From the IMG/VR virus record IMGVR_UViG_3300029982_000012: DNA of 64,000 bases. One strand, written 5' to 3'. The notes below the pieces were generated by a model. It saw only the letters and a program-made list of their open reading frames with translations. It had not been told where the DNA came from and searched no databases. This stretch comes from a virus. Positions 1 through 64,000 of this stretch are shown here, one piece after another (within the stretch, counting starts at the first letter, position 1; each line of letters opens with the position of its first letter). The position numbers and the translations under genes are program-made.

Positions 1-393
1 ATTGTTAACAAAATAACCTTTCGTGTTGTCAAGTCGATCAACTCCATTGTATTTTAATAAATGCCTGTATGTTTTATTTTTGGGTTTTATGTCACAATAA
101 AAACAATTTCGTTGAATTAAAAGAAAGAATTCTTCATTACTTAAATCCCAAGATAGCCCTCTATTCCTTGCTGCAATTTTATAACTCTTAATTACTTGAT
201 TGTAAGCAGATTTTTTGTGTTTCTCACATCCACAACAATTATATCCGCGCTTACCTGTTAAGTATTGAGATCTTGCAACTCTAGTATTTCCACAATCGCA
301 CAAACATTTCCAAGAAGCATTCTTTTCTACGTCAACTCTTTCAACAACCAATAATTTCCCAAACCTAGTATCTATAAGATCTTTAAATTTCAT
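1..393 (-). CDS. HNH-type homing endonuclease (runs off window start; not in ORF track)
   Basis: Manual translation MKFKDLIDTRFGKLLVVERVD...WKCLCDCGN...CFYCD...YNGVDRLDNTKGY; the FGKL/WxCxCDCG N-terminus and GxDRxDN.KGY motif are typical of phage HNH nucleases. Confidence 0.8.
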   Translation of the reverse strand, partial: MKFKDLIDTRFGKLLVVERVDVEKNASWKCLCDCGNTRVARSQYLTGKRGYNCCGCEKHKKSAYNQVIKSYKIAARNRGLSWDLSNEEFFLLIQRNCFYCDIKPKNKTYRHLLKYNGVDRLDNTKGYFVNN

Positions 394-474
394 ACACTTA
401 CTATATCACAAGACACCCTATTATTTTTCCATCGCGGTACCAAGAGTTCTGAATTAGCGTATAAAATCAATACA

Positions 475-1221
475 CTAAAGTATGGAATTGTGTCCTTCAC
501 GGGAAATGTACCTAATATGAACTGGCAATTTTACGGACTTAAGCATCCCGTCGATCTCTACAAAACGATTAACATACGCAATCATAACTTCTTTAATGTC
601 CGCTAAAAGTTCATTCTGGAAGATAGCCTCGTATTGAGGCGTAGTTGAGAAGACGGGGCAAACTCTCAGGTTTACTAGGCTTGTGTCTTTAGGCAGAAGG
701 CGCAGGATGTCTTCCACCTGCTCGGCGGTGGCAGCCTCCATATCGAATCCCTTAACTACGGTCTGAGCCATCGAAATCCCGAAGTTACAGTAGAACTGGC
801 CTCTAGGCAGGTCGAGATTCAAGCAGGCGGTGTCGCCAATCATGCCTTCCGGGAAGGAATAGCCAGCAGCTAATACTTCGGCATCGGCGAGGCGTGAAGC
901 CGGGACGAGGACAAATGCGTGAGCCACAATTGCCGAGTGACGACCCGGACCATGGTAAAGATCGATGGTATTAAGCGGTGCAATAGTCGAATGGACCAAG
1001 CCGTAGGAAACCAGTGTATTGATCAGTTCGGCCAGTTCAGAGACTGCTAATTCCTTATCAGTGGTCTTAGAAATCTTGGTAAGGTAGATAGCCTGGTAGA
1101 CCTTGTCGTCCTCTACTAGCGTGGAGGTAGTGGCACGCTTACCCATGAGAGTTTGGGCTTCGGGGCTAAGATAACTTAGGTATTGACAGTCAGTGGTGGT
1201 GGCCGGGTTATCAGGATTCAT
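475..1221 (-). CDS. hypothetical protein
   Basis: 248-aa ORF, GC-richer than neighbours, no recognisable motif. Confidence 0.6.
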   Translation of the reverse strand: MNPDNPATTTDCQYLSYLSPEAQTLMGKRATTSTLVEDDKVYQAIYLTKISKTTDKELAVSELAELINTLVSYGLVHSTIAPLNTIDLYHGPGRHSAIVAHAFVLVPASRLADAEVLAAGYSFPEGMIGDTACLNLDLPRGQFYCNFGISMAQTVVKGFDMEAATAEQVEDILRLLPKDTSLVNLRVCPVFSTTPQYEAIFQNELLADIKEVMIAYVNRFVEIDGMLKSVKLPVHIRYISREGHNSIL

Positions 1222-1423
1222 TCGATACCTGCCTGCCCTTCCTAACGAGCCCGTCTAGAGCTTGTTGATCCTGGACCATGTGCATAGCACATTGAACCAA
1301 GAAAAACTCCAACGCTTCCTGACCATCTTTTATACCGGTTATAGCTGATAGTAAAGAGAATTGATTTTCAGGGTCTTTTAGGGTCACCGTAATGTCCCAC
1401 GACGATTTAGGTTTAATAGTCAT
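1211..1423 (-). CDS. hypothetical protein
   Basis: 70 aa, AAGGAA SD-like upstream, overlaps start of the next gene. Confidence 0.55.
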   Translation of the reverse strand: MTIKPKSSWDITVTLKDPENQFSLLSAITGIKDGQEALEFFLVQCAMHMVQDQQALDGLVRKGRQVSNES

Positions 1424-1594
1424 AAATTTGTTCCTTCTAGCGATTATGTATCACGGGTCTACTAACAGGGTTCCGTTTTAAAAACGGAAGTAGTGTAATA
1501 GAGATAAGTCATTGTAATTTTTAGGAAAAATTTTTAGAAATTATTTTGGTGTTTTTGGTCATAACACTATTTCTACTACCATGGGGGCTTGTGG

Positions 1595-1609
1595 GCAAGG
1601 ACTATGCCA
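1595..1609 (-). promoter_or_regulatory. sigma54-like -24/-12 promoter (leftward)
   Basis: Minus strand TGGCATAGTCCTTGC = GG-N10-GC, close to the TGGCAC-N5-TTGC consensus. Confidence 0.5.
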
Positions 1610-2460
1610 AACACCGGTTTGTGGTATGTATGTGTAAACATTTACATTTTAGTCGTAATGCATACAATGTGCCATTACTACCCACTAACTGCCGTGACCA
1701 TGCCCTCATAACTCGGTCATGCCTATATGCTACCATAAGCCATGCTAGCAAGTCAAGGGCTCTCTCTCAATTCGATTTAAGACACTTTATAGTAAAGTTT
1801 GATTAGATGCCTATCCTCATAAGGTCATGCCTGTACGGGGCTATTAAACGAATTAAACGAAACGAACTATATAGGCTTGCATATTCCATCAAGGTTATAT
1901 TATACTTATAGCATGCGCTACCCTATAACGGCCTATAGCCTTGAGCTCTCACCTTGTATCATTAACATAGTTTTTGTTACATATTAACCCTATACTATCA
2001 AGGCCTCATATCGTGTAACTAATACAAATGTTTTTGTTACAATGATTCAATCAAAATAATTGAAAATGGACGTGGAAATGCCCTGCAATGAAAACCGTAG
2101 AATCCCTTGCAAGGCATTAGTATTCGTAGAGCTCAAAAAAAGCTCTCAATTACAGATTATTCCGTCATGTTCGAATATGCTAGACGCAATAGTCCAGTAT
2201 TAAGATTAACTAATAATCACTATTAATGCCTAATGGCGGCTATTGGTGAGTACCTGAAAGGGTATAAAATCATTGAATTCACTTAAACTATACCCTTTCA
2301 CATACTATTTTGCATAGTGTCGCAAAATGCGATTAATCTATGCAAAATGCGACACTGTAAGTAATTGTATTAATTAGGCTTATAGCAATATAGCTTAATA
2401 AAGTGTCGCATAACGCGATTAGGTCAATATGCCTATCTCATAATTACAATGACTTACCCA

Positions 2461-2476
2461 TGGCATACCCTATGCA
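2461..2476 (+). promoter_or_regulatory. sigma54-like -24/-12 promoter
   Basis: TGGCATACCCTATGCA (GG-N10-GC); ATG at 2489; palindromic TGTCGCA/TGCGACA sites upstream. Confidence 0.6.
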
Positions 2477-2488
2477 ATACCTATAAGT

Positions 2489-2662
2489 ATGAAGACTTTA
2501 AAACTAGGCGATACAGTAACCATCTATAACAAACTAACCAGTAGAGATGAAAATGCTACAGTAATTGACTATAATAAACATACTGTTAGCGTTATAACTC
2601 AAAATGATGAAATGATCGACGTATCAATGAAAGACGTTGTAATTTTGGATGAGGTAGCCTAA
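2489..2662 (+). CDS. small hypothetical protein (not in ORF track)
   Basis: MKTLKLGDTVTIYNKLTSRDENATVIDY...DEVA*; stop overlaps the next ATG (TAATG). Confidence 0.6.
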   Translation: MKTLKLGDTVTIYNKLTSRDENATVIDYNKHTVSVITQNDEMIDVSMKDVVILDEVA

Positions 2663-2838
2663 TGAAATGCTTTAAAATTGACTATAGTATTCAGAATGAA
2701 TCAAAAACGGCATGGGTCAAGTCTTACGGTAACATTGATGCTATTAAACAAGTAACAAAAACCCTATCCCCTACCCTCAAGCTAACATTTAAACTAGTAT
2801 CTATTTCAATCGTTTCAATTAATACGGCCAGGAGTTAA
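2662..2838 (+). CDS. small hypothetical protein (not in ORF track)
   Basis: MKCFKIDYSIQNESKTAWVK...ARS*, GAGG SD upstream. Confidence 0.5.
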   Translation: MKCFKIDYSIQNESKTAWVKSYGNIDAIKQVTKTLSPTLKLTFKLVSISIVSINTARS

Positions 2839-2842
2839 CCCT

Positions 2843-3124
2843 ATGACTAAACTAATAATCGTTATCTGTACCCCTGACCAATATAAATCAAAGCAGGGTA
2901 TTCATTTAAATAGCCCTGACACATGGTATTTAAAAGATGCCGTTAATTCAGCTCATGCCAAGGGATTTAATGAAATCTATTGTCATTATGAGCCTGAAGG
3001 TCTTTATTATAAATTGAGTCAAGATATCTTGCATCGTTTAATTGTATTAGGCAAGTCTCATACGGTATCTATTGCGCATCCTGCATCTATTGAAAACCAT
3101 GAGCATTCTTTAGCTAACTATTGA
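2843..3124 (+). CDS. hypothetical early protein
   Basis: AGGAG SD, tight packing. Confidence 0.6.
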   Translation: MTKLIIVICTPDQYKSKQGIHLNSPDTWYLKDAVNSAHAKGFNEIYCHYEPEGLYYKLSQDILHRLIVLGKSHTVSIAHPASIENHEHSLANY

Positions 3125-3132
3125 GGTATATT

Positions 3133-3465
3133 ATGGCTAAATTTACACTGTACACTTATGACTTATGGGCCGATCAATCCAATTGCAATGACTGCCATAG
3201 TCCTAGAATTGACGATATAGGGTGCCTAGAATGCAAGTCTAGGGATATCCATACAAGTTATTCAGTAAATGACGTATTTAGAGTTCAAACGATTGAGGCC
3301 GATACATTAGAGGCCGCAATGATTGAAATGGGATTGCATTTAGATAAAATTGAAGAAGACTTAAATATAGATAATTCAATGAATATTGTTTACTTTCGAT
3401 ATACTGATAAGGCTGGAAAATTTGCCTATAGTCCCGCATGCGAGATTAGAATAGAGTGTAATTAA
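3133..3465 (+). CDS. hypothetical protein with CxxC/CxxC Zn ribbon
   Basis: CNDC...CLEC; GAGGT SD before ATG 3133. Confidence 0.55.
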   Translation: MAKFTLYTYDLWADQSNCNDCHSPRIDDIGCLECKSRDIHTSYSVNDVFRVQTIEADTLEAAMIEMGLHLDKIEEDLNIDNSMNIVYFRYTDKAGKFAYSPACEIRIECN

Positions 3466-3626
3466 TTTAGTTTAGACTGTCTAGTCTTTATATGTGTCAT
3501 ACTTTTAAGGCCTAATTGATATATCTGAATATATTCAACTAGATACGCTATTATATCGTGATAACTGTATTTAGTTTTGACACACTATTTCAATTGATAA
3601 AACGCTAACCTATTGTTATTACATGT

Positions 3627-3642
3627 TGGCATACCTGATGCA
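3627..3642 (+). promoter_or_regulatory. sigma54-like -24/-12 promoter
   Basis: TGGCATACCTGATGCA; same 28-nt offset to ATG (3655) and same CTATAAG element as the 2461 copy. Confidence 0.6.
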
Positions 3643-3654
3643 TTTACTATAAGC

Positions 3655-3894
3655 ATGACACTCACTAACCATGCTATAAAACGTATCATTGAACGAAACA
3701 AGGCCGCTAGTTTTATGACGCCCAAACAATTGACTTCATTAGCTAATAGCGCTGAAATCATTAATGACGGCCATATTAAATACCTTATAATGAAATCAAT
3801 TGATATTGTACTAGTCCTCAATACCTCTAATGATCAAGTTTTAACTACATATCGATTCAGTAATTCTAAATTTAATGAAAGGCCTACCCAATGA
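3655..3894 (+). CDS. hypothetical protein (LTNHAIKRIIER motif, DUF4258/RelE-like fold possible)
   Basis: MTLTNHAIKRIIER...VLTTY pattern. Confidence 0.45.
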   Translation: MTLTNHAIKRIIERNKAASFMTPKQLTSLANSAEIINDGHIKYLIMKSIDIVLVLNTSNDQVLTTYRFSNSKFNERPTQ

Positions 3895-4162
3895 AAACAA
3901 CATATTTAATTGAAAATAATTTAAATGAAGTCTTAGGCTATTCCAGTCAATTACATGAGGCAAAACGCATACTTGAGCATAAAACCGATAGCGGTAAAAT
4001 AACTAAACTTGTAGGGCACTATTTTGGTGAGGGCTACCATGCTTATTATTTAATATACGACGGTAAAAAATACACTAGGGCGAAAAAATAATGCTTGACT
4101 CTCTATTTCACTAATGAGATACTTTAATTAACGAAACGGTTATACCCCTTGAAAGGAATAAT

Positions 4163-4768
4163 ATGAAAAAAGTCAAAACAGTAAAAACATTTAAATCCGC
4201 TAAATTAGTCCAGTATAAAGGAGGTGGACATGACGGCTGTTTTTGGGAATGGAATTTTGCCCTGTTAGTTGACGGTGTATTCCATGACGTGCTTGGTTCG
4301 GGCCGCAATGCTATTAAGAATAAGGCCGAATTGCTAGACTATATTAAAAAAGGTGTATCGGTTTATACTTACAATTTAAATAAAAAAGCTGATATTCTTG
4401 AATTCACTAAAGAGACCAATGAAACTACTCAAGGCAATGTAATTGCTGAAGTAAATAGAATTCTTAATTGTGATATCATGTTTTTTGACTGTACTTACTG
4501 CAAAAACCATATTTTTGCTCGAAACGATAGGCCTCATGATGCGGACTATCCTCAATTTTTCCATGATGACCAAGCGTATCATGGTAATGGCGGTATTGGC
4601 ATTGTTTTTACTACTATTTTATGTGAGGATTGCTATTGTAATACATGCGAAAATTGCAATTCAATTTTTTCGCCTGATGACGAAACATTTACAATTGAGA
4701 ACAAAAATGGATATGAATCAAGAGTATGCCAGTATTGTAAAGAACAAAGTGAAAAACAAGCAAGTTAA
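4163..4768 (+). CDS. Cys-rich Zn-finger hypothetical protein
   Basis: CTYC, CEDC, CENC, CQYC; sigma70-like TTGACT-17-GATACT upstream. Confidence 0.6.
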   Translation: MKKVKTVKTFKSAKLVQYKGGGHDGCFWEWNFALLVDGVFHDVLGSGRNAIKNKAELLDYIKKGVSVYTYNLNKKADILEFTKETNETTQGNVIAEVNRILNCDIMFFDCTYCKNHIFARNDRPHDADYPQFFHDDQAYHGNGGIGIVFTTILCEDCYCNTCENCNSIFSPDDETFTIENKNGYESRVCQYCKEQSEKQAS

Positions 4769-4799
4769 TAAATAGGGCAATAGTTCGAAAGGGAATAAT

Positions 4800-5270
4800 A
4801 TGAATAACAAGCATTTAATAGAACAATTCGAGGGTTTATCAACTGAAATCATGTATCAGTATAAGAGTAAGGATAGTTCATGGCCTTGTTTTAAATGGCT
4901 ATTAGTTATTAATGGCGTTTCATTTGAGTATAGTACCGGATTAGGCCATGCGGTGCCGCTATTGTCTAAGGACAATAAGAGACGTACTCAACCATTAAGG
5001 TCATTCTTATTGAAAAAGAGTGAGGGTTATTTTAATGGTGTATGGGTATCAGTGCCTAAAGTAATTGATATTTTGGATTGTTTATTCCGTGAGTCGACGT
5101 GCTCATATATGACCTTTGATGATTTTTGCGATGCAATGGGTTACTCGAATGATTCTATCAAGGCATTAGATACCTATAGGGCAATTCAAAACAATACGGC
5201 TAAACTTAAAAAGGCATTAGGCCATAGATACGATGAAATCGAAACTAAAATAACTGAAATGGAGCTTTAA
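4800..5270 (+). CDS. conserved phage hypothetical protein
   Basis: YSTGLGH and TFDDFCDAMGYSNDSIKALDTY motifs recur in phage early proteins. Confidence 0.6.
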   Translation: MNNKHLIEQFEGLSTEIMYQYKSKDSSWPCFKWLLVINGVSFEYSTGLGHAVPLLSKDNKRRTQPLRSFLLKKSEGYFNGVWVSVPKVIDILDCLFRESTCSYMTFDDFCDAMGYSNDSIKALDTYRAIQNNTAKLKKALGHRYDEIETKITEMEL

Positions 5271-5574
5271 ATGAAAGGAATTGATATGGCTCAATTAAAA
5301 TGCGCATCAATGTTAGGTAAGGAATGCAATGACTTAGTTACCCATATTGACAATAGGGGTTATGTATACTGTAAGGCATGCGGGACTATTCGCCGCTTGT
5401 ATAGCCTATACGGTATGAAAGTCAGGCAATTAAAACCGAGTGAATTAAAATCATTGGAAAATGGCGAGCTACTAACAGAATATTGAAAGGAAAATAATAA
5501 AAATTAATACTTGACGGACTATATCAATTGTGAGATACTTTTTATAACAAAGGGCAATAGCCCGAAAGGATACT

Positions 5575-6399
5575 ATGTTTAATCAAAATGATTCAATCGA
5601 AAATACTATCGTCAATCCGGTCGAACAAACTAGGGCACTAACTGACCGTGACTCATATGGCTTTGTTAACACTACTGAAGTATTAAACGCTTTTAGTAGC
5701 GCTGGGTGGCTTCCTATAGATACTAAAGTAGGCCGAGTTAATAAGCCTGAAAAACAAGGATTTCAAAAACACCTAATTCGTTTAGAGAATCCACTATTTA
5801 GATCTATTGAGGGATTAAGTCAGGCTAACCATTCCGTGCCTCAATTAGTTCTATTGAATAGTCACGATTGCTCTACCTCTATGCAATTGTTTTTCGGTCT
5901 AGTCCGCATTGCATGCCTCAATGGTATCATTGCAGGTACAGCGCTAAACTCAATGAGATTAGTTCATAGTAAATCAATTACGTCGAAACTACCTCAAGCT
6001 ATTGAGTATATGGTCAATAATTTTGGTAACTTTACTAATCAAGTAGTGGCGCTTCAAAATAAGACTATGAGTCAAGCGGCGCAACATGAATTCGTAAGAC
6101 GTGTTTACTCCGCTCGCCTTGAAAGTGTTAGTAATATTCAGCGCATTGATTTTAGCCTACCTCATGCATTGCGTCACGCCGATACTGGTACTGATGCGTA
6201 TAGCATCTTCAATCGAGTACAGGAAAAACTTATTCGTGGCGGTATCCAATACGTTTATACTCGCCATACTAAAAATGATCAAGGTGAGGTCATTGACTCA
6301 AGGCTTGTTAGTAGTACCACTAGAAAAATTGCAAGTGTTACGGCTCAAGTTAAATTGAATCAACTTGTTTATGATACCGCAATGGAATTAGCCGCTTAA
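5575..6399 (+). CDS. DUF932/DUF945-family protein
   Basis: KHLIRL...PQLVLLNSHD...FGLVRIACLNG...FNRVQE motifs. Confidence 0.85.
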   Translation: MFNQNDSIENTIVNPVEQTRALTDRDSYGFVNTTEVLNAFSSAGWLPIDTKVGRVNKPEKQGFQKHLIRLENPLFRSIEGLSQANHSVPQLVLLNSHDCSTSMQLFFGLVRIACLNGIIAGTALNSMRLVHSKSITSKLPQAIEYMVNNFGNFTNQVVALQNKTMSQAAQHEFVRRVYSARLESVSNIQRIDFSLPHALRHADTGTDAYSIFNRVQEKLIRGGIQYVYTRHTKNDQGEVIDSRLVSSTTRKIASVTAQVKLNQLVYDTAMELAA

Positions 6400-6803
6400 T
6401 TCGTTTTTTCATCAATGGTATCGGTCTATTAGATCGGTATCATTGAATGGTTAAATGAAAGGTATTTATATGACTAAAAAACAAAAAATTGATAGCATAG
6501 TTGACCTATGGATTGATAACATTGATTTACATGATTTAATTGCATTTTACAGAGACGAAACGGCAAAACAATTAAATTTATTAAGTAATAAGGAAATCAA
6601 TGGAATATATAGACAAAATGTATTAAATGAGGAGAATTGATTATGAATAAACTTAAATCATTGACTTTAAATCAAGCGGTATTATTGCGCGATGCACTAG
6701 AACTAATTGAGCCTGACTCAAGGAAATCTCAAGTAGACAAATATTATTTACTAGCTCAACTTGAAACTATTATTGAGCGCTCAAGTATCGATGAGGTAGC
6801 GTC

Positions 6804-7154
6804 ATGAGTCTATTTAGTAGGTCTAGGGGTATGAGTACGCCATGGGGTGCCTGCCAAAATAAAACAGTGTTAGGGCGTGGTGTTTTTATAGTCGATACGG
6901 CAGGTCATGGCGGCATGGCAATTAGTAAAGGTCTAGCATTGCGCCTATTAAGCAAAACAGCCATTGAGCAAGCGGCTATTGACTATGGCGCTTATTATTG
7001 GTTCGAGGAGGATTGCGCTATATCAATTCCTTTAGTTGATAGTAACTATATACTTGATCTATTTTGCACTAAACTACAGAGAGATAAATCAAAAACATAT
7101 GAAATTGCAAGTGAAAGTAACAAGCATTATTTTCCTAATTATAACTTATTTTAA
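6804..7154 (+). CDS. DUF7007-like conserved hypothetical protein
   Basis: STPWG...VDTAGHGG...WFEEDC motifs. Confidence 0.65.
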   Translation: MSLFSRSRGMSTPWGACQNKTVLGRGVFIVDTAGHGGMAISKGLALRLLSKTAIEQAAIDYGAYYWFEEDCAISIPLVDSNYILDLFCTKLQRDKSKTYEIASESNKHYFPNYNLF

Positions 7155-7169
7155 TTGAAAGGGAATAAT

Positions 7170-7853
7170 ATGACCAAACTACTAGTACAGAATTCAAAAA
7201 TCAAAAAATCAGGTAACAATGAAATTGTAGTCTATAATTTTGGTATCCCTGCCCTTAAGTCTAAACAAGGGCTATCTACTTGCCCTATGGCTAGTAAATG
7301 CGCGGTAGGATGCTACGCTAGAAGCGGCGCATATCTGTTTAGTAATGCAGCGCTAGCATACGAAAATAGACTTAAGGCCGCGCTATCACCTCAATTCAGT
7401 GCATTGATTCAGGTAGAGCTCAATGCGGCCAAAAAACGCGCTAAAACGAAAAAGATTTATATTCGTATCCATGATTCAGGCGATTTTTTTAGTCCCGAAT
7501 ACTTTAAAAAATGGCTAGTAGTTATGCTAAATAATCCTGAAGTTACCTTCTATGCTTATACGAAAATGGTGTCATTCTTTAAGGGTATTAAATTGCCTAG
7601 TAACTTCATTTTGATTTATTCATTAGGCGGACGTGAGGATAACTTGATTGACCAAAATACCGATAGACACTCAAGGGTATTCGAAACAATTGAGGCATTG
7701 ACTAATTCCGGTTATGTTAATGCGTCAAGCGATGACCTTCAGGCATTAGGAGATAGTCCCTTGATCGGCCTACACTTTCACCATGCTAAAAAATGGTCTA
7801 ATACGTCATGGGGTAGCGTCGAAACGAATGAGGATATTAAACAAGCGGCTTAA
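7170..7853 (+). CDS. gp88-like (radical-SAM-like fold) protein
   Basis: TCPMASKCAVGCYA Cys cluster, RIHDSGDF and FYAYTK motifs; real start is the second Met. Confidence 0.8.
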   Translation: MTKLLVQNSKIKKSGNNEIVVYNFGIPALKSKQGLSTCPMASKCAVGCYARSGAYLFSNAALAYENRLKAALSPQFSALIQVELNAAKKRAKTKKIYIRIHDSGDFFSPEYFKKWLVVMLNNPEVTFYAYTKMVSFFKGIKLPSNFILIYSLGGREDNLIDQNTDRHSRVFETIEALTNSGYVNASSDDLQALGDSPLIGLHFHHAKKWSNTSWGSVETNEDIKQAA

Positions 7854-7943
7854 ACTAAAGTAATTGTTTAATTAATTTAATTAATACATGTGTCAATTGG
7901 GACATGTGTAGTGTCTGCCGTGTGTCAGAAAAAAGTGTGTCTT

Positions 7944-8408
7944 ATGGGATCTTCGCATTATTTTGAAATCAATGAAATTAAAGGAATGGCTAAAGTAAAT
8001 GAAATGCGCTATAAGCGTGCAATACAGGATTGTCAACGAATTGTAAGGACATACTATAAAAAATATGGCGGCCTATCAGGGTATTCAGCGCATACCGTGA
8101 TAGGGCAATACGGCGGCCTATCAGTCAATGGTAAGGGTCAGTTAGCTCATGAGGATTTTACTTTAAGAGAACATTTCAATCAAAATAAGGGATTCAACTT
8201 CTGTAAAACTGATGACAAGCCATATGACCTAGTGGTAACGGCATGTTTAGCCGTGTTAGCACATAGATTAGGGGATGCTTTTAAGGTATCAAGCGATGGT
8301 AACGCAAAACACTGGACTAAGGGCGTAGCATATGCACGTAAGGTAACGGGCCTAGCTATTAAAAATCCTATAGGGGTACCCCATGGTAAAAAATTGACTA
8401 CAATCTAG
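7944..8408 (+). CDS. conserved phage hypothetical protein
   Basis: MGSSHYF...FNFCKTDDKPYDLVVTACL...VSSDG pattern. Confidence 0.6.
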   Translation: MGSSHYFEINEIKGMAKVNEMRYKRAIQDCQRIVRTYYKKYGGLSGYSAHTVIGQYGGLSVNGKGQLAHEDFTLREHFNQNKGFNFCKTDDKPYDLVVTACLAVLAHRLGDAFKVSSDGNAKHWTKGVAYARKVTGLAIKNPIGVPHGKKLTTI

Positions 8409-8681
8409 TGATTTTATAAAAGTGAATTTTGAGTGAAAGGTATTGATATGACTGTTAGAAAAGTATGGAGTCTTTTAGATGAAGGTAAGGCAGTGTATTG
8501 GACTAATACCCTATATAAAGTCTACATTGAGGACGTCAATACAGGGCATCAAAATCAGAGAGAGCATTTTACTAGGCGCGGTAATAAACTTCTATCGGTT
8601 AGGTGTACCGATAACGGTTTTGGGTCTATTATGACTCCGAGTGACTTACCTAAACTATTTTTAAATGAGGAGAATTAAACA

Positions 8682-8894
8682 ATGAAAACAATTAACTTAA
8701 ATTCAATGACATCCGGTGAGCGTTTAAATTATTATCGTATAAAGAAAGAATTAACCCAAACAAAACTTGCAGTTCTATCGGGCATTGGACAGCCTAACAT
8801 TGCATCTTATGAAACTGGGAATAGAGTTCTAGGCTTGAATGCGGCCAAAAAACTAGCTCATGCATTGCAAGTTGATTACAGGGAATTGATTTAA
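8682..8894 (+). CDS. XRE-family helix-turn-helix regulator
   Basis: RIKKELTQTKLAVLSGIGQPNIASYETG...KLAHAL. Confidence 0.9.
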   Translation: MKTINLNSMTSGERLNYYRIKKELTQTKLAVLSGIGQPNIASYETGNRVLGLNAAKKLAHALQVDYRELI

Positions 8895-9773
8895 TGAAAG
8901 GGATGAATATGAAAGAAACTCAAAGCGATATCAAGATGAATGATATTCAAAAAATGATGAGATTTGCAATGGAATTACAGGCACTAGCGCATAAGCATGG
9001 CTACGAGATTTTTAGAGATGCGGCAGCGCAAGCTTGTTTCATGGCGTCGGATGACACCGAGGATTTTGAGGATAAGTCATTGACGCAAAAATACAGATAC
9101 TTAGCTAACTGTTTAACTGATGCCGAGACCAATGAGCCTATTTTTAGCAGTTCATACATTGAGGATTGAAGGATACCCCCAGTGCAATTTTTGAGCCAAA
9201 ATAAAGTGTTTTTCCAAAAGTGAATTTTTTGAGGAGTAAATGATATGAATCCAGTTGAATGTTTTTTGGTAGCTCTGTATGCTCTTGTTGCTGTAGGTGT
9301 ATTTTTTATGAGCATAGATAGTCGATTGAACGGTAGACAAGTTGCGGCCAATGCTTTGTTTTGGCCTATCTTTGGAGTAATTCATTTGGCAATTGGAATA
9401 ATTGAAAACTTCAAGGATCTTAATAGATAATGAAAGGAATGAATATGGATAGCCAAGATATTGAGAACTTTAAGAACATTGTATATGTTCAAAGCATGGT
9501 AGCCTGTGCGTCTATTGAGTTAGCAGCAATGCAAACCGAAAACAAACGAATGGAATTATTAGGTTTCGCGCCTACTTATACAGAGAAAAACTTTCAAGAT
9601 CTTATCCTACAATACGGTATCCATCACAATGCTGTAGTTGAGAGAATGATTAATAGATAGGGGGAGTATCGAAAATAGATATACGGGTAAGTATTTACCA
9701 AAAGTGTTTTTTGGCAGAGTATAATCCTTGACTTTATCTGTAGTATATTTTAAAATTGAGATAGGAGATAGTT

Positions 9774-10391
9774 ATGAGTAAATTTAATTTAGGCGATCAA
9801 CTTATGTTTATGGATGCTAACGGTAAATATATTAGAGTTACCGTACAGAGTATTATGAACCGAGTTAATTACAGCGCTGTCATACCTACTAGCTACTTCT
9901 ATGCGGTCACCGATACTAGCACGGGCCTGACATTGAGAAGCATTGAGGAATATGAACTAATGACTGTTAACGAATACCTCAATAAAATAAATGGGACTTG
10001 TAGTCCTGGTATAAATGGATTAGGAATCACGCCTACTATGCCTAAATTTAACATAGGTGATGATGCAGTGTATATAGATACGTGGTCGGGAATTGCGTAT
10101 CAAGTAACAGTAGCAAATATCGTACCATCAGGAGGTGTCCTTATTTATGAGTGTACCGTTACTGCTATGCCTATGACGAGCGTTCAAGTAGAAGAAAGAG
10201 ATTTGATGACTCCTGCCGAATACGTTGCAGGTGTAAGTTCAATGTATAACTATAGTCCTAGCCAGGTCAATGAATACGAACCTGCTACTAAAACTATTGA
10301 CCATAATGAATCAACGTCAAATCAAAAGCATCAATGTAAATGCGAGTTTAGAGCTCTACTTATGGATGGCTGTAAATGTGGTGGAGTTTAA
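9774..10391 (+). CDS. hypothetical protein: two KFNxGD (SH3/KOW-like) modules plus C-terminal Cys cluster
   Basis: SKFNLGDQ and PKFNIGDD internal repeat; CKC...GCKCGG. Confidence 0.55.
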   Translation: MSKFNLGDQLMFMDANGKYIRVTVQSIMNRVNYSAVIPTSYFYAVTDTSTGLTLRSIEEYELMTVNEYLNKINGTCSPGINGLGITPTMPKFNIGDDAVYIDTWSGIAYQVTVANIVPSGGVLIYECTVTAMPMTSVQVEERDLMTPAEYVAGVSSMYNYSPSQVNEYEPATKTIDHNESTSNQKHQCKCEFRALLMDGCKCGGV

Positions 10392-10448
10392 TTAAAATAT
10401 TGCTTGACTTAACTTGTATTGTATTGTAAACTAAATAAAGAGGTAACT

Positions 10449-11021
10449 ATGAAATCACTAATGATTGTTCTAATTGTAATCGGTTTGTCAGCTTGTGGCC
10501 AATTTAAAGGAGCGCAAGGAAATGCTGGAGTAGCTGGCACTAGCGGTCCTTCTGGGGCGACTGGCTCTCAAGGCTCTCCTGGAGTTTCTGGGGCAGTCGG
10601 AGCGACCGGGGCGGCAGGTTCTAATGGTAGTAGTTGTAGCGTAGCAACGCTAGCAGTAGGCTCTGTAGTGGCTCCTAATGGCGGCTCTCTCATCACTTGT
10701 TCGGATGGTAGTTCATCGGTAGTATTAAATGGAAGTGTAGGAGCTACCGGCTCCGTTGGGGCTACCGGACAGACGGGCAGTTCTGGGGCGGCTGGTACTC
10801 CCGGCACAGTAATCACTCCAATACAGTTTTGTGCAGGATTTACACAGAGTTATCCAAATACTTTTGCAGAATCGGGAATTTGTTTGGGTGGTGTAATGTA
10901 TGGCGTTTACAGTTTAAATGGAGGCTTCCTTGCAGAGTTACCGCCAGGTGAATATAGTTCGGATGGTGTAAATGCAAGTTGCACATTCACAATTGGCGCT
11001 AATTGTAGCGTAACTCAATAG
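10449..11021 (+). CDS. collagen-like (Gly-X-Y) lipoprotein
   Basis: Signal peptide with LSAC lipobox, two Gly-X-Y runs, Cys-containing C-domain; own TTGACT promoter. Confidence 0.8.
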   Translation: MKSLMIVLIVIGLSACGQFKGAQGNAGVAGTSGPSGATGSQGSPGVSGAVGATGAAGSNGSSCSVATLAVGSVVAPNGGSLITCSDGSSSVVLNGSVGATGSVGATGQTGSSGAAGTPGTVITPIQFCAGFTQSYPNTFAESGICLGGVMYGVYSLNGGFLAELPPGEYSSDGVNASCTFTIGANCSVTQ

Positions 11022-11593
11022 GAATAATATGGTTACTTATATAATCGTTTTCTTTTGTTACTTTCTTGTTAGTTCTATCTCCATGTTTTCTTTAATGATG
11101 TGTAATCCTTACGACTCTGAAACATGTAATGGATGTCATATAACTGTGTTTGGGGTTTTGTGGCCTGTTTTGGTGCCGATTATACTCTTCAAAAATCGCG
11201 GTAAACTTCTTAAAATAATTAAAGATATTGTAAAATGAGTGACTCAACTTTACGTAACTTATTCTGTTTTTTTAGCGGTCTGTTAATCGGGTTACTAATT
11301 GCCAAGGATGTTTTGTTCAAATAATACTTGACTTAATTTATATATCTTGTTATCCTATTTATGAGGACTTAATATGAATACTAATGCACCTAAAAAATAT
11401 GTCCGCATGAATACATTGGTAAGATATGGGCTTGCCTACCAAATGAACTACGGTAATGGATACACTCCTGAGCAATCGAGTCAGTTAGCCTTAAAACAAA
11501 TAGGCTTACCCTCAGACTTTAAACGCGATGATTACCAATTGATATGTGATGGTCAAAGCCCTGCCGATTACGGGTTAGTGGAAGGATTTTAAT

Positions 11594-11926
11594 ATGACAC
11601 TTAAATTTAACCTAAATGATTCTGTTTATTACGGCGATAAAGAAGGTATGGTTTACGCACTCTATCCCTTGAATGGTGGACATACCCCATTTGTTTATAA
11701 AATTGGCTGGGGTAATGGTATCTATGAAATTATGGGCGAGAATGAGTTATTGAGTGAAAACGAACACTTTATTAATAAAATACGGGGCCAATTTCAGGCA
11801 ACGATACAGGCCTATGGATTCAAAACTCCCATTATTGGTGCCTCAAACTATGGCCCTAAATGCGTATGCGGAGCTCATGCTGTAAAAGATGCTAGGCATA
11901 GTTCGTGGTATGAGATTAAACAATGA
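11594..11926 (+). CDS. hypothetical protein, KFN N-domain plus CxCGAHAVKDARHS tail (paralog of 13984)
   Basis: 29-nt identical segment shared with 13984-14301. Confidence 0.6.
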   Translation: MTLKFNLNDSVYYGDKEGMVYALYPLNGGHTPFVYKIGWGNGIYEIMGENELLSENEHFINKIRGQFQATIQAYGFKTPIIGASNYGPKCVCGAHAVKDARHSSWYEIKQ

Positions 11927-12754
11927 AATTACTTGAATATATAGTCTTAAGGATTTTACTTGGTATATTCCTATTGTTGCTCTGCTATGCACTTGATCAC
12001 AGCGGAATAGAGAAATCATTTATTTTCGCATTTGATTAAAATAATGATTGACTCTTTTAATAGGATATGAGATAATAAATACAAGGGAGAACGATATGAA
12101 TAAAGTATTTTGTGAAGCATTAAAGTTAGCGGCCTATGTTTATGTAAATGGCACTCAAGATAGTGGTCATGGGGATGAATACCTAACTGAACAAGCCAAG
12201 GGCGTTTTAAAAGCGGCTACTGAGCATGGTTTAGTAAGATGGGTTAATAACATGCCATTAGTTAATATTGAGAAAATGACAGGCGAAGTCCCTGCCAATG
12301 GAGACTCCGATGAAGTCAATGAACTTCTGATTAATGGCTATTACTCACGCAAAAAGGATAAATAGAATGAATAAGAAAGAGAAATTAGCAAGACTTAAAG
12401 AAGCAGAAGCAGCAATCAGATTGGTTGAATTCTCCTATCCTATTGGACATCCTATAAGGCACGCATTGTTTCGTTTTGTTGCTAATAATTTCTCTTTTAT
12501 CGGAGAGATGCCCAACATTATAAAATCGATCGCTGAGGAGGACGAAACAAATGAATAATAACTTAGACGACAGGCACTATCGTGAAGAGCTCATTAAGGT
12601 ATTAAGTGAATACGACTTAACTATTAATGAAATCAATGGACCAAAGCACGATCAATTTTATTGGGATCAATTTGAAACAAGTTTTTTGGAAGCTTGTTAT
12701 AAGGTTGCAATGAATAAATTACACGGCGTTAAGATCGTTTAGCGAAAGGGCAAT

Positions 12755-13135
12755 ATGTATAATTTAATCAATGGATATACTAAAAAAGCAATGATTGCAA
12801 AGATTTTAGAAGGTAACAAGGGCTGGAAAAGCACTCGATCTTCTGAGAAAAATGGAACATGTGTTTATAGAGCAAGTGACGGAAACAAATGTGCGGTAGG
12901 GTGCTTTATTCCAGATGAGCTATATGAGCCTGAAATGGACGAGGGTCAGAGTGAATATGATGGAATCGATGCCAAAACATTACTTAAGACATACCCAAAA
13001 CTCAATAATTTCATGCCTTTGGAAGTAGAAGGATTATTGGAATTGCAATCCGTTCATGATGCTTTTATTGATGGTATAGGTGTAAGTTTAAAACAAGCCA
13101 TTGCACATTGGATTGAGAATAATGTTCGGGATTGA
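12755..13135 (+). CDS. conserved phage hypothetical protein
   Basis: CVYR...KCAVGCFIPDELY...LQSVHD motif. Confidence 0.6.
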   Translation: MYNLINGYTKKAMIAKILEGNKGWKSTRSSEKNGTCVYRASDGNKCAVGCFIPDELYEPEMDEGQSEYDGIDAKTLLKTYPKLNNFMPLEVEGLLELQSVHDAFIDGIGVSLKQAIAHWIENNVRD

Positions 13136-13983
13136 TAAGTAAATCAGTCGATAAACTTATCACTTTTTAAAATAAGGAACAATATGAAAGATTGTAAATG
13201 TCTAACATGCGAAAGAGTAATTGTAACTAGCTACCCCTCCGATCGATTTATTTGCCAAGAGTGTGTCTCGTTACTAGAATTGATTTTTAGGGCACATCCA
13301 CACTGGAAGCCAACTTAGATCATAGTTGACAAAATAAGTATTGCTATTTTAAATTGTTTAAGATACAATAAGAAGAGTTCGATAAACCAAAAGGAAGAAA
13401 TATGAAAAAGAAGAAAAAAGAACCTAAATTTAAAGTTAACCCACATAATGTCGCAAAGAGCATGAAGAAGCAACTAGGCGAATTCCATGCCCAGCGCGTA
13501 GTAAGGGAAATAGTTAATTCTAATAAGAACTTTAGCGTCGCCGATATTAATACTAAAGATATTTTTAACCTTGATGAAGTAAAACGCAATCATCGTATCT
13601 GGGAACAAGTCTACCATATCCTCCATAAGTAATGGGGGTAGGGTTAAAATGGAAACTTGCAAGACATTAATCTCAAAAGTGGATTTTAGCAAGGATTCAC
13701 TAGAAGTAAAAATAAATATTAAGTACCAACACAATGATTGGAAGAGACTTGAAGATTTCTTCGAAGGTGACGAAGAGAGGATTACTGAAGCATACGATAG
13801 GATAGCAAATGGAAAATCTAAATTTTTAACCATTTTGGTGGAAGTTGAGTTTGAAAATATGCGCGGAACAGATTGTATGGGTTCGGTATGGATTGATTCT
13901 ACATATACTATTCAGGATTGTGTTGAAGAAAATAAAATGATTTCTAGGGCTACGAGCGATCTATTTAATCGAATGGAGTTAAA

Positions 13984-14301
13984 ATGAATCCTAAATTTAA
14001 TAAGGGAAATATGGTATACTACCGCAATAATCCTTGGCTCATTACTCAATTATACCAATATGTCAACCAACAATTTTATGTAATAGAAGACAGTAATCGC
14101 ATTATGGTTAAGGTTTACGAAGCAGAACTTCTAAGTAAAGAAGATTGGGAATCCAGCCATAAGGCTAGTCAAGCCTTTATTGGAAGAATGGCTTTTGAAA
14201 GAGGCTTATCAGGGAAGGTCGATCAGTATAACGGTTGCTCTTGTGGAGCTCATGCTGTAAAAGATGCTAGGCACTCTACATGGTGCGATATTAAAAATTA
14301 G
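13984..14301 (+). CDS. hypothetical protein, paralog of 11594
   Basis: PKFNKG...CSCGAHAVKDARHSTWC. Confidence 0.6.
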   Translation: MNPKFNKGNMVYYRNNPWLITQLYQYVNQQFYVIEDSNRIMVKVYEAELLSKEDWESSHKASQAFIGRMAFERGLSGKVDQYNGCSCGAHAVKDARHSTWCDIKN

Positions 14302-14318
14302 ATACTTAAAAATAATAC

Positions 14319-14347
14319 TTGACTAATAGTATAATATTTGGTAAAAT
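14319..14347 (+). promoter_or_regulatory. sigma70-like promoter (one of about ten TTGAC[TAG]-17-bp promoters, e.g. near 4095, 5511, 9728, 10405, 11328, 12048, 13327, 16647, 53689)
   Basis: TTGACT-17-TAAAAT. Confidence 0.75.
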
Positions 14348-14353
14348 AAAGTA

Positions 14354-14433
14354 AGACAGTCGGCAATCTCTCCCCCGAAAATGCTGACTCCCTAACCCAG
14401 TATATTGATCCCCCTCAGTATACTGGGGTTTTT
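14354..14433 (+). ncRNA. putative two-hairpin small RNA / attenuated leader with C-rich loops
   Basis: Stem AGTCGGCA/TGCTGACT with loop CTCTCCCCC; 13-bp stem CCCAGTATATTGA/TCAGTATACTGGG with loop TCCCCC followed by a T-run. Confidence 0.55.
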
Positions 14434-14456
14434 AAAAGTTAACAATGAAAGGCAGT

Positions 14457-14660
14457 ATGACAAAGGCGAATGTGAAGTGGTTTAACGACAAAAAAGGTTT
14501 TGGATTCTTAACAGTTGAAGGTGGACAGGATGTATTTGTCCATCACTCTGAAATCCAAGGCGAAGGATTTAAAACTTTAAAAGAAGGTGAGCCAGTAACT
14601 TTCGATCTATATGAAACCCCTAAGGGCCTAATTGGAAAGAATGTTAAGAGGGATGTATGA
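14457..14660 (+). CDS. cspA: cold-shock domain protein
   Basis: [12 protein letters not shown] (RNP1) and DVFVHHS (RNP2). Confidence 0.95.
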
Positions 14661-15575
14661 ATACGGTAGTTTATCAGGGTGAAGTTGATGTCCTAATCGC
14701 CATTGACAATGTTCGCAAAGAACTTGCAGAGGCTTCTAGACGAGACGCTGATCTAACAGAGATGCGCGAGATTCATGGGCGTCTAGTATCTCTGTACGCC
14801 GTACTAAATATTGACAATATTCTTGTTATTATTGACCAAATTGATTATAAGAGGAGCGCTTAGAATGAAAAGATATGATGCTGTCCTAATTATTGCTCAG
14901 TGCTTGGTAGAGCCACAAGAAGATAGTGTGATGAAAGAAGCTTCTAGGATTCTATACAAATTACAAAAAGCAGGATTGATGCCTCCTTCTATAACTAAAC
15001 ATTATCCAAAAGGAAGTTCTGAAAATAAACACTATCCTTCAGGTATGCTATCCAATACATGGGAAACTGATGAAGAGGAAACATAAAAGTGAATTTTACA
15101 TCGACCAATACAGAAGTGTTTTTGAAATCTAGTAGCAATAATTACAAAAGTGTTTTTTATAAGTGTAATGCCTGTAAGAAGAAAGTAGATATCACAGAAC
15201 TTCAAAAGCATGCAGAGATTCACAATCCTGTATTTAGGTTTCTCGAATGGAATAAAATTCTTAACCTTTATACTTTAAATTTTTGAGGAGATAGTGATGA
15301 GTACCGTACATGAATCAGTGGATACCATTAGAATTACTGGAACCGGCATAGAGTCTTGTGGGTCCACAATAAAGGTAGAATATCCACGAAAGATATTCGA
15401 GCTTTATGATCCCAATGGAGACACTATCTCGTACCATAGTACACTAAAGGGCGCTCTACTAGCAATGCGGGATAAGATTGAACTTGAAACCCCAGGATTG
15501 TGCCATGCATTTGAAGATGATACTGAAATCAAAATAGATTTAAGGTATTGTATTGACTCAATTGAATTAAAAGAT

Positions 15576-15625
15576 TAGTCGTGCTAAGGGGTTCGAATCC
15601 CCATGCTGGCTTGCAACCACGGCTA
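15576..15625 (+). ncRNA. T-loop-containing structured element / tRNA remnant
   Basis: GGGG-TTCGAAT-CCCC hairpin enclosed by TAGTCGTG/CACGGCTA stem. Confidence 0.35.
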
Positions 15626-15628
15626 GAG

Positions 15629-15665
15629 GCCCATTCCTTTATAGGGAGTGGGCTTTTTTATTTTT
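15629..15665 (+). terminator. intrinsic terminator
   Basis: GCCCATTCC...GGAGTGGGC followed by TTTTTTATTTTT. Confidence 0.85.
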
Positions 15666-15758
15666 CCAGAAGTATTTTCTGTGACCAAACATTTTACATA
15701 CGCATAAATTATATACATAGGTTTGAAAGACACATCTTGATTTCATTAGTATTTTAGT

Positions 15759-15774
15759 TGGCACATCTCATGCA
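15759..15774 (+). promoter_or_regulatory. sigma54-like -24/-12 promoter
   Basis: TGGCACATCTCATGCA (GG-N10-GC) downstream of a terminator, before ATG 15799. Confidence 0.6.
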
Positions 15775-16845
15775 TTATATAGTAGTAAGAGGTATGGTAT
15801 GAAACATAAAGTTTGTATTTTTAATGACAGAACAAGGAATATGCATTTGCAGGTTCAAAATGGTGACGGTGCATCTTATGATGTAACAGTTTTGCCTAAG
15901 ACCCATTTCATAGCAGCACTTGAACTTGGAGAAGGTCAGATTCCATATTTAAAAATATGGGAGACAGGACAGGCACTGATTTCATATATTAATCCCACTT
16001 GGCTAGAAGGAGAAACAAAATGAAGAAGTTTAATGAGTTAGATTTAGGACAGCAATCAAAGGCTTTGAAATTTATTGAAGACGAATTGAAAGTATTAATG
16101 CAAGACGCAACATATCAGAATTTCTTTAAGAAAAAAGAAAATTGTAAGGAAATCAGAAAGCATATCAAGAAGATTGCAAATGAGACCGTGTATGACAATA
16201 ACGGAGACATAATGGTTGAAGAGAGTTTGAGGAATTAATGATTAATCAATACAATGACTTCTTAGGGTTCTCTGAACTATCCTTGGCAGCACTATCTAAT
16301 GATGATATGTTAGCATTTTTCAGGGAGAATAGGTTTATCTTTAAGAACCAGAAAGGTAAGAGGGAAGAAGAATCCCTATATACCATTGAAGAGTATGTAG
16401 TAATTAGAGAAGGTTTTTTGAAATGGGTAAAGGATAAAAATGAATAAGGTTAAGAAATCTAAAAACGTCATTCGGTACAATGACAAGGATTGTACCATAA
16501 CTGTAAATGGAAAAGTTGTGGCTACATGGAACGACGAAGCTAATTGTGATTATCCAGAGGATTTAATCTGGGGCAGGGATATTGGGGCACTATTTACTAA
16601 AGCTTTTGAGGCTGGTTACGATTTAGCAAAAGAAGAAAAAGAGTAGTTGACAAGAATGATAATTCATGGGAGAATAGATATATGGACAAGTATACAAGAA
16701 CCTATGACGGATATTATATTGTAGAATACTATACCGATACTGAAACACCCACTTCTAATTCAGGAGTAGTTATCAACATTAAGTCATGGTATCCAGCATG
16801 GTTAGTAAGATTGGTTGTTCGTTATAAGCTATCAAGGAGTAAGTC

Positions 16846-17451
16846 ATGAAACACGTAGCAGTTTATTTGCGAGTAAGTACAGAAGGATTAAAAGGTGGTA
16901 AAGAGCAGACCACTGGTTCTCAACGTTTAGAGATTGAGATTTATCTTAAATCCAAAGGTATTACCGATTTTGTAGCGTATGAGGATTTAGGAATAAGCGG
17001 CACCAAGAAAGATCGCCCATCGCTAAAAAAATTGATGACTGACTGTCGCCAAGGAAAAGTTTCTATGGTGGTATGCTACAAGATGGACCGCCTCTTCCGA
17101 AGTCTCCCCGATTTGCTAGAAACTTTAGCGGAATTCACGAAACTAAGTATAGAGTTCGTAGCCTTGAAAGATGGGATCGATTTGTCCAATGCTACCGGTC
17201 GCCTTATGATGCAGATTCTTGGGGCATTCGCAGAATTCGAGGCAAGCGTAACGAAGGAAAGGGTATTGTCAGGTCTGGCCAACGCCAAGGCTAAGGGCGT
17301 GAAACTGGGGCGTCCTATGAAGACTGGCCATGCGGTTGTGGATAAACTTAAGGGTGAAGGACATAGTGTTATAGAGATTTCAAATATTACGGGACTAAGT
17401 CGGCAGAGCATTTATAGGACTTTGAATAAGGAGAATCGAAATGAAAACTAA
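16846..17451 (+). CDS. small serine recombinase (resolvase/invertase family)
   Basis: YLRVST catalytic Ser, DRP.L, DRLFRS, GRLMMQILGAFAEFE, C-terminal HTH. Confidence 0.95.
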   Translation: MKHVAVYLRVSTEGLKGGKEQTTGSQRLEIEIYLKSKGITDFVAYEDLGISGTKKDRPSLKKLMTDCRQGKVSMVVCYKMDRLFRSLPDLLETLAEFTKLSIEFVALKDGIDLSNATGRLMMQILGAFAEFEASVTKERVLSGLANAKAKGVKLGRPMKTGHAVVDKLKGEGHSVIEISNITGLSRQSIYRTLNKENRNEN

Positions 17452-17683
17452 ATCTGATGATCCAATAACAGGATTTGCATCCCCTAATCCACATGTAGGT
17501 GGTGGTAGCATTGGGTTAACCAAAAGAGAATATTTTGCAGTCATGGCCATGCAAGGTTTGGCGACGAGAGAACAGATCGACGCAAACAGAAATTGGAATG
17601 AGGGTCGCAAGGAAGAGTTATCCTTATATGCCGTAAAGATGGCCGATGCTCTTATTGCAGAACTTAATAAGGAGAAATTATGA
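17441..17683 (+). CDS. conserved phage hypothetical protein
   Basis: GLTKREYFAVMAMQGL...AVKMADALIAEL motif. Confidence 0.65.
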   Translation: MKTKSDDPITGFASPNPHVGGGSIGLTKREYFAVMAMQGLATREQIDANRNWNEGRKEELSLYAVKMADALIAELNKEKL

Positions 17684-17909
17684 AACTCACAAACGAAACC
17701 GATAAAGAACTGGAAGTTAAAGCAGATGAATATGCTGAAAATACTGAGTTAAACTATACTGATGAATTGTCGGAGGCCTTCAAAGCTGGAGCAGCTTACG
17801 GTGAAGCCAGGGCGTGGGAGAGTTTTTATTGGTTGATCGCAAGAGACTTCGGAAGCGGACCAATTAACCCGAATCATTTGCTAGAAGAAATTAAACGCCG
17901 AGGCATCCT

Positions 17910-18815
17910 ATGAAAATCACAAACGAAAAGATTGAAGAGATACTAAGATTAATTAACGAGCTTAAGGGTGTCACGGATTTAGATTCAAATTATTACGATG
18001 TTTATTTTGGGCCAGATACGTACAAGCCATCTTTTAAAGATTTTGAAATGCTCTGCTTGGAAATTCTAGAACACCGCCGCCTCGCAACTCCGGGCGAGGA
18101 TTTGGATAAGAGGATTGATGACGCTGCCATTCTTCACGGCATAGACGACATGGGAATTGTTGGCAAGGAAGATGTGCTCACACCATCGGGATTTAAAGTG
18201 GGAACAAGAGATGTGATTTACCCGCATGTGGAATGCCGGACATCATTTAAAATTGGCGCTCATTTCGTAATCCCAATCATCAGGGCTGAGTCGAAGTCAG
18301 CTATAAACGCGCTGATGCAGGATTATGAATATAAAGTGGAAAACATTATATCGCTTCAACACGCGGCTGAAGAAATGGAAAAAACGTATAAAATCTCGGT
18401 TGATAAAAGAATAGAGCTTCAGCGCAGGATTGATTCTTTATTGCGCACGCTCAGGAATATTTACACCTCTTACTGTCCATCAAATCCTTCAATGCTTATT
18501 GCAGAACAAAATAAATGGATATGTGGTCTAGCAAAAGATGCGGTACTTGATTATGAAGCAAGATCTTTAGTTGACGGTCAACCAGACCAATCTGAAATCG
18601 CAAGCTTGCAGGAGCAGGTGAAAATTTGCGAAGATGCGCTTGAAAAGAATGTCGATTTAGTTCCTTTAGGCGAGCGCCGCGATTGTACAGGATGTGACTA
18701 TGATGGTTATATTAACCAAAATCATCATCGGGAATGCATTCATGTATCCTTATCTGAAGGCCTATCCAAACTCCACGCCCTCCGCGTTCAGGGTAAAGAG
18801 GGACGGAAGGAATGA
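17910..18815 (+). CDS. hypothetical protein (mosaic, coiled-coil)
   Basis: 301 aa; N-terminus MKITNE resembles MKLTNE of upstream 17680-17913. Confidence 0.55.
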   Translation: MKITNEKIEEILRLINELKGVTDLDSNYYDVYFGPDTYKPSFKDFEMLCLEILEHRRLATPGEDLDKRIDDAAILHGIDDMGIVGKEDVLTPSGFKVGTRDVIYPHVECRTSFKIGAHFVIPIIRAESKSAINALMQDYEYKVENIISLQHAAEEMEKTYKISVDKRIELQRRIDSLLRTLRNIYTSYCPSNPSMLIAEQNKWICGLAKDAVLDYEARSLVDGQPDQSEIASLQEQVKICEDALEKNVDLVPLGERRDCTGCDYDGYINQNHHRECIHVSLSEGLSKLHALRVQGKEGRKE

Positions 18816-19168
18816 GTTTAGTTAAGGGAAGAAATAATAAATTGAATTTAGGCGATAAAATAGAATTCACGGAAGAAATGGTTAAATTCTATGTGGAACA
18901 TGTTAACGATTTCTTTTTAGCGCCAGGTGAGAAAGAGGTCGATAAGGAACATTATACCTTGATTGCTGGATTCTATCATGCTTTTCTTACAGGTAATCTC
19001 CCAAAAGGAAAAGTGACTGGATATGGCTCCAACGATTCAGGACCTAAGCCCTGGAATGGCAAGAAGTGGGTTGATCTCAAAGACAAAAAGGTAGTCAGGG
19101 TAAAAGTAAAATTAAAGTATTCTGAATATGAGACTTATGTTTCAGAAAGACATACAAGAAAGATTTAA
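18812..19168 (+). CDS. hypothetical protein, last rightward early gene
   Basis: ATGA overlap with the previous gene. Confidence 0.55.
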   Translation: MSLVKGRNNKLNLGDKIEFTEEMVKFYVEHVNDFFLAPGEKEVDKEHYTLIAGFYHAFLTGNLPKGKVTGYGSNDSGPKPWNGKKWVDLKDKKVVRVKVKLKYSEYETYVSERHTRKI

Positions 19169-19332
19169 TAGTCCTCGTCGTCGTCTTCCTCTTCGTCATC
19201 TATTTTCCATAAAAGTGTTTCTGCCTCGATCATGGCTGACAGTTTTTCATAGATGTCTTGCTGAAGAGTTTCTTGATCGTCTTCATCGCCCTTTACTTTG
19301 ATCGGGTTCAATATAATCTTTAGATATTTCAT
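19165..19332 (-). CDS. small protein with acidic tail (not in ORF track)
   Basis: MKYLKIILNPIKVKGDEDD...DDEEEDDDEDY*, AGGAG SD. Confidence 0.55.
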   Translation of the reverse strand: MKYLKIILNPIKVKGDEDDQETLQQDIYEKLSAMIEAETLLWKIDDEEEDDDEDY

Positions 19333-19362
19333 AGAGTTCTCCTAAGTGCAAAACAAACATTA

Positions 19363-19863
19363 TCATTTATTTGGTTCTTTGTCAAACCCTGATTTACCAG
19401 ATTCTAGGTTTTCTTCGAGTTTCTCCAATTCACCAAAACTCATCGAGCCGCTCTTAGGCTTCTGTATCTCTTTTTTCTTTATCTCGGCCTGAATAGTTTC
19501 TTGGGTAGGTCTTTTCTTCTTAGACAACCGTTGGATTTCTTTATTGAGGACTGCATCTACCAAGTCTTCCATCTCTTCTTTGCTTATTGGAGAGTAACTT
19601 GGATCTTTTATCCTGTAAAGTTGTTCTAGGATCTCATTTAGTTCTTCATCAATGATTTTTGGGGAATACTGGATCTCGTAAAGATGCTGTAATACGAAAA
19701 GGGGATCGAGTTCTCTTTCTACAATGTGAAGTGGCGTATGGAATTTCTCGGAGTACTCCCTACAACGCATCCGATAAATAGATTCAGTTGTTGGATCTAT
19801 AGCACGGGCAATAGCTTTCAACCTGCATATTTCAAATAGATCGTAGAAGGAATTCATTTTCAT
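19363..19863 (-). CDS. putative tail assembly chaperone (second part)
   Basis: Helical acidic protein at the distal end of the tail module; positional inference. Confidence 0.35.
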   Translation of the reverse strand: MKMNSFYDLFEICRLKAIARAIDPTTESIYRMRCREYSEKFHTPLHIVERELDPLFVLQHLYEIQYSPKIIDEELNEILEQLYRIKDPSYSPISKEEMEDLVDAVLNKEIQRLSKKKRPTQETIQAEIKKKEIQKPKSGSMSFGELEKLEENLESGKSGFDKEPNK

Positions 19864-20266
19864 TTAAAAAGACAACGGTGGGGTAGTAATTTTAGGAATT
19901 GGCACAACTTCCCCAATTCCAAACACTGCAGAGTTTGTAGGGACTCCAGTTCCACCCACTCCAACCACAGGATTATAGGTGGGGACACTAGAGGCCGAAA
20001 TATATCCGTCAGGATGTCCAATGGTTGAAACAGATGCGCCATTAGATGGGTTACATCCAGAAGTAATAATCCATGGATTTATTCCTGGACCGGGATAGGG
20101 AGGTTGTTGAGTAGGATTATATGGTTCCTGAAAAGGATTTACCGGAGGATAGTAAACAGGAGCAACTTTAAGTCGTTCAACTTCACCCTTCAAAAAATTG
20201 ATTAATTCATTTTGCAACTTGATAATTTGATTAAGATATTCAGTTTCTTTATTTTCAGTACTCACA

Positions 20267-20719
20267 TTATTCCTCTCCCCTATTTTTCTTGTCGGCTAAG
20301 GCTTCGGCGCTTCTAATTGTGCTATCCAAAAGAGATTCTTTCTCTTTCTGAAGTCTTTCTTGGAACATGGATTCAGCTATCATGGCTTTCTCAAGCACCA
20401 TTACTATAATATTTAGGTCGGGAATATTTCCAGCATAGCCAGAGTCTTGTAGGGTAGCAGTCCAGAATGGTGGAGATTTAATAATACGGTACTTTAATTC
20501 AACGAGAGCAAACGAAATATTCTTTTCTTTTTCACTGGCGTATTCTGGAAGGTTACCAAGCAAGCTACGATACTCTCTACCGGCCTCCAACATCTGGGTA
20601 GGGGTTAGGTAGCATTTAAATTCAAACGCTCCAGAATAGGATCCTAGGACTTCTCCTTGGCTTAAGGGAAGAACCCATTTGGCGGTATTTCCAGTGATGA
20701 GAATTTCGTTGTTATCCAT
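20267..20719 (-). CDS. putative tail assembly chaperone
   Basis: YSGAFEFK...RIIKSPPFW pattern resembles myophage tail chaperones. Confidence 0.45.
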   Translation of the reverse strand: MDNNEILITGNTAKWVLPLSQGEVLGSYSGAFEFKCYLTPTQMLEAGREYRSLLGNLPEYASEKEKNISFALVELKYRIIKSPPFWTATLQDSGYAGNIPDLNIIVMVLEKAMIAESMFQERLQKEKESLLDSTIRSAEALADKKNRGEE

Positions 20720-21326
20720 ATTGAGCCTCTATCGTATTTATTGAAGACGGATTTGTGCTTTTTTTAGAAATGATTTCAATTTAATTTTTCCTCTATTAAA
20801 TAACCATATAATTAACCAAGAAATAAACCTTCTAATTCTCTAATTGTCGATCAGTCTTACTAGCCATATATCATATAAAATATTAGATATTTAATATATT
20901 ATAATAAATAGTGAAAATAAATTATTATTACCAGGTTAAATAATTATAAAAATAAGAGATAGAAAAATTTTAAAAAAAATTGCTTTTAAATTTGCAATAT
21001 GTTACCATACTAGGTATGTCAGATAAGTTGCCTGCAGGCTGTAATTGTTTTATCGTTCATTGTTGTGAACCCAATGTATTTAAGGGTGGCCACATGATTC
21101 GCCATAGGGATACCCTAGACATAGACTTAGCTATCCTCAATGTTCATTGTGAGACCGACAGTTATATAAAATTAAAAGTGTTGTATTTCAATAGAAACTA
21201 CCAACAGGTAGTGGATCTTAAATCTACAGTGGTTAAGATCAAGGCTTCAGATAAGCATAAGTGGAGCTTTGTTAAGAAACATCACTACTGATTTTAATAG
21301 TCGGTTATTAGATATAATAATGAGAA

Positions 21327-21698
21327 TTATTTTCCATCGATCAATTTTGTCAAAAGGCTCAAAATCCCCGTATGTTGAGTTTTAAGTTCATCTCTAAGAT
21401 TGTCGATTTTTTCAGTTAAATTCTTGATTTCATTAGAATAAGATTCTTTTAAAAATCCAATATCTTTATAAATACTCTGCTTTTGAGTCTCTATTTCGGT
21501 TTCTAGTTTTTCAATTTTTTCTTCAAGTTCTACCTTAAACTTCTCAGTTTCACTACGGGCTTGAGAGAGAATGTCCTGTTTGTACTTCTCTTTTTTGTCG
21601 GCGGAATGCTTTATCCATTTTTTAACAGCGGTATAGACACCACCGATGGCCGTGATGGCTCCTGCAGCGGCTTCAAGTGCTATATTAGGGTCAATCAT
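21327..21698 (-). CDS. membrane-anchored coiled-coil protein (possible lysis accessory)
   Basis: N-terminal hydrophobic helix plus heptads; late motif upstream. Confidence 0.45.
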   Translation of the reverse strand: MIDPNIALEAAAGAITAIGGVYTAVKKWIKHSADKKEKYKQDILSQARSETEKFKVELEEKIEKLETEIETQKQSIYKDIGFLKESYSNEIKNLTEKIDNLRDELKTQHTGILSLLTKLIDGK

Positions 21699-21769
21699 GG
21701 CAATTCCTCTCAGAATATAAGATTGGGACTAATTTTCCTATGATATATAGGGGTGAACAGGAGATTATT

Positions 21770-22042
21770 ATGCCACAGTGGCTTGCAGATTTTTTAGAAG
21801 TGTTTCAGGATGTCAACAAAACGAGCCTAATGATAGGTTTGTTGATTTTAGCGTCTATTTTTCGCGTCAAAGGCTTTATTGATGGAGGCCAATTCGTTGA
21901 ATTGATTAAAACTACCACCGTATCTTATTTTGGGACCAATACAGTAATTCATTTTACTAGTATGGTTAAAGAAGCTATTGCTAGTAAGTCAGTCCCTAAA
22001 ACTCCATCAGAAGTCGTAAAAGACATTGTGGAGGCTCAATGA
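21770..22042 (+). CDS. putative holin
   Basis: Small protein with hydrophobic segments, AGGAG SD before MPQW, near spanin-like genes. Confidence 0.4.
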   Translation: MPQWLADFLEVFQDVNKTSLMIGLLILASIFRVKGFIDGGQFVELIKTTTVSYFGTNTVIHFTSMVKEAIASKSVPKTPSEVVKDIVEAQ

Positions 22043-22252
22043 AACTAGTGATCGATAAACTTACCGAACACTTACGGAAAGACGAAGGATACTATTATGC
22101 TTGGCAAGCAAATATTGCTATGGCATTTTACGATGAGTTTCGTCGCTCTAAGCCTAAGAATCTAACCCAGGTTCATAAAACTGCAAATGAGGCCGCTAAA
22201 AACTTTTTAGATATGCTAATCAATTTAAACGAAAATTACGAGAAGTCAAAAT

Positions 22253-22564
22253 ATGTGGTTAAAGATTAAAGCGTTCTTTGTTGCTGTTGGAAGTGATTTC
22301 GCGGATACCTGGAAAAGGATCAAAGTCCTCGTATTTGCTATTGCTGGACTTATTGTTTACCTAGAATTCAGTAGGATCAAGGACGCTATCATTGCTTATA
22401 ATGGGAAGAAAGAAATCGATTCTACCCAAAAACAAGATGACAAAACACAAGTTCAGGAGGATGCTAATAATAAACAGGCTGATGCCTTAGTCACTCAAGC
22501 GAACGCTCTACCCTCTCAAGAACAGCCGGTCACTGAAGACTGGAACACAAAGGAAAAACCATGA
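22253..22564 (+). CDS. putative i-spanin-like protein
   Basis: Single TM followed by a polar coiled segment. Confidence 0.4.
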   Translation: MWLKIKAFFVAVGSDFADTWKRIKVLVFAIAGLIVYLEFSRIKDAIIAYNGKKEIDSTQKQDDKTQVQEDANNKQADALVTQANALPSQEQPVTEDWNTKEKP

Positions 22565-22947
22565 AAAAATTAATTGCTTGTATTTTATTGTTTGTAAGTT
22601 CAGCAAATGCTTTTGCAGATTGTGACTGGTCAACCATTAAGAAACTACCTGATGGTGGGTACGAATATACCCCAGCATTACATTTATGCGTAGGAAATTT
22701 AGTCCAAGACAATAAGACTAAAGATCTACAAATTGCAGATTTGAATCAGGCCATCACACTAAAAGACCTAGCCCTTAAAGAGTCAGACGATCGCGTGGTT
22801 TTATGGGAAAAAACTGCTGGGGATGAACTAGATCGATTGAATAAAATTTCTAATGACCAAAAACATAACGACTGGCTGTATTTTGGTTTAGGAGTAGCAA
22901 CTACATTCTTAGCTGGATATGCAGCAGCTAAGTTGGCTGGGCGCTAA
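22561..22947 (+). CDS. secreted/membrane protein, possible spanin component
   Basis: Signal peptide, coiled-coil, C-terminal TM. Confidence 0.4.
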   Translation: MKKLIACILLFVSSANAFADCDWSTIKKLPDGGYEYTPALHLCVGNLVQDNKTKDLQIADLNQAITLKDLALKESDDRVVLWEKTAGDELDRLNKISNDQKHNDWLYFGLGVATTFLAGYAAAKLAGR

Positions 22948-23449
22948 CAGGTTTGAATCCTTTACTAACGACAAAGTTGTAAACGTCCTTAGGTGTCATC
23001 GTAGATGGATCGAAAGTACCATCATTTATCTCTACAAGAACATCCCCCACTAATTCCGAACATACAAAAGAACTCGCACTATAAAAAGGGTTCTTTACAT
23101 TCTTACCGAAAAGCCTCATAAATAAAACCCAGGCAAATCCCACTACTTGGCCTACACCATAAGGTGAACCGCATTTATCGATAGCTCCCTGAACAACAGA
23201 TTGTTTTGTTGAATCTGAAATTGGCACGACGAACTCCGCATATATGTCTTCTAAGCCATCAAACATTGTATCGCCAATAAAGTTCACTTTTAAACCACTA
23301 GCCTGAAATACAATCCAGCGATCTGTATAGGTATCGTAATATCTGACATAGGCATGCGAATAAGGCGACCAAGTAACTAGCCTGATTAACCAAGAAAACG
23401 GTTGGAATCCACCTTTAGGTCTAGAGAAACCAATCGTAATAGAGTCCAT
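22928..23449 (-). CDS. permuted papain-like (YaeF/YiiX, NlpC/P60) peptidase/amidase
   Basis: YSHA (His) before GSPYG and FVCSELV (Cys), TPKD: circularly permuted order. Confidence 0.8.
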   Translation of the reverse strand: MDSITIGFSRPKGGFQPFSWLIRLVTWSPYSHAYVRYYDTYTDRWIVFQASGLKVNFIGDTMFDGLEDIYAEFVVPISDSTKQSVVQGAIDKCGSPYGVGQVVGFAWVLFMRLFGKNVKNPFYSASSFVCSELVGDVLVEINDGTFDPSTMTPKDVYNFVVSKGFKPVSAQPT

Positions 23450-23450
23450 A

Positions 23451-23951
23451 TTATGTTTCCCCACTTAAGTAGTTTTGCATTTGCGTAATATAAGAATTTA
23501 AAGTTTCTTGGGTTAACAATGCACTTGGTTGTATAGATTGAATTACTGTTAATGCGGTTGTTATAGAACCAGACATTAATAAAGACTGAATTGAAGCTAA
23601 TTGCTGAGAAATTTGAATTACTTGGGAAACATTTAGTCCAGCCGCTCTATTGGCAGCACCAAATTGAGCAATAATGCTTATACCGAAACTCATATCTTTT
23701 AAAATTTGGTTTATGTTTTGTTGCGTTTGTGGTAATTCATTAACGTAAGAAGACATCAATGAATTTAATGTTGTTTGATCGTTAGATGAAAGGGCATCAC
23801 TAAACCAAACCAATACAGACATAGATGGCCCACTACCTTCTCTTTCTAAATAAGAAAGAGGTGTCGAAATAGAACTAGATTGTATACTTGCAACTAACAA
23901 GTCTGGGTAGTCTATTTGTTGAGTGAATGGGTAACTAGTCATTGTAGGCAT
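23451..23951 (-). CDS. putative fibre assembly/chaperone protein
   Basis: Follows the fibre genes, TAATG-coupled. Confidence 0.4.
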   Translation of the reverse strand: MPTMTSYPFTQQIDYPDLLVASIQSSSISTPLSYLEREGSGPSMSVLVWFSDALSSNDQTTLNSLMSSYVNELPQTQQNINQILKDMSFGISIIAQFGAANRAAGLNVSQVIQISQQLASIQSLLMSGSITTALTVIQSIQPSALLTQETLNSYITQMQNYLSGET

Positions 23952-24427
23952 TATGCTAACCTCACTACATCAAAATTCAATCCTGTTACTGTAATAGTAC
24001 CAGCGCTTGTAACGGCCTCGAGCGCAATTGCTTGACTACCGTTTACAGTTACTAATTTGTTGGTAGAAATTGTCATATTTTGAAAAGCATTTAAAGCTCC
24101 AGTACCAGTAGGCATCGCTGTTCTCTTTGTGTCTGCCTGAGCAGTTCCACCTACATATATCTGAAAAGTTAAGATATTGCCGGCAGCACTTGAGGCAGTG
24201 ATGTTACCGCTGGCGATAACCAAATAAGTGCCCGCTACAGGAGTTACTGTGGCACTTCCTATGACTCCGACCGTAGTTGTAACTGTTATTGCAGCAGAGC
24301 TGTTTACTTCGTTGTTGTAAAGGCCAAATGCAAGGTTACCACCGTTGTCAACCAACGGCGCACCAGAGTTAACCCCAGGAGCGTTGATGTACTGGCCTTG
24401 AAATAATATAGAACCGTTAACCGGCAT
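23951..24427 (-). CDS. beta-rich virion fibre/spike subunit (start MPVNGS at 24427)
   Basis: TAATG coupling to the upstream stop; AGTYLVIASG BclA/C1q-like beta-sandwich pattern. Confidence 0.55.
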   Translation of the reverse strand: MPVNGSILFQGQYINAPGVNSGAPLVDNGGNLAFGLYNNEVNSSAAITVTTTVGVIGSATVTPVAGTYLVIASGNITASSAAGNILTFQIYVGGTAQADTKRTAMPTGTGALNAFQNMTISTNKLVTVNGSQAIALEAVTSAGTITVTGLNFDVVRLA

Positions 24428-27138
24428 TAGGTTATCTCCTGAATACCAATATATGTAGTAGAGCCAGAAGTAATAGCGTACACAGCCCCGGTGCTGAACG
24501 AATACTCGTCCATCCAAAACTTCTCTCCAGGAAATAGAGTGAGTCCGTTTTGATAAGCAGCGGCGTTCCCGTTAAATCCCAAAGATATCTGCTGAGTAGC
24601 CGTCGTATTGCTTAAGTAAAGACCCTTTCTGTTTGCGTTTGCAGCGAGAATCAAAGTTGAGGTCGTATTAACCAAAGCAGTAGTAGGGGCAGAATAAGTT
24701 CTTGGAACTTTTGTGGAAACGAACTGCGCACCGTTTGCGTCTGATTGGTTATCAGCTCTTTGTCCGTTTGTGAAAGTCGGTAAGGTAGAGTTGTAAACCG
24801 CTGAGGTTTTTACTCCGTTACCAGAATCTGCCGTTCCGGAAGCAACGTTGCCGACAATCTGCTGGTTACCGTTGGCATCAACGGCCAGCGTTTGAGCGCT
24901 TCCAGAAGAAGCGTCCATGGTCACGTTAACGGTTCCAGAAGTATATGTAGATGCCCTGATCCTAACTTGGGTAAATCCGCCTGAACCTACGGTGTAAAGG
25001 TTGTTTGTCGTAAAAGAAGAAATATTTAATCCACCGTTTGGGTTTCCAACGGCAAGCGTGTACCAAATTCCGTCTCCAGATTGGCCTTCCATGACCAAAG
25101 TAGCAACCCAAGTACCAGATATCGAAGCGTTTACAGAACTAGTTCCGTTTGCTGCGATGACAACGGTTCCGTTCAAGGCTGTAATGGTTCCGGTGATGTT
25201 TTTGTCTGAATTAGTCGCTATCACCTTGACGTTTGTAAGAAGGTTTGCGGCGTTATCTAGTTGTAAAGGGGAGCTGTTACCGGATGAAATGGTAGTAGGC
25301 GTTGTATTAAACTGACCAAGAACAGCGATAGCAGATGCGGGCGTCGTAACGTTTTGGGTAGTTAAGGCATCGATGATCCCGGTAACACCAGAAACGCGTA
25401 AACCACCAGAGGTATTTAAAGACAACGGCTGGTTAGTTGCGGTAGAGTACGTGGGCACCGCGGTGGTTACGGCACCATAACCCAGCGTGTTTAAGTTTGC
25501 TGGGTTAAACTGAACGGCCTCTACGTTTGCCACGGCAGCCGACGTGTTTATGACCACGGTCGCTGTTCCTGACGTATATGCTGTCATCACAGCTTGGATG
25601 CTGGTGAAGCCAGCGGACAGCGCAATTCTGACGCCGCCGTTGGTCGTAAAGCCGGCTGCTGTATAAGCGTTTGTCTGACCGCCTTGAACCGCTGTTAACG
25701 GAACAAACGTTACCCCGTCAACACTTCCTTGGAACTGGATGGTTCCTACCCACGTGCCGCTTATTCTTGCATAAGCAGATGAAACGTCGTTTATAGGTAG
25801 GTTTACTAACGTGTTTAACGCTGTCAGCGTACCAGTTATAGAAGAGTCTGGCTTTATAGTATATAAGGAGGTTCCCGCGGTGTAAAGCGGCGACCCTAGC
25901 GCGTTTCCGTTACCGTCCGTGTTGTAGGCGGTGACCAAAACGTTTGCTGCACCGCTCGGGTTATAGATCTGAAGTTGATGAGGATAAGCTGCAGAGTTCC
26001 AGCTTACGGTAGCTGTACCAGAGGTCCATGCCGTCGCGATGACTCGAACCTGAGCATAGCCGGCGCAGTTAAGCTGAGCGGTCGTGTTTACGGTTGTCGT
26101 GCTGGTCGTGTATGAGCCAGTGGTCCCTAAGTAAACATAGACAGTGCTCCAGTTACCGTCGCCGTTCTGTGCTTGGAACGTAAGTGTCCCCACCCAGGTT
26201 CCAGTAACGTTAATAAAAACGCTGCCGTATCCGCCGGTCGTTGCGACGACCTGCTGGTTGACAGCGGCTATAGTTCCGTTGCCTTGCAGAGACCCGGCCT
26301 GAGACGTAGATGAGAGCGTTTCAGACGCGCTTAGGATGCAGCTTGCGGTTCCGCTCGTGTAGGACGTGACGATGACTCGGACGTTGGTAGAGCCACCGAC
26401 CGGAACAATACCTAGTATGGTTAAGACGTTGGCAGAAGAAAAGGAGTATGAGTTGGTGATGTTTCCGGTAGTGGGGTTTAAGAAGTTACATGTCACCCAG
26501 CTTACACCGCCGTCTACGGAGCACTGAGGTGTTATGGTTCCGATAAAAGTACCAGCAGCCATCTGAAAACCTACTGTCTGTAGGCCTGTCATTGCTATAG
26601 AAATGCTGGCGCTCAAAGCACCAAGCGCTACTGGCGCTATCGTCGTGTTTGGTACTTGTACGCTTAAGAGCTGCTGCCCTGCGTAACCGTTGCTGGCTGA
26701 CGATATCGCGTTTCCAGAGCCGTCGTATAAGTTCGACGCGGTTCTTAAGGTCTGTGCTGATGTGGCACCCGCACCGAATGTTGCTGCACCGGTGGCGTTG
26801 CCTATCTGTGAAGCGGTTCTAAGAGTGTTGGCACCTACGGTGCCATAATTGTGGTCTTCAGCTAATGTCCCTTGTGTGGTTGGAGCAATGATGATGCGAC
26901 CGCTAGAATCCAATTGAATTGCGGATTGCTGAGTATTGGTAAGAGTCGGTAAAGTTGAGTTGTATTGGCCGCCTATTAAATCGGAATAGGTCGCAGCAGT
27001 ACCGGCAGTTACCGATCCTGCGGTAATTTGATGGACGAGCATATTCCCATTAGAATCCGCATTTACTGGATAAGTGGGAACGCTAGATAGATTTAGTCCA
27101 GTAAGACCTACTGGTAGGTTTGAACTAAAATCGCCCAT
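24427..27138 (-). CDS. large modular fibre protein (903 aa)
   Basis: S/T/G/N-rich; four GTW/FxGT...TSGT domains and GQYNxTxPT...LQLDxxG linkers. Confidence 0.7.
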   Translation of the reverse strand: MGDFSSNLPVGLTGLNLSSVPTYPVNADSNGNMLVHQITAGSVTAGTAATYSDLIGGQYNSTLPTLTNTQQSAIQLDSSGRIIIAPTTQGTLAEDHNYGTVGANTLRTASQIGNATGAATFGAGATSAQTLRTASNLYDGSGNAISSASNGYAGQQLLSVQVPNTTIAPVALGALSASISIAMTGLQTVGFQMAAGTFIGTITPQCSVDGGVSWVTCNFLNPTTGNITNSYSFSSANVLTILGIVPVGGSTNVRVIVTSYTSGTASCILSASETLSSTSQAGSLQGNGTIAAVNQQVVATTGGYGSVFINVTGTWVGTLTFQAQNGDGNWSTVYVYLGTTGSYTTSTTTVNTTAQLNCAGYAQVRVIATAWTSGTATVSWNSAAYPHQLQIYNPSGAANVLVTAYNTDGNGNALGSPLYTAGTSLYTIKPDSSITGTLTALNTLVNLPINDVSSAYARISGTWVGTIQFQGSVDGVTFVPLTAVQGGQTNAYTAAGFTTNGGVRIALSAGFTSIQAVMTAYTSGTATVVINTSAAVANVEAVQFNPANLNTLGYGAVTTAVPTYSTATNQPLSLNTSGGLRVSGVTGIIDALTTQNVTTPASAIAVLGQFNTTPTTISSGNSSPLQLDNAANLLTNVKVIATNSDKNITGTITALNGTVVIAANGTSSVNASISGTWVATLVMEGQSGDGIWYTLAVGNPNGGLNISSFTTNNLYTVGSGGFTQVRIRASTYTSGTVNVTMDASSGSAQTLAVDANGNQQIVGNVASGTADSGNGVKTSAVYNSTLPTFTNGQRADNQSDANGAQFVSTKVPRTYSAPTTALVNTTSTLILAANANRKGLYLSNTTATQQISLGFNGNAAAYQNGLTLFPGEKFWMDEYSFSTGAVYAITSGSTTYIGIQEIT

Positions 27139-27151
27139 ATTTTTTTAACCA

Positions 27152-28393
27152 TTAGGTAATTTGGTTACCTTCGATAGTGACGTATGCATTAGATGCGCCA
27201 ACGTCAATATTGAAGACTTGTACTGTTACAGTGTTTCCTGCAACAATAGTTGGAGGAGCAGTAACCGTGAGATCAATATTTGGATTTGAAGAACTATTGA
27301 AAGCCGTAAATATTGCTGTTCCGTTATTAGATACAATGATTTTAATTCTAACTTCAGCACTTACAAATACACGCTCTAAGCTGAATGTATGGGTAGCCGG
27401 AACAGTATATGTTGCGGTAGCATTTCCAAGAACTGCAATGCTAGTCAGGACTGTAAAGTTCTGAATCGGAGTACCAGAAGAAGCAGAAGTGATAGTTACT
27501 GGTACTGGATTAGATAAGGTAGCGGGAGAACCTGAAACATAGATATTTGCATTAGTAGCACCAATGTTATTGGTACCTGCAGGGAGTGGGGTCGCTAAAT
27601 CGACTTTTAAATTACCATTAACATCTAATTGAAGAGCCGCTTGTTGTCCTGTAGTAAGAGTCGGTGCAGAACTATTATATTGACCACCGGCAAGAGATGA
27701 ATATGTACCAGCAGTACCACCAGTTACAGAACCATCCGATTCATCCTGAGTAACCCACGGAGATGTGGATTGGGTAACAGCTACAGTACCAGATACAACC
27801 CAAGGAGAAGTTGATTGGGTAACAGGAATTGCACTTTGATTAGAAGCAATGGTAACCGGAATAGATGCAGACATTGTAGTCTGACCTAAAGCAATTGCGG
27901 ATCCACCAACTTCAGTTAGATTCGTAGTCCAAGGACCACCAGCTTGAGTAACAGCACCGATCGTGTTACTACCAGCAGGAATTGGAGTTTCTAAATTTAC
28001 TTTTAAATTACCAGAAGCGTCACCTTGCAATGCTGCTTGCTGACCATTGGTAAGAGTGATACCGCTTGATTCATATACTAAGCCACCCAACATTGATTTG
28101 GTACCGGCTGTTCCAGGAGCAACAGAACCGTCTGCTAAATCAGAAGTAATCCATGGAGAAGTTCCTTGGTTTACAGAACCGATAGTTGCAGATCCTGCAG
28201 GTAATGGAGAATTTGGTGAGAAGGCCACAACAAGTGCGGTATTGGTTGCAATTGCTGATGTTGAAGCAGGAAGGACCGTAGCCAATTGAGTTGTTGGATT
28301 GGTACCGTCTCCAATTTTAATAATAACATCATCTGGAAGCGATTGTCCTGGATACTGCGACCGAATTGGAAGTTCACTACTGTAATCTGACAT
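27152..28393 (-). CDS. fibre/whisker-like structural protein
   Basis: TQSTSPW repeats; shares linker and N-terminus (MSDYSSELPI) with 24427-27138. Confidence 0.65.
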   Translation of the reverse strand: MSDYSSELPIRSQYPGQSLPDDVIIKIGDGTNPTTQLATVLPASTSAIATNTALVVAFSPNSPLPAGSATIGSVNQGTSPWITSDLADGSVAPGTAGTKSMLGGLVYESSGITLTNGQQAALQGDASGNLKVNLETPIPAGSNTIGAVTQAGGPWTTNLTEVGGSAIALGQTTMSASIPVTIASNQSAIPVTQSTSPWVVSGTVAVTQSTSPWVTQDESDGSVTGGTAGTYSSLAGGQYNSSAPTLTTGQQAALQLDVNGNLKVDLATPLPAGTNNIGATNANIYVSGSPATLSNPVPVTITSASSGTPIQNFTVLTSIAVLGNATATYTVPATHTFSLERVFVSAEVRIKIIVSNNGTAIFTAFNSSSNPNIDLTVTAPPTIVAGNTVTVQVFNIDVGASNAYVTIEGNQIT

Positions 28394-28631
28394 AAAGATC
28401 TCCTATTATTCTGCTGCTAAAGCGGCCTTTAATTTTTCTTCTAATTCTTTTTCTGATGCAATAGACACATCTATACTTTTTTGAATTCTAGCAATAGTAT
28501 CTTGAAGTTCAAGTACACGTAATTCTTGATCTTCTTTACCCAAAATTACTCTTTTTAAGTCAACTTGTAATTTTTTAATTTCATATGGAGTCATAGCATC
28601 GCCTTTTCATAAAGATTGCAGTTGTTTGTTT

Positions 28632-29498
28632 TTAAGCTGGAAGAACTAGAACTTGAATCCGACCCTCAAACGAGGCCGATGAAGCTCTAAAATTATAAAC
28701 CTGAACCTGTATAGTTTGACCAGCAGGGATAATTAAACCTGAGTCATTTCCAGTAGTAAAATTAAATTCCCCTGTATAATCACCAGCATAGTTAGTTCTG
28801 GCAGTAGCCTGTACAGCCCCATTAATGAATAAATCGTATCTGGCAATGTTTTCTCCAGAAAACGCAGCTCTTTGGAATACTGCTTGCATGCCTGCTGGGA
28901 CAGTGTAACTCACTATAAAGGAGGTAATTCCTCCTGCTAAAGTTACCTCGCTATAAGTATTGACAACAGTTGAGTTTGGGCTAGGGACCGCTTCTACAAT
29001 TACATTAATTGACCCGTCAGGGTTGACGGTCATTGTATTGCCACCCTCGATAATAGAGACGGCCCCTATACTTATGCTTCCTTCGAGGGCTACAGGAAGA
29101 GGGTTTGAGTTATTGTAGTGATTCCCGTACTCATCTACCGGAATCGTTCTCCAGGCGTCTACAGGATCGTTTTCATAGGTTGCTAGGAGTCTAGCTTCCA
29201 TGGGAACTGTTTGTTTAGGCTGTTCCGCAGCGGAAATGGTGGATAGTGTAGCAGTCGTAAACATGCTCACGTCTACATTGTGGTCCATCCCACCTTTTGT
29301 AGCGCCAACCCACAAGGTTGTAGAATCCACAACTCTCTTGATATAAACTGTTAATTTGGTAGGAGTATTATTTGCAAGCGTGGCTTGCATCTGGACATAA
29401 AAGCCTGAACTATCAACGACTTGTACGACACCCTCTGTGCTACCATTTGCGGTAAGCGATACAGGTGGAACCGCATTATAATTGCGTTCTGTAGCCAT
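28632..29498 (-). CDS. structural protein, beta-rich
   Basis: C-terminal YTVPAG domain similar to the YTVPAT domain of 27152-28393. Confidence 0.55.
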   Translation of the reverse strand: MATERNYNAVPPVSLTANGSTEGVVQVVDSSGFYVQMQATLANNTPTKLTVYIKRVVDSTTLWVGATKGGMDHNVDVSMFTTATLSTISAAEQPKQTVPMEARLLATYENDPVDAWRTIPVDEYGNHYNNSNPLPVALEGSISIGAVSIIEGGNTMTVNPDGSINVIVEAVPSPNSTVVNTYSEVTLAGGITSFIVSYTVPAGMQAVFQRAAFSGENIARYDLFINGAVQATARTNYAGDYTGEFNFTTGNDSGLIIPAGQTIQVQVYNFRASSASFEGRIQVLVLPA

Positions 29499-29573
29499 TT
29501 TCCATTTTCCTTAACCTAGAATCATGACCCATGCCATGAAGCTGATGTAGTTAAGATTGCTTGTAATTAATTG

Positions 29574-29933
29574 TTAAGAGGTCCAGGAAATCTGAATTCT
29601 TGGTGGGCCTGGATAAGCGTGATCGAAGAAGGGGTTTATGTATCCTGGAGGGAGCACTTCTGGAAATCCCGGCACAAATGATGGATTGTAGCCATATACA
29701 GGATAAATTGGGAAAAGTACGGCATATCCCAAGTTAGTAAAATAAGTCTTAACGTAGGCCGAAGTCACCAAAGGCGGTAATACTGGCTGTACAAGGAATA
29801 GACCGTTAGATATAGCCTGATTGATTAAAACGGTCGTAGCAGCTATGAATTCGCTTTGGGCAGCAGCCACATCAGCTGTATTGGTTGCTGTAGATTCTGT
29901 ATTTGCAGTTGATGCGTTCGGTAAATTAACCAT
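29574..29933 (-). CDS. putative virion protein
   Basis: Late motif 5 nt upstream of ATG. Confidence 0.5.
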   Translation of the reverse strand: MVNLPNASTANTESTATNTADVAAAQSEFIAATTVLINQAISNGLFLVQPVLPPLVTSAYVKTYFTNLGYAVLFPIYPVYGYNPSFVPGFPEVLPPGYINPFFDHAYPGPPRIQISWTS

Positions 29934-29948
29934 ATTTATAAGATTGGA

Positions 29949-30614
29949 CTAAGAGATAAGCTTATTTCCTTTAGAGACATTCTCGTGTCCCGTTAAGATC
30001 TGCAGATTCCAAGGAACATGAAGACCTCTTATATTCTTACCCTGAATAGGAACAATATGGTCTACATGATAAGAAATTCCGGTAGTTTTACTTAAGTCGT
30101 TTGCTTTTATGTAAAAATTCTCTATTTCCATTAATTGATCTGCCGTTAACCATTTAGGAGTGGCTTCAACCTTTAAAGCTCGACGTTTAGCGATCCTAGC
30201 GTTTTTTCTGCCCTGATTAAGCCTATCATATGTGGCGTTTCTATTATCTATTAATTTCTTGTTTTTAGCGTAATATACTGACATATATTCAGCTTTTTTT
30301 ATAGCAATTTTTTCTTTATTTTTTAGGCGATACTCTAGATGCTGTAGGGCAATTTTTTCCTTGTTTTTTAAGCGATATTCTGCCCTTTGGGAATTTATTC
30401 TTTTCTTATTTTCGTGTTGATAAATAGCATTTTTATTTAAGATTCCATCTTTGTTTTTCTTATAATGTATTGATTTATAAATCCTACAACATTCTTTACA
30501 CCAAGAATTCAATCCATCTTTCGTAGTCTTTAGCTTATCGAATTCCGATAGTGGCTTTACTAAATTACATTTTTTGTTAGAACAAGTCTTTAAATTAGGG
30601 TGAGCAATTGACAT
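29949..30614 (-). CDS. HNH homing endonuclease
   Basis: CxxxxC/CKEC, ATPKWLT, HVDHIVPIQG...GLHVPWNLQILTGHEN. Confidence 0.9.
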   Translation of the reverse strand: MSIAHPNLKTCSNKKCNLVKPLSEFDKLKTTKDGLNSWCKECCRIYKSIHYKKNKDGILNKNAIYQHENKKRINSQRAEYRLKNKEKIALQHLEYRLKNKEKIAIKKAEYMSVYYAKNKKLIDNRNATYDRLNQGRKNARIAKRRALKVEATPKWLTADQLMEIENFYIKANDLSKTTGISYHVDHIVPIQGKNIRGLHVPWNLQILTGHENVSKGNKLIS

Positions 30615-30651
30615 ATATCTAAGATTATATCATATTACAATGACTTACAAC

Positions 30652-30685
30652 AAAAAAGCCCCATATAATTAAATATATGGAGCTT
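30652..30685 (-). terminator. intrinsic terminator after tail tube
   Basis: CCATAT/ATATGG stem with GGCTTTTTTG on the minus strand; near-twin of the post-MCP terminator. Confidence 0.7.
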
Positions 30686-30710
30686 AAATATTAAATATTT
30701 TAATATCCGA

Positions 30711-31223
30711 TTAAGGAAGAGAAACTGCGCCTGCTTCAGAATCGTTAGGAGCAGATTCATCAGTAACAGCGATACCTTTATAGGTAAGGTTGATCTTGCT
30801 GGTTGCACGAGATTGAAAATTATTCGAATTGGTATCAGGAAGACATCCAATAATTGTAGCCATAGAAGCTCCAGTTGGGTTTTCACGGTCAGCAACGGTA
30901 ATTGTAACTGGTCCCAAACCAAGTAATTGATTCAAGGTAGGGAATTGTCCAAGAGCTTTCACTCCGTATCCATAAACCCTAAAACCTGTACAAGCAACGT
31001 TAACTGCATTGTAGCTTACCAAAGTAATTTCATCTGGTGAATAACGTCCAAGAAGATGGATATCTTCAGAAGAAATACTTTCACTGATTTGACAAGAATC
31101 AAAAATACCAATTACGACTGGTCCAGATCCATTGTCAATCGATACAACTGATCGACCACCGGTAATAACTTTTGATGCTGCAGCGGAAATTCCGCCCCGT
31201 CCACTGTCATCTATAATTGCCAT
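30711..31223 (-). CDS. tail tube protein
   Basis: 170 aa directly after sheath; IGIFDSCQISES...HLLGRYSPDEI resembles SPO1-like tubes. Confidence 0.8.
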   Translation of the reverse strand: MAIIDDSGRGGISAAASKVITGGRSVVSIDNGSGPVVIGIFDSCQISESISSEDIHLLGRYSPDEITLVSYNAVNVACTGFRVYGYGVKALGQFPTLNQLLGLGPVTITVADRENPTGASMATIIGCLPDTNSNNFQSRATSKINLTYKGIAVTDESAPNDSEAGAVSLP

Positions 31224-31244
31224 AAACTATCTCCTTAAAATCTA

Positions 31245-33395
31245 TTATGAAGCAGATTGTGTAACTGCACTAAGAGCAAGATTGATTGCTACGAAGTAAA
31301 TGCTGGTTGTTAATTTTGCTTCCACATTCACATACATTGAGGGAGCCGTAATTTGGATACTTGCATTCTTGTATCCAAGTGGCGCATCACTTGAAGTGGT
31401 AGTCATTTTCAGTTTTTTGTAATAATCAAAACGTTGTTGCAGGAAACTTAAAGCTGAAGCAGCAGAAACGTCCGCTACAGACTTACCAACGATCGCAGTT
31501 TGGAAACTTTGTGCCAAGTCAAGAGATAAAATATCAGAAAGATAAACTGATTGAATTGAATTGTATACAAAGTTTTGGTCGAGTCCGTAAGTAGTTTGAT
31601 CTGATACCCAAAGAATGCCTGAAGTGTTTTGAGCAAGAACTAAAAGTCCTGCAGTCAAAGCATCAGAAACATCATCTGGATCACCAGAGTTATAACCAGC
31701 AGGATCTTGGAACGAAATTGCGTTCGTCAAATGATTGCAAATTGATTTGTAGAAACCTGCAGTCTGCATCCCAGCAGCCAAACAAGCAGCATACCAAGGC
31801 AAGAACAAGGTACTATTACCCAAAGAGTTAATTTGTGTAACTTGCTGACAAGTCAAATCACAACGATAACTTGCAAGTTCTTGAGCTTGAACTTTGCAAT
31901 TTGCATAAGTATCGTTGATCGATAAAATTGCAGTACGATTGCGTTTCAAAGTAGGAGTTGAATATTGAATACAATGAGATTTTAGCAATTCATTGATCGC
32001 ATTAATCGTATAGGTAGAAGATGGAGAAGTATTGCCAGCAGCGATGTCAGCAGTTGCATCTTGAGAAAATAAAGGAACAATAATGTTCACTTGAATTCCA
32101 GCAAATTGGGCAATTGCATTCACGATATCAGCAGCGAGAGTCGGTCCGAGCAATCCACCTGAAAGATAAGCAAGAGCAGCAGGATCTGGAAGACCAGCAA
32201 CTGCCGTTGAAGTAAAGTTAACCGCAGTAGAGGTTGAGAGAGCGGCTTCGAAAGCAGCAACAGAGTTTTTGATACGACCTGGCTGAACATCTGCGGTAGA
32301 AGCGATCCCAAGAGCAGTTACTTGATCTAAAGCAGAAGTAGGATTTGAATTTACTGAAGAATTGTAACTAGCCGAATAACCTGGTTGAGAATTAATGTAG
32401 GCCGCAAGTTGACCAATAGTGGTGAATTGATTTAATTCTATAGATAAATTTGCTCCAATTCCACCAGTTACAGTAGTAGTTAATGTAGTAGCATTAATGG
32501 TAACAGTTGCAGTTGTTCCTTCATAGCCCATAGAAAGAGCGATTACTGGAGAAATATTAAGAGTCTCATTAAGACCAGTGCTAGAATTAACGATTTGAAC
32601 TTCAACCGCTGGTTCATCCGAAGAAGTATAGAGACCTGAAGAAAATCCTAATGCAGCCAAATCACCTGGAGTCGAATCGATTAACTCAAACGATTTTCCG
32701 AATCCTTCGCTATAAGCAGCAGCATCGGCTGGAAGACTGATAGAAACAGTATTTGGAGCAGTTCCAGGAGCAGCAACTAAAGTTGTAGCCATTGCTGTGA
32801 AAGTAGCATTTAATGAAGTTACCAATGTCGCAACGTTAGTAATTGTTCCTGTAGGAGTAATTACTATGGAAGGACCACCATTTACCCGAACAGTAAAAGT
32901 AGCACCAGAAAGACCACTGTATGAAGTGATAGTATTTCCGGTAATGGTTGGAGCAACTTCAGCTTGAAGTGCGGTAGTGGTGTAACTATATTGATTTCCA
33001 CCGGATCCATAGTTTGAAGCAACTAATGTCCCATAAGTAGAAGCAGAATGGGTCAACATGAAAGCAGATGCTTCACGACCTCTATTTGTTTTACAGATAT
33101 AAATTGAAGATGGAGCACCGGTAATATCTGGATCATTGCTTGAAGCACATAAAGCTGCGAAACCATCAACGATTGGACCTGAACCATAAATACTTCTAAC
33201 GGTATTTAAGGCAGAAGGACCAAAAAAGTTATTGGCTAATGTTGTAACGGTATAATCAGGACCCGCACTAGCTTCGCCCATGATGAGGACGACACCTGAG
33301 GTAGCCAAGCCAGATGCATTTGAAATCACCTGAGTGTTGGTATAGGCACCTGGGACATTTGTGTTTAACCACGGAGTAACAATTCTTTGTGACAT
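31245..33395 (-). CDS. tail sheath protein
   Basis: 716 aa; N-terminal VPGAYT...LIMGEA..GP and C-terminal sheath pattern (DQTTY...NSIQ). Confidence 0.9.
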   Translation of the reverse strand: MSQRIVTPWLNTNVPGAYTNTQVISNASGLATSGVVLIMGEASAGPDYTVTTLANNFFGPSALNTVRSIYGSGPIVDGFAALCASSNDPDITGAPSSIYICKTNRGREASAFMLTHSASTYGTLVASNYGSGGNQYSYTTTALQAEVAPTITGNTITSYSGLSGATFTVRVNGGPSIVITPTGTITNVATLVTSLNATFTAMATTLVAAPGTAPNTVSISLPADAAAYSEGFGKSFELIDSTPGDLAALGFSSGLYTSSDEPAVEVQIVNSSTGLNETLNISPVIALSMGYEGTTATVTINATTLTTTVTGGIGANLSIELNQFTTIGQLAAYINSQPGYSASYNSSVNSNPTSALDQVTALGIASTADVQPGRIKNSVAAFEAALSTSTAVNFTSTAVAGLPDPAALAYLSGGLLGPTLAADIVNAIAQFAGIQVNIIVPLFSQDATADIAAGNTSPSSTYTINAINELLKSHCIQYSTPTLKRNRTAILSINDTYANCKVQAQELASYRCDLTCQQVTQINSLGNSTLFLPWYAACLAAGMQTAGFYKSICNHLTNAISFQDPAGYNSGDPDDVSDALTAGLLVLAQNTSGILWVSDQTTYGLDQNFVYNSIQSVYLSDILSLDLAQSFQTAIVGKSVADVSAASALSFLQQRFDYYKKLKMTTTSSDAPLGYKNASIQITAPSMYVNVEAKLTTSIYFVAINLALSAVTQSAS

Positions 33396-33410
33396 TTTTA
33401 ATATCTCCTA

Positions 33411-33692
33411 TTACTTAATCTTTTTAAGCCCGAAGTGAGCTAAGCCATTAGCAAAACTTTCTGGCGTATCCATATTGATTGCTTTTAAATGTAGCCAAAG
33501 CGCTTTTTCAATAGATTTGGCTTTTTGATATTTGGATTTATTTGCGGCCCAAAAAATACGAAAAGCTTCTCTCTTTTGATCTTCATTTAAAACTTTTGGA
33601 GTTGGCTTATAAAGCGAAGTTCTCCATTGACGGGCTTCTTCTAAGCTCATTTCGTCTGATTTAAATTCTTGTTGTTTCTTTTCCTTAGCCAT
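33411..33692 (-). CDS. hypothetical protein upstream of sheath
   Basis: 93 aa, operon-coupled. Confidence 0.55.
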   Translation of the reverse strand: MAKEKKQQEFKSDEMSLEEARQWRTSLYKPTPKVLNEDQKREAFRIFWAANKSKYQKAKSIEKALWLHLKAINMDTPESFANGLAHFGLKKIK

Positions 33693-33696
33693 CTTA

Positions 33697-34371
33697 TTAT
33701 CCTGGTAACTTTGGTTTTGACATTTGATGAATTTGATTCAAAGTAGCTTCATGAATACTTTTAGCGCCTTGTTTTGCTTCTGCCGCACCTTTAGGAGTAG
33801 AAAATTGTGCATTGCGAACCATATTTCCGGCTTCGCTCATTCCGCCACTACGACCGTTATTTCCGGTTTGATTAATACCAGTTTGATTTTGATTGCTTTC
33901 AGTTGTTGCGCGAACATTACCGGTTTTTCCACTCATTTTAGAAGCATCTTCACTGAGTACGCCTTTACGAGCTTCTTCACTTTTATCCATCTCTTTAGAC
34001 TTTTGACCTTTTTTGTGCTCCATGCGTCCCATAAACTTAGCCAGCTTAATGTGACCTCTCATTTGTGGCTCTGCATGTGCTGGATCTGAATTCTTCTCTT
34101 CATGTTCCTGAACATCTTGCTCTACTTTTTCACCAAGGTCCGCATCTGCTTTTGCATCAGGATTTTGCCCTTGTTCATCGGATTTATTCATTTTTGCTTT
34201 AATAGCGCCATCGATTTTGTCGGCACTCTCTTCAGAATAGCCTTCACGTTTCAATTTGGAATGAATTTTAGCCCAATCCCCTTTAGCTAGGCTAGAGGAT
34301 TTATAGAGTTCTTCGGCTTTTTTAAGAACTAAAACAGCCGCCTCTTGTGGAGTAAATTTTTTATCTGACAT
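33697..34371 (-). CDS. putative internal head protein
   Basis: Hydrophilic; repeated LYKSS/LAKGD/MNKSD/MDKSE sites; N-terminus paralogous to 35130-35453. Confidence 0.55.
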   Translation of the reverse strand: MSDKKFTPQEAAVLVLKKAEELYKSSSLAKGDWAKIHSKLKREGYSEESADKIDGAIKAKMNKSDEQGQNPDAKADADLGEKVEQDVQEHEEKNSDPAHAEPQMRGHIKLAKFMGRMEHKKGQKSKEMDKSEEARKGVLSEDASKMSGKTGNVRATTESNQNQTGINQTGNNGRSGGMSEAGNMVRNAQFSTPKGAAEAKQGAKSIHEATLNQIHQMSKPKLPG

Positions 34372-34406
34372 AGTGGGTCTCCATATAATATGTAAGATTG
34401 GTTAAA

Positions 34407-35124
34407 TCAATCTACAATAGTATTCATCTCTATTAACTTATTGTTTTTATTAATCTTTATTTTTTGCATATCCATAATTGTCTTTTTTCTATGATCTTCT
34501 TTCCAAAGAGGCTGCAAATTAGTGTAATGACATAAAGATTCCAGTTCTTCGATAGTTTTGGCCATAGCCAACGGTATTATATGGTCTATATCCCACAAAT
34601 CTCTATTTTCCCATGACATGTTACCCCTAAATAGCGACTGTATATAGCTAAATGCCTCTTCTATGGAACATCCAAGCATTTTAAGGGTTTTTTTGAGATT
34701 TATCTTTCCCCCTAAAAGCTGCTGAAGTTCGAGACCTTAAATTGGATTCAAAATTGAATAATTTATCATTCTTTCTACGATTTTTTATGTACTGACCCTG
34801 ATAGCTAACCCTTTCTTTTTTATGGTATAAGTAATAATCGTTCTGATAATCAATCCTTTGCTCCTTATGGGCTCCATAGTATTTATTGGCGTCTTCTTTT
34901 ATCTTTTGGGCATTTTCTAAACGCCAAGCTTTATGGTATTCTTTTTGTTTTTCTTTATGTAACTCTCTGTATTTCAATATCTTTTTTATATTTTTCTTGT
35001 AACTTTTCTTGCCGCTAATCTTTCTGCAAGGTTTACATCTATCCTGTAATCCGTTAGGACGAGTAGAATTATGGCCAAATTCTTGGTTTTCTTTAATTGA
35101 TTTACACTTATAGCATTTGGTCAT
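34407..35124 (-). pseudogene. HNH endonuclease split by a 1-nt frameshift in an A7 run
   Basis: Removing one A of CAAAAAAACCC (~34688-34694) joins ...KSQKTLKMLGCS...WDIDHIIPL...HYTNLQPLW. Confidence 0.75.
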
Positions 35125-35129
35125 ATATA

Positions 35130-35453
35130 TTATTTTTTGTTTTTTGCGTTTTTCAAAAAAAGTTCCAGTTTATCAATTCCATTATTATGATTGGATTCTG
35201 ATTTCCCCATTTTTCCATAAAACACGCTAGGCTTGTCCATCGCACCACCCAATTTCTTGGGTTTGGCCGTCTTTACAACCGCTTGGGATCCAACCTTCAT
35301 TGGACTGGCAGTGTTGCTGTTCGTAGGGCTTACAACCCCAGGAACCGGCGTTAATTGGGTTTGCTTTAAGCCGCCGATAGCAGATTTCACCAATTCTTCT
35401 GCTTTTTGTAGAACGATTACAGCCACTTCTTCTGGAGTGTATTGCTTAGGCAT
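35130..35453 (-). CDS. putative internal head protein
   Basis: MPKQYTPEEVAVIVLQKAEELVKSA; MGKSE. Confidence 0.5.
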   Translation of the reverse strand: MPKQYTPEEVAVIVLQKAEELVKSAIGGLKQTQLTPVPGVVSPTNSNTASPMKVGSQAVVKTAKPKKLGGAMDKPSVFYGKMGKSESNHNNGIDKLELFLKNAKNKK

Positions 35454-35469
35454 ATATCGATAAGATTAG

Positions 35470-36504
35470 TTATTCTTCATCCTTGTAAGCTATATCGGCT
35501 AATGTGCTCCAATTAACTGTATTCAAATCTTCAAATGTATCTGTTATATTGCTTATAATTTTAAGTCCACCAATATAACCTTCGCCTTCAGATACAGGAG
35601 TTCCATCTGGTTTGGTAGTAGAGGTGCCACCTTGACCCAAGACAGCAGTTTCAAGTAATCTATGTGGTTGATTGTACCATCTATTTTCCACTTGACCGGT
35701 AATCTCTATATCCCTAGACCATATTACTTGACCTGCGTCAGAATAATCTGGATTGGGATACATTTGACCACTTGAAATAAGACTTTCTGCGTAACCATCT
35801 TTTTCTAACAGTGCTTGGCGGTATCTAAGTAAAGAATAGGTTGTAATTGCATGAAGCCAAAGCAAAGTCTGTTGATCCATAGCATTGCAGGTAATTTTGT
35901 AGTTTTCCTTCATGAAGGTATGACTAATTCTAGTTTCATAGAATTGAAATTCTGAAAGGACGCCATATTTTGCTGCTGTTAGACTCAATCCTTTAAATAA
36001 ATTAATTGAATTATTCAAACCAATACTTTGAATCGAATAGCCAGTTCCTGTAGCAGGATCTACAAGAAGCATGCCAGGACTGATATTAGTAAAATCAATG
36101 GTAGAAGAGAAAGTAAATGCACCAGAAGTCGGATTATACGAGCCAGGAATCGGTTTGATTATATATGGGATTTGTTTATTGATATTATTTGGCATCAGTC
36201 TAACTTTTTCAACACTTAAGTCTCCCATGTGTTTCATGTCAGCTTTTTCATTGCTATTACCAATTTGAATTACTACACAAGGAAATTCCATTTTATCGTC
36301 CCTATTGGACATAAAAGTGTACACCCTATTATTGGCAAACCATTGCTTACATGATTCGATTTGGCTGCCGTAACGTTCACGCAGATATTGATTGGAAAGA
36401 GTGTCTCCTAATATATCGTCTAGAAGCCAAGGATTTTTTTGAATATCCTCAAGGCCTAGTTCGATTGCAGTGCGAATTCTTATATCGCCAAAAAATAAAG
36501 ACAT
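35470..36504 (-). CDS. putative tail terminator / neck protein
   Basis: Position between neck genes and sheath; FPCVVIQIG motif. Confidence 0.5.
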   Translation of the reverse strand: MSLFFGDIRIRTAIELGLEDIQKNPWLLDDILGDTLSNQYLRERYGSQIESCKQWFANNRVYTFMSNRDDKMEFPCVVIQIGNSNEKADMKHMGDLSVEKVRLMPNNINKQIPYIIKPIPGSYNPTSGAFTFSSTIDFTNISPGMLLVDPATGTGYSIQSIGLNNSINLFKGLSLTAAKYGVLSEFQFYETRISHTFMKENYKITCNAMDQQTLLWLHAITTYSLLRYRQALLEKDGYAESLISSGQMYPNPDYSDAGQVIWSRDIEITGQVENRWYNQPHRLLETAVLGQGGTSTTKPDGTPVSEGEGYIGGLKIISNITDTFEDLNTVNWSTLADIAYKDEE

Positions 36505-36506
36505 AA

Positions 36507-37307
36507 TTATCTACTTCCGTATTTAGACATCAAAGATGGTAAAATATCTTTTTCCCATCTATCTTCAGCCCATTTCTTCGCTTCTTCGAAGAACTTTTTA
36601 CCTTCTAGCCCTGGATGAATCCATTTACCGTCTTGACCTTCTTTAACGGTTCTAAAGGTTGTTATGCTTCTTTTTACGCTACCATCATCTTTTTTGGTTT
36701 GATAAATGGATAGCCCATGCAACACTGGAGTATTTCCTCTTCCTGGGATCCCACTCTCTATATCAAATGAATGTAATTTACCTATCCTTGGACTTCCTGT
36801 CTTCGGATCTATTTCTAATTTTTTGTAAGGAATATCTCTTTTTCTTAATTCAGATTTTACTTTCTTTATAAGTTCTTGTTGATATTTTAGTTTATCATCA
36901 TTACTACTTAATTCAGATGCTACCTTTCCCTGATCAAAAGCTACGATTCTGTATTTTTTACCATCCTTGCCAGTTTTAATTTCCCCTTTACTCCCAGGTT
37001 TTTTGGTATTCAAAAGACCCTTCTTCATATCGAAATTGTCAGGCAATCCTTTTTCAATCCACTCAGCATCTGCTTTTAAAGTAATCTCCCATAAATAGTC
37101 ATCAATTTTTTCGGCTTGAGATAGATTTTCTAAATAAATTTTACGGCTGGACTTTAATTTATTTTGTGCTTCCTCTACAATATGGGTTTGGGTATCTACT
37201 GCAAGTCCCTTTACTGATTTCTTTAAATCAGACACTACTTCTTTCTTGAAGTTTTCAAGAAATTGGGTAAGTGCCGATATATCTAAGGTGACTTTAAAAT
37301 CAGGCAT
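36507..37307 (-). CDS. putative neck/tail-completion protein
   Basis: FDMKKGLL...TFRTV...WIHPG pattern of myophage neck proteins. Confidence 0.55.
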   Translation of the reverse strand: MPDFKVTLDISALTQFLENFKKEVVSDLKKSVKGLAVDTQTHIVEEAQNKLKSSRKIYLENLSQAEKIDDYLWEITLKADAEWIEKGLPDNFDMKKGLLNTKKPGSKGEIKTGKDGKKYRIVAFDQGKVASELSSNDDKLKYQQELIKKVKSELRKRDIPYKKLEIDPKTGSPRIGKLHSFDIESGIPGRGNTPVLHGLSIYQTKKDDGSVKRSITTFRTVKEGQDGKWIHPGLEGKKFFEEAKKWAEDRWEKDILPSLMSKYGSR

Positions 37308-37308
37308 A

Positions 37309-37518
37309 TTAACCTTTTATAGGTACTCCATTTGGACCTAAGACTCTACCCTCTTTCATATCGATGAAACGGACTCGACCGTTTTCGTCCGTAATCTTCT
37401 TCTGGCCCTTTCCATTGACGCCACCCTCAGGAATAGGATTTGCGGCAAGATGAGTAGTGGTATGTTTTGCAGATAGTTTGCTAGCAGGAATGGGTCCGGC
37501 TAGCCCTGATTTTTTGGG
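37309..37518 (-). CDS. -1 frameshift extension of the mCpol protein (~65 aa, no own start codon)
   Basis: C CCA AAA slippery site; -1 frame KSGLAGPIPASK...GRVRFIDMKEGRVLGPNGVPIKG* ends 1 nt before the next ATG. Confidence 0.75.
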   Translation of the reverse strand, partial: PKKSGLAGPIPASKLSAKHTTTHLAANPIPEGGVNGKGQKKITDENGRVRFIDMKEGRVLGPNGVPIKG

Positions 37519-39539
37519 TCTGGGGCGGCACCCTCCATAGGAGCCGCTTTTTGTTGCATAGGTGCTGGTTTTGGAGGAGACTGTTGTTGAGCAGGCGCAG
37601 TAGGTGCAGGCGCTGAATTAGGAGATGTAGGCGATGGTTCAAGGCCTAGTAATTTACAAAGTTCAATCATTGATTTTAACATTTGAATACAAGAAGTGTA
37701 CAGGCCTTCATTTTGCTCTCTTGTGGCCTCCAACGATTGCTTATTGGCTTTAAATTGTTGAAGAGTTTGCGATACCATATTAACAACTTTTTCTCGTTGT
37801 ATCTGATCTTGATTGTCTTGTAATCCACCTTGCAGAACACCCATCATATCTGGTTGTTCATCACCACCTTGTGAATCGCCCATGACCTGTTCTTCTCCAG
37901 GCATAGGGCTATTAGGATCACTAACTGCTTGTGTATCTTGCTGAAAATCCTGATCTTGGTCTGAAATATTTTGTTTTTGTGCGTCTCCAAAATTCGACTT
38001 CACAGAAACATTGTCTTTCATTGCATCGCCTTGCGGCATCTCAGTATTATCTATTTGTCCGGCTTCCTGAGTAGGATCTGCATTTCCTTGACCAGGTTCT
38101 TGATCTAGTAAATTAAGTACTTCTTCAGCCGTTTCGTGTCCTTGCAAATTAGGGTCTTGTTGGCCATTTTGTGCTGGATCGCTTTCAACTGCATCTCCAT
38201 ACATTTCTTGACACTGAGGGCAATTTTCTGGGTGTTCTGCTCCCATGTCTTGAGCTTCTACATTTGATTGGTCCTGATCATACTCAGCACACCAAGGACA
38301 GTCACATGTGTCCTCGTGTTGTGGATTTGCTTGAGATCCAGTAATATTTTCTGTTTGACAATAAGGACAATCATCAATGTGACCGGTTTCTTGATTAGAC
38401 TGGTTGTATTCTTGACAAGCGGGGCAGTCATCGTGCATACCGGCAGTGCCGTCAGCATTTTCTTGTGCGTCAAGATCTTGACAAAAAGCGCAATCATCTG
38501 TACGGTCATCTTCATTATCGTGATTGTGTTCTTCAGCATCTTCATCGTTTTTATGGATATCGCAAAGCTTGCTTTTGTGTAAGTTACAATATTTTTCGGA
38601 TTTCTTATGATCCAGCATGTGGTTGTCCAAATGACGAGCAGTGGCGCTTATGGCCGATGCCTTTTCATGTAGCCCTTTTGCGTGGTCTTCATGTCTTTTT
38701 TGATTTCCTTGTCTCCACGCCTGTCTTTTTTCTGGATTTGCATTTATTTCTTTGTCCCTAGCCCAATCATCAGAACTTTCATGTCCAGTTTCAATAGGGG
38801 TTGTAGCAGTAGAGTAGGCTCTATGCATATCATGCATTGCCTGGTGCCCTTCTTGATGGGGGGTACCCCTACCTTCATTCCATGCAATTTTTTCATGTTG
38901 TCGTGCTAATCTAGAATGAGTAGGAGAATCCAGCCCCATCATTCCTTCATGGGTAAGTTTGGGCTTGCTATCCCCTAATTTAGGCCCTCTAGGTTTTTTG
39001 GTAGCAGTTTTCTTGTCCACCAATTGAGCATCCGCTTTATGTAAATTACATAGTCCCATAAGTTCACTCTTTTCCAGATAGGCCTCAGCAAGTTTATATT
39101 CCTCTTGTGTTGCCCTTTTTTCTCTGACTCTTCTTTTGGCTTTTTTAATATCTTCTTTGATATATTTATTGAAATAAACAATTCTATTTTTGCCACGAAG
39201 TTTCGCAACCAATAGGGCGGTGCCAGCCTCTGAAAGATTTTTCCCTACTCCAGCAGAAATAGTGTACCCAAATGATTTTTCGACACCGCTTCTTAATTCT
39301 TTTATTTTCTTTCTAGACTCTGGAGGAATAGCCATTGTAGCTTCATCTCCACCACCAGAAATTTTTGCTCCGTCATTTTGCTTGCACCAATGATCAATAT
39401 ATGCTTGGGCCGCATCAATACGGCCAGAAACTTTATGTAGTTCTTCAACATCGTTAGCAATTACGGCCCGACCTACTAGTTTTCCAATGCCATCACCATC
39501 GACAGCTATGTATAGCATCCCTGGCTTAATCTTTTCCAT
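37500..39539 (-). CDS. mCpol/GGDEF-like nucleotide cyclase domain fused to His-rich, CxxC-repeat and acidic regions; putative internal virion protein
   Basis: YIAVDGDGIG...ISGGGDE...TISAGVGKNLSEAGTALLVAKLRGKNRI in aa ~8-124. Confidence 0.75.
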   Translation of the reverse strand: MEKIKPGMLYIAVDGDGIGKLVGRAVIANDVEELHKVSGRIDAAQAYIDHWCKQNDGAKISGGGDEATMAIPPESRKKIKELRSGVEKSFGYTISAGVGKNLSEAGTALLVAKLRGKNRIVYFNKYIKEDIKKAKRRVREKRATQEEYKLAEAYLEKSELMGLCNLHKADAQLVDKKTATKKPRGPKLGDSKPKLTHEGMMGLDSPTHSRLARQHEKIAWNEGRGTPHQEGHQAMHDMHRAYSTATTPIETGHESSDDWARDKEINANPEKRQAWRQGNQKRHEDHAKGLHEKASAISATARHLDNHMLDHKKSEKYCNLHKSKLCDIHKNDEDAEEHNHDNEDDRTDDCAFCQDLDAQENADGTAGMHDDCPACQEYNQSNQETGHIDDCPYCQTENITGSQANPQHEDTCDCPWCAEYDQDQSNVEAQDMGAEHPENCPQCQEMYGDAVESDPAQNGQQDPNLQGHETAEEVLNLLDQEPGQGNADPTQEAGQIDNTEMPQGDAMKDNVSVKSNFGDAQKQNISDQDQDFQQDTQAVSDPNSPMPGEEQVMGDSQGGDEQPDMMGVLQGGLQDNQDQIQREKVVNMVSQTLQQFKANKQSLEATREQNEGLYTSCIQMLKSMIELCKLLGLEPSPTSPNSAPAPTAPAQQQSPPKPAPMQQKAAPMEGAAPDPKNQG

Positions 39540-40572
39540 TTGTTTTCCTCAAAGTGTCCAGGAGCATTTGAATATTTTCTTTATCCCAACCACGAGAAAA
39601 TCTTATCTGAATACTTTCTTCTGATTTCTTAATCCAAATTTTGCTATACTGATCTTGGCCATAGCACAAACAACAAGAAAAAGACCCTTGGCCAAAAATG
39701 GTTTGTCCGCAATCAGGGCAGTTGATAGTTTCGGATTTAGCAATTTCAATTCTATGTTCTTTTGGTTTTTTCTTTCGTTCCAAAAATGCTTTTAATGGAG
39801 AACCTTTTTCGGGAGACTCTTCTTTTTTGGCCATATCTTCTGCCTTAAAATCCAATTTTTTTTTAGGTGCTTCTGCAAAATTGGGCTCTTTATTATTTGC
39901 AATTGAATCGGCAACTTCCATGCCATTAGCCATTCCCTGGAAATACTCACCCGACTGCGCAGATTGATGGGCAATTTTTGTTACATCCGAAATCTGTTCA
40001 TTTTTCTTATGTTCTTTGGCTAAAGCTTCATTGAGCCTATCCATCATAAGTTTATTAAGAGCGTCTCTTTCAGAAATTTTATTCTCAACTACGCGACTAA
40101 CCAAAGAATGAAGTTCCATTCTTGCATCGATCAATTTTTGTATTTTGGCTTCAGCATGTTCCGTTGGCTCAATAGTCTCTTTTTCTAATTTTTCTAATTC
40201 GTAAAGTTCGAATGTAGATAGTAGGATGATACCAAGTCCAGGAATTGATCTATTTTGAAAACTGTAAACTAATTTATTGTTGTCATAGACAGATCCCGTA
40301 TAGTCATCGGCAGCATTCTTGTTTGCACTAACACGAGCGTTTTTGCCAAATGGAAGTTGAAGTTCTATACTGGTATTGAGTGGCATCGGTGTCAAAGCGC
40401 TAATGAGCAATGACATGACAAATCTTGGAACCACCTTCAACCCAATACGAATCTCTTCAGGGTCCAATACAGAATTGGATCCGATCTTGTATAGATCTGC
40501 AGATTTAGCTAAAGATTGTAGAAAATCTTCATCTAAAATCTTATTAAGAGATAGGTTGTGTATTGTTTGCAT
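39526..40572 (-). CDS. putative head-associated protein with C-terminal Zn ribbon
   Basis: CPDC...CCLC; LAKSA, IAKSE, IKKSE sites. Confidence 0.55.
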   Translation of the reverse strand: MQTIHNLSLNKILDEDFLQSLAKSADLYKIGSNSVLDPEEIRIGLKVVPRFVMSLLISALTPMPLNTSIELQLPFGKNARVSANKNAADDYTGSVYDNNKLVYSFQNRSIPGLGIILLSTFELYELEKLEKETIEPTEHAEAKIQKLIDARMELHSLVSRVVENKISERDALNKLMMDRLNEALAKEHKKNEQISDVTKIAHQSAQSGEYFQGMANGMEVADSIANNKEPNFAEAPKKKLDFKAEDMAKKEESPEKGSPLKAFLERKKKPKEHRIEIAKSETINCPDCGQTIFGQGSFSCCLCYGQDQYSKIWIKKSEESIQIRFSRGWDKENIQMLLDTLRKTNGKD

Positions 40573-41011
40573 TTTGTTGTGCGTATGGTCCTGTTTCTTG
40601 TGCGATCCTAGTAGGGTCTTCCATTATGTAAACTAAAAGGGTATTGGCGCTAGTATACACATACTGATTGTTCCCCGCAGATAAATAGGTCCATGCATTT
40701 GGAGGGCATGCTACTCCAACATTACCATTTGCATCTGTTGCACCGGCTGCTAAGGCGGTGATTGTAGAACTCCCAATAGTAACTGACCCCAAAGTACCGT
40801 TATTGTAAATTGCAAGATTTGCGCCAAGAAATGGAAGTGCCACTTTTGCAGAAGCATCAGTTGTATACCCACCAGCGATTTGGATTGGCAGAAGTCTAGG
40901 TCCAACCGTAAGCGATTTTTGTCCACCAGACGATGGATTGTATTCAACAACCTTAATTTGGTCTGGATCCTGTAAAGAATTGTTGTCTATTACCCGGTTA
41001 TTTTTTGCCAT
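40544..41011 (-). CDS. putative virion protein
   Basis: Late motif and GAGG SD upstream; beta-rich. Confidence 0.5.
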   Translation of the reverse strand: MAKNNRVIDNNSLQDPDQIKVVEYNPSSGGQKSLTVGPRLLPIQIAGGYTTDASAKVALPFLGANLAIYNNGTLGSVTIGSSTITALAAGATDANGNVGVACPPNAWTYLSAGNNQYVYTSANTLLVYIMEDPTRIAQETGPYAQQNANNTQPIS

Positions 41012-41053
41012 AAAAGTCCTCTATTGCTATATATCACTATAAGATTGCTAAGT

Positions 41054-42010
41054 TTAGTCCGTTCCAAGGTCATCTTCCGAAATGTTTACCATATCGACAC
41101 TAATGGACCCAGGGCCTGGTTTAATTGAATCCAGGGGCTCTTGGACTGCCCTATTTGGGGTTTTCGATTGGGATTGATTCTTGGGATCAGGTCTATTTTG
41201 AGAGTGGTAGACATACTCGCGTTGAATTATAGCGTAATAGGCCATTCTTTCGGGAACCCTAACGCCACCTTCAGTTACGTTACTCATTCTAACTTCTTTA
41301 GGGATTTCAACTACATAGTGGTATGCTTTATACAAATATCTTATTGAATAGACATTCCCTTTACCTGTTTTTGGATCAAAACCTGGATTCTTACCGCCAT
41401 CCATCCAATTAATACTACCATCACTACTTACGCAGTAATCAAGTCCTTGAGAATATTGATTATTTTTACTATCTATAATCGGAACTTCAAGTTGAATAAT
41501 TGGGAACATGGGGACATTTGGTCCAACTTCATATGTCATTTTTTGATAGTACGATACGCTTACATTGGCAACAGGATCAGAAACATAAAGCCTATCTCCA
41601 GGAGCTAAATATATCCTATTTCCATCATCGACTGGGGCTCCATTAACCTGCACTCCTACAGATTTCGCTTTATTGTAAAATCTTGGTAAAATTAATCTAC
41701 TAACGGATGGATCTACTATGCCGCCATCGGTTCTTGTTTTTTTAGTATCGTTTTCTACTTCACAAGCAGTAAATACCCCAGCACAAAAGTAAAGCATTCC
41801 ATTTGATGTCAATACATCAAGTCCATCACGTCTATAATCGCCACGATCCTTTAGGCCAATAGGAGAAGGCATAGCTTTCCAATGACTGTAGTCAATTCCT
41901 TGTCCTGTGACAAAGGCATCGTCGCTTATTAAACTGAATGAGGTTTCAACTAGAGGGCACCACGCATTGATGGCCTGAAGTTCTTCCCCTTTTGGGGTTC
42001 TATTGCTCAT
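41054..42010 (-). CDS. putative head closure / neck protein
   Basis: Position and YSIRY...YVVEIPKEVR pattern similar to SPO1-like neck proteins. Confidence 0.5.
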   Translation of the reverse strand: MSNRTPKGEELQAINAWCPLVETSFSLISDDAFVTGQGIDYSHWKAMPSPIGLKDRGDYRRDGLDVLTSNGMLYFCAGVFTACEVENDTKKTRTDGGIVDPSVSRLILPRFYNKAKSVGVQVNGAPVDDGNRIYLAPGDRLYVSDPVANVSVSYYQKMTYEVGPNVPMFPIIQLEVPIIDSKNNQYSQGLDYCVSSDGSINWMDGGKNPGFDPKTGKGNVYSIRYLYKAYHYVVEIPKEVRMSNVTEGGVRVPERMAYYAIIQREYVYHSQNRPDPKNQSQSKTPNRAVQEPLDSIKPGPGSISVDMVNISEDDLGTD

Positions 42011-42362
42011 TTACTTTCCTTAACAAGCCGTTACTTATTTCTTCTAATTTCTTATCTGTTTTGTCGTACATATTAACTAAATTTTTAACTATCTCATTTA
42101 CTTCGAAATTTTGTTTTATTTTTTCTAGATGTCTTTCCATCTTAAAACCTTCTAGATTATTATTTGCTTTAAACTTAAAGTCCAATTTGCAACTAGTTCC
42201 ACTACTGCAAAGCCTGTCCAATTCTTTTAAGAAAAATGGAATTTTAGAATCCATAGGGCTATAACTTACAAAAACCTCTTTAGCGCCAACGATCTGGCGT
42301 TCCAAAGGCTCATTTGGATCAAATTCATGTTCGTGATCACTACAAATAATTTTAACGCACAT
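42000..42362 (-). CDS. hypothetical protein
   Basis: Operon-coupled. Confidence 0.5.
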   Translation of the reverse strand: MCVKIICSDHEHEFDPNEPLERQIVGAKEVFVSYSPMDSKIPFFLKELDRLCSSGTSCKLDFKFKANNNLEGFKMERHLEKIKQNFEVNEIVKNLVNMYDKTDKKLEEISNGLLRKVNEQ

Positions 42363-42363
42363 A

Positions 42364-42858
42364 TTATAAGACCTTTACACCTTTCAACCCAGAACCTAGG
42401 GCTTTTTCGCTAACTGCGCCACTGATACCAGAAACGAACTCTTTTGGCAGCTTGTAAGCATCAATTACAAGTTGGTTATTTTTAATAGAAGAATTTATAG
42501 TAGCGACCTTAATGTTTAGTTTGGTAACATAAAAATCTACGCTATTACCTTCTTGTACAGAATAAATATCGTGTCCAGATTTACGGAGATCTTCTGTTAA
42601 AAAATGAGAATGACTTTCAGCGCTGAATTTCAAGCCTTCACTTTTCATAATTGGTGGATGATAGTTTGGAAATTTTTGTTCGATTGAATAGCAGAGAATC
42701 GCACGGTGAGAAGCCGCCCCAAGCACAGTATCTTGACCTTTATGGTCGGTCACTGTAGCTAAATTTAAGCCACCTTTAGTACACACCAATTTTACTTGAT
42801 TGCCGTCGATTGTTCCAAATGGTTCTGTAGAGGAGATATCATTTTCTGAGATTTTCAT
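42364..42858 (-). CDS. putative internal head protein (start MKISEND)
   Basis: ATG 1 nt after the upstream stop; IMKSE and LRKSG sites. Confidence 0.5.
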   Translation of the reverse strand: MKISENDISSTEPFGTIDGNQVKLVCTKGGLNLATVTDHKGQDTVLGAASHRAILCYSIEQKFPNYHPPIMKSEGLKFSAESHSHFLTEDLRKSGHDIYSVQEGNSVDFYVTKLNIKVATINSSIKNNQLVIDAYKLPKEFVSGISGAVSEKALGSGLKGVKVL

Positions 42859-42859
42859 A

Positions 42860-43984
42860 TTACTTTTCCTTACTGTACGCATCTCTAATCTTTTTGACAT
42901 AGGGATGATTTGAAATAGAATTTGCATTGTTCTTCTTGGTACCAGTTATACCTTGATTCCAAGCAAAAGCCGTTTGATCGGGGTTATTTTTAAAATTGTG
43001 CTCTATGTGGGCTAGATGACGATCTGCTATTATTTCTTCAAGACCTTTGTTATCCTGCATAAATCTGTGCAATTGAGGACCCTTTAATGTCAGGGCCTTC
43101 CCATATTTTGCTTGAAGGTCCTTGTGTCCCTTAATAGTATCTGTAATGGTGTTAGGCATTAAAGCCCATTTACCATAAGCCTGACCTTGAGAAGTAGGAG
43201 CGTGGTTTGTATTTTTCCCACCACTTGATTCTACTTGCATGATAGCATTTAGCATTTTTTTGTGATCGTAATTATTTTGATGGGCTTGCATGTCGGGAGA
43301 ATTTTTGATATTCGAAGTATGATTAGTGCCTCCAGCTAGCGCTGCTGCCATGCCCAATCCTATACCGACATTTTTTAGTGCGCCTTTTTCTAGGACTTGT
43401 TCGGACTTATTGACGGATAATTTTGCGGTATAGTCGCTCTGATCAGGAAATTGGGGTTCAGCACTATCTGATTGATGATGGTAGGTTTTTAGCCTCTTAG
43501 GACCCTTTTTCAATTCTGCATTACCAAATTCAATTCCTGCTTCCTTTGCGGTTTTAGCGCCAGAGGATTTAATTTTGTCATGCATATCTTTAGGAACACT
43601 GATATGGGGTGCCCATTCACGTTGTTCAGGAAGTCCCATATGTGCAAATTTACCATGATGCTCTTTCATTTTCTCTGCAGAATTACCTTTTAATGTAATG
43701 ACAAAAACATCCGATCCATTACGATCTTTAAATTGGTTTGGTTCTATCTGAGTATTTTTTGCATCAGGAGGATTCAATGGAAGGTGTTTGGCCATGTTAT
43801 GAATTTCGTGAGCGTGATCTTTATTTGCGTCGAATTCTTTGATGGTAGAATGGTATGGGATACCATTATCTGACCTACAATCTTGACCATTAATCTTTAC
43901 TGGATATAGTAAAATCAACCCTTTATTGGCTTGTTCAGCATATTGGGCAGGATTTTCAGATTTATTTATTAAATTACATTCCAT
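42860..43984 (-). CDS. 2H phosphoesterase (Acb1-like) - lytic transglycosylase fusion, putative internal virion protein
   Basis: PYHSTI and APHISV (two HxT/S motifs); AIMQVESSGG...AYGKWALMPNT...AWNQG (SLT motifs). Confidence 0.75.
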   Translation of the reverse strand: MECNLINKSENPAQYAEQANKGLILLYPVKINGQDCRSDNGIPYHSTIKEFDANKDHAHEIHNMAKHLPLNPPDAKNTQIEPNQFKDRNGSDVFVITLKGNSAEKMKEHHGKFAHMGLPEQREWAPHISVPKDMHDKIKSSGAKTAKEAGIEFGNAELKKGPKRLKTYHHQSDSAEPQFPDQSDYTAKLSVNKSEQVLEKGALKNVGIGLGMAAALAGGTNHTSNIKNSPDMQAHQNNYDHKKMLNAIMQVESSGGKNTNHAPTSQGQAYGKWALMPNTITDTIKGHKDLQAKYGKALTLKGPQLHRFMQDNKGLEEIIADRHLAHIEHNFKNNPDQTAFAWNQGITGTKKNNANSISNHPYVKKIRDAYSKEK

Positions 43985-43988
43985 AAAA

Positions 43989-44933
43989 TTAAATATTCGA
44001 TACCAAGAATTTAGTTGCAAAAGTAGCTTTTACTTTACCAACCAATTCCATTTTTTTCTTTTCTAATTGTTCGATGTAAGGAAGGTACATTCTAGGGCCA
44101 GGTCCAGAAGATGATTGGCTGATACCATCCCTACTCAATGACTGACTTGTAGTCAGAAACAGATTAGTGATCACAGAGAGCATATTAATGGCAGCAATGG
44201 TTCCCACTAAATCATTGATCACTGTAGGAAACTGACCTTCAATTTTTGAAACACCGGTCTGATAAACAATTTGCCAAAATCCAGGAACAAAAGTAAGTGA
44301 ACTAAAAACATTCAAATACGGAATACCACCGTAAGCACCAACTCCGCCGCCACTAGCAACAGAGTAGGCACCTAGAATTGGTACTACGTTAACAATACCT
44401 TTAGCAAAGTTACTAGGCTCAAGCCATTCAGGTGGAATTTTAAAAACCGCATACCCATCACTACTAACAATTTGAACGCTTTGTACAGCCAAGATAGGAT
44501 TTTGTTCTGTTTTTAAATAAATGAAACTTTTGTAGAGAGCGATATCGAATGGGACCTTATCAGTAAACTGTTCTCTGCTTAAAGTAATCTTACAAAGCAT
44601 TTCGACTTCATTAATAGCCAGACCAATTTGGTCTTTAACGTCTTCAGCACTGTAAGAATCACCATTTGGAAATGCCAAGGGAATCCCTTTGAGATAACGA
44701 GAAATCAATAATTGTGGAGTAAGAATAGGCTCACATCTACTCAATAGACCAGACGATTTACTCATGTGGACTGGATATGCAGCAGAATAGAATTGCTTAT
44801 CCTTATCGAAATTCGGAGGTTGAGGAGTGCCGTCTAATGGACCAGATGTAGGTTTAGGAACCGGCTCATAAGGAGCTTGTTGTTCTACATATGGTGGTCC
44901 TGGCTTAAATGGAGGATTACTCATTAGCAACAT
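43989..44933 (-). CDS. putative head-tail adaptor
   Basis: YLKGIPL...SQSLSRDGISQS pattern of SPO1-like connectors. Confidence 0.6.
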   Translation of the reverse strand: MLLMSNPPFKPGPPYVEQQAPYEPVPKPTSGPLDGTPQPPNFDKDKQFYSAAYPVHMSKSSGLLSRCEPILTPQLLISRYLKGIPLAFPNGDSYSAEDVKDQIGLAINEVEMLCKITLSREQFTDKVPFDIALYKSFIYLKTEQNPILAVQSVQIVSSDGYAVFKIPPEWLEPSNFAKGIVNVVPILGAYSVASGGGVGAYGGIPYLNVFSSLTFVPGFWQIVYQTGVSKIEGQFPTVINDLVGTIAAINMLSVITNLFLTTSQSLSRDGISQSSSGPGPRMYLPYIEQLEKKKMELVGKVKATFATKFLVSNI

Positions 44934-45397
44934 CCCTGATTGGTTTGTTCAACCGCTAACATATTTGTAACGGTCCAAGTCCAAGTATTTATGCCTTGAG
45001 TTAAAGTAAAGATAACGTTTCCGCTAGAAGGTCCATACCCAACATTTGCATATCCTGGAATATTAAAAGACCAAACAGAAGCATCATTGGGATCGGGGGT
45101 GCCTGTATAAGTAAGTGTTTTTCCAATGCTTAAACTAGGAAAAGTAATAGTCATGCTGATTGGCTGATTGCTCGTACCCACTCCTGCAATATATCGTTGG
45201 GGATAGTTTTGAATAGCAGCATTGAAGAAACCGCCATTTAGAGCAGAAAATGGAGCTTGGGTACTAGTAATATTATCTAAGTCAAATAGTTGATAATAAA
45301 GGGTATTCGGATCCGATGCCCTTATTGTCCACTGACTTGTTTCTTGGAAGTCATTGATATTGCTAAAGTTTATAATTGGTACGGAGGTCAATCTCAT
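44924..45397 (-). CDS. putative virion protein
   Basis: Late motif and GAGGT SD upstream. Confidence 0.5.
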   Translation of the reverse strand: MRLTSVPIINFSNINDFQETSQWTIRASDPNTLYYQLFDLDNITSTQAPFSALNGGFFNAAIQNYPQRYIAGVGTSNQPISMTITFPSLSIGKTLTYTGTPDPNDASVWSFNIPGYANVGYGPSSGNVIFTLTQGINTWTWTVTNMLAVEQTNQGCC

Positions 45398-45507
45398 TTT
45401 AAATACCTCAAAAAAAGTAGTTCTCTAACTTATAAGATTGCATAAAAAGCTTGAAAAAGACATTTTTCGTGTTATTATCTATTCTACAATCATAGAAGGA
45501 GATTTAA

Positions 45508-46131
45508 ATGCTTAAAGTAGAATTCGAAGGTACAGATGGCGCAGGAAAGACAACCGGCCTTAAATATTTCATTGAACAGGCCAAGAAACGTGGTTTTTCA
45601 GTAACCGAAACCCGCGAAGTGGGCAATCCGCATATTCCAGCATGTGTGAAAATGCGGGAATTAGTTCTTGACCCAAATAGTAACCTAAGCGGCGAAGCAA
45701 TGGAGCTTGTTTTTTCCGCAATGCGATTCGAAAATGATCGATGGTTAAAAACGGTAAATTCACAGTTAGTCGTATCTGATCGTGGATGGTTGAGTCATCT
45801 TGCCTATACCGATCATAATGTGGACGAAGATTTTACTAAGAATCTTTATGAGCGTTTTGTAGGACTTGAAACCCAGTTACCCGGCGCAGTTATTTATTTT
45901 GATGTTAGTACAGATACAGCCCTTAAGCGTCGCAATAATCGTGGCACTTCCGATGTTATTGAGATGAAAGGTGTACCTTTTCAAGAGAAAGTTCGATCTT
46001 CTTTCGAAAAACATCTTAATCAATATGGACAGTTCATGAAAGTATTTCGAGTTAATGCGAATGGTACTATTGACGAAGTACGACAAGAACTAGACGGTAT
46101 TCTAGATAAGATCGCAACACTACCCCTATAA
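45508..46131 (+). CDS. tmk: thymidylate kinase
   Basis: FEGTDGAGKTT P-loop, TRE, VVSDR. Confidence 0.95.
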   Translation: MLKVEFEGTDGAGKTTGLKYFIEQAKKRGFSVTETREVGNPHIPACVKMRELVLDPNSNLSGEAMELVFSAMRFENDRWLKTVNSQLVVSDRGWLSHLAYTDHNVDEDFTKNLYERFVGLETQLPGAVIYFDVSTDTALKRRNNRGTSDVIEMKGVPFQEKVRSSFEKHLNQYGQFMKVFRVNANGTIDEVRQELDGILDKIATLPL

Positions 46132-46659
46132 GACTTTTCTACTTTTATGACGATTTTCGGATCTAGTAATAACTCTTAGATTCCAAGGTACATGAAGACC
46201 TTTTCTGTCTTTGCCCATAACAGGTTCTATATGATCGACTTCATGTGGTATTCCGGTACTTTGTGTTAACTTTGCAGCTTCTATATAAAAAATCTCTATT
46301 TGGGTCCAATGATCTTCTGTCAACCATTTAGGTGTAGCGGCTCTTTTTTGGGCACGTCTCCTAGCAGTCTTTGCGTTAGATTTTCCTGGATTATTTTTCC
46401 TGTATTCCTGATCGTATATTTTTAATTTTTCTTTCCTTCTTAATGTCTGAACTGCACGTTTTTGTGATGCTAACACAGGATCTTTTTCTTTTTTTGCTCT
46501 TCTTCTTAAACGGATCTTTTCTAGGTTTTCTTTTTGCCATTCCCTTGAATCGGAGTTATGACATTTTTTACAGATAGCTCTAAGTCCATCTTTACCAAAT
46601 TTGGCTTTTCCAAAATCTTTGAATTCTTTATTTTCTTTACAAGCAGTACAGGCCTTCAT
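46126..46659 (-). CDS. HNH homing endonuclease
   Basis: ATPKWLT...HEVDHIEP...GLHVPWNLRVITRSEN. Confidence 0.9.
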   Translation of the reverse strand: MKACTACKENKEFKDFGKAKFGKDGLRAICKKCHNSDSREWQKENLEKIRLRRRAKKEKDPVLASQKRAVQTLRRKEKLKIYDQEYRKNNPGKSNAKTARRRAQKRAATPKWLTEDHWTQIEIFYIEAAKLTQSTGIPHEVDHIEPVMGKDRKGLHVPWNLRVITRSENRHKSRKVL

Positions 46660-46707
46660 ATATATAAGATTATCTCACCCATATACAAAAGTCAATAGAA
46701 AACGAAC

Positions 46708-46742
46708 ACAAAAAAGCCCCCATAGAATTAACTATGGAGGCC
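46708..46742 (-). terminator. intrinsic terminator after major capsid gene
   Basis: CCATAG/CTATGG stem then GGGCTTTTTTG on the minus strand. Confidence 0.75.
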
Positions 46743-46766
46743 CTTTAAATCAATGATGTTTAAGTC

Positions 46767-48170
46767 TTAGGTGAAAAGTTGTCCTTGAAGATTTTCAACG
46801 ATAGCGTTCTTACGTGGAGCTTCTACTGCGAGAGTAGTCCAACGATAGAAAGCGTTATTGATTGACAATTGACTAATACCTAATTGGATTTTTTTGAATC
46901 CGCTTAGCTCACCTAAATGCATCGTGTCTTTTTGAATCAAGAAACCGGTTAAAGCACCTGGAGCCAAGTTACCAAGGTCGGTGAAAGTAGCACCGCTTGG
47001 AAGAGCAAGAATATTACCGATAAAGAGTGGTCCTGGAGCAACGTTTGCAGCCACACCAGCAGCAGTACGATAAACGCGGTAGTAAAGAGCACCGGCAACT
47101 GCACCGATAGCAACTGATACTTTATTTCCAGCGAGAGCAGGAGTAACAGTTGTTACAGCAGAAGTTGGGCCTTCGCCGAAAGCGTTAACTGCAGCAGCTT
47201 GGTAGCTATAAGCAGCAGCTTGGAGGAGTGATCCAGCAGCGCCACCGTCAGTAGCAGTTGCTGTTGGAGCAGCAGGAGCGCCTACGATAGATTGGTTGAT
47301 AGGGCTAATTTGCTTACGCAAGTACTGAGACATTTCCATGGTGATTGCACCGCTAGAAGTCCATTGAGTACGTAAGTGAGAACCAGTAGCTTCTTGTGGG
47401 CTACCAGCAAGAACGATACGTTCTTTAGCTTGGCTAATTTTGTTGTAAGCAGAGAGAGAAGAAGGATCAAGCATAAGTTTGTCAGCGCGACCCATGTTAA
47501 GGGCAGAACGAACTGAAATATCTTCAATCAATGATTGGGTGAGGGCTGCGCCACCTGCAGAGAACACTACAGTTGCACTTGAACCGTATGATGCGAACAT
47601 GAGATCTTGTCCATTGCGCTCATAGTCAGAAGCACGAACTTGAAGATCAACACCGCGCATATTTGGCAATGCAGGTACTAACGCTGGGTTACCATCGAAA
47701 ACACCTTGGTTAGAGAAATCTGAGTTACCTGCGAAAAGGTCGAACTCGATATCTTGAGCCAAGTTAAGAGCTGCGTCTTGTGCTTGGCGCTCTTCAGCAG
47801 AAACTTTATCGAAAGTTTCAACTGCGTTAGCTACCAGTGAATGCTCACGAGTATCAACGTAGTAAGCCATTGGAATTACGAGACGAGCTGCTTGACCAGT
47901 CTTTTTGGCTCCGAGCATACCTTCGTATGCAGCAGATCCACCGAAACGACCTACAGACAACTTGCGGTTGTACTGATAAAGGTTGCTTTTTGCAGGACGA
48001 CTGTCCAACATTTTTTGCAATTTGATGGTTTCTTCAGCAGCAGTCACGTTTACCATAACTGGCGCTAAATCTTCGATTTGGTAAGCTGCACCTTGTACTA
48101 AAGTACTAGGGGCTGCATTATAACTGCCTGCTTCCAATGCTTTCATGAGGCCCTGAAGTTGTTCTAACAT
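46767..48170 (-). CDS. major capsid protein
   Basis: 467 aa, strongly biased codons, MKALEAG...GAAYQIEDL N-arm like Herelleviridae MCPs, strong terminator. Confidence 0.9.
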   Translation of the reverse strand: MLEQLQGLMKALEAGSYNAAPSTLVQGAAYQIEDLAPVMVNVTAAEETIKLQKMLDSRPAKSNLYQYNRKLSVGRFGGSAAYEGMLGAKKTGQAARLVIPMAYYVDTREHSLVANAVETFDKVSAEERQAQDAALNLAQDIEFDLFAGNSDFSNQGVFDGNPALVPALPNMRGVDLQVRASDYERNGQDLMFASYGSSATVVFSAGGAALTQSLIEDISVRSALNMGRADKLMLDPSSLSAYNKISQAKERIVLAGSPQEATGSHLRTQWTSSGAITMEMSQYLRKQISPINQSIVGAPAAPTATATDGGAAGSLLQAAAYSYQAAAVNAFGEGPTSAVTTVTPALAGNKVSVAIGAVAGALYYRVYRTAAGVAANVAPGPLFIGNILALPSGATFTDLGNLAPGALTGFLIQKDTMHLGELSGFKKIQLGISQLSINNAFYRWTTLAVEAPRKNAIVENLQGQLFT

Positions 48171-48205
48171 TTTGTTTCTCCTTGTTTCCTAAATTTTACC
48201 CCTGC

Positions 48206-49204
48206 TTACTTAAGCAGATGGCTAACCTTTTCAATGTTTTTTGTAAAGTAGTAGCTGTTAATGGCATCTCTATCTGACTTAGAAAGAGACTGATCTTTCG
48301 CTTTAGCTAGAAGCTTGGAATCAATTTCACTCTTAGAAAGTGGCTTTTCCTTCGTCATGCTTTCGGTTTTAGCGATAACATCCAACGAAGTGATTGCTTT
48401 TCCTGCAGGAGCCGCTTTCTTTACAAATTCTTTTAAGAAAGTTTCTACTGCGTCTAAGTTCTTTTTAGTGGCTTCCGCTTCAGCTTTAGCAGCCTGAAGT
48501 TCTGATTTTAAAATCTGAACTTCTTTAACTGAAGTGGTGTCAACTTCTAGAAATTTTTCAGATTTCTCTAAAGCTTGAGTTCCGCTTGCAGGAGCCGTTT
48601 TTTTGCTAGTTGCTTCACCATCATGAGGACCACCATTAGGGCGATATTCGCCTTCTTTGCTGTCTTCCATTTCGGCTTTTGCCATTTCATTTTCGCTCAT
48701 CGACATAGCCATTCCGTCCATACATTTACGGATACAATCGTGGTGAGCCTTTAATTCAGATCTAGGCATTGAGCTATACATAGAATGCATATGCGCCATG
48801 TCTTCATCGTCGTAACCATGATCTTCACCTTGAGCAGGATTCGCACCAGCTTGTTGTTGATGTTGATCTTTAATGCCTTTATCTGCGTGGCTTTCGCCTT
48901 CCATCGGTTTTCCAGATTTATCCGCAGAAGCTTCTTTTTTGGCATCATTGCCTTCTTGCTTTTGATCTGCAGAAGCATTGCGGTTATCGTCTGATTTTCC
49001 GCCTTCTTTATTTTCACTAGCGCTAGTTTTTTCGTCTTTAGCGCTATTTTTCTTGTCATCGGCCATGCCGTTGATTTTCTTGTCTTTAGGCTGCTCGTCT
49101 TCGTTTTTGGATAAACCCAAAGACTGTTCAGCTTTAGCTAAATGAGATGTAAATTCTTTCGTTACATCCTCAATTAGGCTGCTAAGTTCTTTTTCAGTAT
49201 ACAT
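48206..49204 (-). CDS. putative scaffolding protein
   Basis: Charged, low complexity, directly upstream of MCP, many xxKS/A-E sites. Confidence 0.7.
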   Translation of the reverse strand: MYTEKELSSLIEDVTKEFTSHLAKAEQSLGLSKNEDEQPKDKKINGMADDKKNSAKDEKTSASENKEGGKSDDNRNASADQKQEGNDAKKEASADKSGKPMEGESHADKGIKDQHQQQAGANPAQGEDHGYDDEDMAHMHSMYSSMPRSELKAHHDCIRKCMDGMAMSMSENEMAKAEMEDSKEGEYRPNGGPHDGEATSKKTAPASGTQALEKSEKFLEVDTTSVKEVQILKSELQAAKAEAEATKKNLDAVETFLKEFVKKAAPAGKAITSLDVIAKTESMTKEKPLSKSEIDSKLLAKAKDQSLSKSDRDAINSYYFTKNIEKVSHLLK

Positions 49205-49234
49205 AGTTGTAGTCTCCTCTTTCTATGTCTACTA

Positions 49235-49702
49235 TTAGGTGTTACCTTTGAAGCCCCAGTCAAGGTCCTTAATAGTTTGAACAGGAGAAGCTGCATTCAC
49301 AGCCGCTTCCGTAACAGCAGTTCCGTTAGCAATAGCATATTCAGAAACAACGCAACCAGTGCGAGCGATCTCGAATAAACAAGTTGAAAAATCTGCAGTA
49401 GAAGGAATTGGAGCACCAGCACCGTTTAATTCGTAAGCTACTTGAGCGAGGGTTGGAGTGAATGGGAGGGTTGAATTTCCGAAAATGTCTTTAGCACCAA
49501 CATCGATGTTCATCAAACGAATCCAAACTACTGGATTACTTTCAGTAGCAACTCCGTTATGGGAAGCGATGATGATAGGGTATCCGTTTTCATCTTGTGA
49601 TTGGGCGATAGTATTGATCGTTGAGCTATTGCTGAAACGAAGGGAAAGGCGGTCTGCTAAGTCTCTTGCGATGCCAACACTGTGATCGACTGAATAGAGC
49701 AT
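49235..49702 (-). CDS. putative capsid decoration/structural protein
   Basis: Biased codons, AAGGAG SD, first gene of the MCP transcription unit. Confidence 0.5.
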   Translation of the reverse strand: MLYSVDHSVGIARDLADRLSLRFSNSSTINTIAQSQDENGYPIIIASHNGVATESNPVVWIRLMNIDVGAKDIFGNSTLPFTPTLAQVAYELNGAGAPIPSTADFSTCLFEIARTGCVVSEYAIANGTAVTEAAVNAASPVQTIKDLDWGFKGNT

Positions 49703-49878
49703 GGTATGTTCTCCTTAAAAATTTTGTCCTTAGACATATAAGCCATTTAAATGGCCAACTAGTTGTTTACATAGATAAGTATTAGGTCATTTTAAAATAA
49801 TTCAATAAAATCAACGATATAACATGTAACACTACTACTTGCATTTTGGGTATTGATCATGCTATAATCTTATAGTAT

Positions 49879-50379
49879 ATGAAAAATTGCACCAATTCCC
49901 TATGTGAACAAGAAAATCCTCAATCTTTTGATAGTTTCTATAAAAAGAAAAACGGGAAATTTGGTCTTTTGGGAAGATGTAAAAAATGTGCCAATAAACA
50001 GACAGATGCTTGGGTTGCTAAAAACAAACAAAAGAAACGCGAATCCGCAAAAAGATGGATAGATGGAAATAAAGAAAAGCACTTAAAAAATAGCAGAAAT
50101 TGGTCCAAAAACAACCCAGGCAAAAGAAATGCGCAAACCATGAGACGAATTGCCGCCAAGAAACAAGCCACACCACCATGGCTAACACATGAACAACATA
50201 AGGAAATAGAAATTATTTACATTAAGTCCTCTACCCTAACACAAGAAACGGGAATACCCCATGAAGTCGATCATATACTTCCTTTACAGGGTAAAGAAGT
50301 ACGAGGTCTACACGTACCTTGGAATCTTCAAATAGTGACCAGATCTACAAACAGAAAGAAAAATAATGCCATAATATAA
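49879..50379 (+). CDS. HNH homing endonuclease
   Basis: ATPPWLT...HEVDHILPLQG...GLHVPWNLQIV. Confidence 0.9.
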   Translation: MKNCTNSLCEQENPQSFDSFYKKKNGKFGLLGRCKKCANKQTDAWVAKNKQKKRESAKRWIDGNKEKHLKNSRNWSKNNPGKRNAQTMRRIAAKKQATPPWLTHEQHKEIEIIYIKSSTLTQETGIPHEVDHILPLQGKEVRGLHVPWNLQIVTRSTNRKKNNAII

Positions 50380-50385
50380 ATGGCT

Positions 50386-50393
50386 CAATCTTA
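50386..50393 (+). promoter_or_regulatory. phage late-promoter motif CAATCTTA (representative of ~14 copies)
   Basis: Recurs upstream of structural, HNH and lysis genes on the coding strand. Confidence 0.7.
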
Positions 50394-50399
50394 AGGTAT

Positions 50400-52037
50400 A
50401 TGTCAACTTTTCTCCATGGTGTCGGAACTGTTCAATTTATAGATAAATCGGGAGAACTCCTTGATCTTAAAGGATTAAGTATAGATTCTCTCGAAAAGAC
50501 TGGCGTTATCAACTATGAACACAAGAGCGATGTGCCAGCCCAATTAGTTGGCAAGATATTGAAAGCAAAGAAGATTTTCTCAAAAAAAGACTGCGCAAAC
50601 GAACACGAACTCTATTTTTGGAAGAAAACCAAAACCCCATATTTATACATCATGGCCGAGTTGTTAGATGACTATTGCGATAGCGCAAAACACGTTGCAG
50701 GTATGTTGAGATACGACAGAGACAGAAAAGACCAAAACGAATACAATATTGTGTGGTTTAGTATTGAAGGCAGTGAAATCCCAAATACTAGAGTGGGCAA
50801 GTCCATTATTACAAGAGGTATTGCACGTAAGGTTACTTTGACTTCTGCACCATGTAATGCGGCAGCTGCAGTTGAAATTCTTGAAAACCAAGCACCAAAA
50901 ATTAAAGACGACTTTGATGAAATATTTAAAAGCGAACAAGAAGCTATCACTTTATTCAAAACGGGTGAAGGTGAAAAGTTGTACGAAACCTATTTAGCAA
51001 AAAAAGAAGCCGAAGGCCCAAGCACTGGCGGTAAGCCCCCAAAGAATCCCTACAATGAATATCAAAATAGCGGCACTAGAATTGGTAAAACAAAATCCGG
51101 TAAGACTGTTTGGTCTCACGGACACATTGGCGATTACAGTTTTAATCCTGCCGAACACCAAGAAGCTGCCGAACATCATGAACGGGCTTCTGTAATTTCT
51201 GAGAATCCAAAACTTGCTGATAACCACGCGCAACGTGCAGTTGCTCACGCTAATGCTGCTAAATCCGGTGGTCGTCAAGAAAATCGTGCAGCACTTTCTC
51301 TTAACCAAAAAGATAAGGTGGCTCAGGAGCAAGGAAAACAAGTGTCTAAAGCCGAATATTGTGAAAAACACAAAAAATTACAAAAAGCTGATGGACCAAA
51401 ATGGTCGGGACCAAAAGTAACTGGTGACGCCATACATTTTTCTCATCCAGAACACAATATCGTTAGTGTCCATAAACAGCCTTCTGGAGAATTTCACGTA
51501 AAACACAATGGTAGAGTTGCTGGCGTGGGTGGACAAAAAGGCGTATTCAATAATGCAAAAGATGCAGGGGCACACGCACAAAAATTCATGAGTGGGTTAA
51601 GTAGTGGTAAGATAACCGCTCCAGCGATGCAAAACCATCCATCACCTTCAATTATTGGCAATACATCTATCAAAAAAGCAATTACTGCTGGTAGTACGAA
51701 TGCAGCACCTTCAACTTTGGTAAATGGAGCTGCCTACCAAACAGAAAGTCTTGCTAAAGAACAATCTCCTTCAGAAGAACATAATTTTAAAGGCTCAAAA
51801 AAGAAAGACTGGAATTTAAGAGCCAAGCAAGATTACGAAAAATGGCCTCATAGGGAAAAGTTTGAGAAGTTCATGAAGTCAAAAATGCCTCACCTTTCTA
51901 AGGGTGAAATAGCAGCTTTTGGCAGAGTAATTGCACTCAAGAAGAATATCGAATTTGAAAATTCTTTAAGCGATCTAGTTGACTTTAATAAATCTGAAGA
52001 TGCTAAAAAAGTAATTGTATCAAATACAAAAAAGTAG
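50400..52037 (+). CDS. prohead (capsid maturation) protease with long C-terminal extension
   Basis: DKSGE, INYEH, VGKI, FSIEG, VTLTSAPCN motifs (HK97/herpes-type protease). Confidence 0.85.
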   Translation: MSTFLHGVGTVQFIDKSGELLDLKGLSIDSLEKTGVINYEHKSDVPAQLVGKILKAKKIFSKKDCANEHELYFWKKTKTPYLYIMAELLDDYCDSAKHVAGMLRYDRDRKDQNEYNIVWFSIEGSEIPNTRVGKSIITRGIARKVTLTSAPCNAAAAVEILENQAPKIKDDFDEIFKSEQEAITLFKTGEGEKLYETYLAKKEAEGPSTGGKPPKNPYNEYQNSGTRIGKTKSGKTVWSHGHIGDYSFNPAEHQEAAEHHERASVISENPKLADNHAQRAVAHANAAKSGGRQENRAALSLNQKDKVAQEQGKQVSKAEYCEKHKKLQKADGPKWSGPKVTGDAIHFSHPEHNIVSVHKQPSGEFHVKHNGRVAGVGGQKGVFNNAKDAGAHAQKFMSGLSSGKITAPAMQNHPSPSIIGNTSIKKAITAGSTNAAPSTLVNGAAYQTESLAKEQSPSEEHNFKGSKKKDWNLRAKQDYEKWPHREKFEKFMKSKMPHLSKGEIAAFGRVIALKKNIEFENSLSDLVDFNKSEDAKKVIVSNTKK

Positions 52038-52043
52038 TATACT
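52015..52043 (+). promoter_or_regulatory. sigma70-like promoter of tRNA unit
   Basis: TTGTAT-17-TATACT, 5 nt before tRNA base 1. Confidence 0.55.
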
Positions 52044-52048
52044 AATAT

Positions 52049-52125
52049 CGCAGGCATAAAGAAATAGTGTCTTGTCTGGCTCATAACCAGGATATCGTCC
52101 GTTGCGAGTACGGAGCCTGCAACCA
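52049..52125 (+). tRNA. tRNA-Met(CAT), initiator-like, non-canonical
   Basis: C1:A72 mismatch, GCAGGC/GCCTGC acceptor stem, TCTGG-CTCATAA-CCAGG anticodon arm, TCCGT-TGCGAGT-ACGGA T arm, encoded CCA. Confidence 0.8.
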
Positions 52126-52127
52126 AT

Positions 52128-52346
52128 ATGACAAATGATGAATTGCTAACTCAATATAATGAAGCACATGAATTAGCCACAGAACTCTTCGATGGTATAT
52201 GGGAAGATTCTGTTATGTGGATGCAAACGCCAACAGAACTGTTTTTTGGCAAGGCCCCAGGTCAATTAATCGCTTCTGGAGACGGACACTTAGTCATCGA
52301 ATGGCTTATGGTAAGAACCGGTAAGAAGCCCGGAGCCGCATTTTGA
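52128..52346 (+). CDS. orphan MbcA/ParS/Xre-type antitoxin C-terminal domain (DUF2384-like)
   Basis: ATELFDG...WMQTP...FGKAPGQLI..GDGHLVIEWL. Confidence 0.7.
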   Translation: MTNDELLTQYNEAHELATELFDGIWEDSVMWMQTPTELFFGKAPGQLIASGDGHLVIEWLMVRTGKKPGAAF

Positions 52347-52563
52347 AACCTTATGGCAAAAAAATTGGTAGGGGTCTTAAAGGATCTAGATTTCTAGATA
52401 ATGGATGTCCATGTTGTGGCAGAGAGCATGACCACAAAGGAGCCACAAGACAGGCCCTTAATAAAGAGATTGTTGATATTCTTAAGGAACAAATAAAAGC
52501 CGAAGAAGAAGAAAGACTTAAGAGTAGATTGGAAGCAATGGAGTTTTCTAGGAGACTCCGATT

Positions 52564-53133
52564 TTAAGCCGTAAAATATCTACCTGACGGCCCTGGTTCC
52601 TTAAGATCCAAGTGAATCCAGCTAGTTGTCCCCTTCTCCATCCTAATACCAAAATCTTCCAGTACTGGTTCCATTTTATCTTTAATTTCTTCTATAGTTA
52701 AGTTAGGGGAGCAATCGAAGTCAATTGCACATCCAAAACTATGCACATCATTAGGCAATGAATGTAAAACTTCTTCATTGTATTTTACCGATCTAAATAG
52801 ACAATGAGCATTCATTGGAAACCCTAAATGCGTCCTTACTTGCTCCATTTTTTGACATAAAGTAATAAGTTTTTCCTTAACATCATCATCAAGTCCATCG
52901 TCCTCTGTAGCAAGACGATTCCATGAATGTAACGTAATAGCGTCCCCGACAGTAAAATGAGGGGTAATGTGATGGGTTGCATCGGTCCAATCAATACCAT
53001 TTGAATCCATATTAGGGCTACTTTCTTTAGGGGTTCCGATTGGGATCTCAACCTGAATTTCCTTTTCTTTTCCATGACTTGTAAGTAAGGTTCCAAGTGA
53101 ATTTAGAATCATATCTATAAATGAATTTGCCAT
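52564..53133 (-). CDS. peptidase M15A-family endolysin
   Basis: TPHFT, FRS..YN, HSFGCAIDF, WIHLD Zn-peptidase motifs. Confidence 0.85.
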   Translation of the reverse strand: MANSFIDMILNSLGTLLTSHGKEKEIQVEIPIGTPKESSPNMDSNGIDWTDATHHITPHFTVGDAITLHSWNRLATEDDGLDDDVKEKLITLCQKMEQVRTHLGFPMNAHCLFRSVKYNEEVLHSLPNDVHSFGCAIDFDCSPNLTIEEIKDKMEPVLEDFGIRMEKGTTSWIHLDLKEPGPSGRYFTA

Positions 53134-53188
53134 AGTTGAGTTTTACAATCTTATATTGGTTACTCCAATAAGATTGTGGGTCTAAATA

Positions 53189-53506
53189 ATGAAACTTAAT
53201 ATCAAATTTGGCCTACTAGGAGATAAAGAGGTTGACTGGTGGAAGTCTCTCGATAGTTTCCCTAAAACTATAAAGTACCTAAACGTAATTTATGAATGGG
53301 TTTTTTATGATGACGATCAATCCAAGAAATACCATAAAATTTTATGGTTTTCTGAACTTAAACAATATGATCCTAGATACAACGAAAAGCATGAAAATTG
53401 GAACGATATTTTCGAAAGCAACAAACTTAGTTGTTGTTGTGGAGCCAGATATAGCAGTTTTCCTTGGGATCATTTAAGATATTGCCCAGAATGGAAGAAG
53501 TGGTAG
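53189..53506 (+). CDS. hypothetical protein with CxCGA...H..C tail
   Basis: CCCGARY...DHLRYCP resembles the tails of 11594 and 13984. Confidence 0.5.
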   Translation: MKLNIKFGLLGDKEVDWWKSLDSFPKTIKYLNVIYEWVFYDDDQSKKYHKILWFSELKQYDPRYNEKHENWNDIFESNKLSCCCGARYSSFPWDHLRYCPEWKKW

Positions 53507-53508
53507 TT

Positions 53509-53685
53509 ATGAATGATAATTTTCCAAAATACGTGCTTGTATTTTTAGCGGTATTATATCTAATAGCCTGTGTTAGTGAAATTATAATGGTTAAGGATGG
53601 TGCAGCGGCTGTATTTGAGTCTGCTAAGACCTTAGTTCCTCATATTGGGATGTTTATCCTCGGTTTCTATTTTTCCAAAAAATAA
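53509..53685 (+). CDS. small 2-TM protein, holin candidate
   Basis: Two hydrophobic helices, GFYFSKK end, next to the endolysin. Confidence 0.45.
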   Translation: MNDNFPKYVLVFLAVLYLIACVSEIIMVKDGAAAVFESAKTLVPHIGMFILGFYFSKK

Positions 53686-53759
53686 TACTTGACAGAAAAT
53701 AAATATTATGATATTATCTCTTAATAGGGCATAAAATATGCTCATAACAAGGAGAGAAA

Positions 53760-54743
53760 ATGTTAATTTTAGATAATTTGGTATTAGCACGAGACGAACA
53801 GGGAATCAAAAAATTCTTAGAAAAAGCAAAGAACACAAAAGAAGGTTTTTATACTTTCATGACTTTTTTGGATTTGCTTAAAATGTATAAAACGGGAGCC
53901 CTATCTGACGATGAATTCAATCGATCCGGTAGATTCGATAAGAAAAGAGCGCGGGACATTGCGGAAAACTTCACTCATTTTGGCTTTGGTCAAGTTACTT
54001 GCGGTTTTAACGATGGAAAATTGGAATTGATTGATGCCCATCATAGGCTTGGAGCTTTGGTGGTCATGAATGATGAACTTTTTAATTTCAACGAAATCGC
54101 CCAAGAAGTTGTTGCTGTAAGAGTGATTCCATCTGCGTATAAACTTTCTACCTACAAAACACTTAATTCGGGAAAATCACATACCGGATACGAAAAGATT
54201 AATCATCCTAAAATGGCTGTTGGGTCTTATTCTAATGAGATTATTAATAAGGCACAGGATAAAGCTGGCCCAGATAGTAAGTTCAATAAACAACTTACTC
54301 AGAATCTTATGGACCTAACTCTTGCGTATGAAACACATGGTGACAGTTTTGATTTGGACCAATTATTCGCTAAACGAGGAGTCGTTACCAAACATCTAAA
54401 TCTTTCTGCTGATCGACGTAGTTTCAGTATCGATGATAGTGCCGTGAAAAAATCAGCAGATCTTACTACTAAGTACCTTTCCTTAATTTGTTACGCGGAA
54501 AGCCTTGATGTAAAAACAGAAATCGTTAGATTAATCAAGAGCCCTGGATTCTTCCTGTCCTTTGGACTAGACTATATGACTAATGGAAAAATTCTTACTG
54601 GTTTTTCAAGTCAATCCAATATTAAGATCGTAAATAAGGTAAATAGCAATAAATTCGCTAAGATCAAAGAAAATACGGAACGAGTTGCCCGTAGGAGCCG
54701 TAAAAAGATCAATCTTCCTGCCTTAATCGATTCCCTATCGTAA
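53760..54743 (+). CDS. ParB-like/DGQHR-superfamily protein
   Basis: NR...A..I and LELIDAHHRLGAL; own TTGACA promoter and downstream terminator. Confidence 0.55.
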   Translation: MLILDNLVLARDEQGIKKFLEKAKNTKEGFYTFMTFLDLLKMYKTGALSDDEFNRSGRFDKKRARDIAENFTHFGFGQVTCGFNDGKLELIDAHHRLGALVVMNDELFNFNEIAQEVVAVRVIPSAYKLSTYKTLNSGKSHTGYEKINHPKMAVGSYSNEIINKAQDKAGPDSKFNKQLTQNLMDLTLAYETHGDSFDLDQLFAKRGVVTKHLNLSADRRSFSIDDSAVKKSADLTTKYLSLICYAESLDVKTEIVRLIKSPGFFLSFGLDYMTNGKILTGFSSQSNIKIVNKVNSNKFAKIKENTERVARRSRKKINLPALIDSLS

Positions 54744-54753
54744 ATTAAACAAT

Positions 54754-54790
54754 AAGAAACGGTCACCTTTTTGGTGGCCGTTTTTGTTTT
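54754..54790 (+). terminator. intrinsic terminator
   Basis: AAACGGTCACC-TTTTT-GGTGGCCGTTT followed by a T-rich run. Confidence 0.75.
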
Positions 54791-54809
54791 ATGGTGGTAC
54801 AATCAAAGT

Positions 54810-55892
54810 ATGGTTAGATACGTAGACACATTTTCAGGCATCGGCGGCTTTAGTTTAGGTATCCACTCCGTTTTGGGAGACGAAGCTAAATGCGTACTGG
54901 CCATAGATTACGATAAGAATGTTTCTGAAACCTTCTTCAATAATTTTGGTATCAATTCTTACGGCAATATACGTGAACTAGAAGTACAGAATATCCCAGA
55001 TCACGACATCATCTTTGGTGGTTTTCCTTGTCAGCCATTCTCTAGGAATGGAAAATGGTTCAATAAAAACGACAAAACAATTGGAGAGCAAGAAGAACGG
55101 GATAACCTATTCCTAGAACTTGTCAGGATTTTAGTAGCAAAAAAACCTAAATATTTTGTATTCGAGAATGTTAAGGGGCTTCTATCCATGAAGAATATGG
55201 ATGGAAGTTCTTGTTTTGACACTATTGTACAAAACTTAAACGAAGCAGGATACGATGTTCATACTAAACTTTTGGATGCCGTAGATTTCGGAGTACCACA
55301 GCAACGAGAACGTATTTTCTTTGTTGGTATTAGATCTGATTTAAAGCAAGAGTTTAAATTCCCAACCCCTTCTCCTATTGGCCCTCAATCCATTGAGGAT
55401 ATATTGGAGAAAAAAGTTTCTGATAAATACCTTATTTCTAATCTTTGGAAAAAAAGAACTATTCTCGGCGGCGGACCCAATTCTGGTCCAGGTAAGAAAA
55501 ATCACGACTTTCCTAATGGACATTCTAGGTACGAAGTGATTAAATGGCTCTACGAAGATAATTCGAAGAAACCCACTCAACCAACGGGTAAGATCGAATC
55601 AGTAGCTATTTTGTATGGAGATACCCCTAGTGGTTTACCTAGACAGCAGGATAAAATCTATTCAGTTAATGGTATCTCGCCTACCATAGCTACATTTTCT
55701 ACTCCTGCAGTGGATTCCAAGCAAGGATTAAGACAATTAACGCCAAGAGAATGTGCTAGACTTCAAGGTTTTCCAGAAACCTATATCTTTCCACAAAAAG
55801 ATGCTGTAGCATATAAGCAGATTGGAAATGCAGTTGCGGTTCCTGTAATCGCGGCCATAGTAAAACAATTATTAGGAGATAAAAATGATTGA
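54810..55892 (+). CDS. DNA (cytosine-5) methyltransferase
   Basis: FSGIGG, GFPCQPFS, FENVKG, QQRERIF, RLQGFP, KQIGNAV. Confidence 0.95.
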   Translation: MVRYVDTFSGIGGFSLGIHSVLGDEAKCVLAIDYDKNVSETFFNNFGINSYGNIRELEVQNIPDHDIIFGGFPCQPFSRNGKWFNKNDKTIGEQEERDNLFLELVRILVAKKPKYFVFENVKGLLSMKNMDGSSCFDTIVQNLNEAGYDVHTKLLDAVDFGVPQQRERIFFVGIRSDLKQEFKFPTPSPIGPQSIEDILEKKVSDKYLISNLWKKRTILGGGPNSGPGKKNHDFPNGHSRYEVIKWLYEDNSKKPTQPTGKIESVAILYGDTPSGLPRQQDKIYSVNGISPTIATFSTPAVDSKQGLRQLTPRECARLQGFPETYIFPQKDAVAYKQIGNAVAVPVIAAIVKQLLGDKND

Positions 55893-56781
55893 AGCAAAAA
55901 TTGTCGCCGATTCAGTTGGTCCAAATGACGTTCGTATTACTACATTTGTCTTAACTTATCCCCGATTCATTCACTCAGAATTTATGACGCACAGGGTCTT
56001 CTCTAGGAACGCTTCGTCTTCTCGTGCCATTCCAGTGAAGAAGCAAATTCAAATGGTAATTGACAATCCAGCCATTCCTTTGGCTTTTACAAAGAATCAA
56101 AAAGGAATGCAAGGCGGCGATGCATTGGATGGGGAGGCACATGATCTTGCCAAACTTGCATGGCTAAATGCTAGAGATATGGCCGTCATCCAAGCCCGTA
56201 ATCTAGAGAATCTAGAAGTCCATAAGCAATATGCAAATCGAATTCTTGAACCATTTGCTCATATTACGGTAGTTTGTACTGCTACAGATTACGATAACTT
56301 CTTTGCTTTACGTTGCCATGAGATGGCACAACCTGAGATTCACGCTCTTGCTGACCTGATGTACGATCAATATATTACAAATAGACCAAAAAAACTATCA
56401 GAGGGCAGTTGGCATCTCCCCTTTATGGACAATGATGAAGATTTGACAGAGACGGCATATTATGTGTGTGAATCTGGCACTACAGGGCGTAGATTTTTCG
56501 ATATAGCCATAAAGAGATCTGTTGCTCGTTGTGCTAGGGTATCCTATTTAAATCATGAAGGGAAAAAATCTACTATAGAAGAAGATTTACAACTTTACAA
56601 TCGACTATTGGGAGGAGTACCAATTCACGCTTCTCCAGCAGAACATCAAGCTCAGGCTTTAGCAAGATGGGATGAAGGTATTAACAGACCTACAGCCTTT
56701 CAGCGATCTGGAAATCTTCAGGGATGGTATCAATACAGAAAAACTCTTGAAAATGAAAATGTCACGAGTTTCAAAAAATGA
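55885..56781 (+). CDS. thyX: flavin-dependent thymidylate synthase (ThyX-like)
   Basis: YPRFIHSEFMTHRVFSRNASSSR, LRCHEMAQPEI. Confidence 0.85.
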   Translation: MIEAKIVADSVGPNDVRITTFVLTYPRFIHSEFMTHRVFSRNASSSRAIPVKKQIQMVIDNPAIPLAFTKNQKGMQGGDALDGEAHDLAKLAWLNARDMAVIQARNLENLEVHKQYANRILEPFAHITVVCTATDYDNFFALRCHEMAQPEIHALADLMYDQYITNRPKKLSEGSWHLPFMDNDEDLTETAYYVCESGTTGRRFFDIAIKRSVARCARVSYLNHEGKKSTIEEDLQLYNRLLGGVPIHASPAEHQAQALARWDEGINRPTAFQRSGNLQGWYQYRKTLENENVTSFKK

Positions 56782-57446
56782 AAATCGATCTAATCTCAGA
56801 TACTCATAATAAGCACAAGGAATTCACTTTAAAAGGTGGAGACCTTCTAATTCACTCTGGAGATGCTACAGGTCGGGGTCAAAGCGGTGAGATCCATGCC
56901 TTTTTGCAGTGGTTTCAAAAGCAGCCTTATAAGCACAAAATCTTTGTTCCCGGTAATCATGATTTTGGCCTTGAAAAAGAAACTGCAAGATATCGAGAAG
57001 AATGCAATAAAAGAAATATAACCCTTCTGATTGATGAGAGAATTGAGATCGAAGGAATTAAAATCTATGGATCTCCTATTACACCAACCTTTTTTGATTG
57101 GGCATTCATGCAAGATCGTGGGGAGAAGATTAAGCGCCATTGGGATGCAATTCCAGATGATACCCAAATACTCATAACCCACGGTCCAGCATACCAAATT
57201 AGGGACAGGGTCATGAATCGCTATAACCCAAAAGGTGAAAATGTTGGGTGTCTAGATCTCCGAGCAAGAATTGAGCAATTAAAAGAATTAAAATTACATG
57301 TTTTTGGACATATCCATGATGAAGCTGGTGCCAGCAAAATTGGTCAATATATTGCCGCAAATGCATCGTTACTAAATGATGACTACATGAAAGCATTTAA
57401 GCCGATTAGAATTTTAGTTGAAAATGGGGAATACAACGTCAAGTGA
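56778..57446 (+). CDS. calcineurin-like metallophosphoesterase
   Basis: SDTH, HSGD, GNHD, THGP, FGHIH. Confidence 0.95.
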   Translation: MKIDLISDTHNKHKEFTLKGGDLLIHSGDATGRGQSGEIHAFLQWFQKQPYKHKIFVPGNHDFGLEKETARYREECNKRNITLLIDERIEIEGIKIYGSPITPTFFDWAFMQDRGEKIKRHWDAIPDDTQILITHGPAYQIRDRVMNRYNPKGENVGCLDLRARIEQLKELKLHVFGHIHDEAGASKIGQYIAANASLLNDDYMKAFKPIRILVENGEYNVK

Positions 57447-57447
57447 T

Positions 57448-58212
57448 TTAGGCGACATTTCTTTGTTCGTTGTACTCATCGTATCCCAACGAAATAAAAT
57501 GTACGAATCCATCTTTAAAGCCCCATCCTGGAGGTAATTGCTGCAATGAACAGCGACAAAAGGGATGCTCACCACAAGAAGACGGTCTAGATTCGCCTCT
57601 TTTGTGATATCCCATAGATAACTCTGACATCTTCCAGACTCGTGGTGTAATCTCGTCATCCATCATATGAAGTCTAAGACATTCCTTACAGGTTTCGCCA
57701 TCTCTTACAATAACGAAAAATACATTAGGGTCTTCAATACCTTCTTGTTTGGATTTATCCACTATTTCCATAGTGTGACCAAGATTTCTGGTCTTAGTGG
57801 ATTCAGCTTCTGCGATTAATTTAATGTCACTTCTAGCTTTTTTCATCGCAGAAGAAATAATATCCGAAACTTGTTTGGCATCAACATGAGAATTGTTGGA
57901 TTTTGCTTCCCTAATCAAGGAATCCACGGCATGAATAACATTTGAACTGGTTTTACTTTTTAGCCCCTCTATGTATCCGTAAGAAGTGTTTAGTGTAGAT
58001 CTTAGAACATCTTTATCGTAATGATTTAGTTCTTTATTATTCATGGCTTGCAAAAATAAATTGGCAAGACTAAATTTAGGTGTAGAACTAAAAAAAGGAG
58101 ATTTATTTCTTACTTTAGGTATATTACCAAGAAATTTGTACGCCAAAGCATCAAACATTTTCTCTATTGCAATGGAAATAGATTCCTTGCCAGAACTGCT
58201 TATGCCCCACAT
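57448..58212 (-). CDS. MuF/gp7-like minor head protein
   Basis: RD..TCKEC...HPFCRCSL. Confidence 0.75.
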   Translation of the reverse strand: MWGISSSGKESISIAIEKMFDALAYKFLGNIPKVRNKSPFFSSTPKFSLANLFLQAMNNKELNHYDKDVLRSTLNTSYGYIEGLKSKTSSNVIHAVDSLIREAKSNNSHVDAKQVSDIISSAMKKARSDIKLIAEAESTKTRNLGHTMEIVDKSKQEGIEDPNVFFVIVRDGETCKECLRLHMMDDEITPRVWKMSELSMGYHKRGESRPSSCGEHPFCRCSLQQLPPGWGFKDGFVHFISLGYDEYNEQRNVA

Positions 58213-58216
58213 AAAA

Positions 58217-58786
58217 TTAACCTTTTAACAAATTTTCAAAATTTAAAGTTTTTACGATTGCTTCCGAAGCTTTTTGCTCTTCAAGTGCGAAACTCTTCAT
58301 GAGCTCATCAACGATTTTTTCTTGATCATTTAATGCTTTTTTGCCATGCTCACTCAAATTTTTATTTGCGCCCTTACCGATAGTGAATTTGGGCTTCATT
58401 GCATTTGATATTGAATTAATCATTTTTTCTGATTTTTTCATTTCAACAAGAGTTTTCATCTCATTCAAGGCCTTCATCATATTGGCTGTTTCAGGAGAAC
58501 TAGGGTCCTGTTTATTTACCATAGATTCCAAGGTATTAATATGTTGGTCCATTTCAGATCCTGAACTATCTGGAGATCCCGGATTGTTGGGATCTTGACC
58601 TTGCATTTGCTGTCCCTGCATTTGCATTTGTTCTGCTTGTTGAGCATCAGCCTTATCTTGTTGAGCCTGCTGCATTTGAGCAGATTGGGCACCTTGTTCA
58701 AATCCAAGGCGAAAAGAGACATCGACAGCATCAATAAATTTCAGTTTTAGGTCTTCATATTTAAGTTTATAATCTTGATTTTTCAT
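58217..58786 (-). CDS. Gln-rich putative head protein
   Basis: Downstream of portal; MMKAL, MKKSE, LMKSF sites. Confidence 0.5.
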   Translation of the reverse strand: MKNQDYKLKYEDLKLKFIDAVDVSFRLGFEQGAQSAQMQQAQQDKADAQQAEQMQMQGQQMQGQDPNNPGSPDSSGSEMDQHINTLESMVNKQDPSSPETANMMKALNEMKTLVEMKKSEKMINSISNAMKPKFTIGKGANKNLSEHGKKALNDQEKIVDELMKSFALEEQKASEAIVKTLNFENLLKG

Positions 58787-58797
58787 GTATAATCCTC

Positions 58798-58911
58798 TTA
58801 ATTCTTAAAACTAGCAGCTATGTTATATAAAAGCCACCAAATTAGGCCAAGAAAAGTTACGAGACCTAAAGTACATCCAATAAAATACTCACAAAATTTA
58901 AAGAATCCCAT
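58798..58911 (-). CDS. 37-aa single-TM peptide (not in ORF track)
   Basis: MGFFKFCEYFIGCTLGLVTFLGLIWWLLYNIAASFKN* exactly fills the gap after the portal. Confidence 0.4.
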   Translation of the reverse strand: MGFFKFCEYFIGCTLGLVTFLGLIWWLLYNIAASFKN

Positions 58912-58912
58912 A

Positions 58913-60727
58913 TTAGTCTTCGTCCTCTTCTAACATATCAGAAATTAACCATTTTAACAAATCTAAAGAGTGTGGTTTTGGAGCATACATAGCAGCCACC
59001 GAATTTGGTGCTATTTGAGCCATTAATTGCAATGACTGCAACGAAAATGGATCTCGTTTGAATCTCATAAGTGGATCCACATACGCTGCAGGACTGCCCA
59101 TAAAGCGTCCTTTTATTTGACCAACATCTAAGTATTTATCCCAAACGAGTTGAATTCTTTCGTTAAATGGTACTTCTCCAGCCATTCCTACACCGATAGT
59201 TGGTTTATCGACATAGTTCAGCACCTCATCATAGGTCATGTGAGTGGGCTGATCTTGTTGTAAGCGAGTAGATTCTTGTTCCTTAGATTCAGCATCTAAT
59301 CCAGCAATTTTGAATACTACGATTTTTGCTAGAATAGGGTCAATGATCGGAATCAACCTTTGATTAAAAAATGTCTCAAGATGCTGGATAATTGGAACAA
59401 ATCCAGAGTCGCGAGCAGCTTCTAATTTGAATTCGTTATTTGATTCGCTTAAAGTCTGACTATTAGAACCCTTACTTAAATGGCCATATCCTGGAAGTTC
59501 ATCAGGAGACATTTGGAAGGTCGCGAGAATGTTCCTTGCAATTTGGTCGTAAATGAATTCAAATGAATCATCTGCTTTATCGTTTGCAAATGAAAGCCAA
59601 TCAATGCTCTCGGTTGGAGATATACCCATTAAAGGAGTACGGAATGAGTTTTGTACACCATTAATACTTGCTTGAAACTCTTGTCTGAATTTCTCTAATG
59701 TAGGAGAATCAACGTCATCCGATTTAATGACCAATGCTCCACGAGTAGCTCTACCATTTTGGAAATAAAGTCTTTTCCAGGTATCAATACTAATATGGGT
59801 AGTAATTGAAGAAATTGCAGTTTCAATTGGTGGTACAGGATATCCGTTCTTTTCAACATCTGTACATGGATAGAAGTCGTGCATCAACAATTCTTCATGA
59901 GTGAAATACTGTTTTGCAATACCTTCTACTTGTTGACACCACGCATACTTATCTTCTCTAAGTTTATCGTAATCAATTCCGATTTTATCGCCAGTAATTC
60001 TTTCAAGTTCTTTAATGGCAAGAATTCTGGTATTAACTCCAGCCTGCTCACCATTTCTTACTGTCTTAAAGATGGTGCCGGAATCGATTGGTCTAAAACG
60101 ATTAAATGGGAATCTACCTTCTGCATCTGGTTCTGATTCTCTATCATAGATGACCTCTGTACCCATCCAACCAAAAGTAAGAGCGTTCTCCACAGAAAGG
60201 GCCAAATACTGACTTAAAGTCATTTTTTGTTGGTTTTCAAGACCTTCTGTATGACCGCAATTTAAGAGAATTGTTTCAAGTCTTTTAATTCGTTCTGTAA
60301 CTTTTTCAAACTGTTCCGTATTTAAAAGTTTATAGAATTCAGGTTTGATTTTAATCTCAATACCTTTATCGAAACGATCGGCACGCTTCTTACCAAATTG
60401 GCTAATTTGACCTGCGCGAGTCCTTAAGATAGCAGCAACTAAGTGATCTTGAACCCTTACGAGTTTCAAAAGAGCATCTGGAATTTCATTTCTCTTAGCT
60501 TTAACTACACCGGCATAAGCATCGTTGTAATTTGGGCTTTCCATGAAGGTAAGCGCAGGAGCTCGTTCTGTGGCTTTTCCTATCGAATCATTTAATGCTT
60601 TTTGTAATGGACGTAAGGTGGTACTGTCAGCTTTTAACTGAGCAAGGGGATCCATGTTGATTTCAGCCGAAAGCGTCAGCGACATGTCTTTTTTTATTGC
60701 AGACTTTTCGTTATTTTCATCGCTCAT
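58913..60727 (-). CDS. portal protein
   Basis: 604 aa near TerL; GYPVPPIE, YFQNG...G.L, FQMSPDEL. Confidence 0.9.
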   Translation of the reverse strand: MSDENNEKSAIKKDMSLTLSAEINMDPLAQLKADSTTLRPLQKALNDSIGKATERAPALTFMESPNYNDAYAGVVKAKRNEIPDALLKLVRVQDHLVAAILRTRAGQISQFGKKRADRFDKGIEIKIKPEFYKLLNTEQFEKVTERIKRLETILLNCGHTEGLENQQKMTLSQYLALSVENALTFGWMGTEVIYDRESEPDAEGRFPFNRFRPIDSGTIFKTVRNGEQAGVNTRILAIKELERITGDKIGIDYDKLREDKYAWCQQVEGIAKQYFTHEELLMHDFYPCTDVEKNGYPVPPIETAISSITTHISIDTWKRLYFQNGRATRGALVIKSDDVDSPTLEKFRQEFQASINGVQNSFRTPLMGISPTESIDWLSFANDKADDSFEFIYDQIARNILATFQMSPDELPGYGHLSKGSNSQTLSESNNEFKLEAARDSGFVPIIQHLETFFNQRLIPIIDPILAKIVVFKIAGLDAESKEQESTRLQQDQPTHMTYDEVLNYVDKPTIGVGMAGEVPFNERIQLVWDKYLDVGQIKGRFMGSPAAYVDPLMRFKRDPFSLQSLQLMAQIAPNSVAAMYAPKPHSLDLLKWLISDMLEEDED

Positions 60728-60730
60728 ATA

Positions 60731-61534
60731 TTAACCCATCGACGCGAAAAACAGATTTGCAGTAGTAGCGCTCATGTTTGTAACCGAAAGAGAGTAACAT
60801 GGGCCAGCCATAAAAAATACTGCTGGTTGGGTTACCCCATTGACCTGAAATGGATTTAAAGCCATAGCCGTTCCATTATTATATATCACGGAGACCTGTT
60901 GATCGCTCTCAAAATAGATAAAGGCAGCTGGTTGATAGAAAAGTATTTCTTCATTGGTAGTATTAGTTGCAGCCTGCGACATAGTCACGTTAGTAACGTT
61001 CGTAAAACCAGAAAATGCAATAGTTGCATCCCCAGTACCGCTCACCAAAGTTAGAGTTCCAGGAGCAGATGGAGGTGTCGCTCCCCCTGTAGAGACTAAT
61101 AAGGACCCGCTCACTATGGTTCCAGAAACAGTGAAGTTCAGTCCATTACTACTATAAACGGCCCCAGCAGTCGCATTTGAGCCCGATACGGTGAAGTTGT
61201 ATTGAATGGGGGCAATACTTAGAACGGTAGTTCCAACCGGGATTGAAGGTCCTACGATCAATTGATCTATAGCTATTCCTACAGGACTCCCGAATACAAC
61301 CAAAAGAGGCGTACCGTTGATAGAATAGCTTCCAGAGTTCGTTATAGCGGAAAATGGATAAGGAACGATATTTGGGGTTGTTACCGAAGGAAGTACTTGA
61401 ATTTGTTGATCATTTTCTATATTAAATGGAATTCCATTTATTTCTCTTAACCATTTAAAGTTATTTTGAGAAGGTACAGTAGTTGGGACTAAATCCGCGT
61501 AACTATTCAGAAAAAATTGTAGATTGGTTTTCAT
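60731..61534 (-). CDS. beta-rich putative virion protein
   Basis: Between TerL and portal, late motif upstream. Confidence 0.5.
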   Translation of the reverse strand: MKTNLQFFLNSYADLVPTTVPSQNNFKWLREINGIPFNIENDQQIQVLPSVTTPNIVPYPFSAITNSGSYSINGTPLLVVFGSPVGIAIDQLIVGPSIPVGTTVLSIAPIQYNFTVSGSNATAGAVYSSNGLNFTVSGTIVSGSLLVSTGGATPPSAPGTLTLVSGTGDATIAFSGFTNVTNVTMSQAATNTTNEEILFYQPAAFIYFESDQQVSVIYNNGTAMALNPFQVNGVTQPAVFFMAGPCYSLSVTNMSATTANLFFASMG

Positions 61535-61568
61535 TAGGTATACCTCTTAGTAGTTAAGATTGGAAAAT

Positions 61569-63437
61569 TTACTCAAAGCTCCAATGGAAGCCCCCACGCT
61601 TGCCCGTACCACCCTTCACTGTGGCCTTACCGAGAGCCCTATCTAGTTCTCTTTGCATCATTTCATGTTGTTCAGGGGTATGTTTTTGTGCTTCTGGGAT
61701 ATTGGGTGCAGAAGGATCCATAGCCGTAATATTGGGTCTTTGAGGCCCACTTAAAGGAAACATGTTCTGTGCCAAATATCTTAGGGAATCGCATATATCT
61801 GCAATACCAGCATCATCATCTGGAGTAGAAGTAACTTGTCCTTGACCATCCAGTAAGAATCTATGTTTCATGATGGCGGTTCTGACTTTTTTAGTACCTT
61901 CTGTTTCTAATACTTTTAAAAGTCTTATACCGGTAGCAGTCATTATTTTACTTCTAACACTTCCGATACCACCCATTACATCCTTGGTAAATTTTGGACA
62001 CGGCATTCCATTCCTAACAAATGCTTTAATATAGGCCGGAGCAGACGTATCACAATACCATTTTCTTACATTGTATCTATCTTTAAAGTTTAATGCCACT
62101 GGAACCAAATCTTGTATTTCAAGTTTTGGACTAGCGAAACAATCTATGACCCATACTTCACCATTTGGGGCAGTGACCATAGCCAAAATAACCGCATCAT
62201 GGGTATGTCCCCAATCCACACCACAAGAAACGGGCAGATCTAACTGTCTTATAATAGCGTAAATATTTTCTACGGTAATATTGGAAGGGGCCTTAGTACC
62301 AATTAAAGTTTCATACGCTTTCTTTATAGAAATCACGTTTCCTACATCAATTTTATCAGAGTATCTTGGGTAAACCAATCCTTCAGAACCCGGCTTCCAA
62401 CACATTAATTCTGCAGAGGCTACATCAGAATCATTCTCCGCAAATTTCTGTATAACGCTCGTGATTGGTTTATAAAATCCACCAGTAGCAGTTTGTGGTT
62501 TCTCAGAAAGCCTAGTTCTACATACGGGAAGTAATTTACAGCCTACGCAGCCAGCATGAACATTTGGTAGCAAATCATACTTAACTTTCTCGATATCTGG
62601 AAGGCCATTAAATTCTTCTCCAGAAATTTGTATCAAGGGCAGTCCCTTCGCAACAAACATGTCTTTTTTTGGCAATTCTGGTTTATGTCTTGAAGTTGGG
62701 CATGCCTCTGTAACATCAAGGATATTCCAATTTAAAACTTTATAATTGGTTTCTGGCGCTGCATCTAAAGCATCTTGCATGTTACCAAAACTATATTTTC
62801 TAGTACTAAGATAGACCTTTATGCCATGAAATCCACGACTATATCCTGTTATATTTACCGCTTGCTTAATTGCCTTTTTATCGGCCAAGTCTAACTCATC
62901 TAGAAATAAAAAATTGGCATGCAAACTGTTCATACCCTTAGCGGTACAAATAACGATTTTAATGAAAGGGGTTTCTCCATTGGGAGTCCTGTATTGAATA
63001 GTACGCTTGTTTTGCGTCATATTCTCCCAGCCGCTGATTTCTAATAGGGCCGAGATCTTCATTACGAAATCGTTAATGTAACCAATTGCTACTGCCGATT
63101 GCGTTTCTGTAGCTGCACCATGAGCAACAGTTCTGGAAAAGTGCAACATCAATAAAAGTTCTAGAATAGCAACCGAAACGGTTTTCATTCCTTCTCGGCA
63201 AGACATTAGAATGAACCCAGGATTTATATCTCCAGAATTATTTTTTGCTGTATGGTATACCTGCCATATAGCATCTAGGGGTGAAGTGTTAGAATCGGGA
63301 TCGGTTATTTCGAGAGGTAGTTCGAGATCGAGGAACATCCTAGCCCAATCCTTAACATCATCTGCACAGGTAAGAGGCGAGAACATGAGTTCCGCCATTT
63401 CCTTTTTTTGATCTTCATTTAGAGATTTAAAATTCAT
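61569..63437 (-). CDS. terL: terminase large subunit
   Basis: SCREGMKT (Walker A variant), LFLDELD (Walker B), GVDWG and DICDSLRY nuclease motifs. Confidence 0.92.
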   Translation of the reverse strand: MNFKSLNEDQKKEMAELMFSPLTCADDVKDWARMFLDLELPLEITDPDSNTSPLDAIWQVYHTAKNNSGDINPGFILMSCREGMKTVSVAILELLLMLHFSRTVAHGAATETQSAVAIGYINDFVMKISALLEISGWENMTQNKRTIQYRTPNGETPFIKIVICTAKGMNSLHANFLFLDELDLADKKAIKQAVNITGYSRGFHGIKVYLSTRKYSFGNMQDALDAAPETNYKVLNWNILDVTEACPTSRHKPELPKKDMFVAKGLPLIQISGEEFNGLPDIEKVKYDLLPNVHAGCVGCKLLPVCRTRLSEKPQTATGGFYKPITSVIQKFAENDSDVASAELMCWKPGSEGLVYPRYSDKIDVGNVISIKKAYETLIGTKAPSNITVENIYAIIRQLDLPVSCGVDWGHTHDAVILAMVTAPNGEVWVIDCFASPKLEIQDLVPVALNFKDRYNVRKWYCDTSAPAYIKAFVRNGMPCPKFTKDVMGGIGSVRSKIMTATGIRLLKVLETEGTKKVRTAIMKHRFLLDGQGQVTSTPDDDAGIADICDSLRYLAQNMFPLSGPQRPNITAMDPSAPNIPEAQKHTPEQHEMMQRELDRALGKATVKGGTGKRGGFHWSFE

Positions 63438-63445
63438 TTTTATTA

Positions 63446-64000
63446 TTACAGCCCACGAGCCCTATTTAGGGCGGGATTCTGATAAGCATCTGGATTCTGA
63501 CTTACCTTACGCCACTCCTCGTCTAGACTCGCTTCTTTGCGCTCGAAATCACCATCCCTTGGGTGAACAACAATTCCTCCTAGAGTTCCAAGCACGCCTG
63601 CAATTTCAACTGAATTTCTTAAAGCTTCGCTTACAGCCTTACAAGCATCAAAAAGTCCCAACTCTTCGGGTTTTCCGAATACTTGGTTTTCGATATCATA
63701 AACGTCTTCTGGGTTATTAACTAGGTGTGCAAGTACTTCAGAGGCTTGCTCTTCGTTATATCCAGCATTTTCCAATAATCGATTTACAACACTGACCAAA
63801 GAAGGCATAAGAATTTCTCGTGCAGGATCCCCTTCTGCCAATTCTTCTGAAATTTTTAGTGCCATATTAAGAATTACCCGTCCTCCTCCTGGAAGGATTC
63901 CATTGGTAAGACTGCTTCTAATAGAACACACCGCATCTTCAGCCCGATCACATCGTTCCTTAATATCGCCTGGAGAAGAGCCTACAACTGTAAGTTTTGC
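63446..64000 (-). CDS. GroEL-like chaperonin, C-terminal part (continues beyond window)
   Basis: Frame open to window end: AKLTVVGSSPGDIKERCDRAEDAVCSIRSSLTNGILPGGG...LLENAG...ALRNSVEIAG. Confidence 0.85.
   Translation of the reverse strand, partial: AKLTVVGSSPGDIKERCDRAEDAVCSIRSSLTNGILPGGGRVILNMALKISEELAEGDPAREILMPSLVSVVNRLLENAGYNEEQASEVLAHLVNNPEDVYDIENQVFGKPEELGLFDACKAVSEALRNSVEIAGVLGTLGGIVVHPRDGDFERKEASLDEEWRKVSQNPDAYQNPALNRARGL

Follow-up and report, generated by a model that had tools for sequence, protein, structure and literature searches.

A defense-type nucleotide cyclase domain and a divergent 2H phosphoesterase domain encoded in the structural gene block of an uncultured relative of Myxococcus phage Mx1

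Gene content of the locus

The stretch of DNA analyzed here, a 64-kb window of virus record IMGVR_UViG_3300029982_000012, comes from an uncultured myovirus of ~167 kb that is a relative of Myxococcus phage Mx1. Two genes are of concern: one encodes a 679-aa protein with an N-terminal mCpol palm domain, and the other encodes a 374-aa protein with a 2H phosphoesterase domain. Their reading frames and coordinates (Table 1) agree with the original prediction, as does their location in the head module: both belong to the virion gene block and lie between the MCP and sheath genes, in a gene order that is conserved in relatives. The C-terminal SLT lytic transglycosylase half of the 374-aa protein had been missed.

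Table 1. Features of the locus (all positions are those of the window)
Feature	Position	Strand	Remarks
mCpol-fusion gene (P0001), 679 aa	37500..39539	-	ORF list, Pfam
mCpol palm domain, aa 1-125	39165..39539	-	Pfam, structure match, conserved residues
Helical extension, aa 126-165	39045..39164	-	Conserved; ends in AYLEK[SA]E motif
Slippery heptamer C_CCA_AAA, candidate -1 programmed ribosomal frameshift	37512..37518	-	Five codons 5' of ORF stop
Hairpin, 6-bp GCUAGC stem	37480..37504	-	Begins 7 nt 3' of slippery site
-1-frame C-terminal extension, ~66 aa	37309..37511	-	Ends at start codon of next gene
348-aa protein gene, 5' of mCpol gene	39526..40572	-	14-nt overlap with mCpol gene
CAATCTTA, candidate late-promoter motif	41040..41047	-	Upstream of operon 155aa-348aa-mCpol fusion
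2H/Gly-Ala-rich/SLT protein gene, 374 aa (P0123; P0002 = start at upstream TTG)	42860..43984	-	
Divergent 2H phosphoesterase domain, aa 21-172	43469..43924	-	Invariant H45 (HST), H127 (HIS)
LEKGALKN motif and Gly/Ala-rich weakly hydrophobic (SAR-like) segment	43322..43378	-	Conserved motif
SLT lytic transglycosylase domain, aa 238-374	42863..43273	-	Catalytic Glu-Ser in VESSGG
CAATCTTA, candidate late-promoter motif	45433..45440	-	Upstream of operon 157aa-314aa-2H/SLT-187-120-318
545-aa protein gene	50400..52037	+	Homologue of N-terminal part of Mx1 "putative prohead protease"

Thirteen copies of the candidate late motif CAATCTTA are present, where 4.2 would be expected. Judged by this motif and by their position in structural operons, both genes are candidates for late transcription. 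The 348-aa protein encoded next to the mCpol fusion consists of an N-terminal domain of ~245 aa without assignment and a C-terminal Zn-ribbon domain of ~100 aa; the N-terminal domain is found in 22 of 24 mCpol-positive loci and in neither of the two mCpol-less loci.

The mCpol-fusion protein and its 3' end

The proposed mCpol-like domain is a genuine defense-type nucleotide cyclase domain with intact catalytic motifs. It matches PF18182 over aa 10 to 122 (E = 7e-17; 62.2 bits against a cutoff of 26.4 bits), a family profile search recovered the Panoptes OptS mCpol entries 9mnr and 9nwn from the PDB (E ~1e-16), and the AF2 model (pLDDT 89) is OptS-like, superimposing on 9pd0 with a TMt of 0.86, an rmsd of 1.8 A, and 31% identity. 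D14-x-D16, G63-G64-D65-E66, K113, and G116-K117 are invariant among 44 homologues, and all 28 loci of metagenomic relatives retain D-x-D and GGD[EQ]. The domain is probably homodimeric: its modeled dimer has an ipSAE of 0.68 against 0.00 for the best control, a contact agreement of at least 88%, and a pLDDT of at least 83. Of 30 solved homodimers, 20 attain this mark, as does 1 of 23 monomers; with an OptS dimer already solved, the pass may stem from structures memorized by the predictor.

Panoptes OptS (PF18182; 9mnr, 9pd0, and 9nwn) shares with the phage domain the palm fold and size, the D-x-D metal motif, a predicted symmetric dimer, and a stand-alone palm without other Cas10 domains. In contrast to OptS, the phage domain is encoded inside a virion gene block as the N-terminal domain of a 400- to 1,200-aa acidic coiled-coil protein, has the canonical GGDE loop where OptS has AADG, carries an extra conserved helical extension of ~40 aa, and has no 2TM-beta or CARF-TM effector partner. 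The phage clade stands apart, scoring 63 bits to OptS versus >150 bits within the clade. The fusion family is large, with 395 clusters at E < 1e-30, and no report of a phage mCpol was found in the literature searched.

Among relatives, the mCpol domain is 75 to 90% identical, versus only ~50% for the tails, and in some of them the tail occurs without mCpol. The AYLEK[SA]E end of the helical extension may be a domain boundary or a processing site. Beyond it, the 679-aa protein comprises a lineage-specific insert (aa 169 to 311), an acidic Cys-rich region (aa ~315 to 560) with five CxxC motifs and 60 D/E versus 8 K/R residues, a C-terminal coiled coil, and a Pro/Ala tail.

The sequence around the ORF stop suggests two versions of the C terminus, produced by a candidate programmed frameshift. 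The extension peptide is kept in 27 of 27 relatives, being in frame in 10, in the -1 frame in 10, and in the +1 frame in 7. Nine of the 10 loci with the -1 arrangement have the slippery heptamer, and a hairpin occupies the corresponding place in the same nine, with sequences that differ between loci. Virion proteins are known for C-terminal extensions that arise by frameshifting, e.g., T7 10A/10B, the tail chaperone G/GT, and frameshift-added Ig-like domains. The present case resembles these structural frameshifts (T7 10A/10B, lambda G/GT, and Ig-like domains) in its X_XXY_YYZ heptamer and 3' hairpin near the gene end, its predicted minor longer isoform, and the in-frame fusion of the extension in relatives. 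Unlike them, the mCpol-fusion gene is not known to frameshift, and lineages differ in whether this one junction is read in the 0, -1, or +1 frame.

The 2H/SLT protein, its slot, and possible processing

The 2H domain is likewise genuine and divergent, and its catalytic motifs are kept. Of the two predicted HxT/S motifs, HST and HIS, both His residues are invariant in 61 homologues and both motifs are retained in 26 of 26 loci; model residues 21 to 172 align to 2H enzymes at Z 8.6 to 9.4. No Pfam 2H model matched the domain significantly, indicating a divergent subfamily, and the Acb1 Pfam family gave a weak match (E 0.06) in 2 of 61 members. VIA-align placed plant CPDase 1jh6 (Z 9.4) and the archaeal/bacterial LigT-like proteins 1vdx, 2d4g, and 5ldm on top, while the best Foldseek matches were the penguinpox cGAMP PDE 9ciw and the phage BCSR5 PDE 9q2g, with Usb1 also matched. 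Cyclic-nucleotide PDEs, CPDases, and LigT tie at Z ~9, and the fold does not reveal the substrate. The viral 2H PDEs (T4 Acb1, BCSR5 9q2g, penguinpox 9ciw, and the 2',5'-PDEs rotavirus VP3 and coronavirus ns2), which are among the best structural matches, share the 2H fold, the two HxT/S motifs, and a viral origin with this domain; it differs in that its sequence does not match the Acb1 Pfam family significantly and in that a structural operon encodes it as an SLT fusion, instead of as a small, soluble protein made early.

In the SLT domain, E252 and S253 are nearly invariant. Its structure match reaches Z 12, and the T7 core protein (7eyb_I and 9jyy_I) is matched at Z ~9, a likeness to T7 gp16 and virion-borne lytic transglycosylases; outside the SLT domain there is no homology to T7 gp16 or to T4 head-packaged enzymes. 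The Gly/Ala-rich segment lies in a disordered linker (pLDDT <50) and is under the standard TM threshold.

The two genes had been proposed to form a writer-plus-eraser system. Both domains are real, and 2H was present with mCpol in 23 of 23 testable relatives; however, this co-occurrence follows conserved synteny in one phage clade, and a dedicated two-gene system is not supported. Two relatives (L028 and L029) have 2H without mCpol, and cultured Mx1 has no 2H and a degenerate mCpol orthologue that has lost its catalytic motifs, meaning that the mCpol domain can persist without activity. mCpol and 2H are not an obligate pair and would act as independent modules. The 2H position itself varies in content: the same 2H N-terminal domain is joined to GNAT in L001 and to VTC+NUDIX+SLT in L029, some relatives keep 2H but swap SLT for GNAT or truncate the catalytic part of SLT, and the syntenic gene of Mx1 encodes GNAT+ART-PolyVal+NUDIX+SLT. 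GNAT, VTC, NUDIX, or ART-PolyVal at this position points to a polyvalent-type cargo slot (PMC5512222). In the structural gene block of this clade, proteins that are otherwise structural or scaffold-like bear exchangeable enzyme domains as "cargo."

The T7 gp16-like SLT, the swappable enzyme domains at the slot, and ART-PolyVal in Mx1 support the view that the 374-aa protein has features typical of virion proteins that are ejected or polyvalent. Like the polyvalent proteins described by Iyer, Burroughs, Anand, de Souza, and Aravind in 2017 (PMC5512222), it joins unrelated enzyme domains in one polypeptide in a packaging/virion neighborhood; 2H and SLT recur in that set, a GGDEF cyclic-nucleotide-making palm domain was noted there, and ART-PolyVal is shared by the Mx1 syntenic protein. 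In contrast to that set, the 374-aa protein is small, with two enzyme domains, and is not fused to MuF or portal, and mCpol, which is not in their domain list, is here part of a different, scaffold-like protein that has a frameshift of its own.

The K-[SA]-[ED] sites of the original prediction do flank the 2H domain (aa 8 to 10 and 193 to 195, in disordered stretches) and follow the mCpol domain (aa 157 to 159, 168 to 170, and 313 to 315); the 332-aa scaffold-like protein has eight and the portal only three, all K-[SA]-D, but the MCP, contrary to the claim, has none. In shuffle tests, K[SAG]E was enriched in the scaffold (6 versus 1.5 expected; p = 0.002), and neither of the two focal proteins reached significance when taken alone (p = 0.10 and 0.25). 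The polyvalent relative L003 has 8 versus 1.4 expected, and the motif is absent from shell and tail proteins. Proteins of mCpol-less relatives begin directly after the equivalent KSE site, and distant relatives have AYL[KR]PE instead of the K-[SA]-E motif. T4 capsid-targeting sequences are ~10 aa long and are cut by gp21 after Glu. The short N-terminal leader MECNLINKSE, ending in Glu, recalls the T4 head-packaged enzymes (Alt and internal proteins with cleaved targeting leaders), although the T4 motif is L/I-x-E and the putative site here is K-[SA]-E. The 545-aa protein, in which the N-terminal arm of the MCP is repeated internally, is a candidate enzyme for any virion-protein processing. A canonical prohead protease family was not found, with no matches for PF03420 and its control silent too, and ClpP-like genes in relatives lie far from the head module.

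Possible roles of the two proteins

How might a phage use such enzymes? The best explanation, which as a whole has about an even chance of being right, is that they are virion cargo modules, a polyvalent-type 2H/SLT protein and an mCpol fusion, acting independently. It starts from the domain identities, catalytic-residue conservation, synteny, modular exchange, and frameshift signal described above and predicts virion incorporation, K-[SA]-E cutting, entry with DNA, and enzyme actions in the cell. Both proteins would be built into or loaded in the virion, possibly cut at Glu-containing K-[SA]-E junctions, and would enter the cell together with DNA. The 374-aa protein would be a small polyvalent-type protein whose SLT is like that of T7 gp16 and other core proteins that are ejected, and its 2H domain would hydrolyze nucleotide immune messengers or 2',3'-cyclic or 2'-5' RNA ends. 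The mCpol dimer, attached to an acidic tail with a Zn-knuckle and coiled coil, would make a cyclic oligoadenylate-type nucleotide and so disturb host signaling. Against this explanation, the Gly/Ala-rich segment and SLT could make up a SAR-type lysis enzyme, not an entry enzyme, and the acidic coiled-coil protein, encoded beside the neck genes, might form a collar or a whisker-like structure on the outside of the particle, in which case its mCpol domain would not be injected.

A rather doubtful alternative is that the two are cytoplasmic enzymes that are not injected and act only late in the infected cell. They might set the time of lysis, serve in competition between phages, or quench abortive-infection signaling set off by structural proteins made late. 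On this view, the SLT half would act in lysis as an enzyme of the SAR-like type, while the acidic protein would help in assembly or be exposed on the neck like a whisker. The candidate late motif before both genes fits, the weakly hydrophobic segment after Lys residues resembles a SAR anchor, the coiled coil and frameshift-added C-terminal domain by neck/terminator genes resemble external fibers, and no other endolysin was identified within the window. However, the SLT gene sits inside a structural operon, not in a lysis cassette; SLT is swapped for GNAT or catalytically truncated while 2H stays, which fits cargo better than an essential endolysin; and ART-PolyVal in the Mx1 syntenic protein was defined in head-delivered polyvalent proteins. 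It is also possible, but unlikely, that 2H is an RNA-end enzyme unrelated to mCpol and not a cyclic-nucleotide eraser: a 2',3'-cyclic phosphodiesterase, a 2'-5' ligase-like enzyme, or a Usb1-like RNase that would heal or cut RNA damaged by host anticodon nucleases. The CPDase and LigT-like top matches and Usb1 favor this, as does the fact that such a role is listed on equal terms for 2H domains of polyvalent proteins (PMC5512222); on the other side, the best Foldseek matches are cyclic-dinucleotide PDEs, all scores tie, and neither the protein itself nor the neighboring genes of the window show an RNA ligase or kinase partner.

Panoptes is triggered when phage sponges or 2H PDEs deplete the mCpol product (PMC12657218, PMC12657230, and PMC13577387), and its authors expect a phage "anti-anti-anti-defense." Phage mCpol could, as had been proposed, resupply the constitutive decoy nucleotide (2',3'-c-di-AMP or cA3) and so keep a putative host Panoptes effector silent, while the phage's 2H esterase or sponges strip host immune messengers. 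A true OptS homologue with an intact active site, no effector partner, and no phage mCpol reported in the literature searched would suit such a role, yet it appears improbable: mCpol and 2H vary independently, the distinct clade and the GGDE loop mean that the product may differ, the phage's own esterase could destroy that product, and the Mx1 copy, having lost its motifs, is predicted to be inactive. A captured Panoptes-like bacterial defense module, used against competing phages, is scarcely credible. mCpol is otherwise known from defense systems, but no CARF, SAVED, or TM effector adjoins either gene, in line with the original prediction, and no 2TM-beta, CARF-TM, or other membrane effector occurs within the operons, which argues against a captured operon; moreover, hundreds of lineages share the fusion of mCpol to a protein of the structural module, and the clade is deep and phage-specific, unlike a recent capture.

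A CBASS plus type III-B island of M. xanthus stops Mx4 but not Mx1 (PMC11506125). A 2017 study had predicted polyvalent proteins that are delivered from the head and carry 2H domains as erasers and GGDEF or RelA/SpoT domains as writers (PMC5512222), and the general idea of head-delivered writers and erasers is not new. What is new here is the large mCpol-fusion family with its conserved C-terminal frameshift signal. Both proteins are probably cargo enzymes, predicted to tamper with bacterial alarm nucleotides.

mCpol fusion proteins in phages

The mCpol-like synthase domain named in the original prediction is genuine. Residues 10 to 122 of the 679-amino-acid (aa) mCpol fusion protein match the Pfam mCpol family PF18182 with 62.2 bits (cutoff, 26.4), a profile from 44 homologs finds the solved Panoptes OptS mCpol (E value, ~1e-16), and Foldseek aligns the AF2 model (pLDDT 89) with 9pd0 (E value, 1e-8; TMt, 0.86; rmsd, 1.8 Å), ranking GGDEF and Cmr2 palm domains next. 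The model predicts a compact Cas10/GGDEF-type palm fold for this region. D14, D16, G63, G64, D65, E66, K113, and G116-K117 are invariant in the 44 homologs, and none of the 28 metagenomic loci examined has lost the D-x-D or GGDE-loop acidic motif. In a model of two copies, a symmetric dimer forms via the GGDE loop with an ipSAE of 0.68 versus 0.00 for the best control; since a like complex, the OptS dimer, is already solved and may be what the model reproduces, the prediction shows likeness more than proof.

After the palm comes a conserved helical extension with AYLEK[SA]E at its end, then an insert (aa 169 to 311), a Cys-rich region that is very acidic and contains five CxxC motifs, a coiled coil, and a Pro/Ala tail. 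The insert is lineage specific, basic, and His rich and lies between duplicated KSE..CNLHK motifs; in most relatives the first such motif runs straight into the Cys-rich region. Relatives with tails ~50% identical share 75 to 90% identity in the cyclase domain, and mCpol is the most conserved part of its virion-module protein family. A search of 1.84 billion representatives returned 1,377 family matches, 395 of them at E values of <1e-30, and in nearly all of them mCpol is the N-terminal domain of a 300- to 1,200-aa protein. With at least 395 sequence clusters in complete phage genomes of ~160 to 177 kb, this is a large phage family, undescribed so far. Neither this protein nor the 2H/SLT protein matches PHROGs, and no report of a phage-encoded mCpol was found in the Panoptes papers, recent reviews, or other literature searched; until now, mCpol was known solely from bacterial Panoptes guard systems, in which it makes the signal.

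The apparent gap of 192 nucleotides (nt) that follows mCpol is coding. A C-terminal peptide of ~66 aa is conserved in 27 of 27 loci, including 25 IMG/VR loci and the relative L001 (nt 11620 to 11871); 10 loci encode it in frame, 10 in the -1 frame, and 7 in the +1 frame. The heptamer CCCAAA[AG] occurs in X_XXY_YYZ register at nine of the ten -1 loci, among them the window, and is followed 4 to 7 nt downstream by a hairpin of locus-specific sequence; the +1 loci have CCCCACAG in common just before the zero-frame stop. The window combines a zero-frame heptamer, a structure downstream of it, and a -1 frame that is open and conserved, as expected of a putative programmed -1 ribosomal frameshift. 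C-terminal extensions made by frameshifting are typical of virion proteins. The predicted extension supports a structural role of the fusion tail, and it fits an external fiber as well as an internal protein. The conserved 0/-1/+1 junction is also a clean new case for recoding studies.

Structural block, 2H/SLT protein, and candidate processing

The window (G+C, ~38%) is phage DNA. None of 50,697 cultured phage records matches it closely at the DNA level, and DNA and protein searches of cultured phages gave nothing close; only Myxococcus phage Mx1 surfaced, via the SLT part and the major capsid protein (MCP). In Mx1, the closest cultured phage, the MCP is 46.5% identical over its full length, and portal, MuF, sheath, and neck genes follow the same order as in the window. 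Five IMG/VR relatives are complete genomes of 162 to 177 kb, and the exact cluster of the 374-aa 2H/SLT protein occurs on contigs as long as 167 kb. Its gene is placed between those of the MCP and the sheath in an order conserved in relatives, and the neighbors of both focal genes are structural genes likewise conserved. The octamer CAATCTTA occurs 13 times in the whole window (4.2 expected), nearly always directly upstream of structural operons, including both focal ones, consistent with a phage-specific late promoter element.

Features of the structural block in the window and cargo candidates in Mx1
Feature	Position (nt)	Strand	Remark
Structural block	~63.4 kb down to ~24 kb	minus	
Large terminase	61569-63437	minus	first in block
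Portal	58913-60727	minus	after terminase
MuF-like protein		minus	after portal
Methylase, ThyX, 545-aa protease-like protein		plus	inserted after MuF-like protein
545-aa protease-like protein	50400-52037	plus	
phrog_1035 paralog	49879-50379	plus	
332-aa acidic scaffold-like protein		minus	between plus-strand insert and MCP
MCP	46767-48170	minus	
phrog_1035 paralog	46126-46659	minus	
157- and 314-aa proteins		minus	between MCP and 2H/SLT gene
2H/SLT protein	42860-43984	minus	374 aa
Proteins of 187, 120, 318, 155, and 348 aa		minus	from 2H/SLT gene to mCpol fusion
245-aa N-domain of 348-aa protein	39838-40572	minus	
mCpol fusion	37500-39539	minus	679 aa
Insert of mCpol fusion	38605-39033	minus	aa 169-311
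-1 open reading frame	37309-37617	minus	encodes conserved C-terminal peptide
Slippery heptamer	37512-37518	minus	
Hairpin	37480-37504	minus	
266-aa protein, 344-aa terminator-like protein, five small proteins		minus	after mCpol fusion, before sheath
Genes of 147-, 107-, and 224-aa proteins (as a set)	34681-35124, 35130-35453, 33697-34371	minus	
Sheath	31245-33395	minus	followed by tube
phrog_1035 paralog	29949-30614	minus	
GGDEF-type cyclase (Mx1, OR576727.2)	17173-17904		
PI3/4-kinase/HipA-like kinase (Mx1)	28851-30710		
SAM-lyase-like protein (Mx1)	37603-39282		

Three paralogous endonuclease VII/HNH-type genes (phrog_1035), likely homing endonucleases, interrupt the block, and GIY-YIG genes occupy other positions of the same block in relatives. 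One set of three genes encodes a 147-aa protein with a net charge of +25 and 107- and 224-aa proteins with a common N-terminal leader, TP.E.AV.VL.KAEEL.KS, ending in K-A-E; all three are candidate internal or DNA-associated virion proteins. The sheath-position protein of the relative L029 (914 aa) bears an ice-binding DUF3494 domain. Some relatives, P0026, P0075, and P0235, are deposited under MAGs labeled Rhabdochlamydiaceae, reflecting either mis-binned phage contigs or a hint of the host.

The AF2 model of the 2H/SLT protein (pLDDT 85) has two well-folded domains with a disordered linker between them. Residues 21 to 172 (pLDDT above 90) resemble plant CPDase, LigT-like proteins, and rotavirus VP3, aligning with 1jh6, 1vdx, 2d4g, VP3, and LigT over 130 to 143 residues (rmsd, 3.2 to 3.8 Å) at Z scores of 8.6 to 9.4, moderately above the structure-alignment background of 7 to 8. 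The top Foldseek rows are the penguinpox cGAMP phosphodiesterase (9ciw) and the phage BCSR5 phosphodiesterase (9q2g), with a probability of 1.00 for both and for 2d4g. A bilobed 2H fold is thereby predicted, and the expectation of a 2H phosphoesterase with two HxT/S motifs held: H45 and H127, in HSTI and HISV, are invariant in 61 sequences, and both motifs are kept in 26 of 26 loci. No Pfam 2H model, Acb1 included, is significant for this domain, which therefore represents a divergent 2H subfamily whose substrate is not readable from the match. Two of the 61 family members touch the Acb1 model PF23474 (E value, 0.06), leaving the domain outside that family, and the Acb1 structure 7t27 aligns weakly (TMt, 0.44).

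Residues 238 to 374 are an SLT lytic transglycosylase by sequence match (PF01464, 23.9 bits; cutoff, 21.3), goose-lysozyme-like fold (Z score of 12 to Slt70, Cj0843, and MltE, with the T7 gp16 core protein also among the matches), and a nearly invariant catalytic Glu-Ser pair, E252/S253. The linker contains LEKGALKN and then a Gly/Ala-rich SAR-like segment too weakly hydrophobic for a standard transmembrane call; a strict transmembrane helix was rejected, the hydropathy being below 1.4 over 19 residues. The 2H/SLT profile matched no PDB sequence.

The proposal that K-[SA]-[ED] sites mark both proteins together with scaffold and MCP survives in part. K-[SA]-E occurs in disordered segments on both sides of the 2H domain and also after the mCpol domain, where another sequence replaces it in distant relatives, and K[SAG]E is enriched in the scaffold-like protein (6 versus 1.5 expected; P = 0.002) and in larger polyvalent relatives (8 versus 1.4 in L003 and 5 versus 1.3 in L001). 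The MCP has no K-[SA]-E, 5,252 residues of shell and tail proteins have no K[SAG]E, and neither focal protein is significant alone. The group-wise count of 26 versus 7.6 comes from groups drawn partly after hits were seen, so that the per-protein tests alone count as evidence. T4 capsid-targeting leaders are cut after Glu, and five late proteins of the window with K-[SA]-E within their first 26 residues recall such leaders by analogy. Another motif, x-L-E-[KA]-[GSA], has a single copy in each of the MCP, scaffold, mCpol, and 2H/SLT proteins; it was chosen post hoc and is not relied on.

Within the window, only the 545-aa protein is a candidate protease; it is a homolog of the N terminus of the 1,239-aa "putative prohead protease" of Mx1. 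Its residues 424 to 449 duplicate the N-terminal arm of the MCP (MCP 14 to 39; 58% identical), and this internal copy reads AITAGS, without Glu; the Mx1 protein likewise contains an arm copy, which may dock the protease in the procapsid. PF03420, the T4-type prohead protease, matched nothing in five complete relatives, with the control silent too, and ClpP-like genes of relatives were not taken as the maturation protease, being far from the head module.

Two modules rather than one system

The original prediction joined mCpol as writer and 2H as eraser into one two-gene system and called for a co-occurrence survey. With profile hidden Markov models, the 2H domain is found 3.5 to 6 kb upstream of mCpol in 23 of the 23 relatives with enough upstream DNA; all belong to one clade, so this is conserved synteny and not independent co-occurrence. 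The relatives L028 and L029 have 2H/SLT and no mCpol, and their acidic protein starts exactly after the KSE site; Mx1 has an mCpol-like ortholog, WNM70340.1, at the syntenic place (profile E value, 2e-17), with D-x-D and GGDE lost, and no 2H domain. From these gene contents, mCpol and 2H appear to be two independent cargo modules.

Partners of the 2H domain vary as well, from a full or truncated SLT to GNAT (L001) or VTC, NUDIX, and SLT (L029), and the syntenic 1,479-aa polyvalent protein of Mx1, WNM70333.1, combines GNAT, ART-PolyVal, NUDIX, and SLT. The structural block of Mx1 also has a GGDEF cyclase, WNM70324.1, adjoining the "putative prohead protease," a PI3/4-kinase/HipA-like kinase, and a weak S-adenosylmethionine-lyase-like match below the Pfam cutoff, all candidates for further virion cargo. 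Polyvalent proteins are characterized by at least two unrelated effector domains that share one polypeptide, are swapped among relatives, and are encoded in the virion and packaging neighborhood, and the sequences of this clade display each of these features, indicating a virion module with exchangeable enzyme cargo. In 2017, Iyer et al. (PMC5512222) proposed that nucleotide signals are erased by 2H domains and written by GGDEF or RelA/SpoT domains, and the idea of delivering such writers and erasers dates from that year.

A captured Panoptes operon is rejected, in line with the original prediction, for want of an effector: the 19 neighboring late genes yielded no Pfam, CARF, or SAVED match to a membrane effector and no strong transmembrane protein, the SAVED control being as silent as the SAVED search. 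The gene immediately upstream of mCpol, overlapping it, encodes a 348-aa protein whose N-terminal ~245 aa are fused to a Zn-ribbon part. This N-domain has no family match and no usable Atlas match. Of 24 mCpol-positive loci, 22 have it, and both mCpol-less relatives lack it, retaining the Zn-ribbon part alone, which makes the N-domain a possible functional partner of mCpol.

Possible roles during infection

We consider it most likely, with about as much confidence as doubt, that both proteins are associated with the virion as carriers of cargo. The 2H/SLT protein would aid passage through the wall and bring its phosphoesterase into the cell, and an mCpol dimer, possibly freed at the KSE junction, would make a nucleotide that perturbs host signaling. 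Action late in the cytoplasm, without injection, is rather unlikely, and an RNA-end function for the 2H domain, among whose structural matches are plant CPDase and LigT-like proteins, seems unlikely.

The authors of the Panoptes work explicitly expect a phage answer, not yet found. Hundreds of phage lineages might load a defense-derived mCpol into or onto virions as a counter-guard, supplying or mimicking the Panoptes-type decoy nucleotide or jamming CARF/SAVED receptors from the onset of infection, and the 245-aa N-domain that tracks mCpol could then be its partner; such a role is improbable on our estimate. If true, such a counter-guard would allow a phage to retain its 2H domain and other broad-spectrum nucleotide erasers. 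Resupply of the Panoptes signal by phage mCpol likewise has little probability, as the phage clade is distinct from OptS and mCpol and 2H are not coupled. In Myxococcus xanthus, an island of CBASS and type III-B blocks Mx4 and not Mx1 (PMC11506125); this evasion is compatible with nucleotide-signal countermeasures in the clade and does not identify them.

The virion-cargo reading that we favor concerns a family that is large, catalytically conserved, and experimentally approachable. Since the clade has a cultured member, Mx1 on M. xanthus, packaging and processing are directly approachable, although the mCpol copy of Mx1 itself is degenerate. If mCpol is packaged and active, these phages would inject a second-messenger writer, adding a new layer to the nucleotide-signaling arms race.

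Follow-up and report, generated by a model that had tools for sequence, protein, structure and literature searches.

A conserved dnaX-like signal predicted to extend the mCpol protein of an uncultured peat phage by -1 frameshifting

Does a phage gene that carries an mCpol domain really end at its stop codon? In the window (the whole 64,000-nt stretch of IMG/VR record IMGVR_UViG_3300029982_000012), a 679-aa ORF on the minus strand (37500..39539) ends in GAC CCA AAA AAT CAG GGC TAG, and the 'gap' of about 190 nt (192 nt) that follows yielded no promoter, terminator or Rfam match. We consider it very probable (roughly 0.87) that the protein is extended by programmed -1 ribosomal frameshifting, the shift taking place on the heptamer C CCA AAA and one message giving products of 679 and 743 residues because some ribosomes would slip back one base at a dnaX-like signal. 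An earlier note on this DNA had proposed such an extension, and three observations speak for it: the heptamer is in phase, the -1 ORF evolves under strong purifying selection, and some relatives have the two parts fused in one frame.

mCpol is a Cas10-like cyclic-nucleotide synthase known from Panoptes defence. The 679-aa protein, which would be the short isoform, begins with an mCpol domain (PF18182, residues 10-122; 62.2 bits against a cut-off of 26.4, above the gathering score) bearing the motifs DGDGIG and GGGDE. The rest comprises a conserved middle part, acidic stretches and others rich in CxxC, a helical region that is also conserved, and a linker rich in P/A/Q. The phage, uncultured and from peat, is a relative of Myxococcus phage Mx1, and the mCpol gene is one of its late genes.

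The signal at the 3' end of the mCpol gene

Which elements could make ribosomes change frame here? All those discussed lie on the minus strand. The slippery heptamer (37512..37518) spans Pro675 and Lys676 in the phase X XXY YYZ, and this phase is conserved among related loci that need a -1 shift. The sequence GGAGGG (37531..37536), an internal Shine-Dalgarno-like element made of the codons GAG GGU of 'APMEGAA', lies 12 nt 5' of the heptamer; it occurs 6 times in 128 kb. A predicted 3' stimulatory hairpin (37480..37504), GCUAGC-C-GGA-CCCAU-UCC-U-GCUAGC, starts 7 nt past the heptamer with a predicted folding energy of -13.4 kcal/mol (z -2.5), and the 0-frame stop TAG (37502-37500) lies inside its 5' arm. 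Since it has no T run, the hairpin was ruled out as an intrinsic terminator.

Counted from the heptamer, the -1 frame runs for 69 codons plus TAA (37309..37518). It is closed on the 5' side by a TAA at 37620-37618, and its own stop (37311-37309) is followed, 1 nt beyond, by the ATG of the next gene at 37307. The heptamer, GGAGGG, hairpin, upstream TAA and spacing to the next gene are thus all in the sequence where the earlier note had placed them. Judged by the window's own genes, a -1 frame stays open for at least 69 codons by chance at 1.8% of codons, and an in-phase X XXY YYZ arises at 0.68%.

The proposed mechanism is as follows. When a ribosome reaches C CCA AAA, its P site would be occupied by tRNA-Pro and its A site by tRNA-Lys; the hairpin 7 nt downstream would resist unwinding and GGAGGG 12 nt upstream could pair with 16S rRNA. 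A fraction of ribosomes would then slip back one base, from CCA to CCC and from AAA to AAA. Ribosomes that do not slip would stop three codons on and release the 679-aa form; those that slip would read 67 further codons and make a 743-aa form (674 + 69) with a conserved C-terminal module. The junction peptide of the slipped product would read ..DPKKSGLAGPIPASK (..AAPDPKKSGLAGPIPASK). The earlier note had also seen a possible K-S cleavage site in the sequence PKKSG created by the shift; this is not conserved, as L001 reads PKTPG and L002 PKNSG. That ribosomes slip at all, how efficiently they do so and what each stimulator contributes are inferred here. A heptamer ending in A, as in the window, shifts less well than one ending in AAG in E. 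coli, so efficiency may be low here. For the related site C_CCA_AAG, Atkins et al. 2016 (PMC5009743) report a strong tendency to shift in E. coli.

Conservation across 42 related loci

Is the two-frame layout peculiar to this phage? The 679-aa protein has 135 homologues at E<=0.001. In 84 of the best 120 of these protein clusters, the sequence reads '..PK' plus 0-12 residues and then stops just past the slip site, where gene callers truncate the protein. Because of this truncation, the conserved C-terminal module is missing from databases and the 190-nt stretch looks non-coding. For comparison at the nucleotide level, we used 42 distinct related loci: 21 that need a -1 shift, 9 with the module in the +1 frame and 12 with it in frame. 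As these loci are related to one another, counts among them are not counts of independent events.

In the 21 distinct -1 loci the heptamer is C CCA AAR 20 times and A AAA AAA once, in every case in phase and 1-9 codons ahead of the 0-frame stop. The stretch that permits a shift, from the upstream -1 stop to the 0-frame stop, is only 19-25 nt long in L007, L025, L009 and L046, and it always contains the heptamer. Codon choice is equally uniform: the codon before the heptamer's CCA ends in C in 20/20 cases (background 30%), the heptamer's Pro codon is CCA in 20/20 (background 38%), and the Glu of the Shine-Dalgarno-like element is always GAG (background 15%). At a distance of 9-14 nt before the site, 17/21 -1 loci and 8/9 +1 loci (25/30 shifted loci together) have a Shine-Dalgarno-like core; 4/21 -1 loci lack it, and such a core stands ahead of 14/25 module genes. 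Part of the upstream conservation could be at the protein level, because 'EGAA..PK' is also present as protein sequence in some in-frame relatives. A codon-pattern search of IMG/VR for 'APxEGAAxDPK' returned two loci, both already in the set.

Hairpins were judged by per-sequence folds. A clear one, usually 5-7 nt past the site, was predicted in 27/30 shifted loci, with unrelated sequences; the mean for the 30 loci is about -15 kcal/mol versus -5.9 in 143 background windows (Mann-Whitney p 6e-16). Three -1 loci (L073, L074 and L079) have no convincing hairpin. In-frame loci without the heptamer encode the same peptide (IGQPIGK) and have no hairpin. A single consensus helix for the window's clade was dropped as not meaningful, because the hairpins are shifted in position and differ in sequence. 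Homologues thus keep both the slippery site and the extension, which answers the conservation check suggested in the earlier note. Within the reach of comparative analysis, these patterns show that translation of the mCpol protein takes in the -1 ORF, and that site, spacing and predicted structure are conserved.

Could the two frames be an artefact, with an assembly or sequencing indel in the A6 run hiding one continuous ORF? Errors are common in homopolymer runs, and in many relatives the ORF is indeed uninterrupted. Against this, Logan contigs from three peat runs (X1, X16 and X17) span the site and are identical, with no indel and none of the A7 that the earlier note had asked to be looked for; these are contigs and not raw reads, so that minority variants are hidden, and X16 and X17 are not flagged as source. 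Moreover, the layout recurs in 21 distinct loci from separate samples with runs from A3 to A7, and the 84 truncated clusters described above end right after PK. We regard an indel as scarcely credible.

Run length also bears on the idea that RNA polymerase, and not the ribosome, slips on the A run to give mRNA with one added A. The window has A6, and A7 is found in L014 and L051, as this idea would favour. Polymerase slippage is not known to be efficient on runs as short as A3-A5, however, and most relatives have no more than that (CCCAAAG, CCCAAAACCCC): they keep the heptamer with A4, A5 or A3G, and the two-frame layout persists with CCCAAAACCCC, CCCAAAAACT or CCCAAAGCC after the site. What is conserved points to the ribosome: the heptamer keeps its phase and the spacer its length, and both the hairpin and the Shine-Dalgarno-like element are ribosomal signals. 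Polymerase slippage is very improbable beside ribosomal frameshifting.

Might the module instead be a separate small protein with its own start, GGAGGG serving as its ribosome-binding site? The position of that element upstream and the end of the ORF, which adjoins the following gene, would suit this. The -1 frame, however, has no ATG, GTG or TTG ahead of the conserved module, and no alternative start is conserved. In L025, L009 and L014 the frame opens just 0-3 nt before the heptamer. As the module is also covalently fused in more than 100 in-frame relatives, we consider independent translation very unlikely, and extension by frameshifting remains the preferred reading.

The module, its carrier and its frame arrangements

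What does the shift add? The conserved C-terminal module (KLSAKH..PIPEGGVNGKGQKKITDENGRVRFIDMKEGRVLGPNGVPIKG; 37312..37479, minus strand) was delimited from alignments. It is about 55 residues long and is carried in frame at the C-terminus by more than 100 protein clusters, mCpol proteins among them (L006, L016). Across the -1 extension dN/dS is 0.04-0.14 with dS near saturation, and differences at codon positions 3/1/2 number 874/327/158; by these measures the extension is under strong purifying selection. The -1 or +1 ORF is open in 30/30 shifted loci. The in-frame relatives do show that a fused state exists and may be ancestral, so that the window could in principle hold a dead frameshift mutation, with the module a decaying remnant and only the 679-aa form made. 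Low dN/dS at saturated synonymous sites, the uniformly open ORF and the conserved heptamer and hairpin all argue against decay, and we give this explanation very little weight.

The AF2 model of the module is an extended stretch plus one beta-hairpin (pLDDT 67-86) behind a disordered linker. Pfam gave no match for the module, and the C-terminal 198 residues of an in-frame relative gave neither a Foldseek match in the PDB at E<=0.001 nor a usable match in the ESM Atlas. Its alignment with the Mx1 C-terminus by hhalign is collinear and weak (E 0.005, probability 7%).

Which protein carries this module? The mCpol gene sits between the gene for the major capsid protein (MCP; 46767-48170) and a neck-like gene (36507-37307), with the sheath gene (31245-33395) farther downstream. 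The MCP (phrog_752; 46.5% identical to the Mx1 MCP) is a separate gene, which rules out the carrier as the major capsid protein. The neck-like gene, next after the mCpol gene on the minus strand, encodes 266 aa with a predicted neck or head-tail connector-like fold. Its AF2 model (pLDDT 85.7) aligns by VIA-align with 9mu2_P of the 80alpha/SaPI1 neck (Z 11.5, rmsd 2.4, 106/109 residues), the second-best row reaching only Z 6.6; Foldseek found no match for this model. Gene order around it is syntenic with Mx1 (WNM70340.1), a cultured relative in which the orthologous gene is one ORF. Among INPHARED phages, neither megablast nor tblastn gave a match when the locus, the protein, the extension or an in-frame homologue served as query; Mx1 was found through the MCP only. 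The flanking genes scanned with Pfam and PHROGs are virion-module genes, with no transmembrane or CARF effector family among them.

About half of the module-bearing proteins lack mCpol. By sequence, therefore, the frameshift belongs to a virion-module protein in which the mCpol domain is optional, and the description of the carrier in the earlier note as an enzyme cargo is not supported. A cargo in the head is an unproven reading, in keeping with a gene that lies in the virion module just before the neck-like gene. From this gene position and the modelled shape of the module, our guess is that the latter is most likely a docking peptide, by which a fixed proportion of the protein would be anchored to some other component of the virion or of its assembly. 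The locus marks a phage-encoded mCpol as part of a virion-module protein predicted to be made in two forms, and for this reason delivery of a signalling enzyme by the particle becomes a testable idea.

The same junction is arranged in other ways elsewhere. In 9/42 loci a conserved CC CCA CAG is followed by the module in the +1 frame, and in 12/42 it is in frame. Five of the 12 in-frame loci retain a heptamer and a hairpin, and there, as with dnaX, the -1 frame soon meets a stop; in L051, L057 and L064 this stop lies one codon past A AAA AAG or C CCA AAG. As read from sequence, there are four arrangements: a -1 shift to a long product at C CCA AAR, a +1-frame long product, a -1 shift to a product truncated by an immediate stop, and plain fusion. 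The CC CCA CAG arrangement, which has -1-type stimulators, may most simply be a tandem -2 slip (CCA to CCC, CAG to CAC); if so, bacteria would have a natural -2 signal of a new kind. The arrangement changes at least 13 times when 41 loci are placed on a neighbour-gene tree. It is conceivable, and we put it forward tentatively, that selection keeps two isoforms, with and without a C-terminal docking module, and not any one frame, lineages having repeatedly swapped the four arrangements. If true, the ratio of anchored to free forms of a virion-delivered cyclic-nucleotide synthase would be functionally important, for example where the synthase enters along with the injected DNA and interferes with nucleotide signalling in the host.

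Comparison with known systems

Similar to the mCpol of Panoptes, the N-terminal domain in the window fits the PF18182 model well above its cut-off. Unlike it, this copy is phage-encoded, lies inside a virion gene block and is fused to a long non-enzymatic body. One Panoptes paper searched for it (PMC12657230) does not mention phage-borne mCpol.

C-terminal extension of capsid and tail proteins by frameshifting is known from T3/T7 gene 10, Lactobacillus phage A2 gp5A/5B and Listeria phages A118, A500 and PSA, and the Ig-like domains of Fraser et al. 2006 are among such extensions (reviewed in PMC5009743). Here too, some copies of a structural-module protein would bear a small accessory C-terminal domain, and related phages differ in whether this domain is encoded in the -1, the +1 or the original frame. 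By contrast, the carrier in the window is neither a major capsid nor a major tail protein and in its family often bears an mCpol enzyme domain. An Ig-like extension was ruled out: the module has about 55 aa and one predicted beta-hairpin, versus a beta-sandwich of about 80-100 aa (Big_2, I-set, FN3).

The tail assembly chaperones G/GT of lambda and most long-tailed phages likewise have a conserved frameshift near the 3' end that sets a ratio of short to long products, and different phages use -1, -2 or +1 (PMC5009743). This identity was rejected on position: the window's gene has the MCP gene on one side and the neck and sheath genes on the other, where G/GT would have the tube and tape-measure genes; no sequence similarity of the window's gene to G/GT was found.

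The three-part signal is that of E. coli dnaX (tau/gamma). In both, a Shine-Dalgarno-like element precedes the site by about 10-13 nt, the heptamer X XXY YYZ is in phase and ends in Lys codons, and a predicted or known stem-loop begins 5-7 nt past it. L051, L057 and L064 copy even the dnaX outcome, and L051 reads K-K-S-E at the shift, as does dnaX. By contrast, the shift in the window would lengthen the protein instead of truncating it, the heptamer is C CCA AAA, and the gene is unrelated and belongs to a phage virion module. The features of a dnaX-type cassette found here are a heptamer in the frame overlap, a startless conserved -1 ORF, a predicted 3' stem-loop and a putative 5' Shine-Dalgarno-like stimulator. 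The proposed mechanism is ordinary; the novelty lies in which gene family is recoded and in the range of frame arrangements that it shows, and the family offers a compact natural test bed in which one junction is solved by a -1 shift, a +1 frame, dnaX-like truncation or fusion.

The probable frameshift site in the window

Where does the mCpol protein of this uncultured peat phage end? On the minus strand, the 0-frame ORF of 679 aa (39539..37500) closes with GAC CCA AAA AAT CAG GGC TAG, in which the heptamer C CCA AAA (37518-37512) lies in phase. GGAGGG (37536-37531) stands 12 nt 5' of the heptamer, and the hairpin GCUAGC-C-GGA-CCCAU-UCC-U-GCUAGC (37504-37480), with a predicted fold of -13.4 kcal/mol (z -2.5 against dinucleotide shuffles), begins 7 nt 3' of it, with the 0-frame TAG inside. 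An upstream TAA (37620-37618) closes the -1 frame, which has no start codon ahead of the conserved part and runs for 69 codons from the heptamer to a TAA (37311-37309) that one base separates from the ATG of the next gene. Among the phage's own genes, 0.68% of codons bear an in-phase X XXY YYZ, 1.8% have a -1 frame open for at least 69 codons, and GGAGGG is present six times in 128 kb. No coding-strand promoter-like site, terminator or Rfam match was found in the 192-nt 'gap'. The heptamer, GGAGGG spacing, hairpin, upstream TAA and startless -1 frame, which the earlier note had put forward as the parts of a programmed frameshift, were all found at these positions; the K-S 'cleavage site' that the shift was said to create is not conserved, since relatives read PKTPG and PKNSG.

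An indel in the A run would make the two-frame layout an artefact of the peat metagenome from which the window derives. Logan contigs of three runs, two of which are not flagged as source, were compared over 37200-37700 and contain zero differences and zero indels. Independent relatives hold both frames with differing bases after the heptamer (CCCAAAACCCC in L001, CCCAAAAACT in L002, CCCAAAGCC in L012), and this comparison excludes an A-run indel.

Four arrangements of one module

Searches of IMG/VR, JGI metagenomes, GTDB genomes and Logan/ENA contigs that used the extension peptide and homologues as queries gave 42 distinct related loci, the window included. In all 42 the gene ends in a conserved module of about 55 residues (KLPTKHTTPHVA..P.P.GG.NAKGQKK..D..GK.RFIDMKEGRV..P.GVPVK), whose frame relative to the gene body follows one of four arrangements. 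The module is in the -1 frame in 21 loci, including the window. The earlier note had named conservation of the heptamer in homologues as a check, and all 21 have a heptamer in phase, 1-9 codons 5' of the stop; it is C CCA AAA or C CCA AAG in 20 and A AAA AAA in L061. The stretch in which a shift is obligatory, from the upstream -1-frame stop to the 0-frame stop, is just 19-25 nt in L007, L025, L009 and L046, and the heptamer falls inside every time. Synonymous positions do not vary: the preceding codon ends in C in 20/20 cases (background 30%, two-fold Y-ending codons), and the Pro codon is CCA in 20/20 (background 38%).

Nine loci (L005, L010, L018, L027, L028, L044, L063, L067 and L069) have the module in the +1 frame. 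All nine contain xCC CCA CAG in one phase (sites at L005:3947-3972 and L010:3986-3999, for example), eight have an AGGAGG-like element as far upstream as its counterpart in the -1 loci, and in seven a hairpin starts 6 nt downstream. After a tandem -2 slip on this sequence (CCA to CCC, CAG to CAC), each site would keep two base pairs out of three; a +1 slip there has no obvious re-pairing. The gene family may include a natural -2 site.

In the remaining loci the module is in frame. Five of these keep a heptamer: A AAA AAG in L051 (=L076:2539) and L057 and C CCA AAG in L064 (L064:2542), with the -1 stop one codon on in all three, and C CCA AAA followed by a -1 tail of 14 codons in L066 (L066:2542) and L068 (L068:2500). 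A strong hairpin is predicted in all five (mean z -3.4), and a shift would, in a dnaX-like way, yield a form without the module. The other seven (L006, L015-L017, L019, L058 and L071) have no heptamer and encode the IGQPIGK peptide without forming a hairpin, so the hairpin is no by-product of the peptide. Two relatives, P0018 (575 aa) and L071 (L071:2400-2520), seem to have been fused by an indel 5' of the site: the P0018 linker is what the usual P/A/Q linker gives when read in the -1 frame, and L071 carries CCCCACAG in the post-shift phase within a single ORF.

Minimum-energy folds of the 45-50 nt 3' of the site predict a clear hairpin in 27 of the 30 shifted loci, usually starting 5-7 nt downstream; no convincing hairpin was found at L073, L074 and L079. 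The stems share no sequence relation, as seen in L012 (CCAAUAGG/CCUAUUGG), L032 (GGGGUAAU/AUUACCCC) and L005 (GCCGGUAGC/GCUACUGGC). The folds average about -15 kcal/mol; 143 windows taken from other parts of these genes average -5.9 (Mann-Whitney p 6e-16, which is generous because the loci are related). Upstream, 25 of the 30 have an SD-like core at 9-14 nt, where the Glu codon is always GAG (15% in the remainder of the genes), although 'EGAA..PK' is also a peptide in some in-frame relatives. SD cores precede 14 of 25 module genes in the window and 9% of random windows; therefore, the host reads such elements.

Is the module translated, or is it a dead remnant decaying after a frameshift mutation? 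Across the eight loci of the window's clade, the extension has a dN/dS of 0.04-0.14, with synonymous sites near saturation, and its differences fall at third, first and second codon positions in the numbers 874, 327 and 158. Such purifying selection excludes a remnant and, together with the in-frame fusions in relatives, shows at the level of sequence that the module is produced, as a part of the mCpol gene's protein. Separate initiation of the module is unlikely, because the -1 frame is startless and in some loci opens just 0-3 nt 5' of the heptamer. Slippage of RNA polymerase on the A run is also unlikely, because most relatives have only A3-A5. The layout is best explained by a tandem -1 slip at C CCA AAA: tRNA-Pro and tRNA-Lys would slip together, with the hairpin 3' of the site and the rRNA-pairing element 5' of it as stimulators, to give 743 aa with the slip and 679 aa without it. 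In E. coli, C_CCA_AAG belongs to the heptamers that shift very readily (Atkins et al. 2016, PMC5009743). The programmed -1 extension of the mCpol protein proposed in the earlier note is supported by the in-phase heptamer, the selection on the -1 ORF, the hairpins and the in-frame fusions. The recoding signal is real and conserved; its kind is known, but the gene family that carries it is undescribed.

The protein and its neighbours

The protein starts with an mCpol domain (PF18182, 62 bits; motifs DGDGIG and GGGDE). After it come a conserved region, the CxxC repeats, an acidic stretch, a helical region that is also conserved, the P/A/Q linker and, in the predicted 743-aa form, the module. Residues ~345-445 (38200-38520, minus strand) of the 679-aa protein contain, within an acidic stretch, at least five CxxC pairs (CAFCQ, CPACQ, CPYCQ, CDCPWC, CPQCQ), which may be zinc knuckles; CPYC-like repeats also occur in relatives, including mCpol-less ones. 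AlphaFold2, run on the C-terminal 198 residues of an in-frame relative, predicts a helical hairpin with confidence (pLDDT about 90), then a disordered linker, then a module with one beta-hairpin (pLDDT 67-86), a shape that hints at a peptide folding on a partner. Foldseek against the PDB and the ESM Atlas found no structural relative of these residues.

Among the 120 clusters nearest to the window protein (best 120 of 135), 84 end at '..PK' plus 0-12 residues, 13 at '..PQ' plus one residue, and about 20 have the module in frame. A search with the module only brought up more than 100 clusters that carry it in frame; mCpol is present in about half of them and absent from the other half. The mCpol-less proteins, among P0122-P0222, are 420-480 aa. 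mCpol is therefore an N-terminal extra that the conserved virion-module protein can have or lack. The in-frame member L058 (CAZRNW010000109.1) lies on a 9-kb contig in an uncultured Flavobacteriaceae MAG bin, and the MAG labels of further members are Rhabdochlamydiaceae or Leptolyngbyaceae; binning has probably swept phage contigs into these MAGs.

The phage is contractile-tailed, and the mCpol gene lies in its virion block, with the major capsid gene (46767-48170) on one side and the sheath gene (31245-33395) on the other. The next gene (36507-37307, minus strand; phrog_16819) encodes 266 aa, and its model (pLDDT 85.7) matches the 80alpha/SaPI1 neck subunit 9mu2_P (Z 11.5 over 106/109 residues; next row 6.6), with an alpha/beta domain inserted within the neck-subunit fold; it is probably a head-tail connector. 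It is reasonable to regard the mCpol protein, as the earlier note did, as a putative head cargo, with a fixed isoform ratio that might set its anchoring. In a 386-aa protein (42860-44020, minus strand) Pfam identifies an SLT lytic transglycosylase domain (E 3e-5); this protein may act in ejection.

Among cultured phages, Myxococcus phage Mx1 is the closest (MCP identity 46.5%, gene order conserved). Its orthologue (L092:16964-18370, WNM70340.1, annotated hypothetical) is a single ORF of 468 aa abutting the next gene; the helical region matches (hhalign probability 82%) and the C-terminus is weakly collinear with the module. Its N-terminus is mCpol-like, with the DGDxIG acidic motif seemingly absent. 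Mx1 also has a separate 'nucleotide cyclase' gene (record positions 17173-17904), and its virion block holds large 'kinase' and 'NUDIX hydrolase' (1479 aa) genes; the end of the 1479-aa protein matches the C-terminal part of the 386-aa protein.

Evolution and known systems

The four arrangements are interspersed across a tree built from the downstream gene (41 loci), on which parsimony requires at least 13 changes, a count possibly inflated by phage mosaicism. The window's clade is well supported and -1 in 8/8 loci. How the arrangement flips is shown, on sequence, by L014 (-1) and its sister L051 (in frame), which share the post-site peptide KK(T/S)EGAVGQ(P/S)IGKLPT and have frames one base apart around an A7 run.

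In the literature searched, neither recoding in this gene family nor a phage-borne mCpol was found to be described. As comparisons, a tail-chaperone G/GT pair was rejected on gene position and an Ig-like extension because the module is not Ig-like. Capsid and tail C-terminal domains added by frameshift have a similar use, and there too the -1, +1 and in-frame solutions are interchangeable (PMC5009743). The variety of frame arrangements in the present family is unusually wide. In dnaX, the frameshift truncates the protein. The signal in the window is of the E. coli dnaX type, with a heptamer, a downstream hairpin and an upstream rRNA-pairing element; the truncating layout of dnaX is matched by L051, L057, L064, L066 and L068, and L051 likewise reads K-K-S-E across the site.

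Follow-up and report, generated by a model that had tools for sequence, protein, structure and literature searches.

Why should a phage keep a domain of the mCpol type (minimal CRISPR polymerase, a name reportedly given by Burroughs et al. in 2015) at the N-terminus of a protein encoded between its capsid and tail genes? This question is raised by a window of 64,000 nucleotides (IMG/VR record IMGVR_UViG_3300029982_000012), the whole stretch of DNA analysed here, which belongs to an uncultured Mx1-like myovirus of about 160-175 kb from peat. The explanation that we regard as best, and as somewhat probable, is a functional nucleotide cyclase of the mCpol type that rides on a structural-module tether. 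The features on which the discussion relies are collected in Table 1.

Table 1. Features of the mCpol locus and its neighbourhood (positions in the window)
Feature	Position	Strand	Basis or remark
Whole gene, predicted to be recoded	37309..39539	-	679-aa zero-frame product, predicted ~743-aa -1 frameshift product
Zero-frame ORF (P0001)	37500-39539	-	679 aa, stop TAG at 37500-37502
mCpol palm domain, aa 1-124	39168..39539	-	Pfam, PDB sequence match, Foldseek, residue conservation
Two-helix extension, aa 125-158 (H127-139, H145-158)	39066..39167	-	
L-E-K-S-E, aa 155-159, candidate prohead-protease site, end of conserved N-terminal module	39063..39077	-	inferred
His-rich basic insert, aa 161-320, lineage-specific	38580..39059	-	
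Highly acidic region, aa 321-460, five CxxC motifs (DDCPxCQ type), net charge -33	38160..38579	-	
Acidic Q/N-rich linker, aa 461-560	37860..38159	-	
Conserved helical carrier region, aa 561-635	37635..37859	-	
GGAGG, Shine-Dalgarno-like, 13 nt upstream of heptamer	37532..37536	-	
Slippery heptamer C_CCA_AAA, zero frame GAC CCA AAA, 9 nt before zero-frame TAG	37512..37518	-	
Predicted hairpin, GCUAGC stem, starting ~7 nt past heptamer	37480..37504	-	
-1 frame extension, 67 aa, conserved C-terminal module	37309..37511	-	no start codon
Downstream partner gene, 266 aa, phrog_16819	36507..37307	-	orthologue of Mx1 WNM70341.1
Upstream gene, 348 aa	39526..40572	-	orthologue of Mx1 gene at L002:31850-32788
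Two-enzyme protein: 2H-phosphoesterase-like domain and SLT lytic transglycosylase domain	42860..44020	-	
Scaffold-like protein, six h-x-K-[SA]-E motifs	48206..49204	-	homologous to Mx1 protein upstream of capsid gene
Homologue of N-terminal part of Mx1 'putative prohead protease'	50400..52037	+	tblastn 38% identity, E 7e-29

The palm domain and its active site

An initial annotation, made from the sequence alone, had placed an mCpol/GGDEF-like palm domain at positions 39,168-39,539 of the minus strand, which correspond exactly to residues 1-124 of the ORF at 37,500-39,539, and the strings on which it relied were located at aa 10-19 (YIAVDGDGIG), 62-66 (GGGDE), 95-99 (SAGVG) and 104-118 (EA..AL..AK..GKN). 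The Pfam mCpol family PF18182 matched aa 10-122 over profile positions 1-113 of 114 with 62.2 bits (cut-off 26.4) and aa 1-157 alone with 66.3 bits, and it also exceeded the cut-off in 5/5 complete relatives. A phmmer search against PDB sequences retrieved the Panoptes OptS 9MNR (E 3e-9) and the mCpol 9NWN (E 1.1e-8), both aligned without gaps over the catalytic region. The AlphaFold2 model of aa 1-160 reached a mean pLDDT of 92 and a pTM of 0.85, and its top Foldseek matches were six OptS/mCpol chains (9PD0, 9MNR and 9NWN; for the predicted structure, TM by target 0.83-0.86, rmsd 1.7-1.9 A and 31-32% identity), the best match being these chains and not a non-catalytic ferredoxin fold. GTP cyclohydrolase III (seventh, E 8.8e-6), GGDEF and Cas10 structures ranked much lower.

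Cas10 Palm2 and GGDEF domains (Foldseek E 1e-5 to 3e-4) share with the phage domain the superfamily, the GGD[DE] loop and the two-metal chemistry. The Cas10 Palm2 profile (PF22335) scored 20.8 bits, under its cut-off of 27, and other Cas10 domains were absent; GGDEF (PF00990) gave no match at E <= 10 in the protein, whose motif reads GGDEA. In contrast with Cas10, the phage protein has no HD domain, zinc finger or second palm, and it differs from GGDEF proteins by the absence of the Phe after GGDE and of the GGDEF-type N-terminal helices.

The active site comprises D14/D16 and G63-G64-D65-E66, the base-contacting S38 and D42, and K113, G116 and K117. D14 and D65 align at identical spacing with D6 and D57 of OptS, while S38 aligns with S30, the adenine-selecting serine of OptS (PMC12657218, PMC12657230). 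Among 138 aligned sequences, namely the window's protein and 137 distant representatives, D14 is retained in 136, D65 in all 138 and S38 in 123; D14, D16, G63, G64, D65, K113 and G116 are each kept in 135-138 of them and show no variation in an alignment of 53 sequences. The DGD and GGDE motifs occur in all closer relatives covering those positions, and across more than 240 relatives hardly any variation is seen in the catalytic Asp, GGDE and Lys residues, in agreement with the earlier reading that the acidic metal ligands are intact. On the grounds of sequence and model, aa 1-124 form a genuine mCpol palm domain whose active site is complete, and the domain is likely to be an active nucleotidyl cyclase. 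In contrast with the AADG and N34 of OptS, the phage domain carries GGDE and D42; position 42 is D, N, E or Q among family members, so that the sequence does not reveal which substrate is used or which product is made.

The dimer prediction for the cyclase domain scored 0.79 against 0.00 for the best control, a value in which memory may have a share because a like complex has been solved (9NWN, 9PD0). The mark used was reached by 20/30 proteins solved as one-chain pairs and by 1/23 solved as single chains; contact agreement between runs was at least 71%, and the partner's pLDDT at least 87. In the predicted symmetric dimer, S38 and D42 of one chain meet the GGG loop of the other, and residues 148-154, Y154 among them, lie in the interface together with L155. 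These predictions bear on the quite improbable alternative of an active palm enzyme that synthesizes no cyclic oligonucleotide, such as a linear oligonucleotide or nucleotidyl transferase with protein or head DNA ends as its target, or a hydrolase like GTP cyclohydrolase III. The palm superfamily does span Thg1-type polymerases and GTP cyclohydrolase III, the variability of position 42 would suit such an enzyme, and a 2H phosphoesterase encoded nearby could process a product; however, the characterised cyclases OptS and mCpol are the closest matches by a wide margin in both sequence and structure, and the predicted dimer places S38/D42 at the partner's GGG loop as in a cyclase.

The tail of the protein and the probable -1 frameshift

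The gene starts with the ATG at 39,539, which is preceded by GAGGA at a distance of 9 nt, and shares 14 nt with the ORF upstream. The two helices behind the palm domain are a marker of the phage clade and have no counterpart in OptS; alignments of distant relatives to the protein reach aa 156-159. The subsequent insert shows an alignment occupancy of 0.01-0.2 among 94 full-length relatives, and a junction comparison revealed duplicated 'KSE..CNLHK' junctions at both of its flanks, a second KKSE motif standing at aa 313-316. Five is the most frequent number of CxxC motifs among relatives, and 84/137 distant representatives have none. In an in-frame relative the carrier region was modelled as three helices with pLDDT of about 80-85; the C-terminal carrier model is weak (pTM 0.26). 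With 679 or 743 aa here, and 300-1300 aa in relatives, the protein is not a stand-alone 'minimal' protein of about 120-130 aa, and only a cleavage at aa 159 might render it so.

The initial annotation had let the protein end with the ORF, and thereby overlooked a conserved C-terminal module in the -1 frame. The module lies in an apparent gap of 192 nt after the zero-frame ORF; its stop, the TAA at 37,309-37,311, ends 1 nt short of the downstream gene's ATG, and a -1 frameshift product ending there is predicted to have about 743 aa. The module displays invariant K, L, T, H, Q, G and P columns and found nothing in Pfam or a PDB profile search. An HMM built from in-frame proteins only matched the window's -1 extension with E 1.3e-24; with the module HMM, matches fell in the -1 frame for the window and for 7 IMG/VR loci (E 1e-17 to 1e-33), and in the zero frame for 11 loci, while a contig of a bog metagenome-assembled genome (MAG), read by translation, constitutes a ninth -1 case. 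The occurrence of the module in the -1 frame in some relatives and in frame in others suggests that recoding was gained or lost repeatedly.

In 8/9 of the -1 loci, the heptamer C_CCA_AAR (C_CCA_AAA or C_CCA_AAG) precedes the zero-frame TAG by 9-12 nt, and a start codon in the module frame is absent from all eight. In this phage, the module would be reachable solely by a -1 slip at C_CCA_AAA. The Shine-Dalgarno-like GGAGG is found in the relative loci L005 and L011 too, with AGGAG in L025 and GAGGG in L006. The downstream hairpin (MFE -19.1 kcal/mol, z -2.3 for an 87-nt stretch against shuffles) is suggestive only as a stimulatory element, relatives folding differently. Transcriptional slippage was considered and rejected, as relatives have just three or four A at the site.

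Taken from the sequence comparison, a programmed -1 frameshift that gives rise to products of 679 and 743 aa is very likely real. It is improbable that no programmed frameshift exists and that the module is a remnant left by pseudogenisation, a small protein with its own start or the product of an indel in the assembly, a reading to which several observations lend something: in two loci the module occupies the +1 frame, one of them with an in-frame ATG 41 nt before the stop, one -1 locus is without the heptamer, and the window's slippery site falls within a run of six A. Against it, the -1 peptides keep the invariant columns and match the in-frame profile at the E-values given above, and the heptamer, with three, four or six A, recurs in eight independent loci at an equal distance from the TAG. 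Moreover, the module frame has no start codon, the frameshift stretch is identical in contigs of three sequencing runs, and the alternative would leave 192 nt non-coding in a tightly packed operon. All contigs listed as carrying the sequence are of peat metagenome DNA, with no RNA run among them.

Programmed -1 frameshift cassettes are familiar from E. coli dnaX, phage lambda G/GT and T7 gene 10A/10B, and frameshifting that extends the C-terminus is characteristic of structural and assembly proteins in phages. The putative phage cassette resembles these in its X_XXY_YYZ heptamer of the X_XXA_AAR class and the nearby zero-frame stop, and in the prediction that one structural-module gene yields two C-terminally distinct products; the SD-like GGAGG and the predicted hairpin are candidate stimulatory elements. 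Unlike in those systems, the extension is a small conserved docking-type module rather than an Ig domain or a chaperone half.

The neighbourhood, the Mx1 orthologue and the candidate protease site

The initial annotation had regarded such a domain as foreign to a structural module, a view that is not borne out by its distribution, since the domain belongs to a large phage family in which it always occupies this place. The family comprises 793 representatives (50% clustering) at E <= 1e-3 and 525 at E <= 1e-10, nearly all of 300-1300 aa with the domain N-terminal. In hundreds of Mx1-like myovirus lineages, the gene is found just upstream of the phrog_16819 gene, which always adjoins it, and of the tail terminator, sheath and tube genes, and encodes the cyclase, a variable acidic linker, conserved helices and a conserved C-terminal module of about 65 aa. 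This position, between capsid and neck/tail-terminator genes and in collinear synteny with Mx1, is fixed down to relatives of 35-40% identity and in Mx1. One relative resides on a bog MAG contig that is labelled Deltaproteobacteria, and one protein is labelled Rhabdochlamydiaceae; since the binning of phage contigs is unreliable, these labels were set aside as host evidence. The label 'head protein' given by the initial annotation is tentative, depending on this position and on the motif argument below.

Neighbouring genes were characterized to a variable extent. PHROGs has no family for the mCpol gene, its C-terminal module or most neighbours, and a phmmer search against PDB sequences returned nothing credible for three neck-region neighbours. 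In the two-enzyme protein, the 2H-like domain (aa ~21-210) is flanked by INKSE and VNKSE and followed by the SLT domain (Pfam). The 2H reading is based on motifs and Atlas features: two H-x-[ST] motifs are present, both His being invariant in 6/6 sequences, and the Atlas features give 0.93 to viral 2H/Acb1 clusters; the Pfam Acb1 profile (PF23474) was silent in five relatives and in the controls too. In the window, about 3.5-4 kb separate this Acb1-like domain from mCpol, and the same holds for 5/5 complete relatives. The ORF homologous to part of the Mx1 protease gave a weak phrog_1028 match; PHROGs recognised no prohead protease, and a pairwise test of the MuF-like ORF was also negative. Homing-endonuclease-like ORFs and thymidylate genes are found among the head genes. 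There are no tRNAs in the window, and a scan of 35-49 kb for sigma-70 promoters and terminators performed no better than shuffles, with the exception of one strong terminator after the capsid gene.

When 50,697 cultured-phage records were searched, megablast of the gene region gave no match, and tblastn of the cyclase domain gave none at E <= 1e-3; Mx1, the sole cultured relative found, was reached via the capsid protein and then by profile and local tblastn. Its protein WNM70340.1 (OR576727.2, 33963-35369) is the syntenic orthologue, with a homologous N-terminal domain (hhalign probability 97.5%, E 7e-12) and homologous carrier helices (hhalign probability 90%). In this protein D14, GGDE, K113 and K117 are lost (DGD to SID, GGDE to LGAV), the C-terminal module was undetected in Mx1 at E < 1, and Mx1 encodes a separate GGDEF 'nucleotide cyclase' beside its protease. 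An orthologue without catalytic residues indicates that the protein can persist without catalysis, which speaks for an independent carrier or structural function and for an enzyme that is dispensable in at least one lineage. It might further be supposed that the protein is a structural or assembly protein throughout, with a dead palm serving as a dimerisation or nucleotide-binding module. The fold-level similarity of Mx1 despite the lost acidic and lysine residues, along with the carrier helices conserved there too, fits this supposition, but it is highly improbable for the window's protein: metal-binding Asp, GGDE, K113 and G116 kept in 135-138 of 138 sequences, and the Ser in 123, would be unexpected for a dead fold, and the aa 1-160 model superposes on substrate-bound OptS at 1.7-1.8 A.

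The initial annotation had further suggested that maturation at LEKSE (aa 155-159) and LHKAD (aa 166-170), both of which were located there, could release the enzyme. The first part of this suggestion has gained ground, as LEKSE conforms to h-x-K-[SAG]-E, a motif over-represented in scaffold-like proteins from three phages, occurring 6 times against 1.43 expected (P 0.0025) in the first, 7 against 0.76 (P < 0.0005) in the second and 4 against 0.69 (P 0.0045) in the third. The motif is retained in 21/21 and 17/17 homologues of two neighbouring proteins, and the upstream 348-aa protein bears a conserved h-x-K-[SG]-E at aa 279, ahead of a C-terminal zinc-ribbon-like piece. In 74/219 family members it stands exactly 92 residues past GGDE, and half of the family has no motif at that position; K-[SAG]-E is absent from the window's capsid, portal and terminase proteins. 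LHKAD was discarded as a second cut site, being unconserved and at the edge of the lineage-specific insert. LEKSE is probably a prohead-protease site, to judge from the motif, and a candidate motif shared with the scaffold would therewith stand at the boundary of the cyclase domain. Since Y154 and L155 lie in the predicted dimer interface, the conservation of the site could also be explained without a protease, and we hold the chances to be evenly balanced that the protein is particle-associated and protease-cut.

Enzymes packaged or processed in phage heads include T4 Alt and the internal proteins cut by gp21, P1 Dar, MuF-fused toxins and the 'polyvalent proteins'; we know of no cyclic-nucleotide synthase reported as such cargo. 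Similar to cargo of the T4 Alt type, an enzyme and a carrier are joined here in the head-gene block, with a Glu-ending, scaffold-shared motif at the domain boundary, whereas the putative targeting part is C-terminal instead of an N-terminal capsid-targeting sequence. A late cytoplasmic enzyme that is never packaged, with the structural operon serving late expression, the tail and C-terminal module regulating or oligomerising the enzyme or localising it within the cell, for instance to assembly sites, and the frameshift tuning two cytoplasmic isoforms, is a rather unlikely alternative. Accessory genes are common in phage structural operons, examples here being the homing-endonuclease-like ORFs and the thymidylate genes, and the catalytic site is conserved though packaging needs no catalysis. 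However, the fixed place by the same neck-module gene down to distant relatives and Mx1, the survival of the Mx1 orthologue without catalytic residues, the candidate protease motif at the domain boundary and the structural-protein character of frameshift extensions speak rather for the tethered cyclase.

Possible role of the cyclase in the infection of the host

So far mCpol is known solely as a bacterial component of the anti-phage system Panoptes, in which its product restrains a suicide effector until this product is removed by phage sponges or phosphodiesterases (PMC12657218, PMC12657230, PMC13577387), type II Panoptes makes cA3 (PMC13577387), and Acb1-type enzymes are reported as Panoptes triggers (PMC12657230). 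The phage domain has the same minimal palm fold as the Panoptes enzymes (Klebsiella KpOptS, 9MNR and 9PD0; E. coli ECOR31 mCpol, 9NWN), and the same adenine-contact Ser; a symmetric dimer is predicted. In contrast with Panoptes, the gene is phage-encoded in an operon of virion genes and has no neighbouring 2TM-beta or CARF-TM effector; CARF, SAVED and 2TM-type families were absent among the 55 window ORFs, and the contigs are phage genomes of 162-177 kb rather than carriers of a two-gene Panoptes operon. What the phage protein has in addition is the extension of two helices and a tail of some 550 aa, whose C-terminal module is probably under frameshift control. In the portions of the mCpol literature available, phage-encoded mCpol is nowhere mentioned, and no paper was found that describes this phage family or calls its gene recoded.

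For the tethered cyclase, the following course may be envisaged. The cyclase would dimerise in the manner of OptS and constitutively make an adenine-containing cyclic di- or tri-nucleotide, while the helices and the C-terminal module would dock the protein into the assembling particle, the frameshift determining how much of it is docked and how much stays free. The prohead protease would then cut L-x-K-[SAG]-E at aa 155-159 and free an 18-kDa cyclase in the head, which would enter the next host along with the DNA, the likely purpose being to tamper with host nucleotide immune signalling. Such a counter-defence role is proposed tentatively. In one version, the cyclase would replenish the inhibitory signal of the Panoptes type, and the co-encoded Acb1-like 2H phosphoesterase would meanwhile remove activating signals; a specifically anti-Panoptes role is doubtful, and it is weakened by the possibility that a co-delivered Acb1-like eraser might destroy the cyclase's own product. 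Extending this version, Mx1-like heads might carry a 'write-and-erase' kit in which both enzymes are injected, the cyclase being cut from its frameshift-dosed carrier and the 2H phosphoesterase being fused to a cell-wall enzyme. The eraser would clear activating CBASS or type III signals, and the writer would silence inhibitory, Panoptes-type guard effectors; that heads carry the whole kit is unlikely.

Judged by sequence conservation, the cyclase is apparently a fixed and active part of the particle-gene block in a large, environmentally widespread phage lineage. The enzyme product, the frameshift and the head-protease cleavage code are each directly testable with simple constructs; if the cleavage code were confirmed, head cargo would become predictable from sequence in this phage group. 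Should the write-and-erase kit prove true, it would stand as the first viral countermeasure against decoy-nucleotide guarding, and would include the first second-messenger synthase delivered by virions. An active cyclase would mean that phages write immune-type nucleotides besides erasing them, which would represent a new move in the signalling arms race and possibly a natural inhibitor of guard systems.

Identity, active site and family of the mCpol domain

The N-terminal palm domain of the 679-aa mCpol protein, which had been proposed from its motifs alone, contained every motif quoted for residues 1-124, and the assignment was borne out concordantly by Pfam, by phmmer against PDB sequences and by AlphaFold2/Foldseek. 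PF18182 (mCpol) matched aa 10-122 with 62 bits (cut-off 26.4); in the same Pfam analysis of the protein, Cas10 Palm2 scored under its cut-off and GGDEF gave no match. The two solved mCpol enzymes retrieved by phmmer were OptS of the bacterial anti-phage system Panoptes (9MNR, E 3e-9) and E. coli mCpol (9NWN, E 1.1e-8). D14, D65 and S38 pair without gaps with OptS D6, D57 and S30, which have been demonstrated to be catalytic or base-selecting (PMC12657218, PMC12657230). The domain model, built from an alignment of 53 relatives, reached a mean pLDDT of 92, and its top six Foldseek matches were OptS/mCpol chains (TM 0.83-0.86 by target, rmsd 1.7-1.9 Å), followed by GTP cyclohydrolase III, GGDEF and Cas10 at E 1e-5 to 3e-4. 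Thus, the best structural match was a cyclase and not the non-catalytic ferredoxin fold that the initial annotation had named as contrary to its proposal.

The acidic metal ligands were indeed intact. Of the 138 sequences in an alignment that joins 137 more distant representatives (35-58% identity) to this protein, 136 retain D14, 137 retain D16, and every one retains D65, K113 and G116; among the 53 relatives, D14, G15, D16, G19, S38, G63, G64, D65, E66, K113, G116 and K117 are invariant. DGD and GGDE occur in all closer relatives whose sequence covers these sites. Conservation of this kind is typical of an enzyme maintained by selection, with activity predicted from sequence. A homodimer prediction with ATP and Mg scored 0.79 against 0.00 for the best control, a value in which memory may play a part because a like complex has been solved; among proteins of solved structure, 20 of 30 one-chain pairs reached that mark, as did 1 of 23 single chains. 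Contacts agreed between runs to at least 71%, with a partner pLDDT of at least 87, and S38 and D42 of one protomer were placed opposite the GGG loop of the other. Ser38 would favour a preference for adenine; position 42 (N34 in OptS) is D, N, E or Q across the family, and the product is therefore not readable from sequence.

An exhaustive search clustered at 50% yielded 793 representatives at E <= 1e-3 and 525 at E <= 1e-10. Nearly all are 300-1300 aa long; their domain is N-terminal, and the match extends to aa 156-159. The family forms a clade specific to phages and bears a two-helix extension that is lacking in OptS. The relatives' contigs span 150-235 kb; a rating of complete is given to five IMG/VR relatives of 162-177 kb.

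Genome setting and layout of the carrier protein

The window, derived from peat metagenomes, is the late region of a large myovirus. Myxococcus phage Mx1 (OR576727.2; 169.6 kb) is the only cultured relative found, with a capsid identity of 46.5%, and local tblastn showed its head-to-neck module to be collinear, the mCpol orthologue (WNM70340.1) included. The description as a head protein held as far as location in this module is concerned, but it describes position only. Among distant members, the phrog_16819 gene again follows the mCpol gene with the sheath further on, the terminator- and tube-sized genes nearby having been called by size alone.

Features of the window and of the mCpol protein
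Feature	Nucleotides (strand)	Residues	Remark
Terminase	61569-63437
Portal	58913-60727
MuF-like	57448-58212
Plus-strand block	~49.9-57.4 kb (+)
Prohead-protease homologue	50400-52037 (+)
Scaffold-like	48206-49204		beside capsid gene
Capsid	46767-48170
Terminator-like hairpin	46711-46746 (-)		15 pairs, then T run
Endonuclease VII/HNH-like ORF	46126-46659 (-)		directly after capsid gene
ORF guessed to be thymidylate kinase	45508-46131 (+)		judged by position
2H-like/SLT protein	42860-44020 (-)		2H-like at aa 21-210
348-aa protein	39526-40572 (-)		upstream of mCpol gene
mCpol protein	37500-39539 (-)	1-679
Palm domain	39168-39539 (-)	1-124
Cyclase and two helices		1-158
Insert	38580-39059 (-)	161-320	His-rich, basic, ~150 aa; only in this lineage's mCpol protein
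CxxC stretch	38160-38579 (-)	321-460	five DDCPxCQ-type motifs; net charge -33
Acidic linker		461-560
Conserved helices		561-635
Pro-rich end		636-679	conserved AAPxEGAAxxPK
phrog_16819 gene	36507-37307		next after mCpol gene
Tail-terminator-like	35470-36504
Endonuclease VII/HNH-like ORF	34681-35124 (-)
Sheath	31245-33395

The insert is bounded by duplicated KSE..CNLHK junctions, so that both of its ends carry the candidate protease motif discussed below. The stretch that holds the five evenly spaced CxxC motifs is extremely acidic. Closer relatives most often have five such motifs, and the majority of the distant ones have none. The Mx1 orthologue is homologous to this protein at fold level (E 7e-12) and shares its carrier helices, whereas its catalytic residues are lost; its persistence without them argues that the carrier would have a role of its own, apart from catalysis. 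A separate GGDEF 'nucleotide cyclase' (L002, the Mx1 genome, 17173-17904; Pfam E 1.3e-9) is also encoded by Mx1, between the genes for prohead protease and capsid, and the type of cyclase may have been swapped within the head module.

The strong hairpin after the capsid gene is the only convincing intrinsic-terminator-like structure within 35-49 kb, and the mCpol gene is therefore probably expressed from a separate downstream transcript or by read-through. The plus-strand block has portal and MuF on one side and scaffold and capsid on the other, and both endonuclease VII/HNH-like ORFs in the structural module are probably inserted homing endonucleases. A whole-window Pfam scan also matched a thymidylate-kinase family, together with C5 cytosine methylase, serine resolvase, ThyX, metallophosphoesterase, DUF932, GP88 and a collagen-repeat protein.

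Candidate protease sites and neighbouring enzymes

LEKSE and LHKAD had been suggested as sites at which maturation could release the enzyme. LHKAD is not conserved; LEKSE fared better, since its motif, K-[SAG]-E after a hydrophobic residue, is enriched in scaffold-like proteins and kept in two other proteins, but half of the mCpol family lacks it at the domain boundary. With expected counts taken from shuffles, the motif occurs six times in the window's scaffold-like protein (1.43 expected, P 0.0025), seven times in that of the 165-kb relative L001 (0.76, P < 0.0005) and four times in that of Mx1 (0.69, P 0.0045). All 21 homologues of the 348-aa protein encoded upstream keep it, as do 17/17 of a 187-aa protein; homologue comparison showed that neck proteins do not keep it. 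Of 219 mCpol family members, 74 carry it exactly 92 residues past GGDE and 110 carry it somewhere in the boundary zone, against a background of ~0.1 occurrences per 55 aa. The enrichment and conservation lend independent support to LEKSE, with K-[SAG]-E as a candidate prohead-protease site, but the LEKSE residues also lie in the predicted dimer interface.

The plus-strand ORF listed as prohead-protease homologue resembles the N-terminal 190 aa of the Mx1 enzyme at 38% identity; it also has a Pfam Cpn60/TCP-1 match (4e-9) and is encoded on the other strand from the head genes. The form conserved in the homologues of the 348-aa protein is [VI]-x-[ML]-[AS]-K-[SG]-E, which directly precedes a C-terminal CxxC...CC.C zinc-ribbon-like piece of ~65 aa, a candidate for a second small protease-released cargo.

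A further neighbour combines a 2H-phosphoesterase-like domain with a following SLT lytic transglycosylase domain. The two H-x-[ST] motifs of the former are invariant across six sequences. This domain is flanked by INKSE and VNKSE and relates by Atlas features to viral 2H/Acb1 clusters at 0.93; in the window, as in 5/5 complete relatives, it is ~3.5-4 kb away from mCpol. The SLT part is homologous to aa 1056-1228 of a 1479-aa Mx1 'NUDIX hydrolase' polyprotein, so the enzyme modules ahead of SLT differ between phages. Acb1-type enzymes are reported as Panoptes triggers (PMC12657230).

A probable -1 frameshift ahead of the C-terminal module

The conserved ~65-aa module that continues in frame in many relatives lies, in the window, inside a 192-nt 'gap' ahead of the next gene, in the -1 frame and without a start codon, its stop falling 1 nt before the ATG of that gene. 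Against a profile made from in-frame proteins only, E values of 1e-17 to 1e-33 were obtained for the -1 peptides, one from the window and seven from IMG/VR loci, and a bog MAG contig provided a ninth -1 case; the module is in frame at 11 loci, in the +1 frame at two, and absent or a weak trace at six. A zero-frame heptamer, C_CCA_AAA or C_CCA_AAG, is present in 8 of 9 -1 cases with a TAG 9 or 12 nt further on. Transcriptional slippage and indel error are argued against by the short A-runs at the shared heptamers (three, four or six long), and the contigs of three runs are identical across the slip site. In the window, the heptamer is preceded at 13 nt by GGAGG and followed after ~7 nt by a predicted hairpin (z -2.3), a layout similar to the dnaX frameshift cassette. 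Two products, of 679 aa and about 743 aa, would result. The module, predicted as a short beta element preceded by three confident helices and then a disordered stretch, fits a docking piece that would fold on a partner.

At two relative loci the +1-frame module (L008:7490-7831 and L017:7160-7501) begins 4 nt past a TAA stop, and no +1 slip site could be recognised; in L008, an in-frame ATG stands 41 nt ahead of the stop. Separate initiation, other recoding or error may account for these cases. In L001 (10001-11861), gene calling gave an mCpol product of 227 aa with several short genes behind it and the module in yet another frame; indels in that assembly have probably broken up the gene.

Separately, each of three elements is already known: the mCpol enzyme family, -1 frameshifting and head cargo processed by a protease. 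A phage-borne, carrier-tethered, recoded mCpol was not found in the literature consulted on mCpol and minimal CRISPR polymerase. The best-supported reading is an active cyclase on a structural-module carrier, in which -1 frameshifting would set the dose of the docking module; the protein would probably be packaged in the head, with cleavage at L-x-K-[SAG]-E releasing it for delivery to the host. An anti-Panoptes function appears rather unlikely, while counter-defence in the broader sense is proposed as a plausible purpose of the cyclase.
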